From assembly GCA_903813345.2 (NCBI GenBank), contig CAIIXF020000001.1, positions 13,392,001 to 13,456,000 of the forward strand: a stretch of DNA of 64,000 nt. Direction: 5' to 3'. The DNA comes from Owenia fusiformis (taxonomy: Eukaryota). Position numbers and translations under genes: made by a program. Below the pieces are notes generated by a model. It had not been told where the DNA came from. It made no database searches and worked only from the letters and a program-made list of their open reading frames with translations. Below are positions 1-64,000 of the stretch, piece after piece; position 1 is the first letter of the stretch, and every line of letters begins with the position of its first letter.

Positions 1-359
1 CATTATAAAAATGGGTAGAAATTGTCCCATTTGAACACTGTTGAATCATCTTAGTTGTTGATTTATAGAAATTATAGTCTAACTAAGCACTCGCTCACGT
101 TATTAGTACCCATTATTTACTCATTTTGTACAAATTGAGTAATCAGTATATCTCCTTTTGTATTTCTCACATATCCTCTCACTTTGGCAATCATCCTGAC
201 CCCACAACATAAATATTTACTATTATTATTATGCACTAGTATCGCATAGTAGTCATATTGCACATTTTAACTGATCTGAAGAAGTGCTTGGAATGTTTTT
301 GCAGAATTAGCTTGCACTTCAAATGCTGATTTCTCTTCATACTTGGCTCACTTGGTGAG

Positions 360-3300
360 TTATTGCTTCAGATGAAACTCGTCAACATCTAGTGGTACAA
401 ATTCTCCTTCCTTAAAGAGTCGCTGCCATTCATTACCTTCGGGGTATGTGTAATCAGCTATCGAGGCAGGGCTCAACTCTGTACTGTAGCCAGGAGCCTG
501 AAACAGAAAATGACCTTTTTTCATTCGAATAGCATAGGTTGGTGAAAAACAGATTTTAAGAATATTTAGAAAAAAATACCTCTGAATTAAGTGATTACAC
601 ATTCCCTAGGGGTAATATATTTCCTCAACAAGGAAACACATTGATGGAGTATATTCAGGTATTATGTTTCCTCATTGATACACAGATTTGATGACGACAT
701 CATCAAGAAATACCACAATTGTACACAATGGATTTCAGATTTTCTGTAGCATCTCAGATCATGATTCCAGTATAAAAAGGTGATCATTTACCAATGGAGC
801 AGTGTAGCAGCCATTCTTCATGACGACTGGATTAACAAAGTGTTCAAAAAGATGATCAGCGCTCTCAGTCATTCTGAAAAAAATATAACATTAGTTTTTG
901 AACACCTCTCTAATCAGAAGATCTCTCAATGTGAATACTTTTCAGTCAAATTTTTATCTATCATAAACTTTTATGTATTGTTGAAAAACCTTGAAATGTG
1001 AACACCTGCCAATCCGAACACTTTTGGCTGGTCTAAATGGTGTTCAGATGAGACAGGTTCTACCGCAAATTCATTTCGTTGATGTAACCTTAGAAATCAA
1101 AACTTTATAGTATGAGTTCAGGAACACTTCTGGTAATACACCCCCAGACTATTTTATATATTTTACTTGTAGGCAGATACTGCTCACCATGTGAAAACAG
1201 TTTCAAAGTGTTTCCCTGGGCCCGATCCTAAGTGGAATATATTCTTACACACGTTCAAATCATTTTTGTTTTCATGGTACATGAGGCAACCAGGATTAAT
1301 AATTGCAAATCTTTAATTTTTCTTATTTGTATTAACACAGCATTAATATGCAAAATGTCACCACCTGCCATTTGTTACATACGCCGGATGACAACCAACA
1401 TCACAAAAAAGTTGGAGACCATAAGAATATGCCACCACTTTTGGCGGTGACATAAAAATCATAGATTAGTACAAGTTCATGAGCCTGTGGTTGAATGCAT
1501 TTGTATGGGCGATTGGTCATACGTATAGGTTGGAGTTTCGATTCTATATGCAAGCTTAAACTCCCTTATACCTCTAGGCTTCCCAAATAGATTTACAGTC
1601 TGAAGCAACTTGCAATTTTCATACCTACTCTCCAAGGTAGCTGATATACTGATGTAATCAAATATGGACAGATGTTGTACCATCTCACAGAGACCCACCC
1701 CTCCTGCATGAGGACACACTGGCACTGAAAGAAGCACACCAGGTGTATGTATTCCATAATAATATTGACTAGACTACTGTCTTTGGTACGTAAGAAGTGG
1801 GAATTTAGGAGTACATGCTGTTACTTTGAAGCAAGGTCTTAAAGTTACAATACAAGAGCTCTCCTAATTCATGAAAGTTTCTGTATATTGAAATTGACTT
1901 ATTTGGTTTTAAAGAGGTTACATACACAGGTCAGTTTGATACTAAAACATGTTTGTTTGATGTTGAAAAGTGAGAGGAAATACTTTAGAAAAGTGGTCCT
2001 TTAGGAAGAGGTTAATTAAATTAAAATTTAATTATTTAATTAAAAAGTCAAAAAATGTGGATTTTACCATTAAATTTTTTGGCCATTAAAAGAACAGCAA
2101 TAATCTCATTAACCCCTCCCAGTCTGCAACTGTCTATTTGGCAGAATTGTAGGCCCTTGGCTTGTAGAAACTGTTTAAACATGACTCTGTTCTGGCAACA
2201 TTCTCCTGTGGCCACTCCACACCCATAGGGCTCCAAGGCCTACAAATGTAGACCCCAAATGTCAGTAAACACATTGTATATTACAGTTCAAAACTCCTCA
2301 TCACCTGTCAAACAAATGAATTACACTGTACACTTTTTAATTAAAAATCATAATGAAATAAGTTTGGAATGAATTAAAATTATGTAAACCTCCAAAATAA
2401 TTTCTTGTTGAAAGCTCACATTTGAAAACACAGGACTAAATTCTATGCTAAGGGCCTGCTTCTGAAAGCTTTACCTTTGCAATAGCTGCATGCCCAAGGA
2501 CATCATCTGGACTAGTAGGTTCTTCTATCCACAGGAGGTTGTACTTCACCAGATGACCCATCCATTCAATTGCCTCATCCACTCCCCATTTTTGGTTTGC
2601 ATCTACCATCTATGAAAAGAAAGACATATTAAGTACCAGTCTGAGTTATGAACCAATCACCTCTTTTTTACTCAAATTCTTCCTTGGCTAGTGCAGCTGA
2701 ATCTATGAAAAAACTCCATTCTAAAATTATTTGTAATTTTGTAGGATGACTGACAGATATGTTTGCCATTGGAGTGTAGTTCATAATATAACGAAAAAAG
2801 CTGATGATGTATAAAAAAATGATGTATAAATGTTGAATATGATATGCAACTTGAACTTACAATAGTGGTATCAGGTCCTAGCTCTTTCCTGACAATCTCA
2901 AGTCTTCTAATATCATCCTGCAGATCTGAGCCGACCTTGAACTTGAACCTTGAAAAGCCATTAGCTTTAGCTGTGGCTAGTCTCTGTAAAATAATAATAA
3001 AAACAAGGTATTAAAATGCAAAATGTCACCACCTGCCATTTGTTACAGACACCGAATGCTGGACAGCAAACAGAGATTGCCAACCGCCATCACAAAAAAA
3101 GTTGGAGAACATAGCAATATGTCACCACTTTGGTGTTGACATAATAAAAATGCAAATAAAATCAAATGCAAATAAAATCAAAAATGATACATAAAGAGAT
3201 AAAATGTTTTATACTACACCTGTTTTATCTCATCATTTGAGTAGCCCAGCCAGCCAGCTGATGTGGTGTATGCTGGGTAACCATTTGTCCGAATTTCCTT

Positions 3301-6300
3301 CTCTGTAAGATATGAAATAGCATTTGACATAAAATGTCCAAGTCTCTGATGTTAAAATGAAGAGAAATGAAACGGGGGTGTCTTATGAACAATGCCTGGC
3401 AAAATATGATAGAACTGTGAATGTAGTTATTTGTTATTTTACTCAACAGTATGTAGTGTAGACTTATGTACTATACTACCCTGTACTATTGTTTACCTCT
3501 TTCTGCTTTGCCAGCCTGGTTGTTCCTTAAAATCTCCAGGGCTTCTTCCTTTGAAAGGGCATCCTCTCTGCAAACATTGGATATAATAAATATCTCATTG
3601 ATGGAGATGGAATATCAATGCAATTAACATGTTTATTACAGGGTGGGATGGAAAGATTTGTCAGCTATGGGGATAAAGCTATTTTCATAAGAATACTAAA
3701 GAAACCTCTTACAATGTAATTTAGTACATATAACCTGTCTAAAGTGAACATTTCTAGGATCATCTCAAAGTGTTCCTATTGAGAGATGTGAACACCAAGA
3801 GGATCTGATAACATCATTAGTCCACTACTTTGTAGAAGCAAAAAGAGTGTTTGTATTTACAGGTGTTCACTTTTGAGTGGTGGTCCCACATTGACACACC
3901 TAGGATATAATGTTGCAGTAAATGTATCTAAGACTTACATATATCTGAAGTCTATCAAAGAGATGATTTTTTCAGGTTCCATATCAACCAGCAACTTCCA
4001 TACTGGCTACAAAAACAAAGTACATATATGCTGAAACTGATCAAGTTGAACCTCTCATCTCAAGTGAGGGTAATCAAAGGGAGACTTACTTAGCTAAGAG
4101 TCTTCTGCTTTGGAGGACAAATGGGCGAATACGGTATTTAGTGACATTTGTAGTCTTTATCATTTTACAAGACCTCATCTAGCCTCACTATGTAGCCTCA
4201 TGAAATGCTATTCCTTCTTGCAATATAACCCTAATTTGCATGTTGCATCAAGTAATTCGGAGCTTGATCCAGAACATCATGTACAAAACGCTATGGTGTG
4301 TAGTTATGTTTGAATGTATCAGGGCAGTGATCTCCCCAGCATTAAAGCGCAGCACCCACCTGACATTTTAAAAACAGGCTTGAACCCACCTGAGATTTCA
4401 TTTGCACCCACTTTAAAATGAGAAAAATAGGCATATTTTGACCAATTTTGGACTTAATTGTGAAAATGAGAATTTTTTACCCACTTGAAAAAATATTCTG
4501 GGGAGAACACTGCAGTGCACATAGAACACAAGACTACTTCAATGAGTGGTTCCTTTCATGAATACATGCATAAAAGTATGACCATGTAATATGTGGGATA
4601 TGTGCCTATGCATAATATCATGATCTCATAATACTGATTTCTTTACCTTTCCTTCTATCTTGGCCCAGAGGTCCCAGAGTGCATTCACAATAGCTGCAGT
4701 TGCAAGATGCATTACTCCCTTCTCTGGTCCCAACTAAAATATAAATGATATAACATTAATGACCTCCACAGAGGTTGACTGTTAAAATTGTATCCTTGTA
4801 ATGCAGTGGTGCAGTCTGAATTCATAGTGGATGGAATAAAGTAGACTACTTTTTTTGATTTATATTATATATCACATCATTTTAGGCAAACCCACAATAC
4901 TATTAACTGGCAATGCATTATATGGCCATTTAGTCAAAACTATTAATCACTCTTCGACCAATCAAAATGAAGTATCTAGATTGTAGTTGAAGCAAAAAGA
5001 AATATTCTTATGACTATTTTTGTGGTGCCATGGTAATAATACATACTAAATATAACCATGAAACAAGAATCATATCATTTTAAGCCATTCCACCAAGCTA
5101 AGCAGTTTATCATGTATTTACCCATCTTAGCTGTTGTTCATTGGTTATCTCTCTCCAAAAGCCAGCAAAATCATCATAAATAGCGGAAAGTTTCCAATCA
5201 AGTAGGATTCTGGTGAGGGGCTTGATAGCAGCACATACTGAAAAAAGAGACTATTGTTTGCAAGTTCTGAACTTCTAACTGATTAAGTACTTGAATAGTA
5301 CAATCATGTAATATATGTATGTACAATTCATAATGGCATATTAATGAAACATTTACTATTTTAATCTGCAGGATATGACAAAATGTAATTCTGGTAAAAA
5401 AAATAATAATTGCAGCTTGCAATAGATATCAGGGCTCTCCCCAGGCTTTTAGACTGTGGCGCAGCACCACACTTTATTTAGCACCCACCACAACCTACTG
5501 GCAAATCATGATTGTTTCAACAGTCTAAACTTGGCTGAATATACAATAAAAGCATACTGAACGGTAATGTTGATGATGGTTTGCACCCTAAATATTTCCT
5601 GATGAGAGCCCTGGATATAATACCAAATTATATAAGGCAGGCAGGGACAAGCTAAAATCTAGCATGATTGAATGTCTTAAAGTAATTAGAAGCGAAGAGA
5701 GTGTAGACTTTTGGAATTAGAAGCAATCTTCAAAAATAAAGTCAATGTTTACTTTACAATTCTTATTTCATTTTCTAAAAAAAGATTTGAGATATCCGAT
5801 GAAATGTAGAAGTTTTTGAAGATTTCAGATGCAGAAAAGTTCAAATTCATTAAAATTGAAAAGGGAGACATCCTTTTTTCCAATTTTCCAGATAACCTTT
5901 AAAAATCAAAAGATTACCTGGTACTATATATAGCCAAAATGCTCGACCTGAACAGAAAATAGCCATTTCACGGAATGAGAACAAAACTATTCAGTAAAAC
6001 TTATCTGCAGCATTCACTTAAACAGGTTTACTTGTGCCAGAAAACTACTTTTTAAAGTGGAGATATACCTATATGAGTGCCACGGCCAAGGGTAAAGGTC
6101 AAACCATGACCTTGAAGTCCAGTATCTGTGCTAATTATTACATAACCACAGGAATAATCAGGATCTCCATGCTAGAAACAAATAGCAATAACTAGGTGAC
6201 TCATAAAAGATGAAAATGAACTTTAAATTAGACATTACAACAAGGTTCCTGTTTTCTTGATGGTTATTATTAGATAATGATGCCTTGAACAGTAATTCAC

Positions 6301-9300
6301 ATGAATAATCTTAAATAATGTAATTGTAAATTATACACATATACTATAGACATGCAATTCATAGTTTGATAAATGAAGCATTAATTCGGTAAATAACTGA
6401 GCTAAGCAATTCAAAGCATCACTAGTATGGCAAAGAAAATCAACACAATACTTCAAGACCATGGGTATTTGAAGCAAACATATACTTTTGGAGGAAATAT
6501 TTTGTTATTATTATAAGAATAACAAGTATAAAATTAACTGGCAATCACAGCTAGGTGAGCAGTACAGTAGGGTACAGTATGGTACAGTACAGATAGAATA
6601 GTACACAACAGTACAGTACAATGGACAATGCAGACACTCTATTTGTGGGTATAGCATGTTACTTTAAGATGATCTCTTAACATAAGACATAAGCATGGCA
6701 CATAAGGGTTCTACATGTGGCTATTAGGTTAGCAAAATTATCAAAGCATATGATATGTGAGGTTCTAGCTATAGAGTTGGAAAAATTACTCAAGTAAGTA
6801 TAATGGCTTATAAGGCTAATGGTTGGCAGAATTCTTCAAGCATGTGTTCTATTTAGTATATGGCACAAGGAAAGGATTATTGACATCCTGAGTGAAATAA
6901 CAATAACATGGAAGACCAACATAGAGACCTCCCATAAACCCTAATCCCCTCCCTCCCATCAGCCAAACCTTCTCTGGCAGAGTTACCTTCTCTACAACAA
7001 TTCAAATATTTGGAGTAGATTATTCTACTAAAGGCTAGCTACAAGCTCCTGTGACCCCCCCCCCCCCTTCTACTTGATTACACACCTTTACATGCTTATT
7101 GGGATGAGTAGTGGTTTGGGATCACAAGGGTTTGTAGCTAGACTAATTCCATCAGAGAGATTTGGCTACTGCCCCATGTGATAAGTTTGAATGTGTTCAG
7201 AGTCAGGTAATCTTAAGCTTGTGACTTGGTGAGGTAATACAATGCCAGTAAATGTTACACTTGCTCTCTAACCAATTTCCGTTCCTCTGCCAGCAGTAAA
7301 TGTCTGCCCACACCCATAGATGTCACTATCTGTTTGTAGAATTACATGAGCCATGGAATGATCAGGTACACTCTAAAACAGTAGTAGTATGAGTAGATGT
7401 ATTAGCATGATTTCCACTACTTGATTTAAAGAATAATACATTGAGTTACTAAATTCCCCAAAAAATTTGCTCTCTTTGATTATTGCAACTTCAATGAAGT
7501 CCCTTACATATGTGTATAAACACACCAGCATTAGAGTTTTGTCAAAGTATAACTGGGCTAGCTAAGCTCAAATCTGACCATTCTCCAGTTTACCAGTGTA
7601 CAACTGTGGCTATTTACTTATGTAGTAGCAATGACACTGAATGACCATGTCAATCTCAATGACATGAACATATCATTGTCAATTTCATAGACAGAAATAG
7701 AATTGGCTAAATTCAACCCTAAATTGACAAGGAGGATTGGCTCCCAGGATCGAAACTCGATATTTTCCAACAATGAAAACGTCGAAATGTCGTTATTTTC
7801 TGAAATTAAAACCGACTATAAATCAGGGGTACAATTACTCCCGGGAAATCCTTCGACCACCATGTTGCCCACATGACACAACCCTCAAGTTTGATGCCCG
7901 ATCATTTTTTCAATTTTTTATTTTTGCGCAAAATTCGTTTTGCACCTTCATTCCAAGATACCCGGGTTTAGCGCGCGCGTACTATAACGTCACTATAGCA
8001 ACGTTTTGACCTTGAACTAATAGGATAGAAACGCGCTGCAGTGTCTGAACGGGTCACGACAATGCAGCCTTTTTGCACGTTTCATGGACAATCTTCGGTA
8101 TTATTAAGGTAAGTTTAAAACGAGGAATGCCACTGGAATCCTGAGATTCACAGCTTTGACGTGGTATGAAAAAGGATCCATAAATATTGCGATTTCTTAC
8201 TGATTGAGACTCTCAAACTTTGATGAATAAAAACAGGTGCTTTTCCTGAGACCCAGCGTCTTCTTAATTTTCAGTACTTTGCTAGAAGGTTAGAAATTTT
8301 TTCTTTGGTACTCATTTGGAGCACATAACAGGTGTACATTTGAGCAACTTTGAAAATTATTCATCAAATTTTGACGGAATTATCAACCAAAGTGTTGGTG
8401 GATTTTGGTGTCATTTGCAGTTCAAATTGTTAGTTTTCAGCGTCTCTAGATAAGGGATTTTGAGGAAAAGTTGTGAAAAGCTTATTTCTGAGGGTTCATG
8501 AATACAGGTCAATGTGTGTGTAATATCTAAGCATAACTCCTGGTAGATTTTCTCATCCATCGCCATTTGTACCCCCCGAGACTTCAAATGTGGGTCCCTA
8601 GTCCAGTTCGAATTGTTCGATTTCCTTATATGGTGTTTAGACACCATATGAACGATTATTTCCGAAGGTTCATATATTCAGCTTAATGTGTGTTAAATAG
8701 CTAAGCATAACTCCTGATAGATTTTCTCATCCATGGCCATTTGTACCCCCGAGACCTCAAATGTGGGTCCCAAGTCCAATTCGGATAGTTCGATTTCATT
8801 ATATGGTGTTTATACACCATATGAAAGATTATTTCTGAAGGTTCATATATTCAGCTTAATGTGTGTGTAATATCTAAGCATAACTCCTGGTAGATTTTCT
8901 CATCCATGGCCATTTGTACCCCCCGAGACCTCAAATGTGGGTCCCTAGTCCAATTCGGATAGTTCGATTTTATTATATGGTGTTTATACACCATATGAAA
9001 GATTATTTCTGAAGGTTCAATCATATATTCAGCTTAATGTGTGTTAAATAGCTAAGCATAACTCCTGGTAGATTTTCTGATCCATCGCCAGTTTTACCCC
9101 TGAGACCTCAAATGTGAGTCCCTAGTCACCATATGAAAGATTATTTCTGAAGGTTCATATATTCATCTTAATGTGTGTTAAATAGCTAAGCATAACTCCT
9201 GGTATATTTTCTGATCCATCGCCAGTTTTACCCCTGAGACCTCAAATGTGGGTCCCTAATCCATGTAATCTGGTTTGGATTGTTCGATTTCCTTAAATGG

Positions 9301-12300
9301 TGTTCAGACACCACTTGAAAAGTTTATTTCTGAAGGTTCATATAATCAGCTTAGGATGTGTGTATTAGCTAAGCATAACTCCTAGTATATTTTCTCACCT
9401 ATCGCCATTTGTACCCCCGAGATCTCAAATGTGGGTCCCCGACTCCCCAGTCTGGTTTGGATTGTTCGATTTCCTTATATGGTGTTCAGAGTTCAGACAT
9501 GCACCACTTGAAAAGTTTATTTCTGAAGGTTCATGTATTCAGCTTAATGTGTATGTAATAGCTAAGATAAACTCCAAGTAGATTTTCTCATCCATCAACA
9601 TTTGTACCCCCAAGTCCTAAAATGTGGGTCTGTAGTCCGGTTCGGATTATTTGATTTCCTTATATGGCGTTTAAATACCACATGAAAAGATATAATACAA
9701 TATATGACAATACATGTATTACATTGTATTATATGATCTCAAGCTCATTTTATTTACCAGTTCACTAGTTTTATTTTGTATTTTATTGGGTCTAAATTGA
9801 TGGGTGCAACATTCATTCAAATTACACATATAAAAGCTTTTTATACCTTCTAAATGATCAATATTATTCATTATCAATAATGTACACTTATTTTCTTCCA
9901 GCTACCGAGTGAGAATGGACATGACTAGCAACCATGCCTCTTTACCTGTTGACTCCATCTTTGAATGTTATGCCAATGATTGAGATCTGCCATGTTGCAG
10001 AAAAATGTGATTTTCGAGGTATGTACACAATGTTAGATAAATCGAATGTACAGAGTGTCAAATAAATATGATAGATAGTTTTACTGTGCTAAGGAACAAT
10101 TCAGATATCATGCAGACAAAAAAGTTACCCAACATTATGTGGATCATAAAGTTAAGGGGGAGAACATATTTATTTGATACCCTGTACAGGGTGTCCCGAA
10201 AGTATGGGGGCCCCCTAGGCGGACACATACCAATGTCTTCATAGTATGTGTCATATATCATTTTAAAGCTTATCCAAACTTACATTAATTTGCCAAGTAT
10301 CATGGTTCAACTCACAAAAGGTAAATAGTTACAGGCATTTCAAAACTAAGTGTTTAGCTAAACATATAGTTCATTTCAGTATCCTGGTAACAGCCCTGAC
10401 CTGAACATGACCGAAAATATGAGAGCTATTGTCGACAAAAGGATGGATATTGAGTTCTAAAAAGAGGAAGTTGGGGGTAGATACTCCAGGGAAACTCTTC
10501 TAGAATGCTTTAAAAAAGTTTTATGAGGATAAAAAAATGCCAAATCCCTATTTGAAGCACGTTTAAGGTCATATATGGAAAGCATTGCTGCCATTAACAT
10601 GGCTTAGGGACTCCGGGAGACACACCGACTATTATTTTGGTGTAAAACTGACTTTAATTTTTTTTTAACTTTTTCCCATTTTGAGTTCAACCGTGATACT
10701 TGGCAGATCGGTGTAATTTTGGATGATCTTTCAAATGATATATGGCACACTATGGAGACATTGAAAAATGTCTGCCTAGGGGGGCCCCCATACTTTCTGG
10801 ACACCCTGTATATTAAATGCCCATATAAAGTTCCAGTCACTTTGGCTTAGAGCTTAGGCTTTATTATGCGTGTAGTACTCCAATAGTAGACCAATGTTTT
10901 CAAAATGCGGTATGTGAGGCCTTTCAATTTAATTTCAAGAAGACTTACTAAATACATGTACTAAATCCTGCTCTTGTGTATGTTTCATGAGATTTTATCC
11001 AAATTTTGGACAGATTTTGTTTTTTTTACTGTGACACCTGAATACTGCCACAACATCATTATTAAATATTATTTGTATACATTTACTAGTAGAATATGCA
11101 ATTTCTTATATCAAATTCAATTTATTTCAGTAATGCTGACATCTGCGTGCGTATTCTATACATCTGTGTGAGTGGGAATGTATGAGACTGACTCCTGAGG
11201 GAAATGCCACTGTTGTAGAGCTGCATCTCAGTCTTCTACTGACTACTATGCGGTAATTTCAAGCTTATATTTTATTTGACAACATGGCATCTCTTGGACT
11301 CCAAAGCTGTTTGAAGCTATGAAACTTGATAATATTGTATAATTTAAAAATAATATCATGAACACTCCTTGTAATCATCGGTAGAATTTTGGTCAATAAT
11401 GATGTTTTACTTACCAAACTTAACTGAGATTTTAAATGGCAAACAATGCAATAATATGCTCCAGAAGAGGAAATAATGGAAATGTATTCAATATATTACG
11501 GGTTATGGAAAAATTTCAATTGATTTTCTTTGCAAATATCAATGTCTCTAACAATCTATTTAATAACAAACTGCAATGCATAAAAATAGATTCTATGATT
11601 ATTTTAAAGCTATACAATGATAACAAACAACCCCGATACTTTTTCTTGGTATATAAAAACCTAAAAATGTTGATTAAGCAATATAATATTATGAAACAAG
11701 TTCAACACATCTAGAAATTATCATAGAGTCACCAATAGCCATTCATATTTTAGGAATCATTTTGTTGGAAATTCTATTATCTTCCTAATGATATATAATT
11801 TATGGATTTATGGAACACATCAGCAGATATTACAAAATCAAAATCAAAAATGTGGACTTTTTTGGTCTACCCTGTACATGTGTGAGATGTGTACTATATT
11901 TACGAGTGTGCCATAACTATTTTAAATCCTGTAACTTCAATTTTGTACCTGTAATGTGTACTAGGCCTGAGGAATGAACCAAGTCAGCTGCTAATGCTGA
12001 CACACCATCCTTAATAAATGTTCTTATTTAGAATATATAATTTCTAATATTAAATTGAATAAATTTCCCAGCAAATTATTTAAAGCTATAAAATATGTAA
12101 TAAAATACTGATGATTACAAGGAACTTCATGTTTTGATTTTTTAACCATAAATATAAAGGGGCTACCACTAAAAATCACTAAAAACAATAATTTCTAGAT
12201 TATATTTAATAAATTTAATGAAAAATCTTGGTCTGTTTTACTTGGTCTTCCAATATTTTCTAAGACTTTCTTTTACCCTACATGTGTTAAATAATCCTCA

Positions 12301-15300
12301 TTTGCTTTCAGATAACAACACATTATGCTCCATTATCCCTCATCGCTCAGGTATCAGGGAACTGGGGAATGAATAGATGACAGGAATCTCCCGAAAATCA
12401 AGAAGAAACATATTCACAGTATCTTCCTAAATACACCTTGGAAAAAAAAAAATCATCTACTAGTGTAGTATATGTAACACTTGGACTTAGAACAATATGA
12501 TTTAAAATAAACATCAAAGTGACAAAGAAGAGACGTAGAACTGAAAAAAGAGCTCTAATACAGAGTGAGCTAAAAAAGGTAACCAAAACAAATCTCAATA
12601 ACTCAGTCACCTTGCATGGGTTTAGTGTCATATTTTGCACAACAAGCCTTGTCCAATGTATTAGTATACCAAGTTTTCAGTGGTTATCCCATCGAACAAA
12701 GTTCGGAGGGATATAGGGAGCGCCTCCGTCTGTCCGTCCGTCCGTACGTACATACGTCCGTCCGTCCGGGCAATAACTCAAATACCGTTGGCCCGATTTT
12801 GTTCATATTTTGTACACATATACCCTATGGGAGTAGAATGTCTGCTTGAAAGCCGATTTTCAAAATGGCGGCCATTTTAGTGACGAATTTACAGTAATTT
12901 AGGTGCAATATGTAAAATTTTTAAAAATGGCCACCATTTAAACGTATTTTACTATAACTCAAAAAGTAGTGGAGCCATTTTGTTCATATTTGGTATGTGA
13001 ATACTATAAGCATGACACACTGTCCTATGACACTTTTGGTAGATGGTGGCCATTTTGAAAAATGGCCACCATTTTAACGTATTTTACTATTACTCGAAAA
13101 GTAGTAAAGCGATTTTGTTCATATTTGGTATGTGAATACTATAAGCATGGCACACTGTTAAATGACACTTTTGGTAGAAGGTGGCCATTTTTCAAAATGG
13201 CCGCCATTTTAACGTATTTTACTATAACTCGAAAAGTAGTGGAGCGATTTTGTTCATATTTGGTATGTGAATACTATAAGCATGACACACTGTCCTATGA
13301 CACTTTTGGTAGAAGGCGGTCATTTTTCAAAATGGCCGCCATTTTAACATATTTTACTATAACTCGAAAAGCAGTGGAGCGATTTTGTTTATATTTGGTA
13401 TGTGAATACTATATCAAACATTCTGAAAGAATACGTTGGACAGTTGATTATTACATTATAAAGACACTCTTGAAAGAACCAATGTCCTATAAAACATAAA
13501 CAGTATTCATCCATTTAAAATGGAAGCTTTTTATTTAATTGTGTGATGTTACCAAATGTAAATATGTTTGTAAAACCACTCTGTTTAAATACAGGTAAAT
13601 AAATAATTAAATTAAATATAAGCACGGCACACTGTCTAATGGCACTTTTGGTAGAAGGTGGCCATTTTGAAAAATGGCCACCATTTTAAAGTATTACTAT
13701 AACTTGAAAAGTAGTGGAGTGATTTTGTTCATATTTGGTATGTGAATACTATAAGTATGGCACATGGTCTAATGACACTTTTGGTAGAAGGCGGCCATTT
13801 TGAAAAATGGCTGCCATTTTTGCTATATACTTTGTTTGTAAAAATGCCATCCATGGGTGTTCGATGGTATTCGCTACGCTTTGGCGTTGCCGTTGTTCTG
13901 GTTGTATCTCTAGTGGTCATGATTTTATGGCCATAAAATATGGGCGTCAAGTCTGGAGGCCAACTTGAACGTATTGGGCGTAGTCTTGTTCACAACACAA
14001 GCATAAACATTTTGTGTTATGGCTCTCATCTTCCTTCTTATCTCTTGTTTCAATGTTTCAAGGGTTGTTAGTGTAGAAAAAATAGACCCAAAGATAAAAA
14101 GCTGGTGGGATTTATGTCCAGTCAGTCATTTCGGCATTTGGACCATGTTTTGTAGATGACCATAAAATCGTGACTCTAAGGGACAGACCAATGACATTGA
14201 TTAAGGTTTAGTTGTGCCAAATATGATTTTGAACCCATGCTGAATGACTGAGTTATTTACATACATTTGTTTGGGTTACCTTTTTTTGGCTCACTCTGTA
14301 TGTAATAATCTTAGTTTTCCTTGAATAAAGTGTGAGATACATATGCAACCCAAATATATTCTAGAATTGAAACAATATAAGTAAAGATTGTTTGTTGCTT
14401 GATCTGATTCTACCTTTACCTATGTGAGGAATAATCAAAATAAAGAAAAATAAAGAAGTGGAACTTTAACCTTAAAAACTTGTAAAATGATTGTTTTTAC
14501 ACTTACATCATTATAACAGAGATATAGTGACAATGACAACTGACAAGATAGTAAAATCAGCTTGTAAAATCAGATGATAATCAAAACCAAAGTGCTGCCA
14601 AGACTTACACTCCCCTTCAAAAGTTTGGCTTTAATTTGAACAACTGCTTGGGCTGGAAATCTAAACTGATATAATTTCCTAGTATAACTTCATTTTTTCT
14701 CATTTTATATACAAAAGATTGCAAATTGATGGCAAATTAAATTCATTTTTAAAAATTGTCATCCAGATGTAAACCAAAAATGTTTTAACAAACTTTATTT
14801 TTTTAAAAAAATTGATATAATTTTTCAGGTTTTATAAAGTTATATGTCTCCAAAGTCAAAACTATGCTTTTTCAAGAAACATATCCCTTAAGATAACATA
14901 TGAGGTATGAGAATATCCACAAATTGAACTGAAGACTTAGCTAGTAAACAATGGCACCCTTATTTAAAGTGTTCGCATTGCTTATTTAAAGTGTTCATTG
15001 CATGTTATGTTAAAAATCAACCAGAGTAATCTAATAGGGAAGTTTGCAAAACTTGGAGTGGAGTGTAGATGGATATACGATAACGTGAGAATAAAGGGCG
15101 GATCAGTTAAATATAGAAAAAATCAGCATATACTTCCAGAATAGTAATAAGTTACATCCTTTGATATTTCACTTTTCATTCAAAAGACTGGAGAGACCAA
15201 TGGATCCATCTAGTTCATACTCCTTGTTTATCCCCGGTAAAAACGTCATATACACACTAGACGAAAACGCATCCAATGGACAACCCTATTGTGAAAAACG

Positions 15301-16379
15301 AACCTGACGGCAAACGAAAAGTCTGTCCGATAATGTACGCAATTGATATTTTTCGTCGTGTACCTTGAATATTATGATGAATTTCATTCATGTTATCGCG
15401 ATTGTGATTGTTTACAATGTATTACAGTATGTTTTGGCCGATTCAACCTAAAGAAGGTACTTCTAATTCTCCGTCAAAGACCAATACAAAATGCCGGAAA
15501 ATCGAAAAATAATTTTGTTATTGGCTGGATGAAGAAAACTAGGAGACGAATACTATTATTATTTAGCGAAAAAATAAGCTTATGATGTGGGCTTTCTGAA
15601 TCAAAAAAGATTGAAATTATTTTTTCATGTTAAAGGGGTCTAATTTATCGTTAAAGTAAGTGTTGTCAATGTAAACAAACATGTCGGCGAATTTGATTTC
15701 TCGTCTTTAAACAATGATATTTGTGTAATAGTTGAATACTATATTACGAATGTTAATGATTTAGAAACCCAATTTCAATAGCTCCATGCTCGTATATAAC
15801 ATTCTATATATCTCCCAATAATAATGAAATAAGAAGTAATTTTCTCAAGGGTAGTACAATTTTTTTCGAAAATCCAATGGATCAATCTTGATACGCGCGA
15901 GGTTATCACGCCACATCTTGGTGGGCACTATCGTGGGCGAAAGCTCATTGTCCAAATCGCTCTAGTTTGCGACGTTAAACACAGAAGAAAACTCACCCCT
16001 GCTATAAATTCAAAATAAACAGTTCAAAAGATTCGAACCAATATCTCGATCATTTCTTGTGAGTTTTGGAATTTTTCGTTTGGAAATAAGACCAAAATTC
16101 ACGATTTAAATGTTGAAGTGAACAAAATGGCGGCTGTTTGAATTCGAATTTTGTATTACGACATACCCATATATGGGACAGAATATCGGTGGTGCACTCT
16201 GGGAGCCAATCCTCCTTGCTAAATTGAAGAACAATGCATTCTCCGATTTTGATGACAGTTTCTCCAAAATGTAAAATGATACCTTATCTTACCATTGCAT
16301 CCGATCCATGTTTTCCCAGTGACGTGGGGAAGCGAATATCTTTGATGTCTACACCAGTAATTTTGGTCGGTTTTGCCAT
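360..16379 (-). CDS. ENOSF1: Mitochondrial enolase superfamily member 1 / L-fuconate dehydratase-like, 13 coding exons, ~454 aa
   Basis: Phase-consistent GT-AG exons: 16293-16379 ([29 protein letters not shown]), 6069-6171 or 7273-7372, 5122-5237, 4647-4733 ([25 protein letters not shown]), 3939-4006, 3497-3567, 3220-3302 ([15 protein letters not shown]), 2861-2983 (FKFKVG, KxK motif), 2475-2609 ([18 protein letters not shown]), 2068-2239 ([16 protein letters not shown]), 1625-1724 ([17 protein letters not shown]), 792-873, 360-497 (stop TAA). The motifs match the ENOSF1/FucD family. Confidence 0.95.
1334..1457 (-). mobile_element. HINE-like family B, short copy
   Basis: gcattaatatgcaaaatgtcaccacctgccatttgttac...ggagaccataa..atgccaccacttttggcggtgacataaaaa, shared with at least 6 other loci in the window. 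Confidence 0.65.
3001..3145 (-). mobile_element. HINE-like family B, short copy
   Basis: Same terminal blocks as 1334-1457. Confidence 0.65.
6069..6171 (-). CDS. ENOSF1: ENOSF1 exon 2, canonical copy (2a): [34 protein letters not shown]
   Basis: Acceptor tgtttctag, donor GTATAT, 103 bp, phase 0 in and phase 1 out; matches the family motif DPDYS...GxTFTxGxGT. Confidence 0.9.
6559..6625. repeat. Degenerate (CAGTA)n microsatellite between ENOSF1 exons 2a and 2b
   Basis: cagtacagtagggtacagtatggtacagtacag... Confidence 0.6.
7273..7372 (-). CDS. ENOSF1: ENOSF1 duplicated alternative exon 2 (2b): [33 protein letters not shown]
   Basis: Acceptor tgttttag, donor GTTAGA, 100 bp, no stops, same phases (0/1) as 6069-6171 and clearly homologous to it at the protein level. 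Confidence 0.8.
8482..9692. repeat. Tandem repeat, ~174-bp unit, ~7 copies, inside the 8.5-kb element
   Basis: Unit ttatttctgaaggttcat...aaatgtgggtccc...caccatatgaaaga restarts at about 8482, 8656, 8829, 9003, 9141, 9324 and 9517. Confidence 0.9.
10186..10808 (+). mobile_element. Internally deleted Tc1/mariner element
   Basis: TA-flanked TIRs cagggtgtcccgaaagtatggggg / ccccccatactttctggacaccctg. Internal relic at ~10380-10435 translates [18 protein letters not shown], resembling the Tc1 WPxxSPDLNPIEN motif. Confidence 0.8.
12561..14298. mobile_element. Tc1/mariner-type non-autonomous element interrupted by a HINE-like insertion
   Basis: TA-flanked TIRs cagagtgagctaaaaaaggtaaccaaaacaaat / atttgtttgggttacctttttttggctcactctg. 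Confidence 0.75.
12684..13899 (+). mobile_element. Helentron-associated (HINE/DINE-1-like) element, family A, with ~135-bp internal tandem repeats
   Basis: 5' subterminal atcccatcgaac, GTCC microsatellite, tandem aaaatggccgccatttt...ggtagaaggcggccatttt units, 3' gttcgatggtat plus hairpin gctacgctttggcgttgc. A second copy lies at 48909-50026. Confidence 0.75.
14608..15065. mobile_element. Tc1/mariner-like MITE
   Basis: TA-flanked imperfect TIRs cactccccttcaaaagtttgg / gcaaaacttggagtggagtg. Confidence 0.5.
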
Positions 16380-17198
16380 TTTTTATCTGCTGGTAAACGA
16401 CTACTTTATGGGGACACACCCCCATTCACGACATTGAATGACAACATTTCTCTTGTTATTTATTGATCTTTTGAAGAAATAAGAAAAGAGACTCGTATCA
16501 TGAATTATGCTCACAGATTTTACCTTCATTACTTTATCTATTTAAAGCAATATTATTCAATGCATTGTCGTAAAATTAAATATCATACAGGAGGGGGAAT
16601 AACCCAGGATTCATTGTCATGTATCTTTGAATCCTGGGTAATTTCATTCTCTTAGATTGATCCAACTAAATAATTTACTTTATTTGACAACAATCCTGAT
16701 TTTTAATGTAATCTGTTAAATCATTCAAATGTGGATGGTGCTTTCTGTCATTGGATCATTCATTTCAATGTATTTCAACAAGAGGGGGAGAAACCCCAGG
16801 GTTGGAAAGATGACATACGCTTATAATGTAAATCTGTATTGAGATGACATCGTCGCTGATTGGTTTAGCGAGTCAGTCCTTGATTGGTTTAAAACTAGGT
16901 CAATTTGAAAACTTCGAAAACCAAGATGGAAGGTAAGAACTTCCATGAAAGGAGGTACGCGAAGGAGGAAATCATATGTCATCAATTGACGCATGGGGGT
17001 TTCTCTCCTCTTTAACCAAATATTTTTGTGGGATTACTTGTTAAAGAGTAAGAATAAATAAATGTAACATAGATAAATGTAACATTCTATATAATTAGCC
17101 TCTTACCTTTTCTAGTTATATATTTTGCATGTTTTTCTAAAAATCCAACAGTGTAATCCATGGTATTCACTAAGTTTATTTTTAATGGCAACAATTTT

Positions 17199-17851
17199 GA
17201 AACAAGGCGTTAACATGACAAAATGTCACCACCTTGTTGCTCACAATATTATGAGTTTAATCTTAGTCAGATTTGAATTTCTTAGAATTCTTGTAGATGA
17301 TTTTGAAAAAATAAATTACTCAATTTGAAGCAAGTTGTAAAATGACCTTTTTTGACCCTGAGAAGGTCATTGAAGGTGGAATCTCAAATCTAAAGTCAGA
17401 TTTGAACTTCTGAGAACTTGTAGATGATTTTGAAAAAAAATTGGTCAGTTGAAGCAAGTTGAAAAAAGACCTTTTTGACCTTTTTTGACCTTGAGAAGGT
17501 CGTTGAAGGTCAAATCTCAAATCTAAAGTCTGATTTGAACTTCTGATAACTTGTAGATGATTTTGAAAAAAAGGTTAATTTGAAGGAAGTTGAAAAAAGA
17601 CCTTTTTTGACCTTGAAAAGGTCATTAAGATCAAATCTTAAGTATAAAGTCAGATTTGAACTTCTGGAGACAAGTAGATGATTTTGAAAAAAATTGAAGT
17701 CAGTCTAAACAGTATTTGTTAAGTTATTGGAAGTTGTAATTGGAATTTATTACAGACACTGATCGTCAACCGCCAATTGCCAACCACCGATCGCCATGAA
17801 AAAAAACGGAGACCATAACAATGTCACCACCTTTTGGTGGTGACATAAAAA
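17199..17851 (-). mobile_element. HINE-like family B, long copy with ~125-bp tandem repeats
   Basis: Family B termini enclose repeats of tgaccttgagaaggtcattgaaggtcaaatctcaaatctaaagtcagatttgaacttc. Confidence 0.75.
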
Positions 17852-18471
17852 CCTTTTCAACACTTTCAACTCTTGTGAATTTGAACATTTATGTACTTCA
17901 GTTTAAAAAAAAATTCAAATTCAAATGTCTCGGCTCATTGAAAAGGGATGTCTTCTTTTTATTCCAAAATTGTAATGCCACTACAACATAATATTATCAT
18001 AGTGACATATACAAAGGTTGGCTACATATGAGATTGGACAAAACATACCATTCCATTTTTATGAAAGTAGGTGACACTGGCATCTAACGTTGGTTAGTTT
18101 CTCTCCAAATATATTTGAGTCTGTCCATTGCAGATGCTAGGTAAATGAAGTATATGGATGTTCCAAAAGTCAAGCATACTTTTGTAATGTAGTCAAAGCA
18201 CTAAAAATGATATTTCAACAAAAAAATGTTTTTTTAGAAAAAACAACAGTTTATTTTCAACAAATAACTTAACTAGTACTATATAATGCTTACAAAATTA
18301 TTAATCTGTGGTACAAAAATAATTTATGTATGATTGTTTACAAATTATAAATAAATTAATAACTACAAAATATCCTATATTGTTCAAACACAATTAACCT
18401 TAATTACAATAGTTGAAGTTATTCTCACTTGGCTAAGTTGAAAACAGGCACTGGTGGAAATAAGATAAATA

Positions 18472-18618
18472 CAAGGTGACCCAAAAAGAATAGAAACACC
18501 AAAAATTGTTTCTGACCCAAAAAGAATAGAAACACCAAAAATTGTATTTTTCCATTTAACATTAAATTTCAGATCTCTTCAAAGTATGACATTATGGTTG
18601 TTGTTTTGGGTTACCTTG
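18472..18618. mobile_element. Small TA-flanked MITE
   Basis: caaggtgacccaaaa / ttttgggttaccttg, with an internal 31-bp direct duplication. Confidence 0.55.
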
Positions 18619-18889
18619 TACAAACTATACACATGTGATTTGTGTGGGAAAGAGCTTCTTTCAGTACAATAAATTCCCATATGTCGGGATTTGATGCCTT
18701 TTAATCTGGCCAACAAAATATAAGTTTTGAAATTGTTAAATAGATGGCTCTCACTCCAAAGGTTTTAATATTTTCCAATAATTAATGTTTTGATGAAACA
18801 TGATTGAATTAGTTACAAGATGTTGGATGTCAAAACACCAATTGGCAAATGTCAACCACTGAACACATAAAAATGTTGGAGACCATAGC

Positions 18890-19063
18890 ACTGTCTGTCA
18901 CATAACTTCAACAAAGAGCAATTGGTGAAAAATAACATGGCAGACATACAATTTAATTGTGACAGGTACAATAAAAATATTTGTGTACCTATCACAATCA
19001 AATTGTATTTCTATTATGTTATTTTTCACAACAATTGCTCTTTGAAGTTACATGACAGACAGT
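18890..19063. repeat. ~175-bp palindromic (foldback) element
   Basis: cactgtctgtca..aacttcaa..agagcaattg..tgaaaaataacat is mirrored by atgttatttttca..caattgctct..tgaagtta..tgacagacagtg. Confidence 0.7.
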
Positions 19064-19071
19064 GGAATTCA

Positions 19072-19179
19072 ATGAGGCATTAACATGCAAAATGTCACCA
19101 CCTGCCATTTGTTACAGACACCAAATACCAGCCACAAAAGACTATGAATATGTCACCATTTCTGGTGGTGACATAAAAA
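19072..19179 (-). mobile_element. HINE-like family B, short copy
   Basis: ggcattaacatgcaaaatgtcaccacctgccatttgttacagac...atgtcaccatttctggtggtgacataaaaa. Confidence 0.65.
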
Positions 19180-19617
19180 CCTAATGAGGTAAGAGCTTAC
19201 ATGTATATACATATTTCTGCAATGCATGGTTTTAAAAGTATGAAGTCATTTTGGTCAGATTAATAGACATCACTGCCCAATGCACCATTTTAAACATGGC
19301 ACGGTCTCTAGTTCGAGAGTTGTCCCAAAAGATTATGACTTAATAACTGCCAACATGGCAAAAACCTGTGGTATGATCAGAACTTCTTTTGACTAGACCT
19401 TACAATGAGATCAACAAATTACACTGGATAAGGTTACATATATAAAGGCTATATCACAACGGCATCAAATTTGAAATCTACATGAATTACAATGTAATAT
19501 ATAACTTTACAAGTACAAAATAATATTCTTAAATTGAGCATTCTAAATAACTATAACCTGAGTTTGTTCAGGTGAGACAATGCTTAACGCCATCCCACTG
19601 GGCCTAGCTTTACTTAT

Positions 19618-19780
19618 AAACAAGGCATTGACATGCAAAATGTCACCGCCTGCCATTCGTTACAGATGCTGACCGAAGAATGCCAAACACCCACAGTTAA
19701 ACAGAGAACACCATTTGCAGAACACGGTCCACAAATAAAATAGGAGACTATAACAATATGTCACCACTTGGGGTGAAAAA
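19618..19780 (-). mobile_element. HINE-like family B, short copy
   Basis: aaacaaggcattgacatgcaaaatgtcaccgcctgccattcgttacag...atgtcaccacttggggtg. Confidence 0.6.
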
Positions 19781-21542
19781 CACTACCATTGGTACTTTCT
19801 CACACTGGGGAGGGACTTCCAATGAAGCAAATCATTTGATATTTTGCTTGAATTCTTGTGGCAAGGCTTAAGGTAGCACCTCCCAAGTGGAGCACTTTTC
19901 ATAGGCACATGTACCAAAGATGTTTCACTTATACAGGTTTTACTTTATATGTTGAGATATTTTCACTCTACTATACCTTGCCTTTGGTGTTCATGAGCAA
20001 CCCGTTTGGCTCATTAGTAATGATTGTTAATTGTTTCTTTGTCTGTTCCTTATTAATGGTTTATCGGATCACCGTTAGATGTTAATAAGGCACTTTCAAA
20101 AATATACTAAACAATACAATTAGACAAAGTGACATATAGAGGTGACATACTGAATCGTGAACTTTGAACAACAACCTGATCAGATATACATATAAGTGTA
20201 CATTGTGCAGTCACACTCTATTTGGTGGACATTTTCATTGCTATTAAGAGACTTATCATTTTAAATTATTAATCTAATATATAAAACTAATTATTTCAAG
20301 CAATTACAGTTTGTAAAACATTTGGTCAAGCATGTTCAATTACACAATCAAAAAATAAGATATTTAGAAAACAATGCAAACACACAATATAAAAAAAAAA
20401 TCATTTGGCTATAATCAAGCTATATGTACATGTACATTTATATTAGATAGCACCAACAATCTAGCTTACCAAAATTACTCTACATGATTGCAAACACATG
20501 TATATATTTGACATGTAATAATGCTTGATTCCTGATTGCACCATTCACACTCATGGGGAATGGGGTTGCGATGATCCCAAAAAAATAATGCACAAATAAC
20601 TCATTTTCGCCAAAAGTTCCCTTCACAAAACAATGGCTTAAATGGGGTCCATTAACTTGAAAATAAATCCAATCCAACCAAAAAGTGTCCTCAATAACAA
20701 TAATAATGCTTTGCATGGCAAGAATATTTACAGGAGCACTGTCACTGTCTCAACATTAGGGAGGTTAAGCCACATGTTTTTAAACTTGTATCTGAATGTG
20801 TAATTCTATGATACACAGAGTTAACTGCCCCCCTCTCAATTAGTTCCTTGTAACAACTTTGTTCCATAACTCCACATGTTCATGTGCAGTTTTCTGCAAA
20901 ACATGTGCATTAGCTTAACAATGTTTCATAAAGATTAATTTAATAAAAAAATTCACTCTTTTAACCATTTTTTGTCAAAAACAGGTATTTTTTAAATATT
21001 CTTTTTCATATAACATATTGAATTTTGATCTAGCAAAAGCTCAATACACAATAGCATGCTTTTTTCACAAAATATCAAAATGCCCTTTATAAATGAAAAA
21101 GAAAGGATTTATATCATCCTTGTGCTTCATTCCTAAAAACATACCCCAGATCTACATACATATACAAGATTCATTCACTCTTATAAAGGCGAACATGCTT
21201 TAAAATCAGGCTTTTAATAATATCATGCTTTTTCATGCTCTCCTTATTTAAATCATGCGCTTCCATAGAGGCATATTCCAATCTCCCTCTTTATAGTCAT
21301 GTTATATTCCCATGGAATATGGGTCTGCATGGTACAATAAGATTTGAGTTTTGTCCTTCCATATTTGATTCACTTAGGGATCATTTTCATCATGTTTCGT
21401 AGGCTGTTTATGTTCATATACAAAAACAGTTACAAAGTCAGTTTGCCCATTCGGATCCCTATATTATCTGGAGAGCGTTAGAATTCTATCAAACGTGCAG
21501 TCTTCTACTTCATCGCCAAGTTCCAATGTTTTCATAGTCTGT

Positions 21543-24500
21543 CTATTGTGTTGTGCTTTTCGAAGCACTGTTGGTACGCTTGCGTAAGCGCTTCACTAGT
21601 GGTACCTCTGGTGTATCTGCGGCATCCTGAAATCATATTCTATCCAGAAAACACCATTCCATGGTCATATTTCATGGCATATCTTGAATTGAATTAATAC
21701 AGAGTTGGATTGGGTAAACTGGATTGTTAACAGCTAATAGGCAATTGATTTCAAAGTTAACAATCAAAATTTTGAATTAATTTATATTTGAGGTTGACTA
21801 GCTTGGAACAAACATAACACGGACCTGAGCAGTTCCATCAGTTGTACACTGTTCACAGGATTGTGCTATAGCTTCATCAACAGATATTCTTCTTCCCTTG
21901 TTCGTACTCTTGCGTAGTCTTTGGGAAAGTGTCTGGAGGGGAATCACATCAGACTCAGATTCCTGCAGAAAAATACAACACCCTTTGTCTTGTTTTAAAC
22001 ATTCATTGATTTTCTTCGACTCGCAGTGCCTTATGTTGCCCAGAATGATTACAGTATCACCATAGTTGTAGCATCAAGCTCAGCCCCCCCCATACTACTG
22101 CCATAAATGATGGGTTGATTTTTCAAATCATATTGAAATCTTGCGGTTGAAAAACATTGTCAGTAGTTGAAACAAAGCTGAATTTTCTAATAACCCACCT
22201 TATTTTCTGGTTTCAATACACAATTAGTTGCAGTGGTGATTTGGAAAATCAACCTCACATTTATGGGGGTACTCTGTACTGAATACCCTACAACATACTT
22301 TCTACAATATGATTTGGAAGATAGAGCAGTGAGACCAGCAAATTAATGAAACTATAAAAGTGATCGGTAACAAGAATTTTAAAATTTTGAATTTTTTGAA
22401 ATTGTGTAAGATTTTTACTCTAGTGAAATTATACAATGCCTTTGTTGTTAATTTTCAAAACAAATACAAGGGTTACCTCTGATACTGAGGAGGATGCAGG
22501 CAGCTGGCCACTGATAGAAGTTGATTCATTTGTATAAGCAGTACAGCCTACATCAACACATTGTTCATATCTATGCTCTTTATGTTCAGGCACATTGGAT
22601 TCCTACAAAAGAGAAAATGTAAAGGATCTTGGATGGTTGTGTATCAGTGTATATTTTCTACACTTGACACTTCAAATGGTTTGCCAGATGTAGAAGCAGT
22701 CAATAATCCACCAATTGAAGAACACAAATAATAAAGCAGAGGAGGAAACTCAATTACAAAATGACTCCAAAGAAAGTATTATATATCAACTTATATTTAT
22801 TTATTTTTTATTTATTTATTTATTCAGAACTACGCTTTTGTATCAGCGGCACACTTTCAAAGGTGCGTCTTTACAATAAAACATAATATATCTAAAACTG
22901 AGTCTAAAGAATCTTTAAGGTTGCACTAAAACTTTAATGGTTAAAATAGGTTTCCTATCCGACTCAAATACTAAATAACTAATACATCTTAAGTAAAAAC
23001 ATTTTAGATACTGTGTCAAATGTTGAACCTAAATCTTGTCCCCCAAGTCTAAAAGCCTCATCACCTAGAATCCATTGAAGTTTATATTCAGGTGAAGACG
23101 CGAAGAATGTTTCACTCAGGGCAGATGGAATTTTGCTTTCAATTGTTTTGAAGAACACATTACGATGGTCATTATAGTGGGGACAGAGTAGAAGTCTATG
23201 TTCTACCGTTTCAATCATATTTGTACAAAAATTGCAATTGGGGTCCGAAAGTTTATTTTTCCATCTACATGTTTCACTTTTTAATTGGAACTTTCCTAAT
23301 CTCACAAGGAACTTTATCCTTGCGCCCTGAAAGTCATAGTCATTTCTAAAGTAGTTTTGAAGTCCTTTTCTGGTGGAAAGTGTACTATAAAAGGATAAGG
23401 ATGATTTTTGATCAATTTCATTCTTAGTATAAGATTTACATTCTTCCCTTATCCTGTTATCGTATTCATTAATCATTTCATCAGAATCATGACTTATGCC
23501 ATCGAAACCGATGGAGGACAGAATGTCATCCATTTGTTCAATGTATTTCCAGCTATTGGTTTTATTATTTTTAAGTCTATGTGACAAAGCTGCAATGAGG
23601 TTGCTTATAAGAGAATTCTCACTTTTGCCTAAAAGATGAAAAAAGTATTCAACTTGTCGTTTCAGCACAATAAAATGTATAGGAGTCCATCCTAGCTCGT
23701 TTATAGCGCCAATATATGCCGGAGTGCTTTTGATATTGAAAATTGCTCGCGCTGCGTTATATTGCATCGACTGAAGTTTATTTCTGATCACTTTTGTATC
23801 TGTAACCCATACACCACACCCATGTAAGATGCTTGGTAGAAATTTACTTGTATATAACGTGTTCCCAAAATCAATCCTCTTAGCATTGAGATGTTTACTA
23901 AGGGTATATGAACTATGGTTTTTCATCTTGACCGCGTTTGGCGCAAGTTTGTCAATGATGTGACAAGAATCTTTTAAGGACCTATCAATAAAAATTCCTA
24001 GGTATTTATATGTTTGAACCTCATTTAATTTTAGATCTCCCAAAGACCAAAGTTTAAGTTTATCAATTTTCTTACCTACGACCATAATACTGGATTTTTT
24101 CTCACTAAATCTAAACCCCCATTTAATTGCGAACTTATTTGCAACTTGTAACATATTTAATATGCTATATATAATAACAGTGCAGCCCAATGTACATATA
24201 CGTAGGTTGCTAAGGAATTACATGGAGTTGCCTATTGGTCAAAACTAACATACGAATCAGTTCTTATGTTATTTGCATTAAACACATGTATCGAAAAAAT
24301 TAGTCCGTCTGTACATGTAGTAATATTCTCTATAGACAATGATAGACTAGATACCAGTCTTAAATGAAATCTACTAACCAATCTTCTGGAAGAATCATTG
24401 TGCCTTTGTTTCCTGTTCAGTTGAGAACTTCTCCATTTTTTCTCACCGCTGTCTGGTTCCTACGATATAATGTAACCCACAATAAACATGACAAAATGCC

Positions 24501-27500
24501 ACCATACTTCTAGATAGTGACAAAACAATCAGTTATACAAGCAAAATGTCACCATATGCCATTTGTTACAGTCACCAACTGCCAAACACCAACCACTGCC
24601 AAACACCAACCACTGAATGCTGAAAACCAACTGCCTAACACCATCCACAAAAGAGCTTATGTCACCACTTGTGGTGGTATAAAAAACAGTTCTCAATTTT
24701 AGAATATCAGTGAATATTTTTTCCTATTTTTATATGATATATTACAGACAAGTAAATGTTGCAGTTATATAAAAGTAAATGTTACAGTTATGTTAATACT
24801 GACAAAAATATTAGAACATACCAATAGTGTTGACACCGCAGGTTGATCTGCGACTTCATCATGTTCTGTATGTTCTGTATCATTAATCAGGCTCTGCATT
24901 GGTGTACTGTGGGTATTGCCCTCCTGTTTAGCAGCAACTCCTAAGTTTTCATTTCCTGGATCTTCTTCATTCTGACACATTGATGTTATTTCATCATCAG
25001 TCAATATTTGACAAGTTTCACCACTCAGTAGTTTTAGCGTAAGTTTTGATTTTTGTTTATCACAAGATCTATTACGCATGTGGCGTTTTGCATTGGATAT
25101 TGAGCAGAATTTCTTTTGACATCTAGAGCACTGCTTTTCAGAGCTGACAGTGTTGGCTTTTGTAACGCGAGCATCTCCTTTAGTATTGCTGTCAATTTGT
25201 AGATTTTCACATTTTTTACTTTCAGTGCAAGTTCCACATTTTAAGTGTATTTTCAAACCAGCAAGGGCAGAGAATTTCCTTCTGCATTTCCAGCACTTAT
25301 TAACAGTTTTCTTAGTTGTATCAATTTCAGCATGCCCTTTCATTTCAATGGACTGCTGAGTAGGATCACCATGTGATGTCTCCATGAAATGGCTCTGTGC
25401 GACCACATCTTCGTACTTCTTCATAGCTTTGTCTTGATTTTGCACATTGAATTTCCTGGACCTGGTTGTAGATGTTTGCTTCAGCCTTTGTTCAAACAAT
25501 GTATAAGAGCTCATTCTTTTGTACTTTGCTTCTGATAATTGACTCCTTTTGCTGAATTTGAAAGAATATGTCTTTGCAGCATTTCTACAATAGCCTTCAT
25601 GTCTTTGAATGATTGACTTGGCATACTTTTTGCGACAATAATTGCAGCTAACTTCTCTTGAGATAGAGCTCTTATCTTCGGTAGCTTTGACGGTTTTAAT
25701 TCCTTTTGATGTATATGATTTCTTTTTGAGGTCTTTAAATGAAGCTTTCCATTTTTCTTTCATGGTTTTTTGTTGAATATTTCCAGTTAATGAACCATGT
25801 ATGTTATTCACATGTTTCAAATCAGGCTCATCAATGGATGTTGAAATGGTTCTGTTGTTTTTCTCAACTTCAGCAATGGCATGTACAATTTTAGATCCAT
25901 ATGGCGATGACAGTGCTTCTGAATAGTGTTGACATTCATTCTTCTGTTCAGATATATCATTATCATATTCTAAATGAGCATGTTTGAAGTCTGCAGGTTT
26001 TTCCATGTCTGGAGAAGCAGTTGGTGGATCTGGGTTCTTCTCACAAGTACTTTCAATTTGAGGTTCAAGTGTAGCTGTTGCAGATGCTCTCGATCTATAT
26101 GGCATGGTGTCTGTTATACCTGGAGTGACATTTAAGGATAGTTGAGTATCAGCCGATTTTGAAACAGGAATGCCTTTATTTTCTGTAGTTTCCTGATAAC
26201 TTGTTTTGATTTCAGAATCATCAGACATAGTGTCCAACAAAATGAGATCATTATATACAATTGTCTCACTTGAGTGATCAGGTCTCATTATACAAAGTCC
26301 TTCATGTTTTAGTATACATTCGGAAGGCATCCACTTGTTACAGTACTGACATTTGCACTTGGGCTTCTTATGTGATAAAGTCTTACTTGAATACTGGTTT
26401 GATTTAATAACATTTGTTTTCTTAATAGGCTTGTTGATATTTTTCTGTTGCACTAGGTATTGGAATGGTTTCCCACTAGAGCTAGACTGAATATAATCTT
26501 CATCGTTAGTTTCTGTTTTTGGAGACACAAGATTTTCTATAGATTGTTTTGTCTGAATGAGGTCATCATTTAATTTAGTTTCAATTCCAACTCCATATTT
26601 AGGATGGTCAGCCTTAGTTCTATGTTCAATAACCCAATCACATATGTGATCTGGTATTTTTGTTTCTAAAGGTGTAAGGGGTTTACAGAATTGTGTTGCT
26701 GGCAGAGAATCTATGGTTTCCACCTTTGTAAGGGAAGATATTTCCAATTCATCAACAGGCTCTATTCCTAGACTGAAACTAGAAATCCGGCTTGATGATC
26801 TGGAATGATCCGTGTCATAGGGAAGTGTATCTTGGAATGAGAGAGGACTTATATTTTCTGAACCAACATTATTTATCTCAGTATCAACTCCAGCGATATG
26901 TTTTTCAGCTTGAGTATTTTGACTTAGACCTTCTGGTAATGTTGTGCTGTTATCTTCAAATTGTATATGTGATTTAGCATTCACATTTGAATAGGCATCT
27001 TTCATAATGACATCATCCCTGCTGTCACTTACCATTGGTAGTCTGTTGTTTTTTATATCGGATGTCAAAATCGTCCTAGTAATCGAGCGATCTGGATTCA
27101 TCTTTACTTCAATTGGAAGTTTCTGGGAACAAGAGAGTCCATGATCTTTCATGCTGTTTATAGATGAATGCTCATCTCTCATACTTTTTACATTTGCTTC
27201 TCCATCAGTATATATGTCTCTTTTCCCAGATGATATTACACTTTCAATATCACTTCTGATGGCTGGTTGAAATGTTTTGCTCGCTGTGCTAGAATCAATG
27301 TTCTCAGTTATTGTTGTCGATTTTGTTTCTTTTTGAGGAATAAATTCATGTTCTATTGTGTTGTTGTTCATATCCTTGTGATCAACTATGGAAGTTACTG
27401 CTTCTTTAGAACTAGTTTTCTGCCCCGATTCCCGATCTTTTGAAATCTCATTTGGTATACACTGTTTCCCAAACATTGCAAATGTATTTCTCACACTCGG

Positions 27501-30500
27501 TGGCTCAGTTTCAATTTCAGTAACCTCAATATTTTTTTCACTATATCCATCTTTTAGAGCAGTCATTCTTAAGTCAAAGGACTCAGATGGACGGCATGTG
27601 CCATCCAGGTTAACATTGGTGGAATAGGAATCTGCATCTTCAGGAAGGATTCCCTTGAAACTGATCTCCCCATCATTCCAATTCACAACTTCCTTACATT
27701 CAAGATCAACAGATTTACAACTAGAATCAACTGATTCTTGACCTTTTAACATAAGTGACTCTACTTCCAAGTCATCTGGGTTTGAATCAGTATTATTTCT
27801 CGATGAAGGGAGCAGTGGGTCAGTTTCATCATTCATAGGATCGAGACTTTGTTCAGCTTCATCATTATCATTCTCTAGAAGTTCAGAGTCAATTTCATCT
27901 TTTGTAAGATTTACATCATTATTTTTCATGAGAAAGTCAGTTTTACCATCAGTTTTATCTAGATCTACATCAGCATCCTCATTCATCGGAGAGCAAGTCT
28001 TGCCATTTGTAATATCTACATTTGCATCATTAATTGTTGAGCAGGTATTTTTCTTCGCTATATTTTGACCAGCTTCAGCAACATTATACATTGCATAGCA
28101 AGTTTCATCTCCTGATACAACTAGATCTACATTGGAAGCATCATTCATCGAAGATCCAGTTTTGTCGGCTGTTACATCCAGATCTACATTGGAAACATCA
28201 TTCATCGAAGATCCAGTTTTGTCAGCTGTTATATGTACATTGGAAACATCATTCATCGAAGATCCAGTTTTGTCAGCTGTTACATCTACATTGGAAACAT
28301 CATTCATCGAAGATCCAGTTTTGTCAGCTGTTACATCCAGATCTACATTGGAAACATCATTCATCGAAGATCCAGTTTTGTCAGCTGTTACATCCAGATC
28401 TACATTGGAAACATCATTCATTGAAGATCCAGTTTTTTCAGATGTTACATCCAGATCTACATTGGAAACATCATTCATCGAAGATCCAGTTTTGTCAGCT
28501 GTTATATCTACATCTACATTGGAAACATCATTCAACGAAGATCCAGTTTTGACAGCTGTTATATGTACATTGGAAACATCATTCATTGAAGATCCAGTTT
28601 TGTCAGATGTTACATCCAGATCTACATGGGAAACATCATTCATCGAAGATCCAGTTTTGTCAGCTGTTATAATTGCATCTACATTGGAAACATCATTCAT
28701 CGAAGATCCAGTTTTGTCAGCTGTTACGTCAAGATCAAGAATGGAAACAGCATTCATTGAAGATCCAGGTTTCTCAGCTGTTGCATCTACATTTACATCT
28801 ACATCAGAAACATCATTCATTGGAGATGTAGTTTTATTAGCATCATTCCCTGGAGGGTCAGTTTTTCTCCCTATTCTATTTTGATATACTTCAGCATCAT
28901 CACTCATTAAAAATCCAGTTTTATCGTCTGTTACATGGTTCATTAAAGAGCCACTTTTGACAGCTGTTATAGACCTATCCAAATTAACCTCATCATTCTT
29001 TGGGGATTTGCTTCTTTTGTCATCTGTTATTCCTGTCATACATGGGATATCTGGTGATTGCACACTCTGGGGTTGTTCATCGAAAGACGTGATTGGCAGA
29101 TTTTCCCCACGAGTTGATACCTCAATCATGTTTGAGTTGGCGACTTCACCTTTAAAAGTTTCGGTAGTATGGTCTATTATATCAAAAGCATCAGAATGGG
29201 TATTCATAGTCCTCCCATCACTAATTGAACAAATATTAGAAACTGTGTATGATTCCCCAGTGTTTACTCCATTATCCTTCATGATTGGACATATCAGAGC
29301 TATGTTGTCTTTTGAGTTACTTGAAGGTTTATTTTCATAACATTCCTCCACATGTGAGGTAACATTCTTTATTCCTGTAGTCTGTGGAAGTTGATCATCA
29401 ATGTTGCCTGAACCATCAATCATTTCACATTCTTCTAGTGGAAGTGTAATATGTTCATCATGGTGGTCAACGTCACTGTCTATTTGTGTAGTTTCTTTGT
29501 CTGAATAAATACCAGAATCCATCATTCTAAGATCTCTATAAGAATCATTAGGAGTGCTTTCTGCAGAGAGGTGCTCATCAGAACAGCTAGTGTTACTATC
29601 TTTTGTTGGTAGTTGTTCCTCTTTTGTCAATGTGGGTTCAGCATTAACATCTTCAGAGTGAAGGCTGTCATCAGTTATCCTGTCTTTGTACTTAGGTTGG
29701 AGAGAATCAACTATAATGCTATGATTTTTCACATTATTCGACTCAATTATAGAATTTTGAATTGAGGATTCTGCATTGGTTGAAGACTCTACTTCAAGAT
29801 CTGCAGGTGAGATAGATATGTCAGCAAACATATGATCCAAGCCACTACTATCAACATCCTCCTTCCAGTCTGTTAGGCTATTGCAAATCTCTTTATCAAT
29901 ATTGAGGTCATTCACACTTGATGTAGATGCTGTTGTTTCTGGTTTGTATATAAATGTTGGAGGTTTGATTAATCCTGGTGTATATATGCAGGTAGATGAT
30001 GCATGACTCCCAGGTGTATCTTTGTCTTCTTTATTACAGGTAGTCTAAGAGGAAAAGAATACAATTCATGGTCATGCAAAACTAGATATTGGTTAATACC
30101 ATAGCAACTCAATTATCCTGCTCAATATATTATTAATAATTAACCTTTTCATTTTTTAATGAAAAATTGTGGCCATCTTGAATTGATCAGCCATATTTGA
30201 AATTCATTCTTGAGCAGTGGGCTAGAACCAAATTGAGTTAGATGGATTAATTGATGAATGGATGGACAGACAGATGGATGAATTGATTTGATGGCTCCTT
30301 TATATTTCTATTCAAACTTTGTTCAGATATATACATGGTATTTGTTTATGTGTTTGCCATTCATGCTCTTCAATAACTGCATGGAGCTTATCAACAGAAA
30401 TGTGCAACTTACAAACTGTTCAATTTTCTCATCATCACACAGACGTAGGTAAAGCAGAGAGTGGATTTTCTGGAAATAATCGCTGGACTTGAACTTGTAA

Positions 30501-33500
30501 AGTTTCATCAGCCAGTTCACAAGATTCCAAGCATATTTGTAGCAGCCATCGAAAATCAATATTTCAACTCTTATCTTTAGTATGTAATCATCAGACTCTG
30601 CAATATATTGTATTGCTGGAACATATATTCAATGTGGTTAGAAATCAAAGTGGAGCGCATTTGTGTAACATTCAAAGCAATGATAATTCATAAATCCATT
30701 GTAAATTTGTTATCACCGAAATTTGATATCAAAATTTATTCAAGGTGATATCATATTTGAAATCTAAATATAAAATTACATCAAGAAATATGGTTTTAAA
30801 AATCCTTAATTCTTTTATACTAGTTGATAAAAGTGAGAATCAGAATTGGTGGAACAAACTTCCCAAAGATTGTTACAATAATATCCATTTTGGACTCGTA
30901 TCATTCCTTGTCATATCTTTCTTTTAAAAATCATACTCGATTCTAACCTTTCTCAGATATTTAGACTTGTGAAAAATTTCAGAATGTAATTTCCTTAGAG
31001 CAATCAGGTAGTTTTTACAGTAGTAAATATAGGTTTAACAGAAGGAATAGTAGTTTTACAGTTTGGATAGTTTTTGGAAGTGGTATTTTGCAGCACAAAA
31101 AGTGGTCGTTTTTCCATGATCCTTTTAAACCAATTTAATTCAATATTCTTTGTCAGAAAATCAAAATTTTGCCCAAAACAGGTAGGTTGATAGATATTTT
31201 GAAAACCTTAAAGGACAACTGAAATAGCTTTTCTCAACTTGCAGCTGCAAAAATGCGGTTTTCTCCATTGTAAGCCCAATGTAGAGTTATTGCGATAGCC
31301 ATATGATTATAAAATAAATGTTAGATAACTGCAAACGGTCATAGATAACCAAATAAAACTAACTGATGAATCAAATTGGCCCCCACGTGATTAGTAACAA
31401 AATAGCTTTGGTTTATTGGTTCCTTAGTAATCACAACATCACGGCAACCATATGATTGTTTTGTAAACAAATAACAAAACATTTTGGCATTATGACGTCA
31501 TGATCTAATGCACCAAAGCGGGCCACGTGGGGACCAGTGAGAGATCACGTGGGGGCCAATAACGTCACAACCAATTTGAATATTGCTTATTAAGCAGCTA
31601 TAACGATCGTTAGAGTGAAATAATTTTCACACTACTGATGAGAAAACATGTCCAAATACATTTATCAAAAATTATATTGATTCCTTTAGCGGTTAAAAAT
31701 ACCATTTCATATCTGCTTTAAGCAATGATATTCACCTTTCTGCAGGTCAACTTGTTTTTGGTCCAACATCATCATCTGTTGAAGGGTAGGTTCCCCCCAT
31801 GGATTACATGCCAGTATGGATGCTCTAGCAAGCCAGATTGATTCATTACTAGGGAGTCTTTTGGAGGATACAGCTAGCATAGCCATGAGGCGGCACTTGG
31901 TATCATCATCCACATCTAACCATCTCTTGTCTAGCACTAAACGTGCCCAATATCTGGAATGTAATCCATGTACAATGTAATAAAGCAAAGTCATCATATA
32001 TAATGAAATTGAATTAACTTAAACCAAGGGAGTGGATACGATTCAATGCAATATTTTTCCAACAGACTACAGCTCAATTATTTTGGAAGAAAAATTGTAT
32101 TAATTGAGGAATAAATAAAGGTTCATGGGTGTTATACTGAGGGTCAATATATATCATATTAACCGAGGGGTATGCTTACATATAACAGCAATATATTCAT
32201 TCAATATAACAGCAATGATCATATATAACAGTACATGTAGTATGTTTACATAGCTTTTTATTTATTTTTTATTTTATTTAATACTTATCCTCTTTTTTAA
32301 GAGAGCTTTATCTCTTACCAATCTCTGCATCACTCGGGGGGGGGATATCAATATACTAACATTTAACAGCAATAAACTCATAAAACAGCAGTATACTTAT
32401 ATATAATAGGATATGCTCACATTTAACATCAATGTGCTGGTACACGTATATAACAGCAATATAATTCACATAACAACTTTTATCCTATGCCAAGTTGAGT
32501 TTAAGGGAGATAAGTTGGTAAGAATCCCGTATCCTGATTTTGAGGTTTCCATATCCAGAACCTCCATATCTCCCGCCAATTCTCCCGCTTCAGTGCATAT
32601 CTTCCCGTTTCGGTGCATATATTCCTGCTTCCGGTAATTTCACTGAAAACTCTACTTGGTATAGGATAAAGCAGTTATGTACGGTCGGTTTGGATATTGG
32701 GTTCATCCCTCGTGAGATATCCACATCTACCTTCGGTCCCTCAGGTAGATATGCATATCTCCCTCTGGATAAAGCCCAATATCCAAAACCTCCCAGTACA
32801 TAACCCTTATATATACTCACGTATAACAGCAATGTACTATCCATTCAACAGCTTCAGGATCTGCACCTTCTTCTTGCAGCAATTCTCTCTTGTCAACCAG
32901 ATCCCTGATCACCTTCTCAATCCCAATCACTTGATCTGAATATTCTGTGTTGGTGTGGAATAATTCTTTTATAGTCTGAAATGGGAGAATTGGAGTACAT
33001 GTAAATGCAAATATTATAAAAAAAGTTGAGAATGGTCTCATCGATGAAATAAAATACTCAAATGCATTTCAATTTTGGAGAAGATCTATGTAAATGAATA
33101 AAAATTTCCTTGGTGAAATATCCAGTGCAATTCGCAATACATCCTTTACAACAGAAAACAATGACATAGTTGGGATCCCACATTAGGCAGCCATTTTGAA
33201 TTTTCTTAGGCCAGAAAAATGATACAAAATTTGCAATCTATTCTAAATATGTCACAATGTAATATTTATAGGCCGTTCAACTGTCCCACAATTTGCGTAT
33301 TTGCTGAAGAAATCGATGTCACTCCCATTTTTTTTTGGCGTGACAGAATATGTCACTCATATCTGCATTTTTCTGATTATTGTAAAGCAAAGATATTTCA
33401 GGAGATGAACATCAAAATAAATGTTTCTACGTTCACAATTTTCACGCAAAGCGCGTATATGAGACGCATTTACTTCAAATTTTCCTATTTCCAACCCCAA

Positions 33501-35494
33501 GGTATTCACAATTTGAAGGAAGATGTTCAACATTTGTAAGTCAATCATTTTAGATGTTCCCAGGTTGACAGGCCTCTATTTACCATACATTATACTCTAC
33601 CTTTAGTTATAAGATAATAAAAGACAGACATTGGCAGAATAACAAATTTGGTGACCATCTTGAATTTCCTGAGGCACGAATCAGAAAAGATACCATAATT
33701 GTGATCTACTCCAAAATCCCTTCAATTTGAGTTTAATATAGCCTTACTTTGAAGAGATTTGTAAATTATTGGAAAATCGCCAAGAAATGTTAAAAAAATA
33801 ATTTTCTGACAAATCACCAAAAATATGAAAGTTTGATAAACATATAATATCTCTCTGATCAAAGCCCCTGGCATGAGAAAACAAGGCATTATGAAAAAAA
33901 CTGGTCAATATGACGCAAGTTGAAAAAAGACTTTTGGACGTTTTCACCTTGAGAAGGTCAAGTCTTAAAACTAAAAATCAGGTTTGAATTTCCGAGAACT
34001 TATAGATGATTTTGAAAAATTGGTCAATTTGAATCAAGTTGAAAAAATACCTTTTTGACCATTTTTGACCTTGCGAAGGTCATTGAAGGTCAAATCTTAA
34101 GTCAGATCTGAACTTCCGTGAACTAGTAGATGATTTTAAAAATAATTGGTCAATTTGAAGCAAGTTAAAAAAAGACCATTTTAAAATTTTTTGACCTTAG
34201 GAGGTCATTGAATTCTCAAATCTAAAGTCAGATTTGAACTTCTAAGAATTTGTAGATGATTTTGAAAAAATTGGTCAATTTGAAGCAAGTTGAAAGAAGA
34301 CCTTTTTTACCTTGAGGAGGTCATTGGAGGTCATTGAAGGTCAAATCTCAAATCTAAAGTCAGATTTGAGATTGCATGAAGACCTTTTTACCTTTTTTGA
34401 CCTATAGAAGGTCATTGAAGGTCAAATCTCAAATATGAAGTCAGATTTGAGCTTTTAAGAACTTGTAGATGATTTTGAAAAAATGGTCAATTTGAAGCAA
34501 GTTGAAAAATACCTTTTTGTCCTTGAGAAAGTCATTGAAGGTCAAATCACAAGTCAGATTTATACTTATGAGAACTTGTAAATGATTCTGAAAAAATGGT
34601 CAATTTTAGGAAAGTTAAAAAACACCATTTTGACCTTTTTTGACTTTGAGAAGTTCATTGAAGGTCAAATCTAAATTCAGATTTGAACAACTGAGAACTT
34701 TTAGATGATTTTGAAAAAAATTGAAGTCAGTCTAAACAATATTTGTAAAGTTATTGAAGTTGTAAGAATTTGTTAAAAGACGCCAACCACCAACCACCAA
34801 CCACCATCACAAACAAATGGAGACCATAACACTGTATGTCACCACTTTTTGGTGGAGACATTAAAACTATTCAAAAAAAAATTTCTAAGTAAACGGAGTA
34901 ACAGACTTCATTCTATTGAATTAGATACTGCCCTGTCAACCCTCAGGCATTAGACATAGTATTTTCATGGGCTCTATCAGAGCCCATGTTATTTTCAAAA
35001 AGATTAACATGGCTGAAATGCTAGGCTTATTGCACAAAAAACTAAATAATCTGAAATATACAACTGTCATTCATGTACAATAAGAAAATACTTTTCCATT
35101 TATTATTGCACAATGGTCCTCTGATTTCTTGTTTTTTGGGCTTCTACTGATGCAATAAAACAGTGAAATGGGTGTGAAATGGGCTGTGTAAGCAGTAAGC
35201 AATGACATTTTTTGAAAGAAAATTTGCATTACTGCACCCCCCAGTGAAATCCTAGCTACTCCACTGCTTTACTATAGGGCTAGAAGAATGTACCCCCACG
35301 GGAGAATATAATCAGTTAAGATTATGTAGTAGGAATTCCCACAATCTATGCCCCCCCCCCTCCCCATCAACTTGTATCCTAGGAATAGGATTTATTTATG
35401 GTGACATATTTATCAATTGAATTCGTTTTAATCTACGAGACTACACAACTAGAAAAACAAATACCTCCCAATACTGTAAGCAGTACTTAGCCAT
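21543..35494 (-). CDS. Large zinc-finger protein (~2085 aa) with ZNF292/RLF/ZNF654-like N-terminal helical region, long low-complexity region and 4 C2HC-type fingers; 9 exons
   Basis: Phase-consistent exons 35465-35494 (MAKYCLQYWE), 32821-32975, 31736-31953 (..ACNPWGEPTLQQMM..), 30413-30615 (AIQYIAESDDYILKIRVEILI..), 24822-30044, 24379-24459, 22477-22602, 21825-21962, 21543-21626 (TAG). Fingers: CQYC..HEGLC, CNYC..HEGYC, CWKC..HLKCGTC, CSRC..HMRNRSC. The family assignment is by recalled motif similarity only. Confidence 0.75.
22795..24170 (-). mobile_element. 5'-truncated non-LTR retrotransposon (LINE): RT C-terminus plus zf-RVT-like CCHC region and (TAAA)n tail, inside an intron
   Basis: ORF 22979-24190 has WGFRFSEKKS, YKYLGI, ELGW and CNFC..ETVEHRLLLCPHY, typical of LINE ORF2. 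There is no YADD motif (truncated upstream), and a TAAA-repeat tail lies at ~22795-22825. Confidence 0.9.
24484..24687 (-). mobile_element. HINE-like family B, degenerate or rearranged copy
   Basis: gcaaaatgtcaccatatgccatttgttacag...atgtcaccacttgtggtggtataaaaa. Confidence 0.55.
24822..30044 (-). CDS. Giant 5223-bp internal coding exon of the zinc-finger gene
   Basis: Overlaps the 1716-aa ORF in the track; acceptor ttcctcttag just above 30044, donor GTATGT at 24821; phase 0/0. Confidence 0.9.
28120..28830 (-). repeat. Coding minisatellite, 51-57-bp units (~12 copies) encoding TADKTGSSMNDVSNV(DL)DV
   Basis: Repeated acattggaaacatcattcatcgaagatccagttttgtcagctgtta on the + strand; unit lengths are multiples of 3. 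Confidence 0.95.
32468..32803. repeat. Two adjacent palindromic MITE-like elements (32468-32680 and 32676-32803)
   Basis: tttatcctatgccaagttgagttt / aaactctacttggtataggataaa; ttatgtac..ttggatattggg..atcc / ggataaagcccaatatccaa..gtacataa. Confidence 0.6.
33880..34866 (-). mobile_element. HINE-like family B, long copy with ~7 tandem ~125-bp units
   Basis: Same repeat unit and same right-hand block (ggagaccataac..atgtcaccactttttggtggagacat) as 17199-17851. Confidence 0.75.
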
Positions 35495-35902
35495 CTTATT
35501 TGATTTGTAGTCCGGCTTCAATGGAAATGTAAACAATGTTTTGAACTTTCACATGTTTTTGATTTTGGCAGAATGAATACGGAGTGAATATTAGAGTGAT
35601 ATGCATATTTATATAATCTTTAGATAATCTTTATATCGTTTATCAAGTAACAATAATTTATTCTTATAATAATACATGATAGTATTTATCGATTGGTGAA
35701 TATTTCGATGTGTTTATTAGGAAAAATGAATGTCTATTTATAACTCGAAATCTGATTGGCTGCTATTTTTAGAAAGGTGGGTATATAGATATGGAAAATA
35801 TGAAATGTATTCAGTTATACTTTCACAGTTATACTTTCGAATACGTTGCGTTGAAACATAGAATTACGTCTACGGAATCTTGATTATTTAAGGAACATCT
35901 AG
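35495..35902. promoter_or_regulatory. Putative bidirectional promoter region between the zinc-finger gene (-) and a non-coding first exon of RhoBTB-1 (+)
   Basis: Minus-strand ATG at 35494; plus-strand consensus donor TAG|GTAAGT at 35902/35903, pairing with the acceptor at 37352; locally CpG-retaining, with an ATTGG (CCAAT) box at ~35755. Confidence 0.45.
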
Positions 35903-37194
35903 GTAAGTATTACATTGATTCTAGTAGCAATGTTTTCTGTGAATAGGTTGTAGAAATGTGACTTCCGGGTTTGCAATGATCTGACCTACATTTATAATTT
36001 ATTTGTTTATGTTTACACTAACTGCACGTGGCCTACATATTTTGACAGGACGTTTTGTTTTCTTCATCCTACAGCCCATTTCATTGTTTTATTTCGTCAG
36101 TAAAACCTAAAAAATAAGAAATCAAAAGACCATCACATGCTATCTATTGCAAGACTTATGCCTACAACCAGGGTTTGTGTAAAAAACCGGGTGACAGGGT
36201 ATTTAACGTTCCTAGCAGGGTTAGGAATTATTTTATTTAAAACGTTGGATCTGGACGATACATGTGCGTTATTTTCGACATCACGTTTTGAGGTTATTTC
36301 ACATCGTAAGAACGTTTTGACAACGTTAACTTTTAAAATAACGTCGGTAATGAACCGATTTAGTGAGAACATATTGACGTCTTTGTAACGTTTCCTTGAC
36401 TCACAAATGTTTTGAAGCCATTTCCACAATGTTGAAATTCAACCATCCATCGATCGACGTTTTGCTGAATATTTAAATAACGTCAGATCAATACGGTCCA
36501 TGAACGTCATTATTGACGTCACGTTTTGAGGTTATTTCAATTCAAGACCATGTGTTACCATGATGGAATGGCTCATTTTGTGTTTTTGTCCCTGGGGATA
36601 TATATCTTGGATGACCCATTCCATAATTAACAAACTTGGCTAGAGACCGAGTAAATGTGGACCATGTGTAAACAGAAAAAGGTACATATTGTTTTGTTTA
36701 CATATTCGTTAAACAATATTTTCTCTTGACCATATTGTTACTGTCCCATACACATTCTATATATGCATTCACCTTTAGCATTCTTTGTATTGTGAAATAT
36801 TGTCTAAAATGTCTCTGTGTATACTAAATAGATTTCTCATATGACTAACAAAGATACAGCCATCTTTACCCCATGCAAGATATTGCCATCTTTCATCCTA
36901 AAAAGTCACACGTGCAAGATGACATTTAATTGTGACATCACTGGTCTATAAACATCAACAACATGGCAACGGACACACCGTACACACCGTACCCATGCTA
37001 ATTCTACAAACCTTAGCTGTGACGTCATAACAATGGGGCTTTGTTGCCACGTGTATCTATGTATTTTCTTCAATATTGTTATGACGTCATAACAATTGAA
37101 AGATGAAGTTCAATTAATTTGTAGCTATTTTTCACTAAGTTTTATTACAAAATGGTGAAAATATAGCATAATACAGAGTCATATGAGAAAAACT

Positions 37195-37335
37195 TTCTTG
37201 TACTCGTACCTGTGCAATATCGTCCATTCTTGACTCGCTTTGATAATGTTTCTTTATCTCGTCTTCGACTCGATGAAGAAGAATTATCAAAGCTCATCAA
37301 GAATGGACGATCTTGCACAGGTACTCATATAAGAA
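37195..37335. repeat. Palindromic MITE-like hairpin just upstream of the RhoBTB-1 3' splice site
   Basis: gtacctgtgcaatatcgtccattcttga..gctttgataat / attatcaaagct..tcaagaatggacgatcttgcacaggtac. Confidence 0.7.
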
Positions 37336-37374
37336 CCTCTATTTCTTTTCAGGTATACGTATACAAAATTAAAG

Positions 37375-40300
37375 ATGGAAAATTTGAAGCTATTGGTGGT
37401 TGGAGATGGCGGAGTTGGTAAAAGCTGCTTACTGATATCCTACACCACTAATAGTTTTCCAAGTGAATACGTCCCTACAGTCTTTGACAACTACTGTGCT
37501 AACATGGTGATTGATGGCAAAGCTTACAATATTGGCCTTTGGGATACAGCTGGCCAGGTAATCATATTCCCCCCCCCCTCCTCCGTAACCGTGGCAACTG
37601 GAAGTCCCTGTTTTGGGTCACTTATTGAAGCCTGTTTATGTTCCACAATTCCAGTGGACAAACTTATTGGGGAGAGTGTACATTGTGTTTGACATAAGTC
37701 TACACTACAAAGTTATTTTTTATAGATATAAAAATTGTTCATGTTAGATAACATTTGGAAACATCACTTCAAATTACAGAATTAAAGAAGCTTGTTTTGC
37801 GCAAAAATCATACTTGCTCAATACTTACATAGTAATGTGTGGTATACTGTCACTATTAATGTGACCTGGCTTATTGTTTAGAGGGAATACTAAATAGTGT
37901 TATGAAATATACTTGTAGGAAGATTATGATAGATTGAGACCACTTTCATACCCCCAGACTGATGTATTTTTCCTATGCTTTGATATTGGATCACCTGATT
38001 CATTTGAAAACATACATGAGAAGTGGGTTCCTGAGATCAAACATCATTGTCCTCATACACCCTTCATGCTTGTTGGCTGCAAATCAGGTAAGAAAAAAGA
38101 AACATGTGCTAAACTTAAAGGCAGAATCAGATCTATATAATAGGGGATGACAAAATTGCAAGCAACATGAATTTGCCTGCCAATCTATTCTTTATGAAAT
38201 AATCTCAAATATGAATTCCCCCGAAAGATTCACAATATGCTATAAATTGGTTATTAAGGTTTCAAAGTTTGTTTCGAATTTATATTTCATATAAATCTCT
38301 TAATAATTCTAGATCTGCGTTCCTCCACCCGAGATGGCAAGTGCATTGTCACCAGAAAGGAGGCAGATGATCTTGCGCAAAAACTAGGCTGCAAATACCA
38401 AGAAACTAGTGCTCTAACACAAGACGGCCTACAGGATTGCTTTACTCAAGCAGTGAGTTGCAATTTTATCAAATTCAGTGTCCTTTTAATAGTTAAGGGC
38501 CTTACCACCTATTCCTCAGGTTCAGGCATGGGCTTTCAACAGAACTGTACCCATGGTACAGGTTACAATCTCTTGCTGAGAAAAGTGTAATCCACTTTGG
38601 CTAGTATGATAGTCTTAATGTAATCTAAATGTTACAGTGATATACGTAACCGTGAATTCTCATGAATGTCTAAAAGTTTTATTTTAAATTCTCCAAAGTC
38701 TTTATAAGATAAAGATTGTAGAGACATTTTAATTTATTAAAATTTGTCATAGGATTTGAATCCCCAAATTTGCATGTTCTTAACTCTTCAGGGTGTAGTC
38801 TAAATTTACAATCACACATATATCAACATGTTTTAAAGGTGAGAGTGTGCGTGAATGACAAGCGACATTCCAAATTGAAAAAGAAGGGTTTCAGTCTTTT
38901 TTCCCGAAAAACTGAGGAAAATCTGCCAGTTCCTCCTGTAATGCCCCCTGCTGGTAAGATTTTACATTATAACAAAATAAATACCTTGAAAGTCAATCAT
39001 TTTAAATTTTTAAATGGTGTAACTTTTTCAACTGGACATTGTGTAATTTTTGTTACCATTGGGTTTTACAGCTGCGACCATGTAATAATAACATAGTGCT
39101 CAATATAATGAATATACATCTTCAGGAAAGGCACCTTTGCTAGAAATAGAAACATCTACATTTGCTGACCAATGGCACAAGATGCTAAAGAATCCATCAA
39201 ATACTGATGTAGCCTTCAAAGTTGGCCGCCATGAGCTCGTTGCTCATAAAATCATCCTTTGCGCTGCCTCAGAGACCTTTAGGAGAATGCTTGATATTAC
39301 ACCAGACTCTGAAGTAAGCCCTATTGATTTGACCTCACTTGTTTAAATGTAATGAAAAATGGCCTAAGTGCAAATATTATTATGTGCAGAGTATAGGAAA
39401 ACAGTCCTTATTTCAGACATCTGACATTAAATGGCCATACTGAGTGAAATGTTACATTGGTCGTTGTAGTGATCGTTCCACTGTCTTCTGTCTTGATGCA
39501 GCATTCACATAAGCTTAGAAACATTCCAATCGCAATAGGGTCATTAAACTAGAAATATATCGCATACGAAATGTCATCAATCAGTTGCATGTATAGGTCT
39601 GTTTTTTTCAAAAAATTCCAGGGGGTTACCTTAATTTGACAACTTTGGCCCAAAATCACCTAAGCTTGAAGAGTGCTCAGAATGGTGAAAACCTACATAA
39701 TTTTGAAAGAATTTTTGGCCAGGGGGGGTTTCTGGCTAGGGGCTTGATGTATCATTCAACCATAATTCTGCATATTTCAGGTGAACCAATTGGAAGCTGT
39801 GGAATGTGATATTACTGCAGAGAAGATTGCAGCTGGGTTGGTGCCAGGTGTTGAGAATGTGTCTCAAGATTCTGATGATGTCACCATTATAACTCTTAAA
39901 GAAGATATCAGTGGCAAAGCCTTTGTACATGTCCTGGAGTTCTTCTATACAGGTATTGCAATTGTGTTTAAAGTGTGCGATACATGATGTAAATCTTTGC
40001 TAAAGAGATTAATGTAATTATCTGTATTGAGCCATGTATTGACCCTACTCTAAAATGTGAAACGCATCATAAGTTTAATAAATTGATATGAAATAAGATA
40101 ATACGTTATTTCCTGTTTCCAAACATCATATCAACATGTATTTCTTATTAAGGAGTCCCTGTATTGAAAGATGAGACCCCCACAGATGACCTTAATGACC
40201 TCAAGCATGCAGCAATCACATTCAACCTTCCCCAGCTTGTGACCATATGCGAGAACATTGAGCAGGACATGGAGTTTCTCAATCCAAGTATTGGGACATA

Positions 40301-42013
40301 CCTAAATGATGAAACAGGGGCAAAGCTGAAGAAGATGTTCTTGAACAAACCTCTTTTGGCAGATATCATCTTCATCGTTGAAGGTAATAATTTCATATAA
40401 TATTCTTGGTACTAATCTAAAGTTTTCAATGAATCTTTACCAAGAAGTTTAAGAAACCTGTTTCAAGGGTTCATTTCAAATGCCCAATGGTATGGTTTCT
40501 TGTTTTGGTATAGGCCTAGTGGGTATTTGTGATGCAAATTCAATCTTTATCGCTGTGTGTCTTTTTTTGTTATTCGTGTCATCTTTATGTGTTCCAGGTA
40601 CCAAAGTGTTTGCTCATAAAGCAGTAGTGACTACCAGATGTGAAGTTTTAGCTGCAATGTTCAGTGGCCACTTTGTTGAGACCTCAAAGGGATCTTGCAC
40701 ACAGGTATTTTCTAAAACATTATATTTTAAGCAGTTCACTTATTAAAGAGATGATCACACATACATATATACATGTAAGGGCTTTTTGAGCTGGTTAATT
40801 CAATACACATGTATCTTCATTTGAACATGCTGTGCTTGAAATGCAGTCAGTAATGTGAATTCAAAAATATAAATTTTGCTAAAGACCATAAAATGTTTGG
40901 TGAGGATTATTGGAGACTTTCATCCAGATATCTTCAGCTCTAAATTCTATTGATTAGAATTTAACATACTGTGATCGGGATATTTGACCCTAATCACATG
41001 AAGTTTTTATCAAACACTCAGATTAAGCTTTTTGAAGCAAGCAGAGGAAAACTTTTGGATCAACCCTGGTACACATACTTTCAGAAAATAGTTCTTCCAA
41101 AAACAATTGATTCTTAAAACTTTTCCAGGTTGAGATTGGTGGGACCAGCCTAGCAACATTCCTTGCCTTACTGGAGTACCTTTACACTGATCACTCCCCC
41201 ATAGAGGAGAATGACTCCATTGAGATCCTCGTCCTTGCCAACCAGTATTGCCAGACAAGACTAATCAACCTATGTGAACTGTACATCACCAAAGAAATCG
41301 ATCGCTCAGTCACTAAGTCAATTGAAAAGTCAGACATTGATGTTATAGGACTCTTGTTGTCTTGCCAGGTAAGGTGCAACTTTTATATTGAAATTAATAA
41401 TAAATCTGAAAACAAATTTCAATATTATGATGCTTTATGTAAAAAAAAGGATGGGCCATACAAATTTAACACATTCATTACAACAACATCCAACGGACTT
41501 AACTTGTAAGATGCCAATATTAATGGGAACTTAAAGGGCTTGCATTTGAGATATTAATACATTTTACTCATACTACTTTAAATGTTTTACTAAACTGTAA
41601 GATTTTGATTGTGATGACATATTTCATTCAATCTGGAATTTATGAATTAACAGTAAAGAAATCTATGAAAAGAGATGCTCAATATGTCTGCCTTAATTGC
41701 CAATAATACAGCTCTCAATCTTTTGAAACATTTTCAACAATACATCAGTTCTTTTTAGTCTATTTATCTTCTTATTCTATTTCAGTTTCACAATGCTGAC
41801 CAATTAGCCAAATGGTGCCTACATTTCATATCTACTAACTACAGTGCATTTGTGAATCGTTCAGAATTCCCCCAACTTGCTGACAGTAACCTTGAATATA
41901 TAGAGGAACATAGGTGGCCTCCAGTGTCCTACCTCAATGAGGTAGAGGAGTACAATCAATTGATGAAGAAACGAGGCAAAAAATCAACATTTTTCAGCTC
42001 TTTGTTCTCCTAG
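37375..42013 (+). CDS. RhoBTB: RhoBTB / RacA-type protein (Rac-like GTPase + Pro-rich linker + 2 BTB + C-terminal domain), 10 coding exons, ~590 aa
   Basis: Exons 37375-37557, 37919-38087, 38313-38452, 38839-38953, 39126-39313, 39781-39952, 40153-40383, 40598-40704, 41129-41368, 41786-42013. Motifs [48 protein letters not shown] motifs AHKIIL, AHKAVV..RCEV..AMFSGHF, LEYLYTD; C-terminal HRWPP. Confidence 0.93.
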
Positions 42014-42673
42014 TGATAAGATAGATGATGATGTATTGTAAGTTATGGATGTGCATTCTCCAGATGCATCAGTTTCTCCACATTACACTTCAATTCAGCT
42101 ACCTGAAAGCTATGGCAGTGAACGTCTACATTGAGAAAGAGAATGTAGGATAGTTGCAGATTGACTGAAGACAGACAGACTGAAAGTTGTCATATATTTT
42201 GTTTGACCTTTTACATGAAATTGTCAAGCATATAGTTTCAAAAAATATCTGTGAAATCAGAATGCTTTCTTCTGAGCATGTTGTGTTTCTGTGCAATATT
42301 TTGCAATGAACAGTCTTAGACATATGTTCCCATATGTTGAATTAAGTCATGTATTGCATTAAATTACCTTGTGTAATTGGCATAATCTTAGTATTCAATC
42401 AGTTTTAAAACTGACATTTTGAAAGTCTTTAATATGTGCAGTGTTTACAATCTGTATAGACTTTTTAATAGAACTAAAGCAAAGTACTATTTGCATTAAT
42501 TATTTAAGATTATGTATGTGTATATGTATACTTTAAAAAAAACTAGCCATGAATTACATAGATTAATGTGATGGCTATTAATGTACGGTACCGAGAACGC
42601 TGTACGACACCATACTCTGAATGCACTGTACAGTACTGTGATTTTACATTGCGGATTGGGGGTGTAGTAATTA

Positions 42674-42754
42674 CAGGGTGATCATAAAATGAACCAGATT
42701 CATAAATATTTACAATAGTTAGAGCACTTTTGTTCTTAATTTATGATCACCCTG
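42674..42754. mobile_element. ~80-bp Tc1/mariner-type MITE
   Basis: TA-cagggtgatcataaa ... tttatgatcaccctg-TA. Confidence 0.7.
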
Positions 42755-43743
42755 TATGTTGACAGAACTGGACATACGTGTATATCTATCAGGGTCTGAT
42801 AATCAATTGATATCATGCTTTGAACCTTTGTCAACATTAGACTGGCATAATGTATATGATTTTGATTTTTCTATGCAAATCATTCATATCATTTTATGCC
42901 AAAAGGGAAAAATGCTGAACTCAGTTATCATAAAACATCCTTGATTAAAAATGGCCCATGGAAATAAATATTTACCATTTTGCTTATACTACAATGTATA
43001 TGTAAAGACTTATGAAAGTCTAAAGTTAGAACAGGAAGTTTTACCTGAATGACATTTTGTGCAGTATTAGATAACATATGTTGTATATAATTATTTTACT
43101 GTATTGTTGTTTTTTAATTTTATAGCTGAAATGCTCTTTCAATTGTTACATTTTAATTTTACAAATGTAAGCCTACTAAAATGTATTAGGGATTTAAATT
43201 GAACTGAATAAATTAACTTGGAAAATATATGAACTAGTTTTACTTTAAGACAGTTTTCAGTCTGTTATACATTTCATCTTTAATGAAGATGAATTTCTCA
43301 TTTCTTAAAAGGATAAGTCAAGATATTGACTTATAAAATATTGAAAATTGTAAAGTATGAAAAACCAACTCAGTTACACAATCATATTATTGAATTATCA
43401 AAGACAATGCATACCTGTATACAAAAGAACTAAAAAGATTTCAAGTGCAAATACTAAATTAATGATTTACACAAGTTTGTTACACATCCTCCAAAGCATT
43501 GTTTACTGTTCTTGGTAGATGATTGAATGGTATTATTTGATAACTTAATTGGCATTTATTTGGGTGAATGTAATTTTTCTGATTTTTCTAATATCAAGTG
43601 GCAGCCATCTTGCTTTGCCCCCTTTTTATATAAATGATGGGATAATAATTTAAAACCCCAAAATTGATTTTCTTTTAAACTCATGATGTCAGTTGTGCTT
43701 TTTGCATGATAATGACTTTTTGTAAGAATGCTTTTTATATTAA

Positions 43744-44227
43744 AGGCCCACTATACTTAATTTAGAAGAAAAAAGAAAAAATAATCATTGAAACATGTTA
43801 CTCACACACTCGCTCAAATATGAGACAAAGTTTGATTTGCTTTAATATTAAATCAAGAAAAAAATAACTCACAGAGAAAAAAGCATTTGAAGTTCAGGGA
43901 TCCTTAGACATACATGCACATGTTAAACAAAGTGCATGTTTTAAGTTACTGTTGATGTGATACTTCTATAAAAATGAATGTATCATGTAATACAAACAAC
44001 TTTGCCATCTTTCAATGACATTGATAAATATTTGATATATAAAACTTGACAGATCGAAAATATCTTTTGATAATTTATTGTAAGCTTTGATGTGGTCCGT
44101 TTGAGGTGTTGTTGGTGTCAAATGAAAGATAGTTCTTATCAATACATTGGACAATGGACATACTATGACTATTCAAATGTAAGTCTTTATTTTGCCCAAA
44201 AACGTTGAAAATACGCAAAGTGGGCCT
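43744..44227. mobile_element. TTAA-flanked MITE (Kolobok-like)
   Basis: TTAA-aggcccact ... agtgggcct-TTAA. Confidence 0.6.
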
Positions 44228-45642
44228 TTAAATGTGAAAAAGATTTACTGTAAATGGGATAACCATTGGTCCACAGCAGGATGAAACTAACTAGAGTTAG
44301 CCTTACCCAAAATGATGGACAAACTTTGAAAGTATCAATAAACCAGCTCTTTTCGGCAAAACAATCTGGAGTCCAAATATTTTGCCATGAAAACTTATAA
44401 TCCCATTGTGTTTTCTCATAATTGTTCACTTTTGCGAGTTTACTTCTGTTTTCAAGAGTTAGCATGATTTTATAAGAATGAAATAATCTTAATCCACAGT
44501 CTGATTCAATTATGAATCACACTGTTGTGTCATGTGTTTTTTTTGTCTTTATAGCTTGTTCCTTCAGACACATACCTGCCAACCTATCATGTAATGGGAG
44601 ATTTGATTTAGAAAATGAATCAATATTTCTTCAACCAGAAAATATGAGACTTTTTCTTTTATGAAAATGGAAGATTTGGAAAGTTGCATACATTTTGTAT
44701 ATCCCAAGATTTGAAAATAACAAAATTGTTAATCACTTCTTGTTTTCTTTTTCTTTCAGTTGTGTAACAGGAAACATCTCATTGACACAGAGAAAATTCT
44801 AATATGACACCGAGATCAAGGTATTCATTTTAATTCTCTTTTCTGTAATTGCTGTGTAAATCTGTGAGCTTCTGATTTTTAATGCTTATATTGAGGAAAT
44901 AATATTTCATACCTTATGAATGTTGTTATCTGATGCTAAAGACAATAAACATAATTTCAGTTGTCTGTTGAATTTAAAGCGAGTATGATACACTGTATGA
45001 AATAGTTATCCATCTATAGGTTTGAAAACAGTTGGGAAGATTTTGAAAGTTAAAATTTTAACACAATTTGTACCCAAGATGACAAAATTGTTAATCAGAT
45101 GATTGTTTTTAGGACTTGGCAGGTCTGCTAATGTCTATTTATAATTTAAAATATATGGCTGCTATTTTTAGAAAGTGAGTATAAATCTAAAATGTGGAGC
45201 TCACATTCTTGAGTCATTCTCTTTTTCAGGTTGTAATATAACAGCTAGGCAACATCTCATTGGCACAGAGAAACATATAAATATGGAACTATGAGAATGT
45301 ATGAGATATCAAGGTAAGTTAAAATTCAATTTTATTTCACTTTTCTGTAATTGATGTGTATATCTGAGATTCAGATTTTTAATGCTTATTTATAATATTT
45401 TGAATTAATTGTTTATTGATAAAACAGAGTTAAATATTTCCATAATAAAAATCAAATGAGTGATCGTGCAATGTTAGGAATATGATACAAAATTGTAGCT
45501 TGGACAACACAGTAAAACAATCTACAGAGTTTACCCAACACAGATCTACTCCAAATATATGTTTTACAAATACATCATTGTTATTTGTAGGAAAATGTTT
45601 CCATCAGTTGATCTAAAGCAGCTTATTTCCTAAAAATTTAAA

Positions 45643-48600
45643 ATGGAAACAGTGAAGCTTGTGCTTCTCGGGGACAAAAGAGCAGGGAAAACCTGCTTAC
45701 TAATAACTTACACCACAGAGTCCTACCCAAAGGAATATATTCCCACAATGTTTGATAACTACGAACATGTCATGCTGATTGATGAAAAGTCTTTTCATAT
45801 TCAGCTCTTTGATTCACTTGTTGGACCGGTAATGAATATTTGGTTTGCTTCTTTGTTTGTTTGTTTGTTTGTTTGTTTACCAATCACCACTGGTCAATAA
45901 AATAAAATAAATAAATGTAGAGGGCATAATTGATGTGATATTTCAGAATTTAGAAAATAAACACTGCCTGTTTCATCAAATAACAATGTAGATAACAACC
46001 ACGTCCACAAAATATAGAATATTTATTTATTTCAGCCCAATTTTCCTGAAGATGCAGATAGATTGAGACCGCTTTCATACCCCAAGACTGATGTATTTTT
46101 CCTATGCTTTGATATTGGATCACCTGACTCATTTGAAAACATACATGAGAAGTGGGTTCCTGAGATCAAACATCATTGTCCTCATACACCCTTCATGCTT
46201 GTTGGCTGCAAATCAGGTGAGAAAAAATTGCAATATATTTTTACAATGTTCTTAGTGTCATTACTGTAGATACGTACTCTTAGTTAGGCTACCATTTTAA
46301 TTTGACGGATTGGCAGATTGAAAAAATCCGCCAAATAAAAATCCGCCAATTTTCGAATGTATTTTGGAAAGTCTCCTAGGAATTTTCGTGCATGCAGTGC
46401 GCTTCTGGAATTAAAATTTGGGGCCTGAACAAAGCTTTATTAATCTAAACAATGGGAATTGAGATTGCTTTCCTTAAAACTAATATTACATAACATTTCA
46501 CTGGTGTAAGCATTATTACTTGGATCTCAGTGCAATACAACTAGCCTACTGAAATTAGTACGCATGACCCGAAGAAAAGGTTATTGCCAGAACAAAGATA
46601 AAGCTCAGTCCTGGATTTGCCAAATTAAACTTTAGTCCTGAATCCGTAAAATTAAATAGCTGCAAAAATTAAGCGAATATATATATATTATATAGTCATA
46701 GATAATCTCAAGAAACTGAACACCTAACATAGTCGTCTTTTGGACTGCAGTTTCAGTGCATCCAGTTTAATGCACATGCCATAATTTCAGAGTATATCAG
46801 TCATTAAATCATGCACCCTTTTAATTGAATTTTAATTTTATCCTTTCTTAGACTGTTTGCTCTAACATGTATATATTATTGTAGATCTTCGTACCTGCCC
46901 CAGCCATGAAGGCAACCCCATAGTGTCCATTCAAGAGGTTGAGGATCTTGCACAGCAACTGGGTTGCAGATATCAAGAAGTCAGTGCTCTAACACAAGAT
47001 GGGGTTCAAGATTGCTTCATTGAAGCTGTAAGTTAGAATCAGTAAAATACATGGATTTACTCAACTGCTCAATGTAGGTGTAATATGTATTTAAGAGTGC
47101 GGTTTTAAATACTTTTCTGATGTTTGACATAATGAAATATGATCACAAAAATTATATTATGACATTGTCTGTTGGAGTATTTTGCATATGACAGGGTTGA
47201 TCATTAAATCATCAGGGTTTTAAATCTTTTTTATGACCCCAGGACCCAGATTGATGATTTCATCTGTTCTGTTTTTATCTAACAGAAATGATAATTTTGT
47301 ACTTCAAAACACATGTTTTTTGTTTCTTCTTGAATCCCACTCAGTAACTTTTTCATTGACTAAAAGAAATCCACAATTTATAATAAACATGGGCTTAAAA
47401 AGCAAAATATGATTGATAAGTAGAATAAAGACTTTTGAAATAAGAATTGTGCACATACATATTACATATACACTTGTATTGTAGGGGAGATTGGCTGTTA
47501 TTCATAAGGGACACACCAGACTGAAGAAGAAGGGCCTTCCAATCCCACCTGTCATGCCTCCTGCAGGTAAGAATGAGACAACTGCAACATTATGTCTCAT
47601 TTATAGCTATTGAGCTATAGATATTTATTTCCGTGGTATCCTAGAGTGTAGATAAAGAGTAATACTTGCATTTATTGTGAATATAAATAATTTATGGACA
47701 TTTTCACAAAATTGTTAATTGATAACATTGATTGATAATATAAACTAATTTATTGTTTGAGCTTAAATTTTTACTTTTTTCAATTCAATTTTGGATCTGT
47801 AACAGTATTTTATAGATACATATCACATAATATTATATATGTATACATTACATGGAATTGTACTTCTCAAGAAAAAGTACCTTGCCCAGAGATAGAAACA
47901 TCTACATTTGCTGAACAGTGGCTCAAGCTACTAAAGAATCCCTCATATGCAGATGTAACATTCAAAGTTGGCCACCATGAGCTGCTTGCTCATAAAATCA
48001 TCCTTTGTGCTGCCTCGGAAACCTTCAGGAAACTAATCAATATAACGCCAGACTTTGAAGTAAGTTTAATCAAATGCTACAAATGAATTGTAATGACAAA
48101 ACATCAACTTTGTGCAAACATATCAAATTAGTTCACTATAGAGGTTGTTACACGACTGCTGCTATGTGATGAGCTTTATGTATAGTCCAGTTTGCTAGGA
48201 TGTTGTTGTGCATATTTTTCAGATAAACCAATTAGAGCCTGTAAAATATGATAATACTTCAGGGAAAATTGCAGCTAAGTTGGTGCCAGGTTTGGAGAAT
48301 GCGTGTCACGATTCTAATGATAACACTATTATTACTCTTAGAGAAGATATCACCTATGAGGCATTTGTACATGTTCTAGAGTTTATCTATACAGGTAGGT
48401 ATAATGATAATTGGATTCAAATTCGTAAATAGTTATTGTTAAGTTTGTTCTGGCAATGCATTTTATGCAGAAAAATCAGTTGGCTTGATATAATTTTATT
48501 TTATTTCTGTAAAGCATTTAATGATTAAATATATTAACTTAGAGAAGATATCACCTACCAGTATTTCTTCTTAAAGGAGTCCCTTTATTGAAAGATGAGA

Positions 48601-51153
48601 CCCCCGCAGATGACCTTCATGACCTGAAGCATGCCGCAATCACATTCAACCTACCCCAGCTTGTGACCATATGCGAGAACATTGAGCAGAACATGGAGTT
48701 CCTCAATCCAAGTATAGGGACATACCTAAATCATGAAACAGAGGCAAAGCTGAAGAAGATGTTCTTGAACAAACCTTTATTGGCAGATATTGTCTTCCTT
48801 ATTGAAGGTAGCCATCATCCCATAAAATAAGTTTTTACTCTCAAACTATGCAACCAGGAAGTAATATTTGTATTGTATTGTATTGTATTTGTATATAGGA
48901 TTGTTTTATTATCCCATCGAACTAAGTTCGGAGGGATATAGGGAACGCCTCCGTCCGTCCGTTAGTGACGATTTTACAGTAATTTAGGTGCAATATGTAA
49001 AACTGTAATAGCAATATGTTTTAAATGTAAAAAAAATTATAAAGGACATAAATAATGCTACAAATGTAGATATTAAAAAGCACATGGCAGCCATCTTGAA
49101 AAATGGCGGCCTTTACTCGTCATTTTACGATTTTTGCTGTAACTCTAAAAATAGTGGAGCGATTTTGTTCATATTTGATGCGTGAATACTATAAGCATTG
49201 CACACTGTCTAAAGACACTTTTGGTAGAAGGCGGCCATTTTGAAAAATGGCCGCCATTTTAACATATTTTGCTATAACTCGAAAAGTAGTGGAGCGATTT
49301 TGTTCATATTTGGTATGTGAATACTATAAGCATGGCACACTGTCCTATGACACTTTTGGTAGAAGGCGGCCATTTTGAAAACAATTTTGAAAAATGGCCG
49401 CCATTTTAATGTATTTTACTATAACTCGAAAAGTAGTGGAGCGATTTTGTTCATATTTGGTATGTGAATACTATAAGCATGGCACACTGTCCTATGACAC
49501 TTTTGGTAGAAGGCGGCCATTTTGAAAACAATTTTGAAAAATGGCCGCCATTTTAACGTATTTTACTAATACTCGAAAAGTAGTGGAGCGATTTTGTTCA
49601 TATTTGGTATGTGAATACTATAAGTGGAACAACGTCTATTTCTAATGACGTTTTTGGTAGAAGGTGGCCATTTTGAAAAATGGCCACCATTTAACATATT
49701 TTACTATAACTCGAAAAGTAGTGGAGCGATTTTGTTCGTATTTGATATGTGAATACTTTAAGCATGGCACATTGTCTAATAAAACTTTGGGGAGTAGTCG
49801 GCCATTTTGAAAGTATTTACAAGTACGTGTGCGATTTTTCAAAAGATTTTAGAGGTGGCTACTTAAAAGCATATTATTTCTTCTGATGACAACTTGGCTA
49901 GTGAGCAACCATTTTGAAAATGGTGGCCTTTCTGGTGTTTTGTTTTAATATTTGCGCTTCGTTTGTAAAAATGCCAGCCATTTCTGTTCGATGGGATTCG
50001 CTACGCTTTGGCGTTGCCATTGTTCTTTTTACAATTGGCATGATTTTATGGCACCACCACAATATTGTTATAGTTTCCAACTTTTTTGCACTTCATATAA
50101 ATATAAATAATTTATACATGAATGTAATTTGAGATTTTTGTTCATTATCTCAGTGTATGTCTATGTATATTCCAGGTACCAAGGTGTTTGCTCATAAAAC
50201 AGTGGTAACGACCAGATGTGAAGTTTTTGCTGCAATGTTTAGTGGTCATTATACTGAGACCTCACAGGGATCTTGCACAGAGGTATTTTGCTATTCCACA
50301 ATGCTATCCCAAGCTTATTGTTATCTCACATACACAAAGTACAAAAATAAGTTGTGGTATGGTACCAAAATCACATGCTATACTGTAATAGGAGGATTAA
50401 ACCAAAAACAAATATTTTTTAATTTTTCAGGTTGAGATTAGTGGGACAAGTCTAGCAACATTTCTTGCCTTACTGGAGTACCTTTACACTGATCACTCCC
50501 CCATCGAGGAGAATGACTCCATTGAAATCCTCGTCCTTGCCAACCAGTATTGTCAGACAAGACTAATCAACCTATGTGAACTGTACATCACTAAAGAAGT
50601 TGAGCATTCAATGGCTAAGTCGATTGAAAGTTCAGACATTGATGTTATAGATCTACTAATATCTTGCCAGGTGGGTTAAAAAGAGAAATATAGTAAAACC
50701 ATGTACAAGTATGATACACTGTATTCATCTATTGTGGATGAAAATTGAAAACTGAATTTTCAGTGTAGTGTTCAAACATTATTTTTGAGTACTAAATATA
50801 TTGAAGAATATAGTCTTATTTTTCATCATTGAAGTTTCTTAACATACTTGTCAATCTCCCTCAGACATCTGATGTAATGAAACAACATACCTTGTAACCT
50901 TTTCCAGGATCATAATGCTCACCAGCTCGCCAAATGGTGCCTACATTTCATAGCTACTAACTACAGTTCATTTATGAACCATCCAAAATTCCCTCTACTT
51001 GTCGGCAGTAACCTTGAATATATAGAGGAACATAGGTGGCCTCCAGTATCATACCTTGATAAGGTTGAGGAATACAATCAATTGATATCAATAAAGAAAC
51101 GAAGCAGAATATCTAAATTCTTCAGCTGTGTGTTCTCTAAAGTAGGAAAATAG
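45643..51153 (+). CDS. RhoBTB: Second RhoBTB / RacA-type paralog with atypical G domain, 10 coding exons, ~591 aa
   Basis: Exons 45643-45828, 46036-46216, 46885-47027, 47485-47566, 47872-48059, 48223-48394, 48577-48807, 50176-50282, 50431-50670, 50908-51153. Same intron phases as copy 1 and no stops or frameshifts. Confidence 0.9.
48909..50026 (+). mobile_element. HINE-like family A copy in intron 7 of RhoBTB-2
   Basis: atcccatcgaac...ccgtccgtccg, ~135-146-bp tandem units, gttcgatgggat plus hairpin; T-rich flanks. Confidence 0.75.
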
Positions 51154-54100
51154 ATGACAGAGTAACTTAAACATAGGAAATATAGTAATGTAGGAAATAA
51201 AGAGTAACTTACAGTATATACTGTATAGAAACTTCTCCAGATGCATATATAAGATGAACATCTTTATTAGGAGAATGTTGATAAGCTATAAAACACAAAT
51301 TGACAGTCATCGTATATTAGGACTGTACTACTCATTACTTTGGACCAATCAAAAGTAAGATGCTGATATTTTCTGAATTCAGATTACTTTCACAATGTCT
51401 TGTGGACATTTGAAGGAAAACAATGAAAATGTGAAATGACACTATTTACCCACTACTAAGTGAACTTGTAACTGTTTAAAAATATTTTTGACAAACATTT
51501 TTATTTTAGATAGATGTCACTGGAAAATTGTTGCAATATTTTGGTAAATATCATTGTAGACTGCGCACATAGTCACGATAGTTCACATGTGCAATATAAC
51601 TATTATGATCTGATTATTTATTCAGTTTCGAAACAGAGGTTGAAACATTTTAATGTGCAATATTTTATATTTTTGCTATATTTGGAGTAGAAAATGACAG
51701 GTTGAACCAATAACTGACATTGGTTGATGTTTCCTTTCACAAGTTAAAGCCTTCGTTTATACACTCTAGAAACTAAGAATTCAAATAAAATTTGTAAAAT
51801 ATGTAAATAATTTATTCTGAGCTTGTGTTAGATAACTACAATGTCAGACAAATACCAGCAAAGTAATTTGTATATATGGACATCCAGCTAACCTATCTGT
51901 ATTAATAGTCTATAAAACACGATCCTTCTATAAAAGTAAATTAATTCCTTCCTTGGCATTTCTGTTGATTGCAGTTCTGTTACAGTTTAATGCAGATTTA
52001 TTAGCCCACAGACAATTTTTATTTCCACCCAGTACAAGCTAGACTGAACCATGAACTTGAGGTACTGTAAATACATACATACGGGGTTTATCCTAAGGGA
52101 ATGTATGTCTCAATCTCAGATTTCTTCCTACGTAGGTACATTCCCTGAGGGATAAAACCTGTTATAAAAAACGTCTATACATATCAGATGTATCCCATAC
52201 CTAATGTGACTCTAGGTACATTATACCTTCTAAGGTTACAACATTTTAGCTAATGGATTTTCATGTAATACTATACTAATAATGATTTCAAAGTATAATT
52301 TTATTTATATTGCTTAAAGTTAAAACTTCCCTCGCTTTATGCACTGAGAACTTCGGTATTGAATACATACAGACATTTACGGATATTATGTGACATATGT
52401 AGGATATATAGTTACATATTCGGGTGTCAGATAATATAAAGAGACCATGGAAGTTAATGGGAAATATAAATGGAATGATAAGGTGTTTCCTCCTCACCCT
52501 AACGTAATTGTAGCAGATTCATTTTCGAGATAACTCCCTTTCTAGTTATATATATAATATATTGCAACGTGACTTTTTTTATCATCATCATTGACATCGT
52601 CATCAATATTTTAGGGCGCATAGGTTTAGTTTTGAGTTATAATATAATTATTCATCTTTAGTAATTATTTTATGTGGAGTGATCCAAGGGAGATTGCATC
52701 AAATGAGAAATCAATGTTACAGCTATATTTCCACTTGCACATATACACTGCCCATCACTCTGTAAGCTGTATTAAACATTTTGTATGCCTGGGGTTGTAT
52801 CTTATTAATCTGTGGATCTGAGCGTAATACACGAAAGCATAAAAATGAATGTTTTTTTTACATCTTGATTCACAAGGTTTTAGTTGCTCCAACTTCACCT
52901 TGATAATCTAACAATGAATCCGCATTTACTGAGTAAACTTTTGATTGGTTCGATGATCACAGTGATGATAATCTTCTCGAGCATGACACACCACACTTAC
53001 TTAGGTCCAAAGCCTTCTCTATATCCCGTAAGCTAGAGACTCGAGTAACACCATACAGTAACAGGATAGAAAAATATGCATCTGCAGCCAAGATGTGTAA
53101 TAACACATAGGAAGTGAAGATGCTTTTTTGATAATTTAGCTGAATTTTGATCGATAGCATTCTGATTTAATCGGGATAGGCTAGATCAAAGGATCATCTC
53201 AAACCCGATGAGTGTAGTGTAGATAAAGCTTTTCAATTTTTAAATAAGTCCTATTTGTTTTGAAGGACCACTCTCTTCCTTGTTGGCTGCTATTTTATTC
53301 TGAGTGTCATCCTTTGTCTCAATAAACTCAGGAAACAAGTTGACAGTGATGGACCAGTTGCAGACTCATTTGCTTCCTGTCTTGAATGGGAACTTAGTGT
53401 CATGGTTAAGTTAGATCTCTCCATTGTGCATCATGTCATAAAGTCACATTTATAACATGCTAAGGTCCCGGGCTAAGGTGTTAATTCTATGCTCTGATGG
53501 TACAAGGCTTCAAATCGATGGGTACTTCTTGAGATTCTGGATTATTCGAGATGTTTCCTTTGGCCTTACCTTACACACTTGTAATAAATGCTTTAATGAT
53601 GGCATCGTCATTTACTTGTGTTTGAGTTAATAGGTATTGCTTGTTCAACTAAACATATCACCTGGCAATGTCGGGTAATGTCCCGGGGTAATGTCCGGGG
53701 GTAATGTACACGTTTCATTATTCCATATCCGCTTTATACAATCTCACGAGAACAAAGGACTTTAGATAAAGAGGGATTCTAATAGATGAGATTGTTCATA
53801 TTTGCTTCTTTTCATCTTACGCCAAATAGGTTGAGTTTTAGACGTGCCTTTAAATTGAGTATTCTTCGTTGAAATTGTGAGTATTAGTCAAATGCAAAGT
53901 GGTTTTAATGACAGATTATTATTCTCTATTGCATCCCACGGGGTTCTCATTCCATTTGAAGTACCATTTGTACATCTTACATGTCAATTTGCTCTGAAGA
54001 TCCAGCTTTTCAAGAATTTACTACATGGTGTATTGTTCTCACACCATTATGTTTTTACTCTGATGTTCTTCATTCTTGACAACCAAATTCAATACAGAAA

Positions 54101-54939
54101 AAGGCAAGACTTCACCTTATTAATAAGTGAGCCACTGCCCTGTTTAATAACCGCTTCAAAAACCACTCTAATTCCCTCACCTTACACAGGGACACTCTCA
54201 GGTATTTAAAGTCATCAGGGATACAATCATAATTATGTGCATTATTTGGTTACAACAAAACCTGTGTATGTGAGCACCTCTACAGGTGAAGACCAGTTTT
54301 TTATTTTTAAACCTCTTTACTCTTACAAATTGTAATAATTGTCTCTTAGTGGAATATATTATATATTCTCTTATCTGCCTGCTGGTACGCGATACATCAT
54401 CTATTCGACGCTTGTGATGGGTTAATTTCGTGTTATTCAGCAGCATATCACATCAAGTCGGCTATGATGTTGCTATTTATCATATCAATACTGTGGAAAT
54501 GTTGACAGAACAGAATTTGCAAAAATATCGAATAAGATATACTCTTAACCAGGACAGTATTTGCATCGCCTGCATCTCACAGCATATCGATGGATCTGAC
54601 ACCATCACTAATATATTACGTTGTCATATCATTCCGATATGTTATGCACGATCATAATTGGGACTGGGAGGCATCGTATGAATGTCCTTCATCGGTCCCC
54701 ACTAAACTGTAGTTATAGGATGCAATTATTAATTACTGTCCAATCATTGCACAGTATTTCCATGCTATGTCAGGTTACTAGACCTGGTTGCAGGGTAATA
54801 TTTGAAAACACGACATTGTGTGCAAAACTATAATTAAATATCATTAATAATGAACCAAGTCTAAGTGTGAGTTGGTCCTTGCAAAGAGGTTTGAACCGTT
54901 TCTGGTTTGATTCCATTTCCATTTAGGTGCGAAAACTCA

Positions 54940-55300
54940 CTTTTATCAATTAGCGATAAATTTGATAATTATCAACTATCGATAATTTTTATCAATTCGT
55001 GATAAATTTGATAATTTTGATACAGGGCATACATTGAATTAACACTATCTGATAATATCAGCTAAATTTGATTATTATCAATTATCGATAATTTTTATCA
55101 ATTAGCGATATATTTGACCAAAACATTTTTAGCAATAAAAGCGATAGTTTTGATAATCATCAAATTTATCAATTTTAGCTGATATTATCAGCTAATGCTA
55201 GTTTCGCTTAGGCCCTTTTCTCTGAAAATCAACTTCAGACCCAAAAACTTTTAGCGATAAAAACGATAGTTTTGATAAAAGTAAATTCATCACCATTAGC
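54940..55300. repeat. Degenerate GATA/TATC-rich direct and inverted repeat cluster
   Basis: Recurrent atcaattagcgataaatttgataatt / gcgatagttttgataa motifs in both orientations. Confidence 0.55.
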
Positions 55301-55612
55301 GAGTAATGTAGTTCAAATCACATGGCTTCCATGAAAAACATGTTTTTCGGATTTAGACAAGTTTATCAGAAATAACGAAACTTTTTGTTAAAAACTTCCA
55401 TTGAAATAACATGGGGGCTGGAGAAATTAGCAAATAAAATAGACTTTCCGCATCTGAAGCTAAACAAATATACAAGAACCTCTTGCTTTAAAGCACCCAC
55501 AGGTGGAATCCTAGGCGTAAATCCTTTTTGTCACGTATCATATCAATATATCATAATAAATCATTGAGTGTCATCGATTGTGTAATAATTCATTTATATC
55601 TGCAATGTAATA

Positions 55613-56679
55613 CAGGGTGTTCCAAAAGTAACAGGACTGGTGCTGGCATTTTGTCAATTTTGCCATGAGTGTCTTGACATTTTCAAAAATTGTACTTTGA
55701 AGTATTGCAACTAAAGTTGTAAAGTTTCAGAAAAAATGATGAAATGCGGTTAGAGTTATGGTTACTATAGTAACATGACATCCCAATACCCGGGGCAACT
55801 TTTTTCCTGAAAATGTGATATCTAACATTTTTCTACTTCTGAAGAACGTATCTAATTCACCTATCATAATACAACATTCCTTGTTTATTTTATTAGTTCC
55901 TTTGTTGTAAAATGTTGCTATACAACTCAGATTCAAGTAAAATTTCATGATAATAATATTTATTCAATTTCCTGGAATATCACTATGTACAACAGTCTGA
56001 ACAATTCACGGTTGAGTTTTTGAAAAGACTCAATTTGAAGCCAGTCATCCACCTTGATAGCGCGCCTGCCCGCAGGTCACCATTAAAGACCATGCAGCTA
56101 TTAAGAGGAGCTAGATCTTGAGGTCTAAAACCATGCACCATACTCTTCTGATCATGCAATATCTAATTTTTACTTTTATATGGGGAATGGAATGCTAATC
56201 AGTGCTGTAAGACCTTTACAGATGAGAATGCCCTTCTCCAAACTGTCCAATCGACCCTGCGTGACATGTCCTCAAATTGGTTCACTCATGTGTTTGGGTC
56301 ATGGATACAGAGTACCACTCTTGTACTGACCACTGAGGAGCCTAGCCCAAAGTAGAGGATCCATAGGAATATCAAATGATGTAAAACAAATGTAATTCCC
56401 ACCAGTTGTTGCATTTCAACTTTGATATGGCATGTACAAAATGATATGGGATGTACAAAATGCTTAATGTCTCTGCAACTTTTTGCGTGGAATATTCCCC
56501 GGGTATTGCGATGTCATGTTACTATAGCAACCATAACTCTACCCGAGTTTCATATATTTTGTCGAAACTTTGCAGTCTTAGTGACGATACATGAAAGAAC
56601 ATTATGTAATATTTTGAAGACGATTGGTGCATATTTAACAAAATGCCAGAACCAATCCTGTTACTTTTGGAACACCCTG
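55613..56679. mobile_element. Tc1/mariner-type non-autonomous element with ~200-bp TIRs
   Basis: TA-cagggtgttccaaaagtaacagga... / ...tcctgttacttttggaacaccctg-TA; the inverted match extends through gttactatagtaacatgaca / tgtcatgttactatagcaac. Confidence 0.8.
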
Positions 56680-59600
56680 TATATTGTCTTGTATACACAC
56701 ATTCGGGTTAACAAGGCATTGCGTTTCATAATTTTGTTCGTGATCGATTGATTCTCTTCTCATTTATCATCTACATAAAATTCCACTAAATCTACTCCAG
56801 GTCGAGGTGAAATAACTTCATTGTTTTGGGAGTAGTTCATTGTCTCGAGAAATCTGTCAGGACCTGGTGAAAACTCTACAATACATCACTCAATGTACAG
56901 AGTACGTCTATCTGGGGACTTATATTCGGTCTGGGGAATTAGGACATTAACACTGGAGCCTGATCGCGTTTAACTTGGAGAACGCTAATATCGGTAAGTG
57001 GTTAAATTTACATTGGACCATGACTGCATGAGGAGGAATATTAATTATTTTTTAGGAGCTCATATTTTTGGTGTTATAATACGTGTGTAGAAATTGGGAG
57101 GAAATCATTACTGTGAATCCAAATGAAAAGGGTCGTTGAGCTTAATGAAGAAATGGAATTTCTATAGACCTTGGAAAAAATGAATCACCAATTATTTGAA
57201 GGAATGTATTGATCAGGTCCTCGAGGCTGTATGGCTATAGCTATCCGTTGAGATGCGGAAGTAGATAAAACAAATTGGTTCTCACTTCAAACATATCACA
57301 CTCCATCCATCGAGGTAAGTCACGCCTTTTAAATATCTGTCCTTGTTCGATGCAACAGTACCCTGCGTGCAGAGTATAGTTAACTTCAGACGAAGCTCTC
57401 TTTTAGGAAGCGAAGTCGAACGAATGCAAAGGGTAATGCAACAAAGATATATGCTATGAGACTGAGAGATGCTATCACCAAGTTAAATGCATTCTAATAC
57501 ATCCTTTTTCATAATGCTCGAATTGGTCCCCGGTTTATAGTTTTCCTCAAAATGGAAGATGGAGTAAAACATACTTCTACATTGTTAATGTCGTAACTTC
57601 CTCCTTAATCAAACGTCTCCCCTCCTTCCTCTCTACCCCTATCTATTCCCTTATCCAGAGAAATGTACACGACACTTTACCATTTTGATCGCATTTTACT
57701 TTTATTGTTAAATATACTAGTTCTTATACATATTAATATAGTGTTAATGACTATAAATTAAAAATAAAAACTGACTCCAAAACTCCATACATTGTGAAGA
57801 TTAAATATCGAGTAGGGGGTAAGGGCAACCAATATGTCAATTAAACCTCTAAGTAGCGTCTATTAGTAGCTTTGTGCTATTATCTTGATTTATTACAACC
57901 TGCCTTATATTCAAAGAACAGCAACATCAAAAACCTCTCCTGTGAATAATAAATATTTCAGCAGTAGTTAACATATTGGTAAAATGGAGAAGGAATGATA
58001 TATAGGGAACTGGAAGACAAAACTGAAATGCACGTATGTATATGAGAAAGATTTGAGAAAATGTTCAGACTTCCATTTCTATTAAATCTGATGCATTGAA
58101 CGTGGCTGAACTTTTGAGTGTGGGGGCAGTGTAGCAGCAATTTCAGCAGTACTGCAAGTAATAACATAATAGGCCTATATATTACAGGATTGTAAAATGC
58201 AATCCGACTCCTACGTGTGTGGATTTAATACATGATGAAAGTGATTTGTAAACGTAAAAGAAGAAAGGGTATGTAGACATTTAAACATGTTCAATTTGTC
58301 GAAAATATTTGAAAAAAGTAACCCACTACCAAGAATCTTTTTACCTGTTCATTTGAATGGTATTTTCTCTTCTCTTATGCTTATCTAAACCTTGTGCCAA
58401 AGGTAGATTTTGCCATTGTTCTTTCAAAACCTTTTAAGCAAACATTCTTCCTTGGACATTATCATCTTAAGTATTTCATAGAACTACAAGGGGGGCTCAA
58501 AGTGGGCGGATCGTTTTATTTTCAATATAAATCATAAATTAGGCTACATCATATCGCAAGGGTTCTGATGACCTTGACCTTTCGAAATTATCTTATGGCC
58601 GAAATGATTGAAAATCTGAAAATGGCATTTCGATTTTGACCCCTCCCCAGACGAATTAGCTAATAAAAAGTGTAATACTGTCGGAATATGTGTTTTACGA
58701 TCAAGTAGCATTCATCTTCGTTAGCTCTATTTGCAGTACAAATATATCAACATACATAATGATACAGGTTGACAGAAGTAATGAGAAAACCAAAAAGAGT
58801 ATCCACCAGTTATACCCAAGACTGGAGACTATTCGTTATTTGTAAACCTAAAATAGAAATTGAGAATCCATTATTCAAATAGCCAAACGGAATACTACTA
58901 GATATAGTACCCATAAAACAGCTCTAGGACCATCAAGATCGATTGTCAACAAAAGATCCCTTCGCTATTAGACAGTGCATTAGCAGATCTTGTTGAAAAT
59001 GGTAAATCCGATAGAAGCCCCTAGGACATCAATCTCTCTAAAATTTGCATATTACTGGATTTACATTGAGGTTGTGATAAATGGAAGAGGTTCTAAAACG
59101 AAATTCTTATTACCTTACTCAGTAAGATTGACACCAATATGACATCGGATTAGTGTAACAAGACATGACGCCTATGTGGCATGACATCGGATCAATATAT
59201 CCGATGTCATCTGTATGATGATATCTCTGTAAATCTAAGGGTCCATGTGCCCCACTTTTCCTTATTGCCGGGGCTGAAAGTGCAAATGAGATCATCATCT
59301 CCAAAGCGAATTTGCAAAACTAATTGTAATAGCAAATCTTGGAAAGAACGTATATGAGGCAACTGGGTTCTTTTTATTACACACTCAATGTACGAGGGAT
59401 TTTCAAATGGGGATTTTGTTCTATGGATTAACAGATAGTTCTGACTCATATTCCATATCAGAGTTAGACTTTGTTGGGCGAGAAAACATCAGGAATTTGA
59501 ATCCATATCCTGGGTCGGAATTCCAGAGCATTGCACTGAGAGAAGCCAACTTTTGTAAGATCCTTAGTATTTAATATCAACCAAAGTAAACGTGTTTTGT

Positions 59601-60519
59601 CATCAGTAATCTCAGGAGAATCCACGATCGTATATCAGCCACTAAAGCGTATAATAACTCTCCATTTTGCAAATGTACACATTTCTCTTGAGATATGTCA
59701 AACTACCATGGAATGAATACTTTCATGAATGATTTCCTGATGAAATTGCCAATTTAGAGGCACGAGAAGGAACGAGAATAATGTTGAAAACATGGTCATA
59801 ATTTCACAATATCTTTGCTTTCATCATTCCATGCAATTTCTAAAACGTCAATCAGTTTTGACTTAAATAATTCAGGACAATCTTTCGATTTCTAAGGTTA
59901 TCTGGCGACTTTTTAAAAAGAGGAACTTCGTATGTTTGATCAAATATCGCAGTAAAAGAAATAATTATAATGGAAACATCACCATGCTTTTTCAAAAGAT
60001 TGCTTTCAATATTGAACACATTCCATCCCTTTGACTAGTCAGACTACCTTATTAGCTCGTTCAGTCGTTTGTTGAGACATATTTCGTGCTCCAACGCAAT
60101 ACAATCGAACGATAGGTCACTTTGACTTTTATTGCTACACTTCTCCCGTTAATGACTAGAAATGGTTCATCCTCGCATATCCTCAGTTATTGCTCTTAGT
60201 GTGTTCAATTAAACTCTAAGACTCGCAGAACGACGGGGTGCTTGCAGGAATGTTAAGGAGTGCTCGTTTTGATAAACGAGACATCGTGTTTTAAACATGT
60301 GCTTGATCAACCAACTGCAATGTGGTGAATTTGGACATGTGACGCAGACACGTTATGAATTCACAAGTAGTTGATAAAACCAAAGAGCTAAGCCAACCGA
60401 CTTTTCAATTACAGGGAGTGAAATTAGTTTTTTCTCTTTCCAGCAACAGACGTTGGTTACTAAGCAGGAATGATTGCATCAACAATGTATATTTTAGCCG
60501 CTATGTGTAGACACTCGAG

Positions 60520-61738
60520 ATGTTTCTGTTGAAAAAGATGTTCAATGGCGAAGAGAAGATTAAGAAAGGTGAACAGGTCAAGATGGAGGACTCAAGGATT
60601 AAACTTCTCTGCAAGTTTGGCAAGAAAGGATCGGGGAAAGGATGTATGAACATGCCCAGTGATGTTGCCATTAATTCAGAAGGTATGACATTCGGTTTTT
60701 TATTCAAATAAAACTATAATGATGAACTATGTAATAAGATAAATAAATGTAGTTAAATCAATAAACCCACGAATGAAATGAATCATTAATCAATGAATCA
60801 ACCAATCAGTCAATCACACAGAGAATCGAACTTAAAGATTAACCATTTAAAAAAGTAATATTACACATATACATGTACCCTGGCATCATGCATTGATGTA
60901 TAATATTGATGTAATTTCAGGGGACATCATTGTCGTTGACTCGGACAATCACAAAATACAAGTCTATTCTAACGATGGCCATTTTAAGATCCAATTTGGA
61001 GGAAAAGGCACGTCTCCACATCAATTAATTCATCCCATGTGTGTCACCATAGCAATGGATGATATAATCGCAGTTACGGACAGCGTAAACGGATGCGTTA
61101 AGCAGTTTCATTTAGACAATGGATTTCATCGCCAATTGTGCTCAAATAATACATTTCCATTTCCATATGGAATAGCTTTTTCTAATGTTGGCGTGTACGC
61201 TGTCACTGATATATGCAAACACTGTGTAACTATTCTCAATAGAGATGGAAGACAACAATCAAGATTTGGTTGCTATGGCAATGAATCTTACGAGTTTGAT
61301 CATCCATATCACGTAACAATCACGCTTGACCAGCAAGTGGTGGTGTCTGATACTGGCAATAGTTCTATCAAGATATTCACCCTATCAGGCACCATATTGA
61401 AGATATTCACTTCCACGGATTTTCGCTTGTTTGGTGAAGAGTTCATTTACCTGCAGGGATTATGCTGTGACACTGACAATAACGTCCTTGTCGTTGGTAA
61501 CAACACTGTCTTCGTTATCGCCAAAAATGGAAGATTCTGGGAGGTGCTTCTACCCCAAGATGGTCTCCACTCCCCCAAGGGCATTTGTTACTCAACCCTT
61601 GGACAGCTTATCGTTTCTCAAGCTGGTTTTGGACAGAAACACGAGGTATCTGTTTTCAAGTACCACAAAGAGGACTATCGATCACTGAGACGCATACCAT
61701 TGTCATCAGTTCAACCATCTAATCGATCAAGCATATGA
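60520..61738 (+). CDS. Stand-alone NHL-repeat (beta-propeller) protein related to the TRIM2/3/71 NHL domain, 2 coding exons, ~326 aa
   Basis: Exons 60520-60682 and 60921-61738 (phase 1). Repeats FGKKGSGKGCMNMPSDVAINSEGDIIVVDSDNHKIQVY, FGGKG..HPMCV, FPYGIA, FDHPYHV..VSDTGN, SPKGI. An in-frame TAG at 60508 lies upstream of the ATG. Confidence 0.88.
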
Positions 61739-62660
61739 ATTGGTGTTATATTGTGTACAATAAATGTGTTGTATACAATGTGTCACGTAGTCAAAACAAT
61801 ACGTGCAGTATTATATTTAAATTGCCAAAATAATATTCATGCAGCACTGTCTTTATGACTGAAATCAGTCAATTCAAATACGTCAATTCATAGAATTATT
61901 ATTGTATTAAGGCTATCAAGGGACAGTCAATACCATTAAAATTCCGTTAATAATACCTTAACACTGTAAAGATGGTGCTACAATATACAGATGTGCTAAT
62001 AAAGACGTTTGTAACATGATTTCACTTTATTTTGAACTAAAGAAAATGTCCAGCTTAAAACATACCATTTGAAAGCCAACCCATCCTCGCTCATGTCGTT
62101 GACCAATTGGTAATTATGTAATCAACAGCACAGCACTATGCAGTCTTTGCTAGCCCCCTCCCCTACATAACTTCGCCAGCTGAGACCCTTTGGATGGCAT
62201 GTTCGTGTTTTGTTCACATTTGAATCATGGGTTGTCCCCTTTGCCAAATCCTTACTAGATGGTAGCCGAACGTATACAATGTTATAATTCTTTGATTTAT
62301 TGAGTATTGATGTTTTTAGTTGTTTCAAGATAAATAGGAATTTTCATGTAACTATTCATTCACAACATAAAATAAATAACAAGGTGAAACGTTCACACAC
62401 AGAATGAATCGAATCACCTTTCAAAGTCACATCGGCCTCAATTGACTTTTATTTACAAATATTTTCATCTCCATAAAATGCTACGAAGCGTATAGTATAT
62501 CCCCGGGAGTATAACTATCTAAAAGACAGCTAAACATTAGCAAATGATTTGATAACTTAACCCCTATAGTAGTTGACGACCTGTGCGATTCCAGAGAGGA
62601 CTGGTACTTCTAAATGGTGAACGATCTCGGACTGTTGAGCTAAATTGAACAGAGATAGAG

Positions 62661-62727
62661 ATGACTAATGATAATGTAAACGCAATGGACTCTACTGGTT
62701 TGCGAAATGGCCAAGAAAAAACACACG
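62661..62727 (+). CDS. Possible first coding exon of a downstream gene (MTNDNVNAMDSTGLRNGQEKTH)
   Basis: ATG in a CpG-retaining region followed by a consensus donor ACG|GTAAGT; no homology recognised. Confidence 0.3.
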
Positions 62728-64000
62728 GTAAGTAAGGTTTTCTGAGGAGTAAATAAAAGTATATTAATATGTAAGAATTAATCAGCCGGTATTCTAGGCT
62801 TATGGTGTAACTCGTAAACACTTCGAGGATAAATATAACGACACGCCTCCATCTTGTTAAGACTGCCTATTTGATCATAGTGAAAAATGCACTTATCGTG
62901 TTTATGAATCCCTTATGTTTATAACTGATAAAGTTTGTGTACTACTTAATAATTTGTCGTGCAGCTCTATCAGTTCATCCTTGGTCCAAGGGTATTTCAC
63001 TTCTTTCCATAAAGCATAAATGAAGTCCTTTGAAGAAGGATGTATCAGTTCATTGAGCCACTTACTATCCAATCCACATTATAATAAAGAAATTTAGAGT
63101 AGAAAATGTTTCATTTTCGGTAAAAATAATATTATAATTGATCGATGAAATGCACATTTCTAAACGTATAAGTACGCCTTTCTGCGACACACAAAATTTC
63201 AATTCACTTATCTATTTCAATGTTCTCATAGTTGTATGTTTCAAACTTGTACAGATTTATGCATGAACAGAAGTTATGCTTTCACATGAGCGAAAACTCT
63301 CTATTCTAGTTTAGACATAATTATTCACGAGGGGAAAGAGTACCCGTGTATATACAACCTACCGCCGAGCAAGACACGCACATACCGCCGAGCAAATGTT
63401 TGATAATGTCATCTCGTAGGAAAATGGACAGTAAAGGTAATAAAATGTCACTAACAATTTCTTTGGATGGTTAGAGTTGTTACTAAGATGTTCTAGCAGG
63501 CGCAATTGGCCTAGAATTATAGTTGAAATATATTTTTATGTCCAAATTAAGAGATAAGGTAAACGTATAATGGTTTTCGATTTGTTTTTCTCATTCATAC
63601 TCGCTTTAATTGATAATGAGCCATACATAAGACATACTTGGGTCGGTAAATGGATGTGCATATGCATAATATATTAAGTGTCAAAATATTAGGTCAAAAT
63701 AGCACTTTTGAACAGCAAAATCTTCACTTAAACTTTGTCCTAAAAGATCCGAGGTTATCGGACATCGGACCCGATGTGATCGACGAGTAATATTATAAAG
63801 ATCCGAAAATATCTTGAGTAAAGGATCTCAGAATCCGAACATTACTTGAGTAAAATCTGTTGAAATCCGATTATATCGTCGAGTTTATGACGTGCTGATG
63901 AAAAAATAATAAACATACAATCTGCATCATTCATGTGAATCATTTTGTTGTGAACAATAAATGAAACTGAAAAAAATATGGCTATCACCAGTTACCACTG

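Follow-up and report, generated by a model that had tools for sequence, protein, structure and literature searches.

A second, unannotated copy of exon 2 in the ENOSF1 gene of Owenia fusiformis is a credible, unpublished candidate for a mutually exclusive exon that would swap the specificity loops of the enzyme. We put at about even the chance that this copy (exon 2b) is a real and selectively maintained alternative to the annotated copy (exon 2a), the two being used in a mutually exclusive manner. That 2b is spliced in Owenia, that transcripts with the wrong combination of exons decay, and that specificity changes with the exon, we infer.

The ENOSF1 gene and its two copies of exon 2

The window, a 64-kb stretch of Owenia fusiformis DNA, contains a complete ENOSF1 gene on the minus strand, in 13 exons. 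The spliced translation is an exact match to CAH1773130.1 (454 aa), and the protein matches the human ENOSF1 structure 4A35 over residues 6-437 (E 3.4e-191) and FucD of Xanthomonas (2HXT/1YEY, E about 1e-149). Pfam places MR_MLE_N at residues 40-137 (28.4 bits, for a cut-off of 22) and MR_MLE_C at residues 206-419 (203 bits), so that the architecture of a capping domain at the N-terminus and a barrel domain at the C-terminus is present. The barrel motifs kept in the alignment to 4A35 comprise a 30-residue stretch and CPHAGGVG, conserved stretches which we take to carry the metal ligands and the acid/base residues. The deposited annotation has a single form, with exon 2a and without exon 2b, and the 90% cluster of the annotated protein holds this one member. 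The features of the locus discussed below are the following.

360..16379, minus strand: coding part of ENOSF1 (L-fuconate dehydratase family), ATG at 16379, stop codon at 362-360
16293..16379, minus strand: coding part of exon 1, 29 residues, ending in ..GSDAM and in phase 0, donor gtaaga
7373..16292, minus strand: intron 1 (8.9 kb), with abundant tandem and dispersed repeats, upstream of exon 2b
7273..7372, minus strand: exon 2b, the proposed alternative copy (100 nt, or 33 codons plus one base), acceptor ...actgttttag, donor gttaga
6172..7272, minus strand: intron between 2b and 2a (1101 nt), with a high-copy inverted-repeat element at 7032-7144 and a (CAGTA)n run at 6560-6620
6069..6171, minus strand: exon 2a, the annotated copy (103 nt, 34 residues plus one base), acceptor ...tttgtttctag, donor gtatat
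5122..5237, minus strand: exon 3 (116 nt), which opens with TA and so supplies the rest of the Val codon that starts with the final G of 2a or 2b

An earlier note, made from the DNA letters, had described two homologous open exons between exon 1 and exon 3, and both are found on the minus strand exactly where it placed them. When the peptide of each exon was compared with the 64-kb window by tblastn, the sole significant match was the other copy (E 1.4e-8, the next best hit having an E of 0.16); this search found no third copy in the window, and no further exon-2-like frame was found in intron 1. The two peptides share 17 identical residues over 31-33 positions and the two DNA sequences 59 of 99 aligned bases, a similarity that is not due to chance.

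Each copy begins in phase 0 and finishes in phase 1 (one G), with AG and GT at its borders. Since both are 3n+1 nucleotides long, transcripts that include both or neither are frameshifted, as the note had said, and carry an early stop: exon 1 followed by 2b and 2a is terminated by the fifth codon of 2a, and exon 1 joined straight to exon 3 reaches a stop within exon 3. This anatomy fits a tandem-duplicated, frame-enforced mutually exclusive pair exactly. The description of both copies as having good splice sites holds for the AG and GT dinucleotides of each and for 2a as a whole, but not for the donor of 2b, which reads GTT, with a T at +3, a position held by a purine in each of the 12 annotated donors of the gene.

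Frame incompatibility is the sole mechanism of exclusivity visible in the sequence. Steric exclusion was rejected, the intervening intron of 1101 nt being presumably too long for it, and so was U12-type splicing, as the donors are not U12-like by eye. A search for docking or selector RNA pairing, by inverted repeats over 5100-7700, yielded two repeat elements and otherwise just short AT-rich matches such as chance would give.

Exon 2 encodes residues 30-63, which belong to the MR_MLE_N capping domain and contain the PDY and TFTxGRG stretches. The changes listed in the note for 2b relative to 2a are real, namely Tyr to His in PDY, a loop shorter by one residue, and TFTLG to TFTAG. In all, both invariant tyrosines are replaced by His in 2b, and the His or Asn usually found at the first residue of the exon is lost. 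The PDY tyrosine is, we assume, annotated as substrate-binding in UniProt for both FucD and ENOSF1. The capping domain has been described as mainly setting substrate specificity in the superfamily (PMC9795676).

Conservation of exon 2b

Between 2a and 2b, pN is 0.346 and pS 0.593, giving a dN/dS of about 0.40 and a dS of about 1.2, at which synonymous sites are near saturation. Exon 2b keeps 10 of the 12 family-invariant columns, defined as those at least 93% invariant across 47 other exon-2 sequences. In 40,000 trials in which 2a was randomly substituted, an open frame together with retention of 10 of the 12 residues was obtained in 3.6% of cases with 20 changes, 0.45% with 27, 0.065% with 33, and 0.0025% with 40, the last being the observed number of differences between the copies. 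This retention (P 0.036 to 2.5e-5) makes neutral drift unlikely.

The likeness between the copies ends at the exon borders, and the only clear HSP is the exon itself. Upstream 33 of 60 and downstream 36 of 60 flanking positions are identical, for a null expectation of 29.3 +/- 3.8; as the flanking introns are at background similarity, the duplication must be old. A faint likeness about 25 nt past both donors (TTT.CTGGCA) was dismissed, 36 of 60 lying within chance. In two DNA-like haplotype contigs, the flanking introns carry 7 substitutions and 2 insertions in one and 4 substitutions in the other, and 2b carries none. The purifying selection that the earlier note had suspected on the copies is thus supported for 2b by the dN/dS, by the retained invariant residues and by the diverged flanks, and 2b shows signs of having been under such selection over the long term. 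Nevertheless, the loss of both tyrosines and of the usual first residue, together with a branch of 0.51 for 2b compared to 0.16 for 2a in a 34-column tree, would also match early decay, and a dN/dS of 0.40 over 33 codons would allow for rather relaxed constraint on the 2b branch.

Exon usage in RNA

Exon usage was followed in two raw RNA-seq runs (X11 and X12, tissue and stage not given), at a read sampling of about 6%. The joint between 2a and exon 3 (5237-6069) is crossed by 7 reads in X11 and 3 in X12, and in 21 reads of X11 the sequence continues from 6171 into the end of exon 1, in reverse complement, which makes 31 or more junction-type reads in support of 2a across the two runs. The depth over exon 2a is 14.5 in X11 and 3.5 in X12, that over exon 3 is similar, and the next joint, from exon 3 to exon 4 (4733-5122), has 14 and 6 reads, respectively. 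Exon 2a is the default form in the samples seen.

The earlier note had named a lack of reads spliced into 7273-7372 as evidence against its reading, and in X11 and X12 no such read appeared: exon 2b has no reads, coverage is zero throughout 7204-7411, and neither 7273 nor 7372 shows a joint or a loose end. The joint between 2b and 2a (7273-6171) is likewise absent from both runs. Use of 2b is thus bounded at roughly less than 10% in the two sampled runs, and other conditions may differ. A sequencing-run index queried for exon 2b lists six carriers, none of which is an RNA run; two of these, X3 and X1, were examined in part and have covered introns and no splice joints, being DNA-like and uninformative on expression.

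The same exon in other lophotrochozoans

Predicted ENOSF1-like isoforms of equal length, differing only at residues ~28-63, are found in nine other species, eight bivalves and the brachiopod Lingula: Lingula anatina, Crassostrea virginica, Magallana gigas, Mytilus californianus, M. edulis, M. galloprovincialis, Mercenaria mercenaria, Ruditapes philippinarum, and Mya arenaria, the last with three variants (X1, X2, and X3). These are predictions of the RefSeq pipeline, known here from the protein models, and they make a splice switch at exon 2 plausible. They resemble the Owenia pair in the gene, the exon and the residue span concerned, and, like 2b, one copy often has Ala following TFT and altered residues at both tyrosine positions. 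On the other hand, they come from other phyla or classes, and the second copy of Owenia is unannotated and has no read in either RNA run. The earlier note knew of no description of such a switch for ENOSF1; none was found in the literature searched, including for the bivalve and Lingula isoform pairs, but the RefSeq models already contain it.

Five of the nine alternative copies alter one of the two invariant tyrosines, and such changes are present in annotated isoforms of Mytilus, Magallana, and Mya. The replacement of the PDY Tyr by His is found, besides Owenia 2b, only in Mya X3 among the 181 sequences scored. The X2 copies of oysters are 94% identical between genera, and those of Mercenaria and Ruditapes are visibly alike. 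Every Logan-derived full-length member seen in the clusters of oysters and of Ruditapes has the common copy. Only one form of ENOSF1 is annotated in the annelid Capitella. In the isoforms compared from vertebrates, insects, spiders, sea spiders, echinoderms, and hemichordates, the differences fall on the N-terminus or on a few scattered residues and do not involve an exchange of exon 2.

In the 34-column tree, Owenia 2b groups with Mya X3 with 99/90 support. AU tests on a shared origin of 2b and the mollusc copies gave p values of 0.245 and 0.386 over 34 columns, which hold little signal between one old and several independent duplications, and the group called 'beta' was named post hoc. Orthology of 2b with the mollusc copies is, on these alignments, neither supported nor rejected.

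A search with the 33-aa 2b peptide against representative proteins (50% clusters, inside which isoforms are hidden) gave 25 matches. Of these, 16 were taken as spurious, being multi-stretch matches in long repetitive proteins. The nine others, single-stretch fragments with 58-66% identity from FucD-like bacterial sequences, a genomic piece of Mytilus, and vertebrate-like sequences, carry canonical copies with PDY, and a second exon of the PDH type did not turn up among these representatives. The exon region of Mya X3 retrieved mostly bacterial fuconate dehydratases with 66-78% identity, suggesting that alternative copies of the Mya X3 type look ancestral-like rather than novel, and led to no additional alternative exons.

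Discussion

In the enolase superfamily, the shared barrel provides the chemistry and the loops of the capping domain determine the choice of substrate. In the mechanism that we propose, the donor of exon 1 would be joined to the acceptor at 7372 or to that at 6171, and the chosen copy to exon 3. The reading frame would enforce the choice, transcripts with both copies or with neither being degraded. The catalytic barrel, which comes from later exons, would remain unchanged and only the segment of the capping domain would be swapped. The 2b form, with His in place of both conserved tyrosines, one residue less, and Ala for Leu, would probably have an altered sugar-acid preference, because the tyrosines, the length, and the Leu/Ala position all change. 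Exon 2b has a weak donor, and its product would be a minor or conditional form, limited to some stage, tissue, or environment.

On another reading, exon 2b was once a working alternative, possibly from an old lophotrochozoan pair, and is now silent and in early decay, with only 2a making protein. We regard such a relic as possible, at a probability well below even. The absence of any read on 2b where 2a has 31 or more of junction type, its non-consensus GTT donor, its lack of annotation, and its long branch with the loss of both invariant tyrosines, the first His, and one codon all point that way. Nevertheless, its frame is open and its splice dinucleotides are intact, 10 of the 12 invariant residues remain, and it is the same in haplotypes whose flanking intron sequences differ. 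Moreover, the like tyrosine changes in the isoforms of Mytilus, Magallana, and Mya indicate that these substitutions need not mean decay. It is quite improbable that 2b is instead a poison exon, added to 2a in order to lower ENOSF1 output through transcript decay, its coding appearance being a leftover of its origin. The stop five codons into 2a is immediate, and transcripts lost to decay would be rare in RNA-seq, in line with the zero reads on 2b, but the 7273-6171 joint is absent from both runs, a poison exon does not need the conserved protein residues that 2b keeps, and the nine other species model the alternative copy as a replacement, not as an addition. A duplicate of recent or accidental origin that never took part in splicing, with its open frame and motifs due to chance or to short age, is scarcely credible: an open frame of 33 codons is not rare in itself, 26-49% of the randomly substituted copies staying open, but the dS of about 1.2 and the flanks at background similarity indicate an old copy, the retention of the invariant residues is improbable without selection, and in nine other species this exon likewise has a duplicate that is modelled as an alternative.

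For the preferred reading, a selectively maintained alternative exon, there is a wider scenario that we consider rather unlikely. It would have lophotrochozoan ENOSF1 carry an ancient exon-2 switch predating the split of annelids, molluscs, and brachiopods, between loops with the canonical Tyr (L-fuconate dehydratase) and loops with His or another residue and a small residue after TFT, acting on another sugar acid. The switch would be regulated by diet, stage, or tissue, and Owenia 2b and Mya X3, which have the rare replacement of Tyr by His in common, would be orthologues surviving from the second loop set.

Exons 9 and 10 of pyruvate kinase M are mutually exclusive tandem duplicates. The same arrangement is described for the tandem-duplicated exons of the oyster alternative oxidase (PMC5589949), for exons 7a and 7b of ATE1, whose choice rests on competing RNA structures (PMC7797038), and for the gate-domain exons of ACSL6 (PMC1543647). 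As described, each of these four genes makes two proteins that differ in one homologous, ligand-tuning segment, like the Owenia pair, although no convincing docking/selector pairing was found in Owenia over 5100-7700, unlike in ATE1. In coq-2 of nematodes, flatworms, annelids, and molluscs, the mutually exclusive exons 6a and 6e switch COQ-2 between the precursors of ubiquinone and rhodoquinone (PMC7434440). According to this source, these are also tandem homologous exons of equal or near-equal length through which a metabolic enzyme exchanges a portion of its substrate-binding core, they are present in annelids and molluscs, and their origin, too, may be ancestral or independent. The enzyme and the fold are different, and the splice forms, regulation, and metabolic effect are experimental for coq-2, whereas for the Owenia pair they would be predictions. 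Within the same gene family, human ENOSF1 (rTS) has three splice variants, alpha, beta, and gamma, of which gamma is the L-fuconate dehydratase (PMC13406643), and alternative splicing is described in the 5' part of the gene (PMC13406643, PMC1261261); no swap of homologous exons was found for the rTS forms in the literature searched.

The gene model of Owenia may thus lack an isoform, and the isoform models of bivalves and Lingula merit attention. A silent 2b would still make the locus a dated case of how such a switch is lost. If the switch is real, an exon swap confined to the loops would be a natural experiment on how specificity is set and evolves, with matched isoform pairs from at least ten species, and ENOSF1 would join the short list of homologous-exon switches of annelids and molluscs, together with coq-2, mrp-1, and the oyster alternative oxidase.

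ENOSF1 gene model and the two copies of exon 2

The 63-residue translation of window 2239-2051 (-) gave a protein-search match of 100% identity to the 454-residue Owenia protein P0001 (CAH1773130.1), whose record is titled "unnamed protein product [Owenia fusiformis]" and whose UniRef name is Mitochondrial enolase superfamily member 1. P0001 matches the human ENOSF1 structure 4A35 (E 3.4e-191) and the Xanthomonas L-fuconate dehydratase FucD (E about 1e-149) and contains both Pfam MR_MLE_N and MR_MLE_C, and the gene is therefore the annelid ENOSF1 orthologue, as the earlier note had proposed. When P0001 is threaded through the minus strand, 13 exons result, whose spliced translation shows no difference from P0001. 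Between exon 1, which ends at 16293, and exon 3, which starts at 5237, lie two homologous copies of exon 2, of which P0001 contains 2a.

16379-360 (-): coding part of ENOSF1 in 13 exons, beginning with the ATG at 16379 and ending with the stop at 360
7372-7273 (-): exon 2b, 100 nt
6171-6069 (-): exon 2a, 103 nt

Each copy lies between an AG and a GT, begins in phase 0 and has as its last base a single G, which forms a Val codon with the TA of exon 3 (5237). In a tblastn comparison of each exon peptide with the whole window, the sole significant match was the other copy (E 1.4e-8, next match 0.16), and no third copy of exon 2 was found. The claim of two homologous open exons was confirmed in its coordinates, translations and phases. 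It had also been claimed that including both or neither would break the frame; indeed, exon 1 followed by 2b and 2a meets a stop at codon 5 of 2a, and the direct join of exon 1 to exon 3 meets one inside exon 3. The 2b donor, GTTAGA, lacks the purine at +3 seen in 12 of 12 donors of the annotated gene, and is therefore weak.

Use of the two copies in RNA

None of the runs listed in the run index as containing 2b is recorded there as RNA. Two contig runs containing 2b, X3 and X1, were compared with window 4500-7600; their introns are covered in 26 of 30 and 24 of 30 bins, respectively, with no splice joints, so that both are DNA-like. About 6% of each of two raw, stranded RNA-seq runs, X11 and X12, was sampled and compared with the same region. 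The control joint between exons 4 and 3 was found in 14 reads of X11 and 6 of X12, and the joint between exon 3 and 2a in 7 and 3. A further 21 reads of X11 break off at 6171 and run on into sequence that is the reverse complement of the exon 1 end. The depth of 2a (14.5 in X11, 3.5 in X12) equals the level of exon 3 (12 and 4). The reads spliced into 7273-7372 that the earlier note had looked to were not found in these samples: depth is 0 across 7204-7411, with no joint or loose end at 7273 or 7372. In the X11 and X12 samples 2a is used essentially always, and the share of 2b is below roughly 10%, as judged from about 31 informative reads.

Selection on exon 2b

The two copies are identical at 59 of 99 bases and 17 of 33 residues; pS is 0.593 and pN 0.346, from which dS is about 1.17, dN about 0.46 and their ratio about 0.40. 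The single clear local match between the two regions is the exon itself (65% over 97 nt, E 2.3e-6), the likeness ending at the exon borders. Their 60-nt flanks have 33 identical positions upstream and 36 downstream, close to the null of 29.3 +/- 3.8, so that neutral sequence has been randomised since the duplication. A set of 47 animal and bacterial exon-2 sequences has 12 columns with an invariance of at least 93%; all 12 are preserved in 2a and 10 in 2b, whose only losses are the two tyrosines, each replaced by His. Random substitution of 2a by 20, 27, 33 or 40 changes (40,000 trials) left an open frame and at least 10 invariants in 3.6%, 0.45%, 0.065% and 0.0025% of cases. Compared with the window across 2b, the DNA-like contig X3 has 7 changed positions and two insertions and X1 has 4 changed positions, all of them intronic and none in the exon. 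At the expected 3 or so events per 100 nt, a 2b without variants has P of about 0.04, the X1 variants being a subset of those in X3, and this exon, free of variants between haplotype-like contigs, lends weak support to constraint. Taken together, the dN/dS ratio, the exon-limited likeness, the retained invariants and the intron-only variants indicate that 2b was under purifying selection through most of its history, with which a recent silencing would be compatible.

Exon 2 isoforms in other species

Cluster look-ups and pairwise comparison revealed same-length isoforms that differ only at residues about 28-63, that is, in exon 2, in nine species, eight bivalves and one brachiopod. These isoforms are database models; the NCBI pipeline is not known to call alternative variants that lack transcript support. 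The Logan-derived full-length members that were looked at carry the common copy.

Table. Isoform pairs differing in exon 2 (species; differences; remarks)
Mercenaria X1/X2; 16; positions 31-61
Mya arenaria X1/X2/X3; 6 and 10
Mytilus californianus; 13
M. edulis; 16
M. galloprovincialis; 14
Lingula anatina X1/X2; 10; positions 28-58
Crassostrea virginica; 16; against an older X2 record
Magallana gigas; 16
Ruditapes philippinarum; 16

No such switch was found in the compared isoforms of Ptychodera, Schistocerca, Bacillus rossius, Pycnogonum, Argiope, Acanthaster, Dreissena, Pomacea and Patella; these vary in their N-terminus or length or at a few scattered residues, and none in exon 2. Alternative copies are conserved across genera, with 94% identity between the oyster X2 copies and a likeness of the Mercenaria and Ruditapes X2 copies that is plain by eye.

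The PDY tyrosine is Tyr in 152 of the 181 sequences scored, 27 others being a regex artefact, and His in 2, both Mya X3; Owenia 2b likewise has His here. One of the two tyrosines is changed in 5 of 9 alternative copies of other species (Mya X3 and the X2 copies of M. californianus, M. edulis, M. galloprovincialis and M. gigas). Ala follows TFT in Owenia 2b, in Lingula, Mercenaria, Ruditapes and Mya X2 and in the three Mytilus X2 copies, and Val or Leu in their partners; the single Ixodes copy also has Ala.

In a tree built on 34 columns, the partner of Owenia 2b is Mya X3 (support 99/90). A mollusc clade (80/89) is formed by oyster X1, Pinctada, Mytilus X2, gastropods and Mercenaria/Mya X1, with Mytilus X1, oyster X2 and Mercenaria X2 outside it. 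By AU tests, a duplication confined to Owenia (p 0.245) was not rejected, and neither was a single clade of the outside copies (p 0.386), so either an old shared switch or repeated independent duplications are possible. Shared versus independent origin is likewise at issue for coq-2 and mrp-1 in PMC7434440.

Two genera show further features. The Mytilus X2 copies (P0285, P0273, P0287) are 62-88% identical between congeners, with X1 copies identical or nearly so, and the alternative copy is fast-evolving; the tyrosine that is changed varies by species, PDY being PDL in M. edulis and the second tyrosine being His or Asn in the other two. Mya arenaria (P0123, P0040, P0124, P0126) has three alternative exon copies, X1, X2 and X3, and a separate 109-residue "ENOF1-like" record, matching the C-terminal end with a few differences, hints at a partial second gene copy.

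Repeats and other features of the window

5430-5613: 184-bp element in the intron between 2a and exon 3, with 16-nt inverted repeats (5430-5445 / 5598-5613); word depth up to about 27,600 versus about 10 in the flanks (DNA-like runs), RNA reads from both strands; appears to be a high-copy MITE-like repeat
7032-7144: second high-copy inverted-repeat element, in the 2b-2a intron, with 27-nt arms (81% complementary) and a G/C homopolymer run; depth about 1,000 in DNA-like runs, RNA reads on both strands
8477-9630: tandem arrays in ENOSF1 intron 1 (8.9 kb), periods about 174, 134 and 193 nt, 82-94% matches
12917-13413: tandem array in intron 1, 135-nt period, 92% matches
19111-19022, 3121-3029, 1374-1258: open-frame fragments related to the intron 1 arrays (e.g. 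VTNGRW), whose recurrence suggests dispersed repeats
22979-24217 (-): 412-codon frame, by eye a reverse-transcriptase-like retroelement tail
24765-30044 (-): unbroken frame of 1759 codons; inside it lies a long array of repeats of about 19 residues, DKTGSSMNDVSNVDLDVTA-like, and several Cys/His motifs occur towards its C-terminal part; the opposite strand is open too across the repeat
37333-48086 (+): small-GTPase domain exons, then BTB-like exons, by eye a RhoBTB-like gene
60851-61738 (+): 295-codon frame with, by eye, NHL-repeat-like sequence

A possible switch of substrate specificity

Exon 2 encodes residues 30-63, which belong to the N-terminal capping domain; the match to MR_MLE_N begins at residue 28 of Mya X3 and residue 40 of P0001. 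According to the review PMC9795676, it is mainly this domain that determines substrate specificity in the superfamily. We take its PDY and TFTxGRG stretches to be the "20s" and "50s" loops, and the PDY tyrosine to be the residue that annotations of FucD and ENOSF1 give as substrate-binding. Replacing 2a by 2b would leave the barrel unchanged and alter residues that lie at the substrate or close to it; a shifted sugar-acid preference would be the most economical reading of such a swap. Human ENOSF1 prefers L-fuconate and also turns over L-galactonate, L-arabinarate and others (PMC13406643). Exclusivity is accounted for by the reading frame, which the both and neither combinations break, and wrongly combined transcripts would probably decay; no RNA-structure mechanism for exclusivity was found.

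The splice switch proposed in the earlier note is partly supported: strongly by architecture, conservation and comparative precedent, but not by expression of 2b in Owenia, no read of which was found in X11 and X12; the change of function is putative. Weighing both sides, we put at even chances that 2b is a working mutually exclusive exon, rarely or conditionally used. A recently silenced relic seems to us less probable, though a real possibility, and a poison exon or chance jointly share what probability remains.

No account of homologous-exon switching in ENOSF1 came up in full-text literature searches, which also covered rTS/L-fuconate, bivalve and Crassostrea contexts; the ENOSF1 papers that speak of mutual exclusivity all concern, judged by title and abstract, human cancer or SF3B1-type splicing lists, and those that mention Crassostrea are unrelated. 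The 2a/2b pair would belong to a known phenomenon, homologous-exon switching in the substrate region of an enzyme. We consider it of moderate interest, which would be greater if the switch proves ancient and alters specificity.

Follow-up and report, generated by a model that had tools for sequence, protein, structure and literature searches.

A tandem pair of RhoBTB-type genes

The window analysed here, a stretch of 64,000 nucleotides from Owenia fusiformis, carries two RhoBTB-type genes in tandem and on the same strand (Table 1). Proteins of Owenia fusiformis match it at 100% identity. All 10 exons of each model are open and every one of the 9 introns is bounded by GT..AG; no stop, frameshift or lost splice site was found in the 1776 coding nt or in any intron of copy 2, in agreement with an earlier note on this DNA, which had described all ten of its exons as open. 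The two proteins are identical at 441 of 602 alignment columns. Public Owenia protein P0020 corresponds to the copy 1 model except for the last ~23 residues, and P0019 to the copy 2 model from residue 36 onwards. Pfam recognizes Ras and, in 3 stretches, BTB in both public proteins (Ras 1.3e-51 and BTB 1.3e-31 for P0020; Ras 4.5e-23 for P0019), which upholds the proposed conservation of the BTB domains, and exon 1 of copy 2 alone gives 6.3e-13 against Ras. The best PDB matches of the N-terminal GTPase domain are Rac3, Rac1 and Cdc42. A linker, proline-rich over 11 residues in each copy, joins this domain to BTB1.

Table 1. Features of the two genes, in positions of the window
Feature	Positions	Strand	Remarks
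Copy 1, canonical RhoBTB/RacA-like gene	37375..42013	+	10-exon model, 590 aa, CDS 1773 nt
Copy 1, exons 1-5	37375-37557, 37919-38087, 38313-38452, 38839-38953, 39126-39313	+	
Copy 1, exons 6-10	39781-39952, 40153-40383, 40598-40704, 41129-41368, 41786-42013	+	
Copy 1, P-loop GDGGVGKS	37402-37425	+	
Copy 2, atypical paralog	45643..51153	+	10-exon model, 591 aa, CDS 1776 nt
Copy 2, exons 1-5	45643-45828, 46036-46216, 46885-47027, 47485-47566, 47872-48059	+	
Copy 2, exons 6-10	48223-48394, 48577-48807, 50176-50282, 50431-50670, 50908-51153	+	
Copy 2, P-loop GDKRAGKT	45670..45693	+	codons 10-17; GDGGVGKS in copy 1
Copy 2, Met36	45748..45750	+	start of public model P0019; probably not the true start
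Copy 2, end of exon 1	45805..45828	+	LFDSLVGP, then donor GTAATG; direct reading
Copy 2, start of exon 2	46036..46059	+	PNFPEDAD; 12 extra nt (PNFP) ahead of the position that matches the copy 1 exon 2 start
Recent gene-conversion tract	46057..46227	+	counterpart in copy 1: 37928-38098

Copy 1 has fully canonical G1-G5 motifs and reads LWDTAGQ/EDYD across the boundary of exons 1 and 2, in a stretch of 15 residues. Its junctions E1-E2, E6-E7 and E9-E10 are present among the RNA read junctions listed. AlphaFold places BTB2 of copy 1 at ~385-495 and shows its BTB1 split by an insert of poor structure at ~258-288; in this model residues 181-214 are without helix or strand (pLDDT <50 at 179-189) and a confident helical bundle occupies 507-576; a Pfam BACK match is absent for the Owenia proteins. 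The best 50 Foldseek matches of this model are all small GTPases, and a PDB sequence search with exon 9 returned weak ZBTB8A matches only, so these searches offered no solved RhoBTB BTB structure for comparison.

The GTPase domain of copy 2 departs from the canonical form of copy 1 at two motifs. Direct reading bears out the altered P-loop, which differs from that of copy 1 by G12K (GGC to AAA), G13R (GGA to AGA), V14A and S17T (AGC to ACC). In switch II, where copy 1 reads LWDTAGQ/EDYD, copy 2 has 16 residues in which DxxGQ is replaced through T58S, A59L and one additional residue, with no Gln. The acceptor TTTCAG/CCC at 46035/46036, the next in frame, yields 12 residues of this region, including Y64A, which required three changes within one codon (TAT to GCA, 46054-46056). 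The exon lengths agree with the description in the earlier note of a lost DxxGQ and a gain of five residues, four of them from a longer 5' end of exon 2, since exon 1 measures 186 nt in copy 2 and 183 nt in copy 1 (+1 codon) and exon 2 measures 181 and 169 nt (+4 codons). Copy 2 thereby loses Gly12, Gly13, the Gly60 register and Gln61 and gains a proline-rich switch II insert (PPNFP), visible as an insertion of 4-5 residues in the alignment to Cdc42, and it keeps G10, G15, K16, T17, Y28 (for F28), T35, D57, CKSD and SAL.

Start codon, junctions and transcription of copy 2

The ATG at 45643 has A at -3 and G at +4, with an in-frame stop 12 nt upstream, whereas P0019 begins at Met36 with MFDNY, and the variant P-loop, which lies in the first 35 residues, is therefore hidden in the public model. 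P0019 is also the only near-identical longer database protein for exon 1 of copy 2; among transcript-derived ORF fragments (database proteins of 34-109 aa) none exceeded 56% identity. If the public annotation were correct, translation would start at Met36 and copy 2 would lack strand 1, the P-loop and helix 1. The start of P0019 itself and the sparse coverage upstream of 45748, where two of the three RNA runs contribute ~1 read each, are compatible with such a truncated protein. We consider it highly improbable, because codons 1-35 are open behind an ATG in good context and a preceding stop, 12 of their 14 replacements have BLOSUM62 scores of at least 0, the exceptions being G12K and G13R (p=0.001), which is a coding-type pattern, and exon 1 alone scores 49 bits against Pfam Ras. 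Moreover, a 5'-incomplete transcript model would produce exactly such a truncated ORF; the published Owenia gene pipeline, in the available portion of its description, merged RNA-seq and ab initio models (PMC9977687).

The junction 45828->46036, singled out in the earlier note for confirmation, is the one used by P0019. Other AG acceptors shortly downstream of 46036 lead into stops, and the upstream acceptor at 46017/46018 is also in frame, so that its use would lengthen the insert. The reads came from three raw RNA runs labelled with the same species and from run X1. Owing to its low depth, no splice junction of copy 2, this one included, was among the RNA read junctions listed for the three runs, and the support for 45828->46036 thus comes from the public gene model, its splice signals and the reading frame. 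Whichever junction is used, DxxGQ is lost, because its replacement is encoded within exon 1 itself.

Stranded reads show transcription of copy 2, but only at trace depth (0-1.6 per bin over its exons). Reads on exon 1 amount to the ~1 in each of two runs given above, and the copy-2-specific exons 4-7 carry stranded reads, with the SNP at 47915 in 3 of 3 reads in X18 and 1 of 2 in X17. A joint 46214->38311, which goes back 7904 (2, 3 and 4 reads), at first sight chimeric between exon 2 of copy 2 and exon 3 of copy 1, was rejected; since the copies do not differ over the final 88 nt of exon 2, it represents misplaced copy 1 E2-E3 reads. Run X1 is DNA-like, a single contig spanning the introns at 39635-41202.

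An old duplication with gene conversion and constraint

Each copy has the other as its nearest relative, with 75% identity between them and at most 49% to any other protein, and the family tree places them as sisters with support 1.0 from all columns and 0.958 from exons 1, 3 and 4, which are unconverted. These values support the view that the transition at this locus was independent of that in vertebrates; the tree was built without vertebrate and insect RhoBTBs, and orthology to those is outside its scope. Exon 1 alone gives no resolution (support 0.064), and on this exon by itself a different history would be possible. Exon shuffling from a different Rho gene as the source of exon 1 in copy 2 was rejected, as no closer donor was found: the best outside matches of this exon are Rac-like proteins of 48-55% identity, no nearer than copy 1.

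Divergence between the copies is very uneven. The dS values of exons 1 to 10 are 1.18, 0.09, 1.05, 1.44, 0.48, 0.52, 0.18, 0.35, 0.33 and 0.42, and the synonymous differences are heterogeneous across exons (p=8e-7). The conversion tract contains 3 differences in 160 exonic nt, includes the identical 88 nt at the end of the exon and extends its likeness ~11 nt into the intron. This pattern indicates that the two copies are a gene-conversion mosaic, in which conversion has homogenised some exons and not the exon with the P-loop and switch II. The pair is consequently no simple young duplicate: values of 1.0-1.4 in exons 1, 3 and 4 mark the duplication as old, with later partial homogenisation seen most strongly in exon 2.

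Most of the change lies on the side of copy 2. Derived residues number 1 in copy 1 and 22 in copy 2 for exon 1 and 15 and 60 overall (572 columns), and the branch lengths are 0.036 and 0.322, a ~9-fold difference. Between the copies dN/dS is 0.13-0.38 in every exon; the earlier note had proposed such a per-exon measure against orthologs. On the branch of copy 2 itself dN/dS is ~0.5-0.6 for exon 1, an arithmetic value from the polarised rate that points to strongly relaxed constraint, and the rate by itself does not exclude neutrality. Neutral decay of exon 1 was simulated from a copy-1-like ancestor. The exon remained stop-free in 15% of runs, and 0.9% of these matched the observed conservativeness of the replacements; G10, G15, K16, T35 and D57 were jointly retained in 4.8%.

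These results bear on the possibility that copy 2 is a decaying duplicate without a function of its own, in which repeated conversion from copy 1 preserves the open frame and the lesions of P-loop and switch II simply reflect loss of function. Gene conversion is demonstrably active, copy 2 has evolved 4-9 times faster, its RNA depth is very low, its CAAX box is disrupted through loss of the stop codon, and the relaxed rate in exon 1 would also fit. Still, decay seems quite unlikely to us, as exons 1, 3 and 4 escaped conversion (dS 1.05-1.44) and are nevertheless open, with their splice sites retained and dN/dS of 0.13-0.34, the replacements are much more conservative than random (0.9% in the simulation, 0.1% for codons 1-35), and the same pattern of selective retention and loss is found in at least 10 further lineages. 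The substitution pattern, faster but constrained and conservative, indicates that the changes in copy 2 are non-neutral. The earlier description of a tandem canonical and atypical RhoBTB-type pair, with the atypical copy intact and under constraint, is in line with the exon models, the dN/dS values and the conservative replacements.

A proposed GTPase-deficient RhoBTB and its counterparts

Our preferred reading, to which we assign a probability of roughly 0.55, is that copy 2 is a functional, long-retained paralog whose GTPase domain would be hydrolysis-incompetent yet most likely nucleotide-binding. Judged from its residues, it is best read as Rnd/RhoH-like, a further example of an already known kind, the GTPase-deficient Rho protein. 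Rnd proteins and RhoH are without the Gly at the G12 equivalent, RhoH is altered in G3/switch II as well, and these proteins are described in the accessible text of the source as constitutively active, with control exerted through expression and degradation (PMC13236570). The term pseudo-GTPase, used in the earlier note, is too strong for such a profile, since the residues that bind phosphate, Mg and base are all kept, and the profile is that of a GTPase-deficient rather than a nucleotide-free protein.

From Ras/Rho biochemistry and the Rnd/RhoH precedent, copy 2 is predicted to be unable to hydrolyse GTP and to be beyond switching-off by GAPs; neither hydrolysing nor GAP-responsive, its GTPase domain would stay locked in a single state. 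The output of copy 2 as a BTB/Cul3 adaptor would then depend on expression and turnover instead of a GTP/GDP cycle. The excerpted text of PMC4931677 describes, for RhoBTB proteins, a binding of the GTPase domain to BTB1 by which Cul3 is blocked, and for vertebrate RhoBTBs the binding of Cul3 via BTB1 and the formation of homo- and heterodimers. The possible heterodimerisation of the Owenia pair that the earlier note suggested would be an extrapolation from this vertebrate work. Under the vertebrate model a locked GTPase domain would leave copy 2 permanently closed or permanently open, and it could modulate copy 1 if the BTB domains pair as in vertebrates.

Among 106 family members, 80 canonical and 26 atypical, the move from canonical to atypical occurred in at least 11 lineages, and the transition is thus not special to the Owenia locus. 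Besides Owenia, the taxa concerned are scallops, sea stars, oysters, abalone, gastropods, nemerteans and a sponge. The atypical scallop clade comprises P0076, P0089, P0095, P0102, P0114, P0124, P0138 and P0094, the sea-star clade P0073, P0086, P0091, P0100, P0106 and P0123, and the nemerteans P0027 and P0072; because each nests within its own taxon, these clades are independent. Among the single-residue atypical cases beside the boundary of exons 1 and 2, some may reflect errors in the gene models. The database search turned up several paralogs per scallop as well as matches from Ephydatia and Oscarella, contrary to surveys that, in the sections available, report a single RhoBTB for each bivalve (PMC4669188) and sponges without any (PMC7600811, PMC8305917).

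The atypical paralogs share a profile of retention and loss. G10, G15, K16, D118 and S150 are retained in 26/26, S/T17 and D57 in 25/26, while G12 is kept in 10 and Q61 in 5 of the 26; position 17 reads GKS in 80/80 canonical members and GKT in 22/26 atypical ones. This profile matters for the alternative that copy 2 is a nucleotide-free pseudo-GTPase, its Ras-like fold serving as a structural or autoinhibitory lid on BTB1 and its G-motif residues retained for stability of the fold. The bulky basic K12 and R13, the DxxG glycine shifted by one residue and the PPNFP insert with its three prolines in switch II could equally abolish nucleotide binding, and the documented role of the vertebrate RhoBTB GTPase domain, in the same excerpt (PMC4931677), is BTB1 binding. 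We judge a nucleotide-free copy 2 unlikely, since K16, T17, T35, D57, CKSD and SAL are all present in it and the retention of the binding residues in 25-26 of the 26 atypical relatives is hard to square with loss of Mg-nucleotide binding. Ras proteins with Arg substitutions at G12 or G13 still bind GTP, which likewise counts against it.

A broader proposal can be framed, which we put forward tentatively and consider possible rather than probable: in RacA-type RhoBTBs the canonical gene would repeatedly yield a neighbouring daughter selected as a locked, hydrolysis-dead, Mg-nucleotide-binding subunit, a constitutive partner or modulator of the Cul3 ligase complex of its parent. In this proposal the recurrence across the family, the coupling of G12/Q61 loss to the change of Ser17 to Thr and the shielding of the P-loop exon from conversion would belong together.

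The Owenia pair shares the organization of the RhoBTB subfamily, including Dictyostelium RacA: a Rac-like GTPase, a proline-rich linker, a bipartite BTB1, BTB2 and a helical C-terminal region. Its relatives are named rho-related protein racA-like at NCBI. A length of ~590 aa is common to the pair and 118 database relatives, and the Cys in G4 (CKSD) is described for RhoBTBs in the accessible text of PMC7600811. A terminal CAAX is found in 105 of the 118 relatives and is absent from both Owenia copies, and the whole pair may therefore be functionally derived. G1-G5 are fully canonical in copy 1 and in most relatives, which sets these apart from vertebrate RhoBTB1-3.

Copy 2 resembles Rnd1-3 and RhoH in having no Gly at the G12 equivalent, an altered G3/switch II and preserved nucleotide-binding motifs, as these proteins are described in the consulted text of PMC13236570. 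They differ from it in being ~200 aa long and lipid-anchored, whereas copy 2 is fused to BTB domains, is basic at both 12 and 13 and carries the 5-residue proline-rich switch II insert, which derives partly from a shifted splice acceptor. Rnd1-3 and RhoH are hence a mechanistic analogue and not a phylogenetic relative. A further parallel is offered by the atypical racA-like paralogs of other marine invertebrates, which like copy 2 are lineage-specific duplicates of a canonical parent on long branches, have lost G12 and/or Q61, keep K16, D57, D118 and S150 and have GKT for GKS, although none has the P-loop of copy 2 or its PPNFP insert. As a practical correction, the public Owenia copy 2 protein lacks its first 35 residues and with them the variant P-loop. 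For Rnd, RhoH and the vertebrate RhoBTBs only one ancient event apiece is known, which makes necessary and incidental changes hard to tell apart. In Owenia the canonical parent and the atypical daughter adjoin, and the same transition is replayed elsewhere, a natural replicated series that could address which residues are required for locking a Rho switch, what lies behind the change of Ser17 to Thr and how a locked GTPase domain affects a BTB-Cul3 adaptor.

Gene models and public proteins of the tandem pair

The window is animal DNA with a low GC content. A tblastn search with exons 1 and 2 of copy 2, the atypical RhoBTB paralog, found a single further copy in the window, at 37375 and 37919 in the canonical gene (copy 1), where the P-loop reads GDGGVGKS. 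Codons 10-17 of copy 2 read GDKRAGKT, its exon 1 ends in ...LFDSLVGP and its exon 2 begins at 46036, directly after TTTCAG. Both models rest on open reading frames, on the similarity between the copies and on GT..AG signals; each has 10 exons on the + strand (CDS of 1773 nt in copy 1 and 1776 nt in copy 2), with 441 of 602 aligned columns identical, and copy 2 is one codon longer in exon 1, four codons longer in exon 2 and 33 nt shorter in exon 4. The earlier note had described a canonical gene beside a paralog with rewired P-loop and switch II, and the models and tblastn search bear this description out in every particular that sequence can check.

Features of the window
Feature	Coordinates	Strand	Description
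Copy 2 exon 1	45643-45828	+	62 codons, ATG start, GTAATG donor
Copy 1 junction	37557->37919		reads 4, 1, 8 in three RNA runs
Copy 1 junction	39952->40153		reads 3, 1, 4 in three RNA runs
Copy 1 junction	41368->41786		reads 5, 0, 3 in three RNA runs
High-depth stretch	37222-37256		upstream of copy 1
High-depth stretch	39696-39730		intron 5 of copy 1
High-depth stretch	43750-44250		intergenic spacer
147-bp tandem repeat	49121-49812		4.9 copies, 84% matches
Recurrence of 147-bp repeat	13059-13499		~13.1-13.5 kb
Open frame, 1759 codons	24765-30044	-	~15 tandem copies of ~19-residue unit (…DKTGSSMNDVSNVDLDVTA…)
Open frame, 412 codons	22979-24217	-	adjoins 24765-30044 frame
Open frame, 295 codons	60851-61738	+	NHL repeats, Pfam PF01436, 3.6e-13

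Exon 1 of copy 2 is 100% identical to P0019, a 556-aa 'unnamed protein product [Owenia fusiformis]' that matches the copy 2 model exactly from its residue 36 onwards and therefore uses the 45828->46036 junction. P0020 (596 aa, Owenia fusiformis) equals the copy 1 model save for its last ~23 residues, a non-conserved tail from an extra splice (41970-42100) that replaces the family-like ...VEEYNQL... ending. Both public models look imperfect and, since P0019 starts at Met36 (45643-45750 region), the variant P-loop is absent from it. The P0019 search returned 320 proteins at E <= 1e-10; among the best 120 of these, P0020 has 75% identity and all others at most 49%. Ras and three BTB stretches are matched by Pfam in both proteins, and AlphaFold predicts for copy 1 (mean pLDDT 85.8) a GTPase domain (1-180), a disordered linker, BTB1 split by an insert (~258-288), BTB2 and, at the C-terminus, a helical bundle. 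A CAAX box (CSIM, CSVM, CVVM and similar) ends 105 of 118 relatives taken from the best 120 of 320 matches. Copy 1 ends in SLFS-stop (41999-42013), with Ser in place of the CAAX Cys, and copy 2 in CVFSKVGK-stop (51127-51153), the stop behind CAAX-like CVFS being lost, so that both are without a terminal prenylation signal, by different mutations.

Elsewhere in the window, the repeat-bearing minus-strand frame has, towards its C-terminus, several zinc-finger-like motifs rich in Cys and His, and no Pfam family above threshold; its neighbour has no Pfam match, and the NHL frame probably belongs, as an exon, to a gene of TRIM-NHL type.

Age of the duplication and constraint on copy 2

Per-exon dS between the copies (Nei-Gojobori) was 1.18, 0.09, 1.05, 1.44, 0.48, 0.52, 0.18, 0.35, 0.33 and 0.42 for exons 1 to 10, a significant heterogeneity (chi-square p=8e-7), and the introns are unalignable save for a few bases beside some exons. 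In exon 2, 6 of 169 positions differ, three of them in one 5' codon (TAT->GCA, Y64A); the 160 nt that run from 46057 to the end of the exon hold 3 differences, the final 88 nt being identical. The uneven dS and the near-identity of exon 2 indicate that the real age of the duplication shows in the P-loop/switch II exon, in exons 3 and 4 and in the opening codons of exon 2. The dS of exons 1, 3 and 4 is saturated and the duplication is old, the remaining exons having been overwritten by gene conversion at different times. In trees of 106 taxa, from which 14 rows that were partial or fused had been left out, the copies are sisters with support of 1.0 on all columns and 0.958 on exons 1, 3 and 4 alone, while exon 1 alone does not resolve their placement; the trees agree on an Owenia-lineage-specific duplication. 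The 147-bp repeat occupies much of intron 7 of copy 2, which measures 1368 nt versus 214 nt in copy 1.

Polarised against the family consensus, exon 1 holds 1 derived change in copy 1, 22 in copy 2 and 5 ambiguous ones (15, 60 and 66 over 572 columns), and the branch lengths are 0.036 for copy 1 vs 0.322 for copy 2. Of the two, copy 2 is derived and fast-evolving, yet it has not drifted freely. Pairwise dN/dS lies at 0.13-0.38 in all exons; by rough arithmetic, if nearly all replacements are copy 2's, its branch omega in exon 1 is ~0.5-0.6, which is relaxed. Because rate alone is not decisive, the kind of replacement was tested by mutating a copy-1-like exon 1 randomly up to the observed 26 replacements. 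Only 15% of runs were without a stop, 0.9% of these were as conservative (BLOSUM62) as copy 2, and G10, G15, K16, T35 and D57 were jointly retained in 4.8% in this neutral simulation. In codons 1-35, 12 of 14 replacements score >= 0 on BLOSUM62 (p=0.001), the radical ones being G12K, which takes three nucleotide changes, and G13R. Such conservatism speaks against the neutral evolution that the earlier note had considered. That copy 2 is a decaying copy rescued by conversion, a reading to which its fast rate and converted exons would lend themselves and its conservative replacements would not, seems to us quite unlikely.

Predicted state, translation start and expression of copy 2

Copy 2 retains G10, G15, K16, Y32, T35, D57, CKSD (G4) and SAL (G5), counting as kept T for S at position 17 and Y for F at position 28; G12, G13, T58, A59, Q61, the register of G60, and Y64 are lost or altered, and five residues, three of them proline, are gained. 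Ras and Rho proteins substituted at 12 and 61 lose both intrinsic and GAP-stimulated hydrolysis. The same is stated for Rnd and RhoH in PMC13236570. The residue profile of copy 2 predicts a hydrolysis-dead domain still able to bind nucleotide. Of the proposed active-GTPase/pseudo-GTPase pair, the loss of hydrolysis residues (G12, Q61) stands, but the nucleotide-binding residues (K16, T17, T35, D57, CKSD, SAL) are kept. A nucleotide-free structural pseudo-GTPase would agree with the altered P-loop and less with these kept residues, and is a doubtful reading. We favour, at a probability of about 0.55, a BTB-Cul3 adaptor whose GTPase domain is locked in the manner of Rnd and RhoH; the sequence facts are shown, while binding, hydrolysis, Cul3 recruitment and dimerisation are inferred.

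The ATG at 45643 has A at -3, G at +4 and an in-frame stop ahead, which together with the conservative codons 1-35 argues that translation begins there; a protein starting at Met36 without the P-loop, as annotated in P0019, is highly improbable.

In three stranded Owenia fusiformis RNA runs (6-12% of each used), same-orientation reads fall on copy 2 exons unable to cross-map with copy 1, and a SNP at 47915 is present in RNA. Depth is 0, 0.90 and 0.96 in bin 47719-48115 and 0.18/0/0.22 and 0.66/0.20/0.53 in the bins with exon 1, below that of copy 1. Copy 2 is transcribed at a low level in the sampled RNA, its start and first junction coming from the gene model. The earlier note asked for confirmation of expression and of the 45828->46036 junction: the reads show the low-level transcription and P0019 uses the junction, and none of the copy 2 junctions came up to the listing threshold in the three runs. 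The annotation pipeline described in PMC9977687 combines models from RNA-seq with ab initio prediction guided by hints, so P0019, which we assume derives from it, is likely, not certainly, RNA-supported. The three short high-depth stretches, which in every run have very high depth, both-strand reads and numerous loose ends, behave as high-copy repeats.

Recurrence in the family and comparison with known RhoBTB proteins

Among 118 database relatives (from the best 120 of 320 matches) and both Owenia copies, 86 sequences are canonical (GDGxxGK[ST] and DxxGQ), 26 atypical and 8 partial, although gene-model errors could account for several atypical calls that differ only beside the exon 1/2 boundary. 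Fitch parsimony on the 106-taxon tree, one FastTree run in which clade members are not independent, requires no fewer than 11 changes when the root is canonical, and all atypical clades nest inside canonical sequences of their own taxon. Atypical sequences come from scallops (8), sea stars (6), oysters, Haliotis and Ephydatia (2 each), and Nucella, Lymnaea, Lineus, Tubulanus, one further assembly and Owenia (1 each). G10, G15, K16, D118 and S150 are present in 26/26 and D57 in 25/26, G12 in only 10/26 and Q61 in only 5/26; position 17 is Ser in 80/80 canonical sequences and Thr (22), Ser (3) or Ala (1) in atypical ones.

RacA-like RhoBTB matches (P0067, P0125, P0130 and P0136 among the protein hits) come from two sponges, Oscarella lobularis and Ephydatia muelleri, and RhoBTB is reported as not found in sponges in PMC7600811 and PMC8305917. 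Several paralogs per species appear for scallops and sea stars in the P0019 search; PMC4669188 reports a single scallop RhoBTB, with no duplications.

Atypical Rho proteins that are GTPase-deficient and have the RhoBTB architecture are already well known as a kind. In the literature searched (reviews, surveys, an abalone haemocyte transcriptome and clam immune RNA-seq), neither pairs of invertebrate racA-like paralogs nor this recurrent transition were the subject of any paper, and the moderate interest of the Owenia pair lies in a natural series that is replicated and in the mosaic left by conversion. In the vertebrate model, as given in PMC4931677, the GTPase domain docks on BTB1, preventing Cul3 binding, and BTB domains make homo- and heterodimers. 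A non-cycling GTPase domain in copy 2 would fix this BTB1 lid in one state, so that its output would be set by expression and turnover, and copy 2 may modulate copy 1 if both pair. The Owenia proteins have the same domain architecture as the RhoBTB proteins described there, and the Cys in their G4 motif is likewise noted for RhoBTB in PMC7600811.
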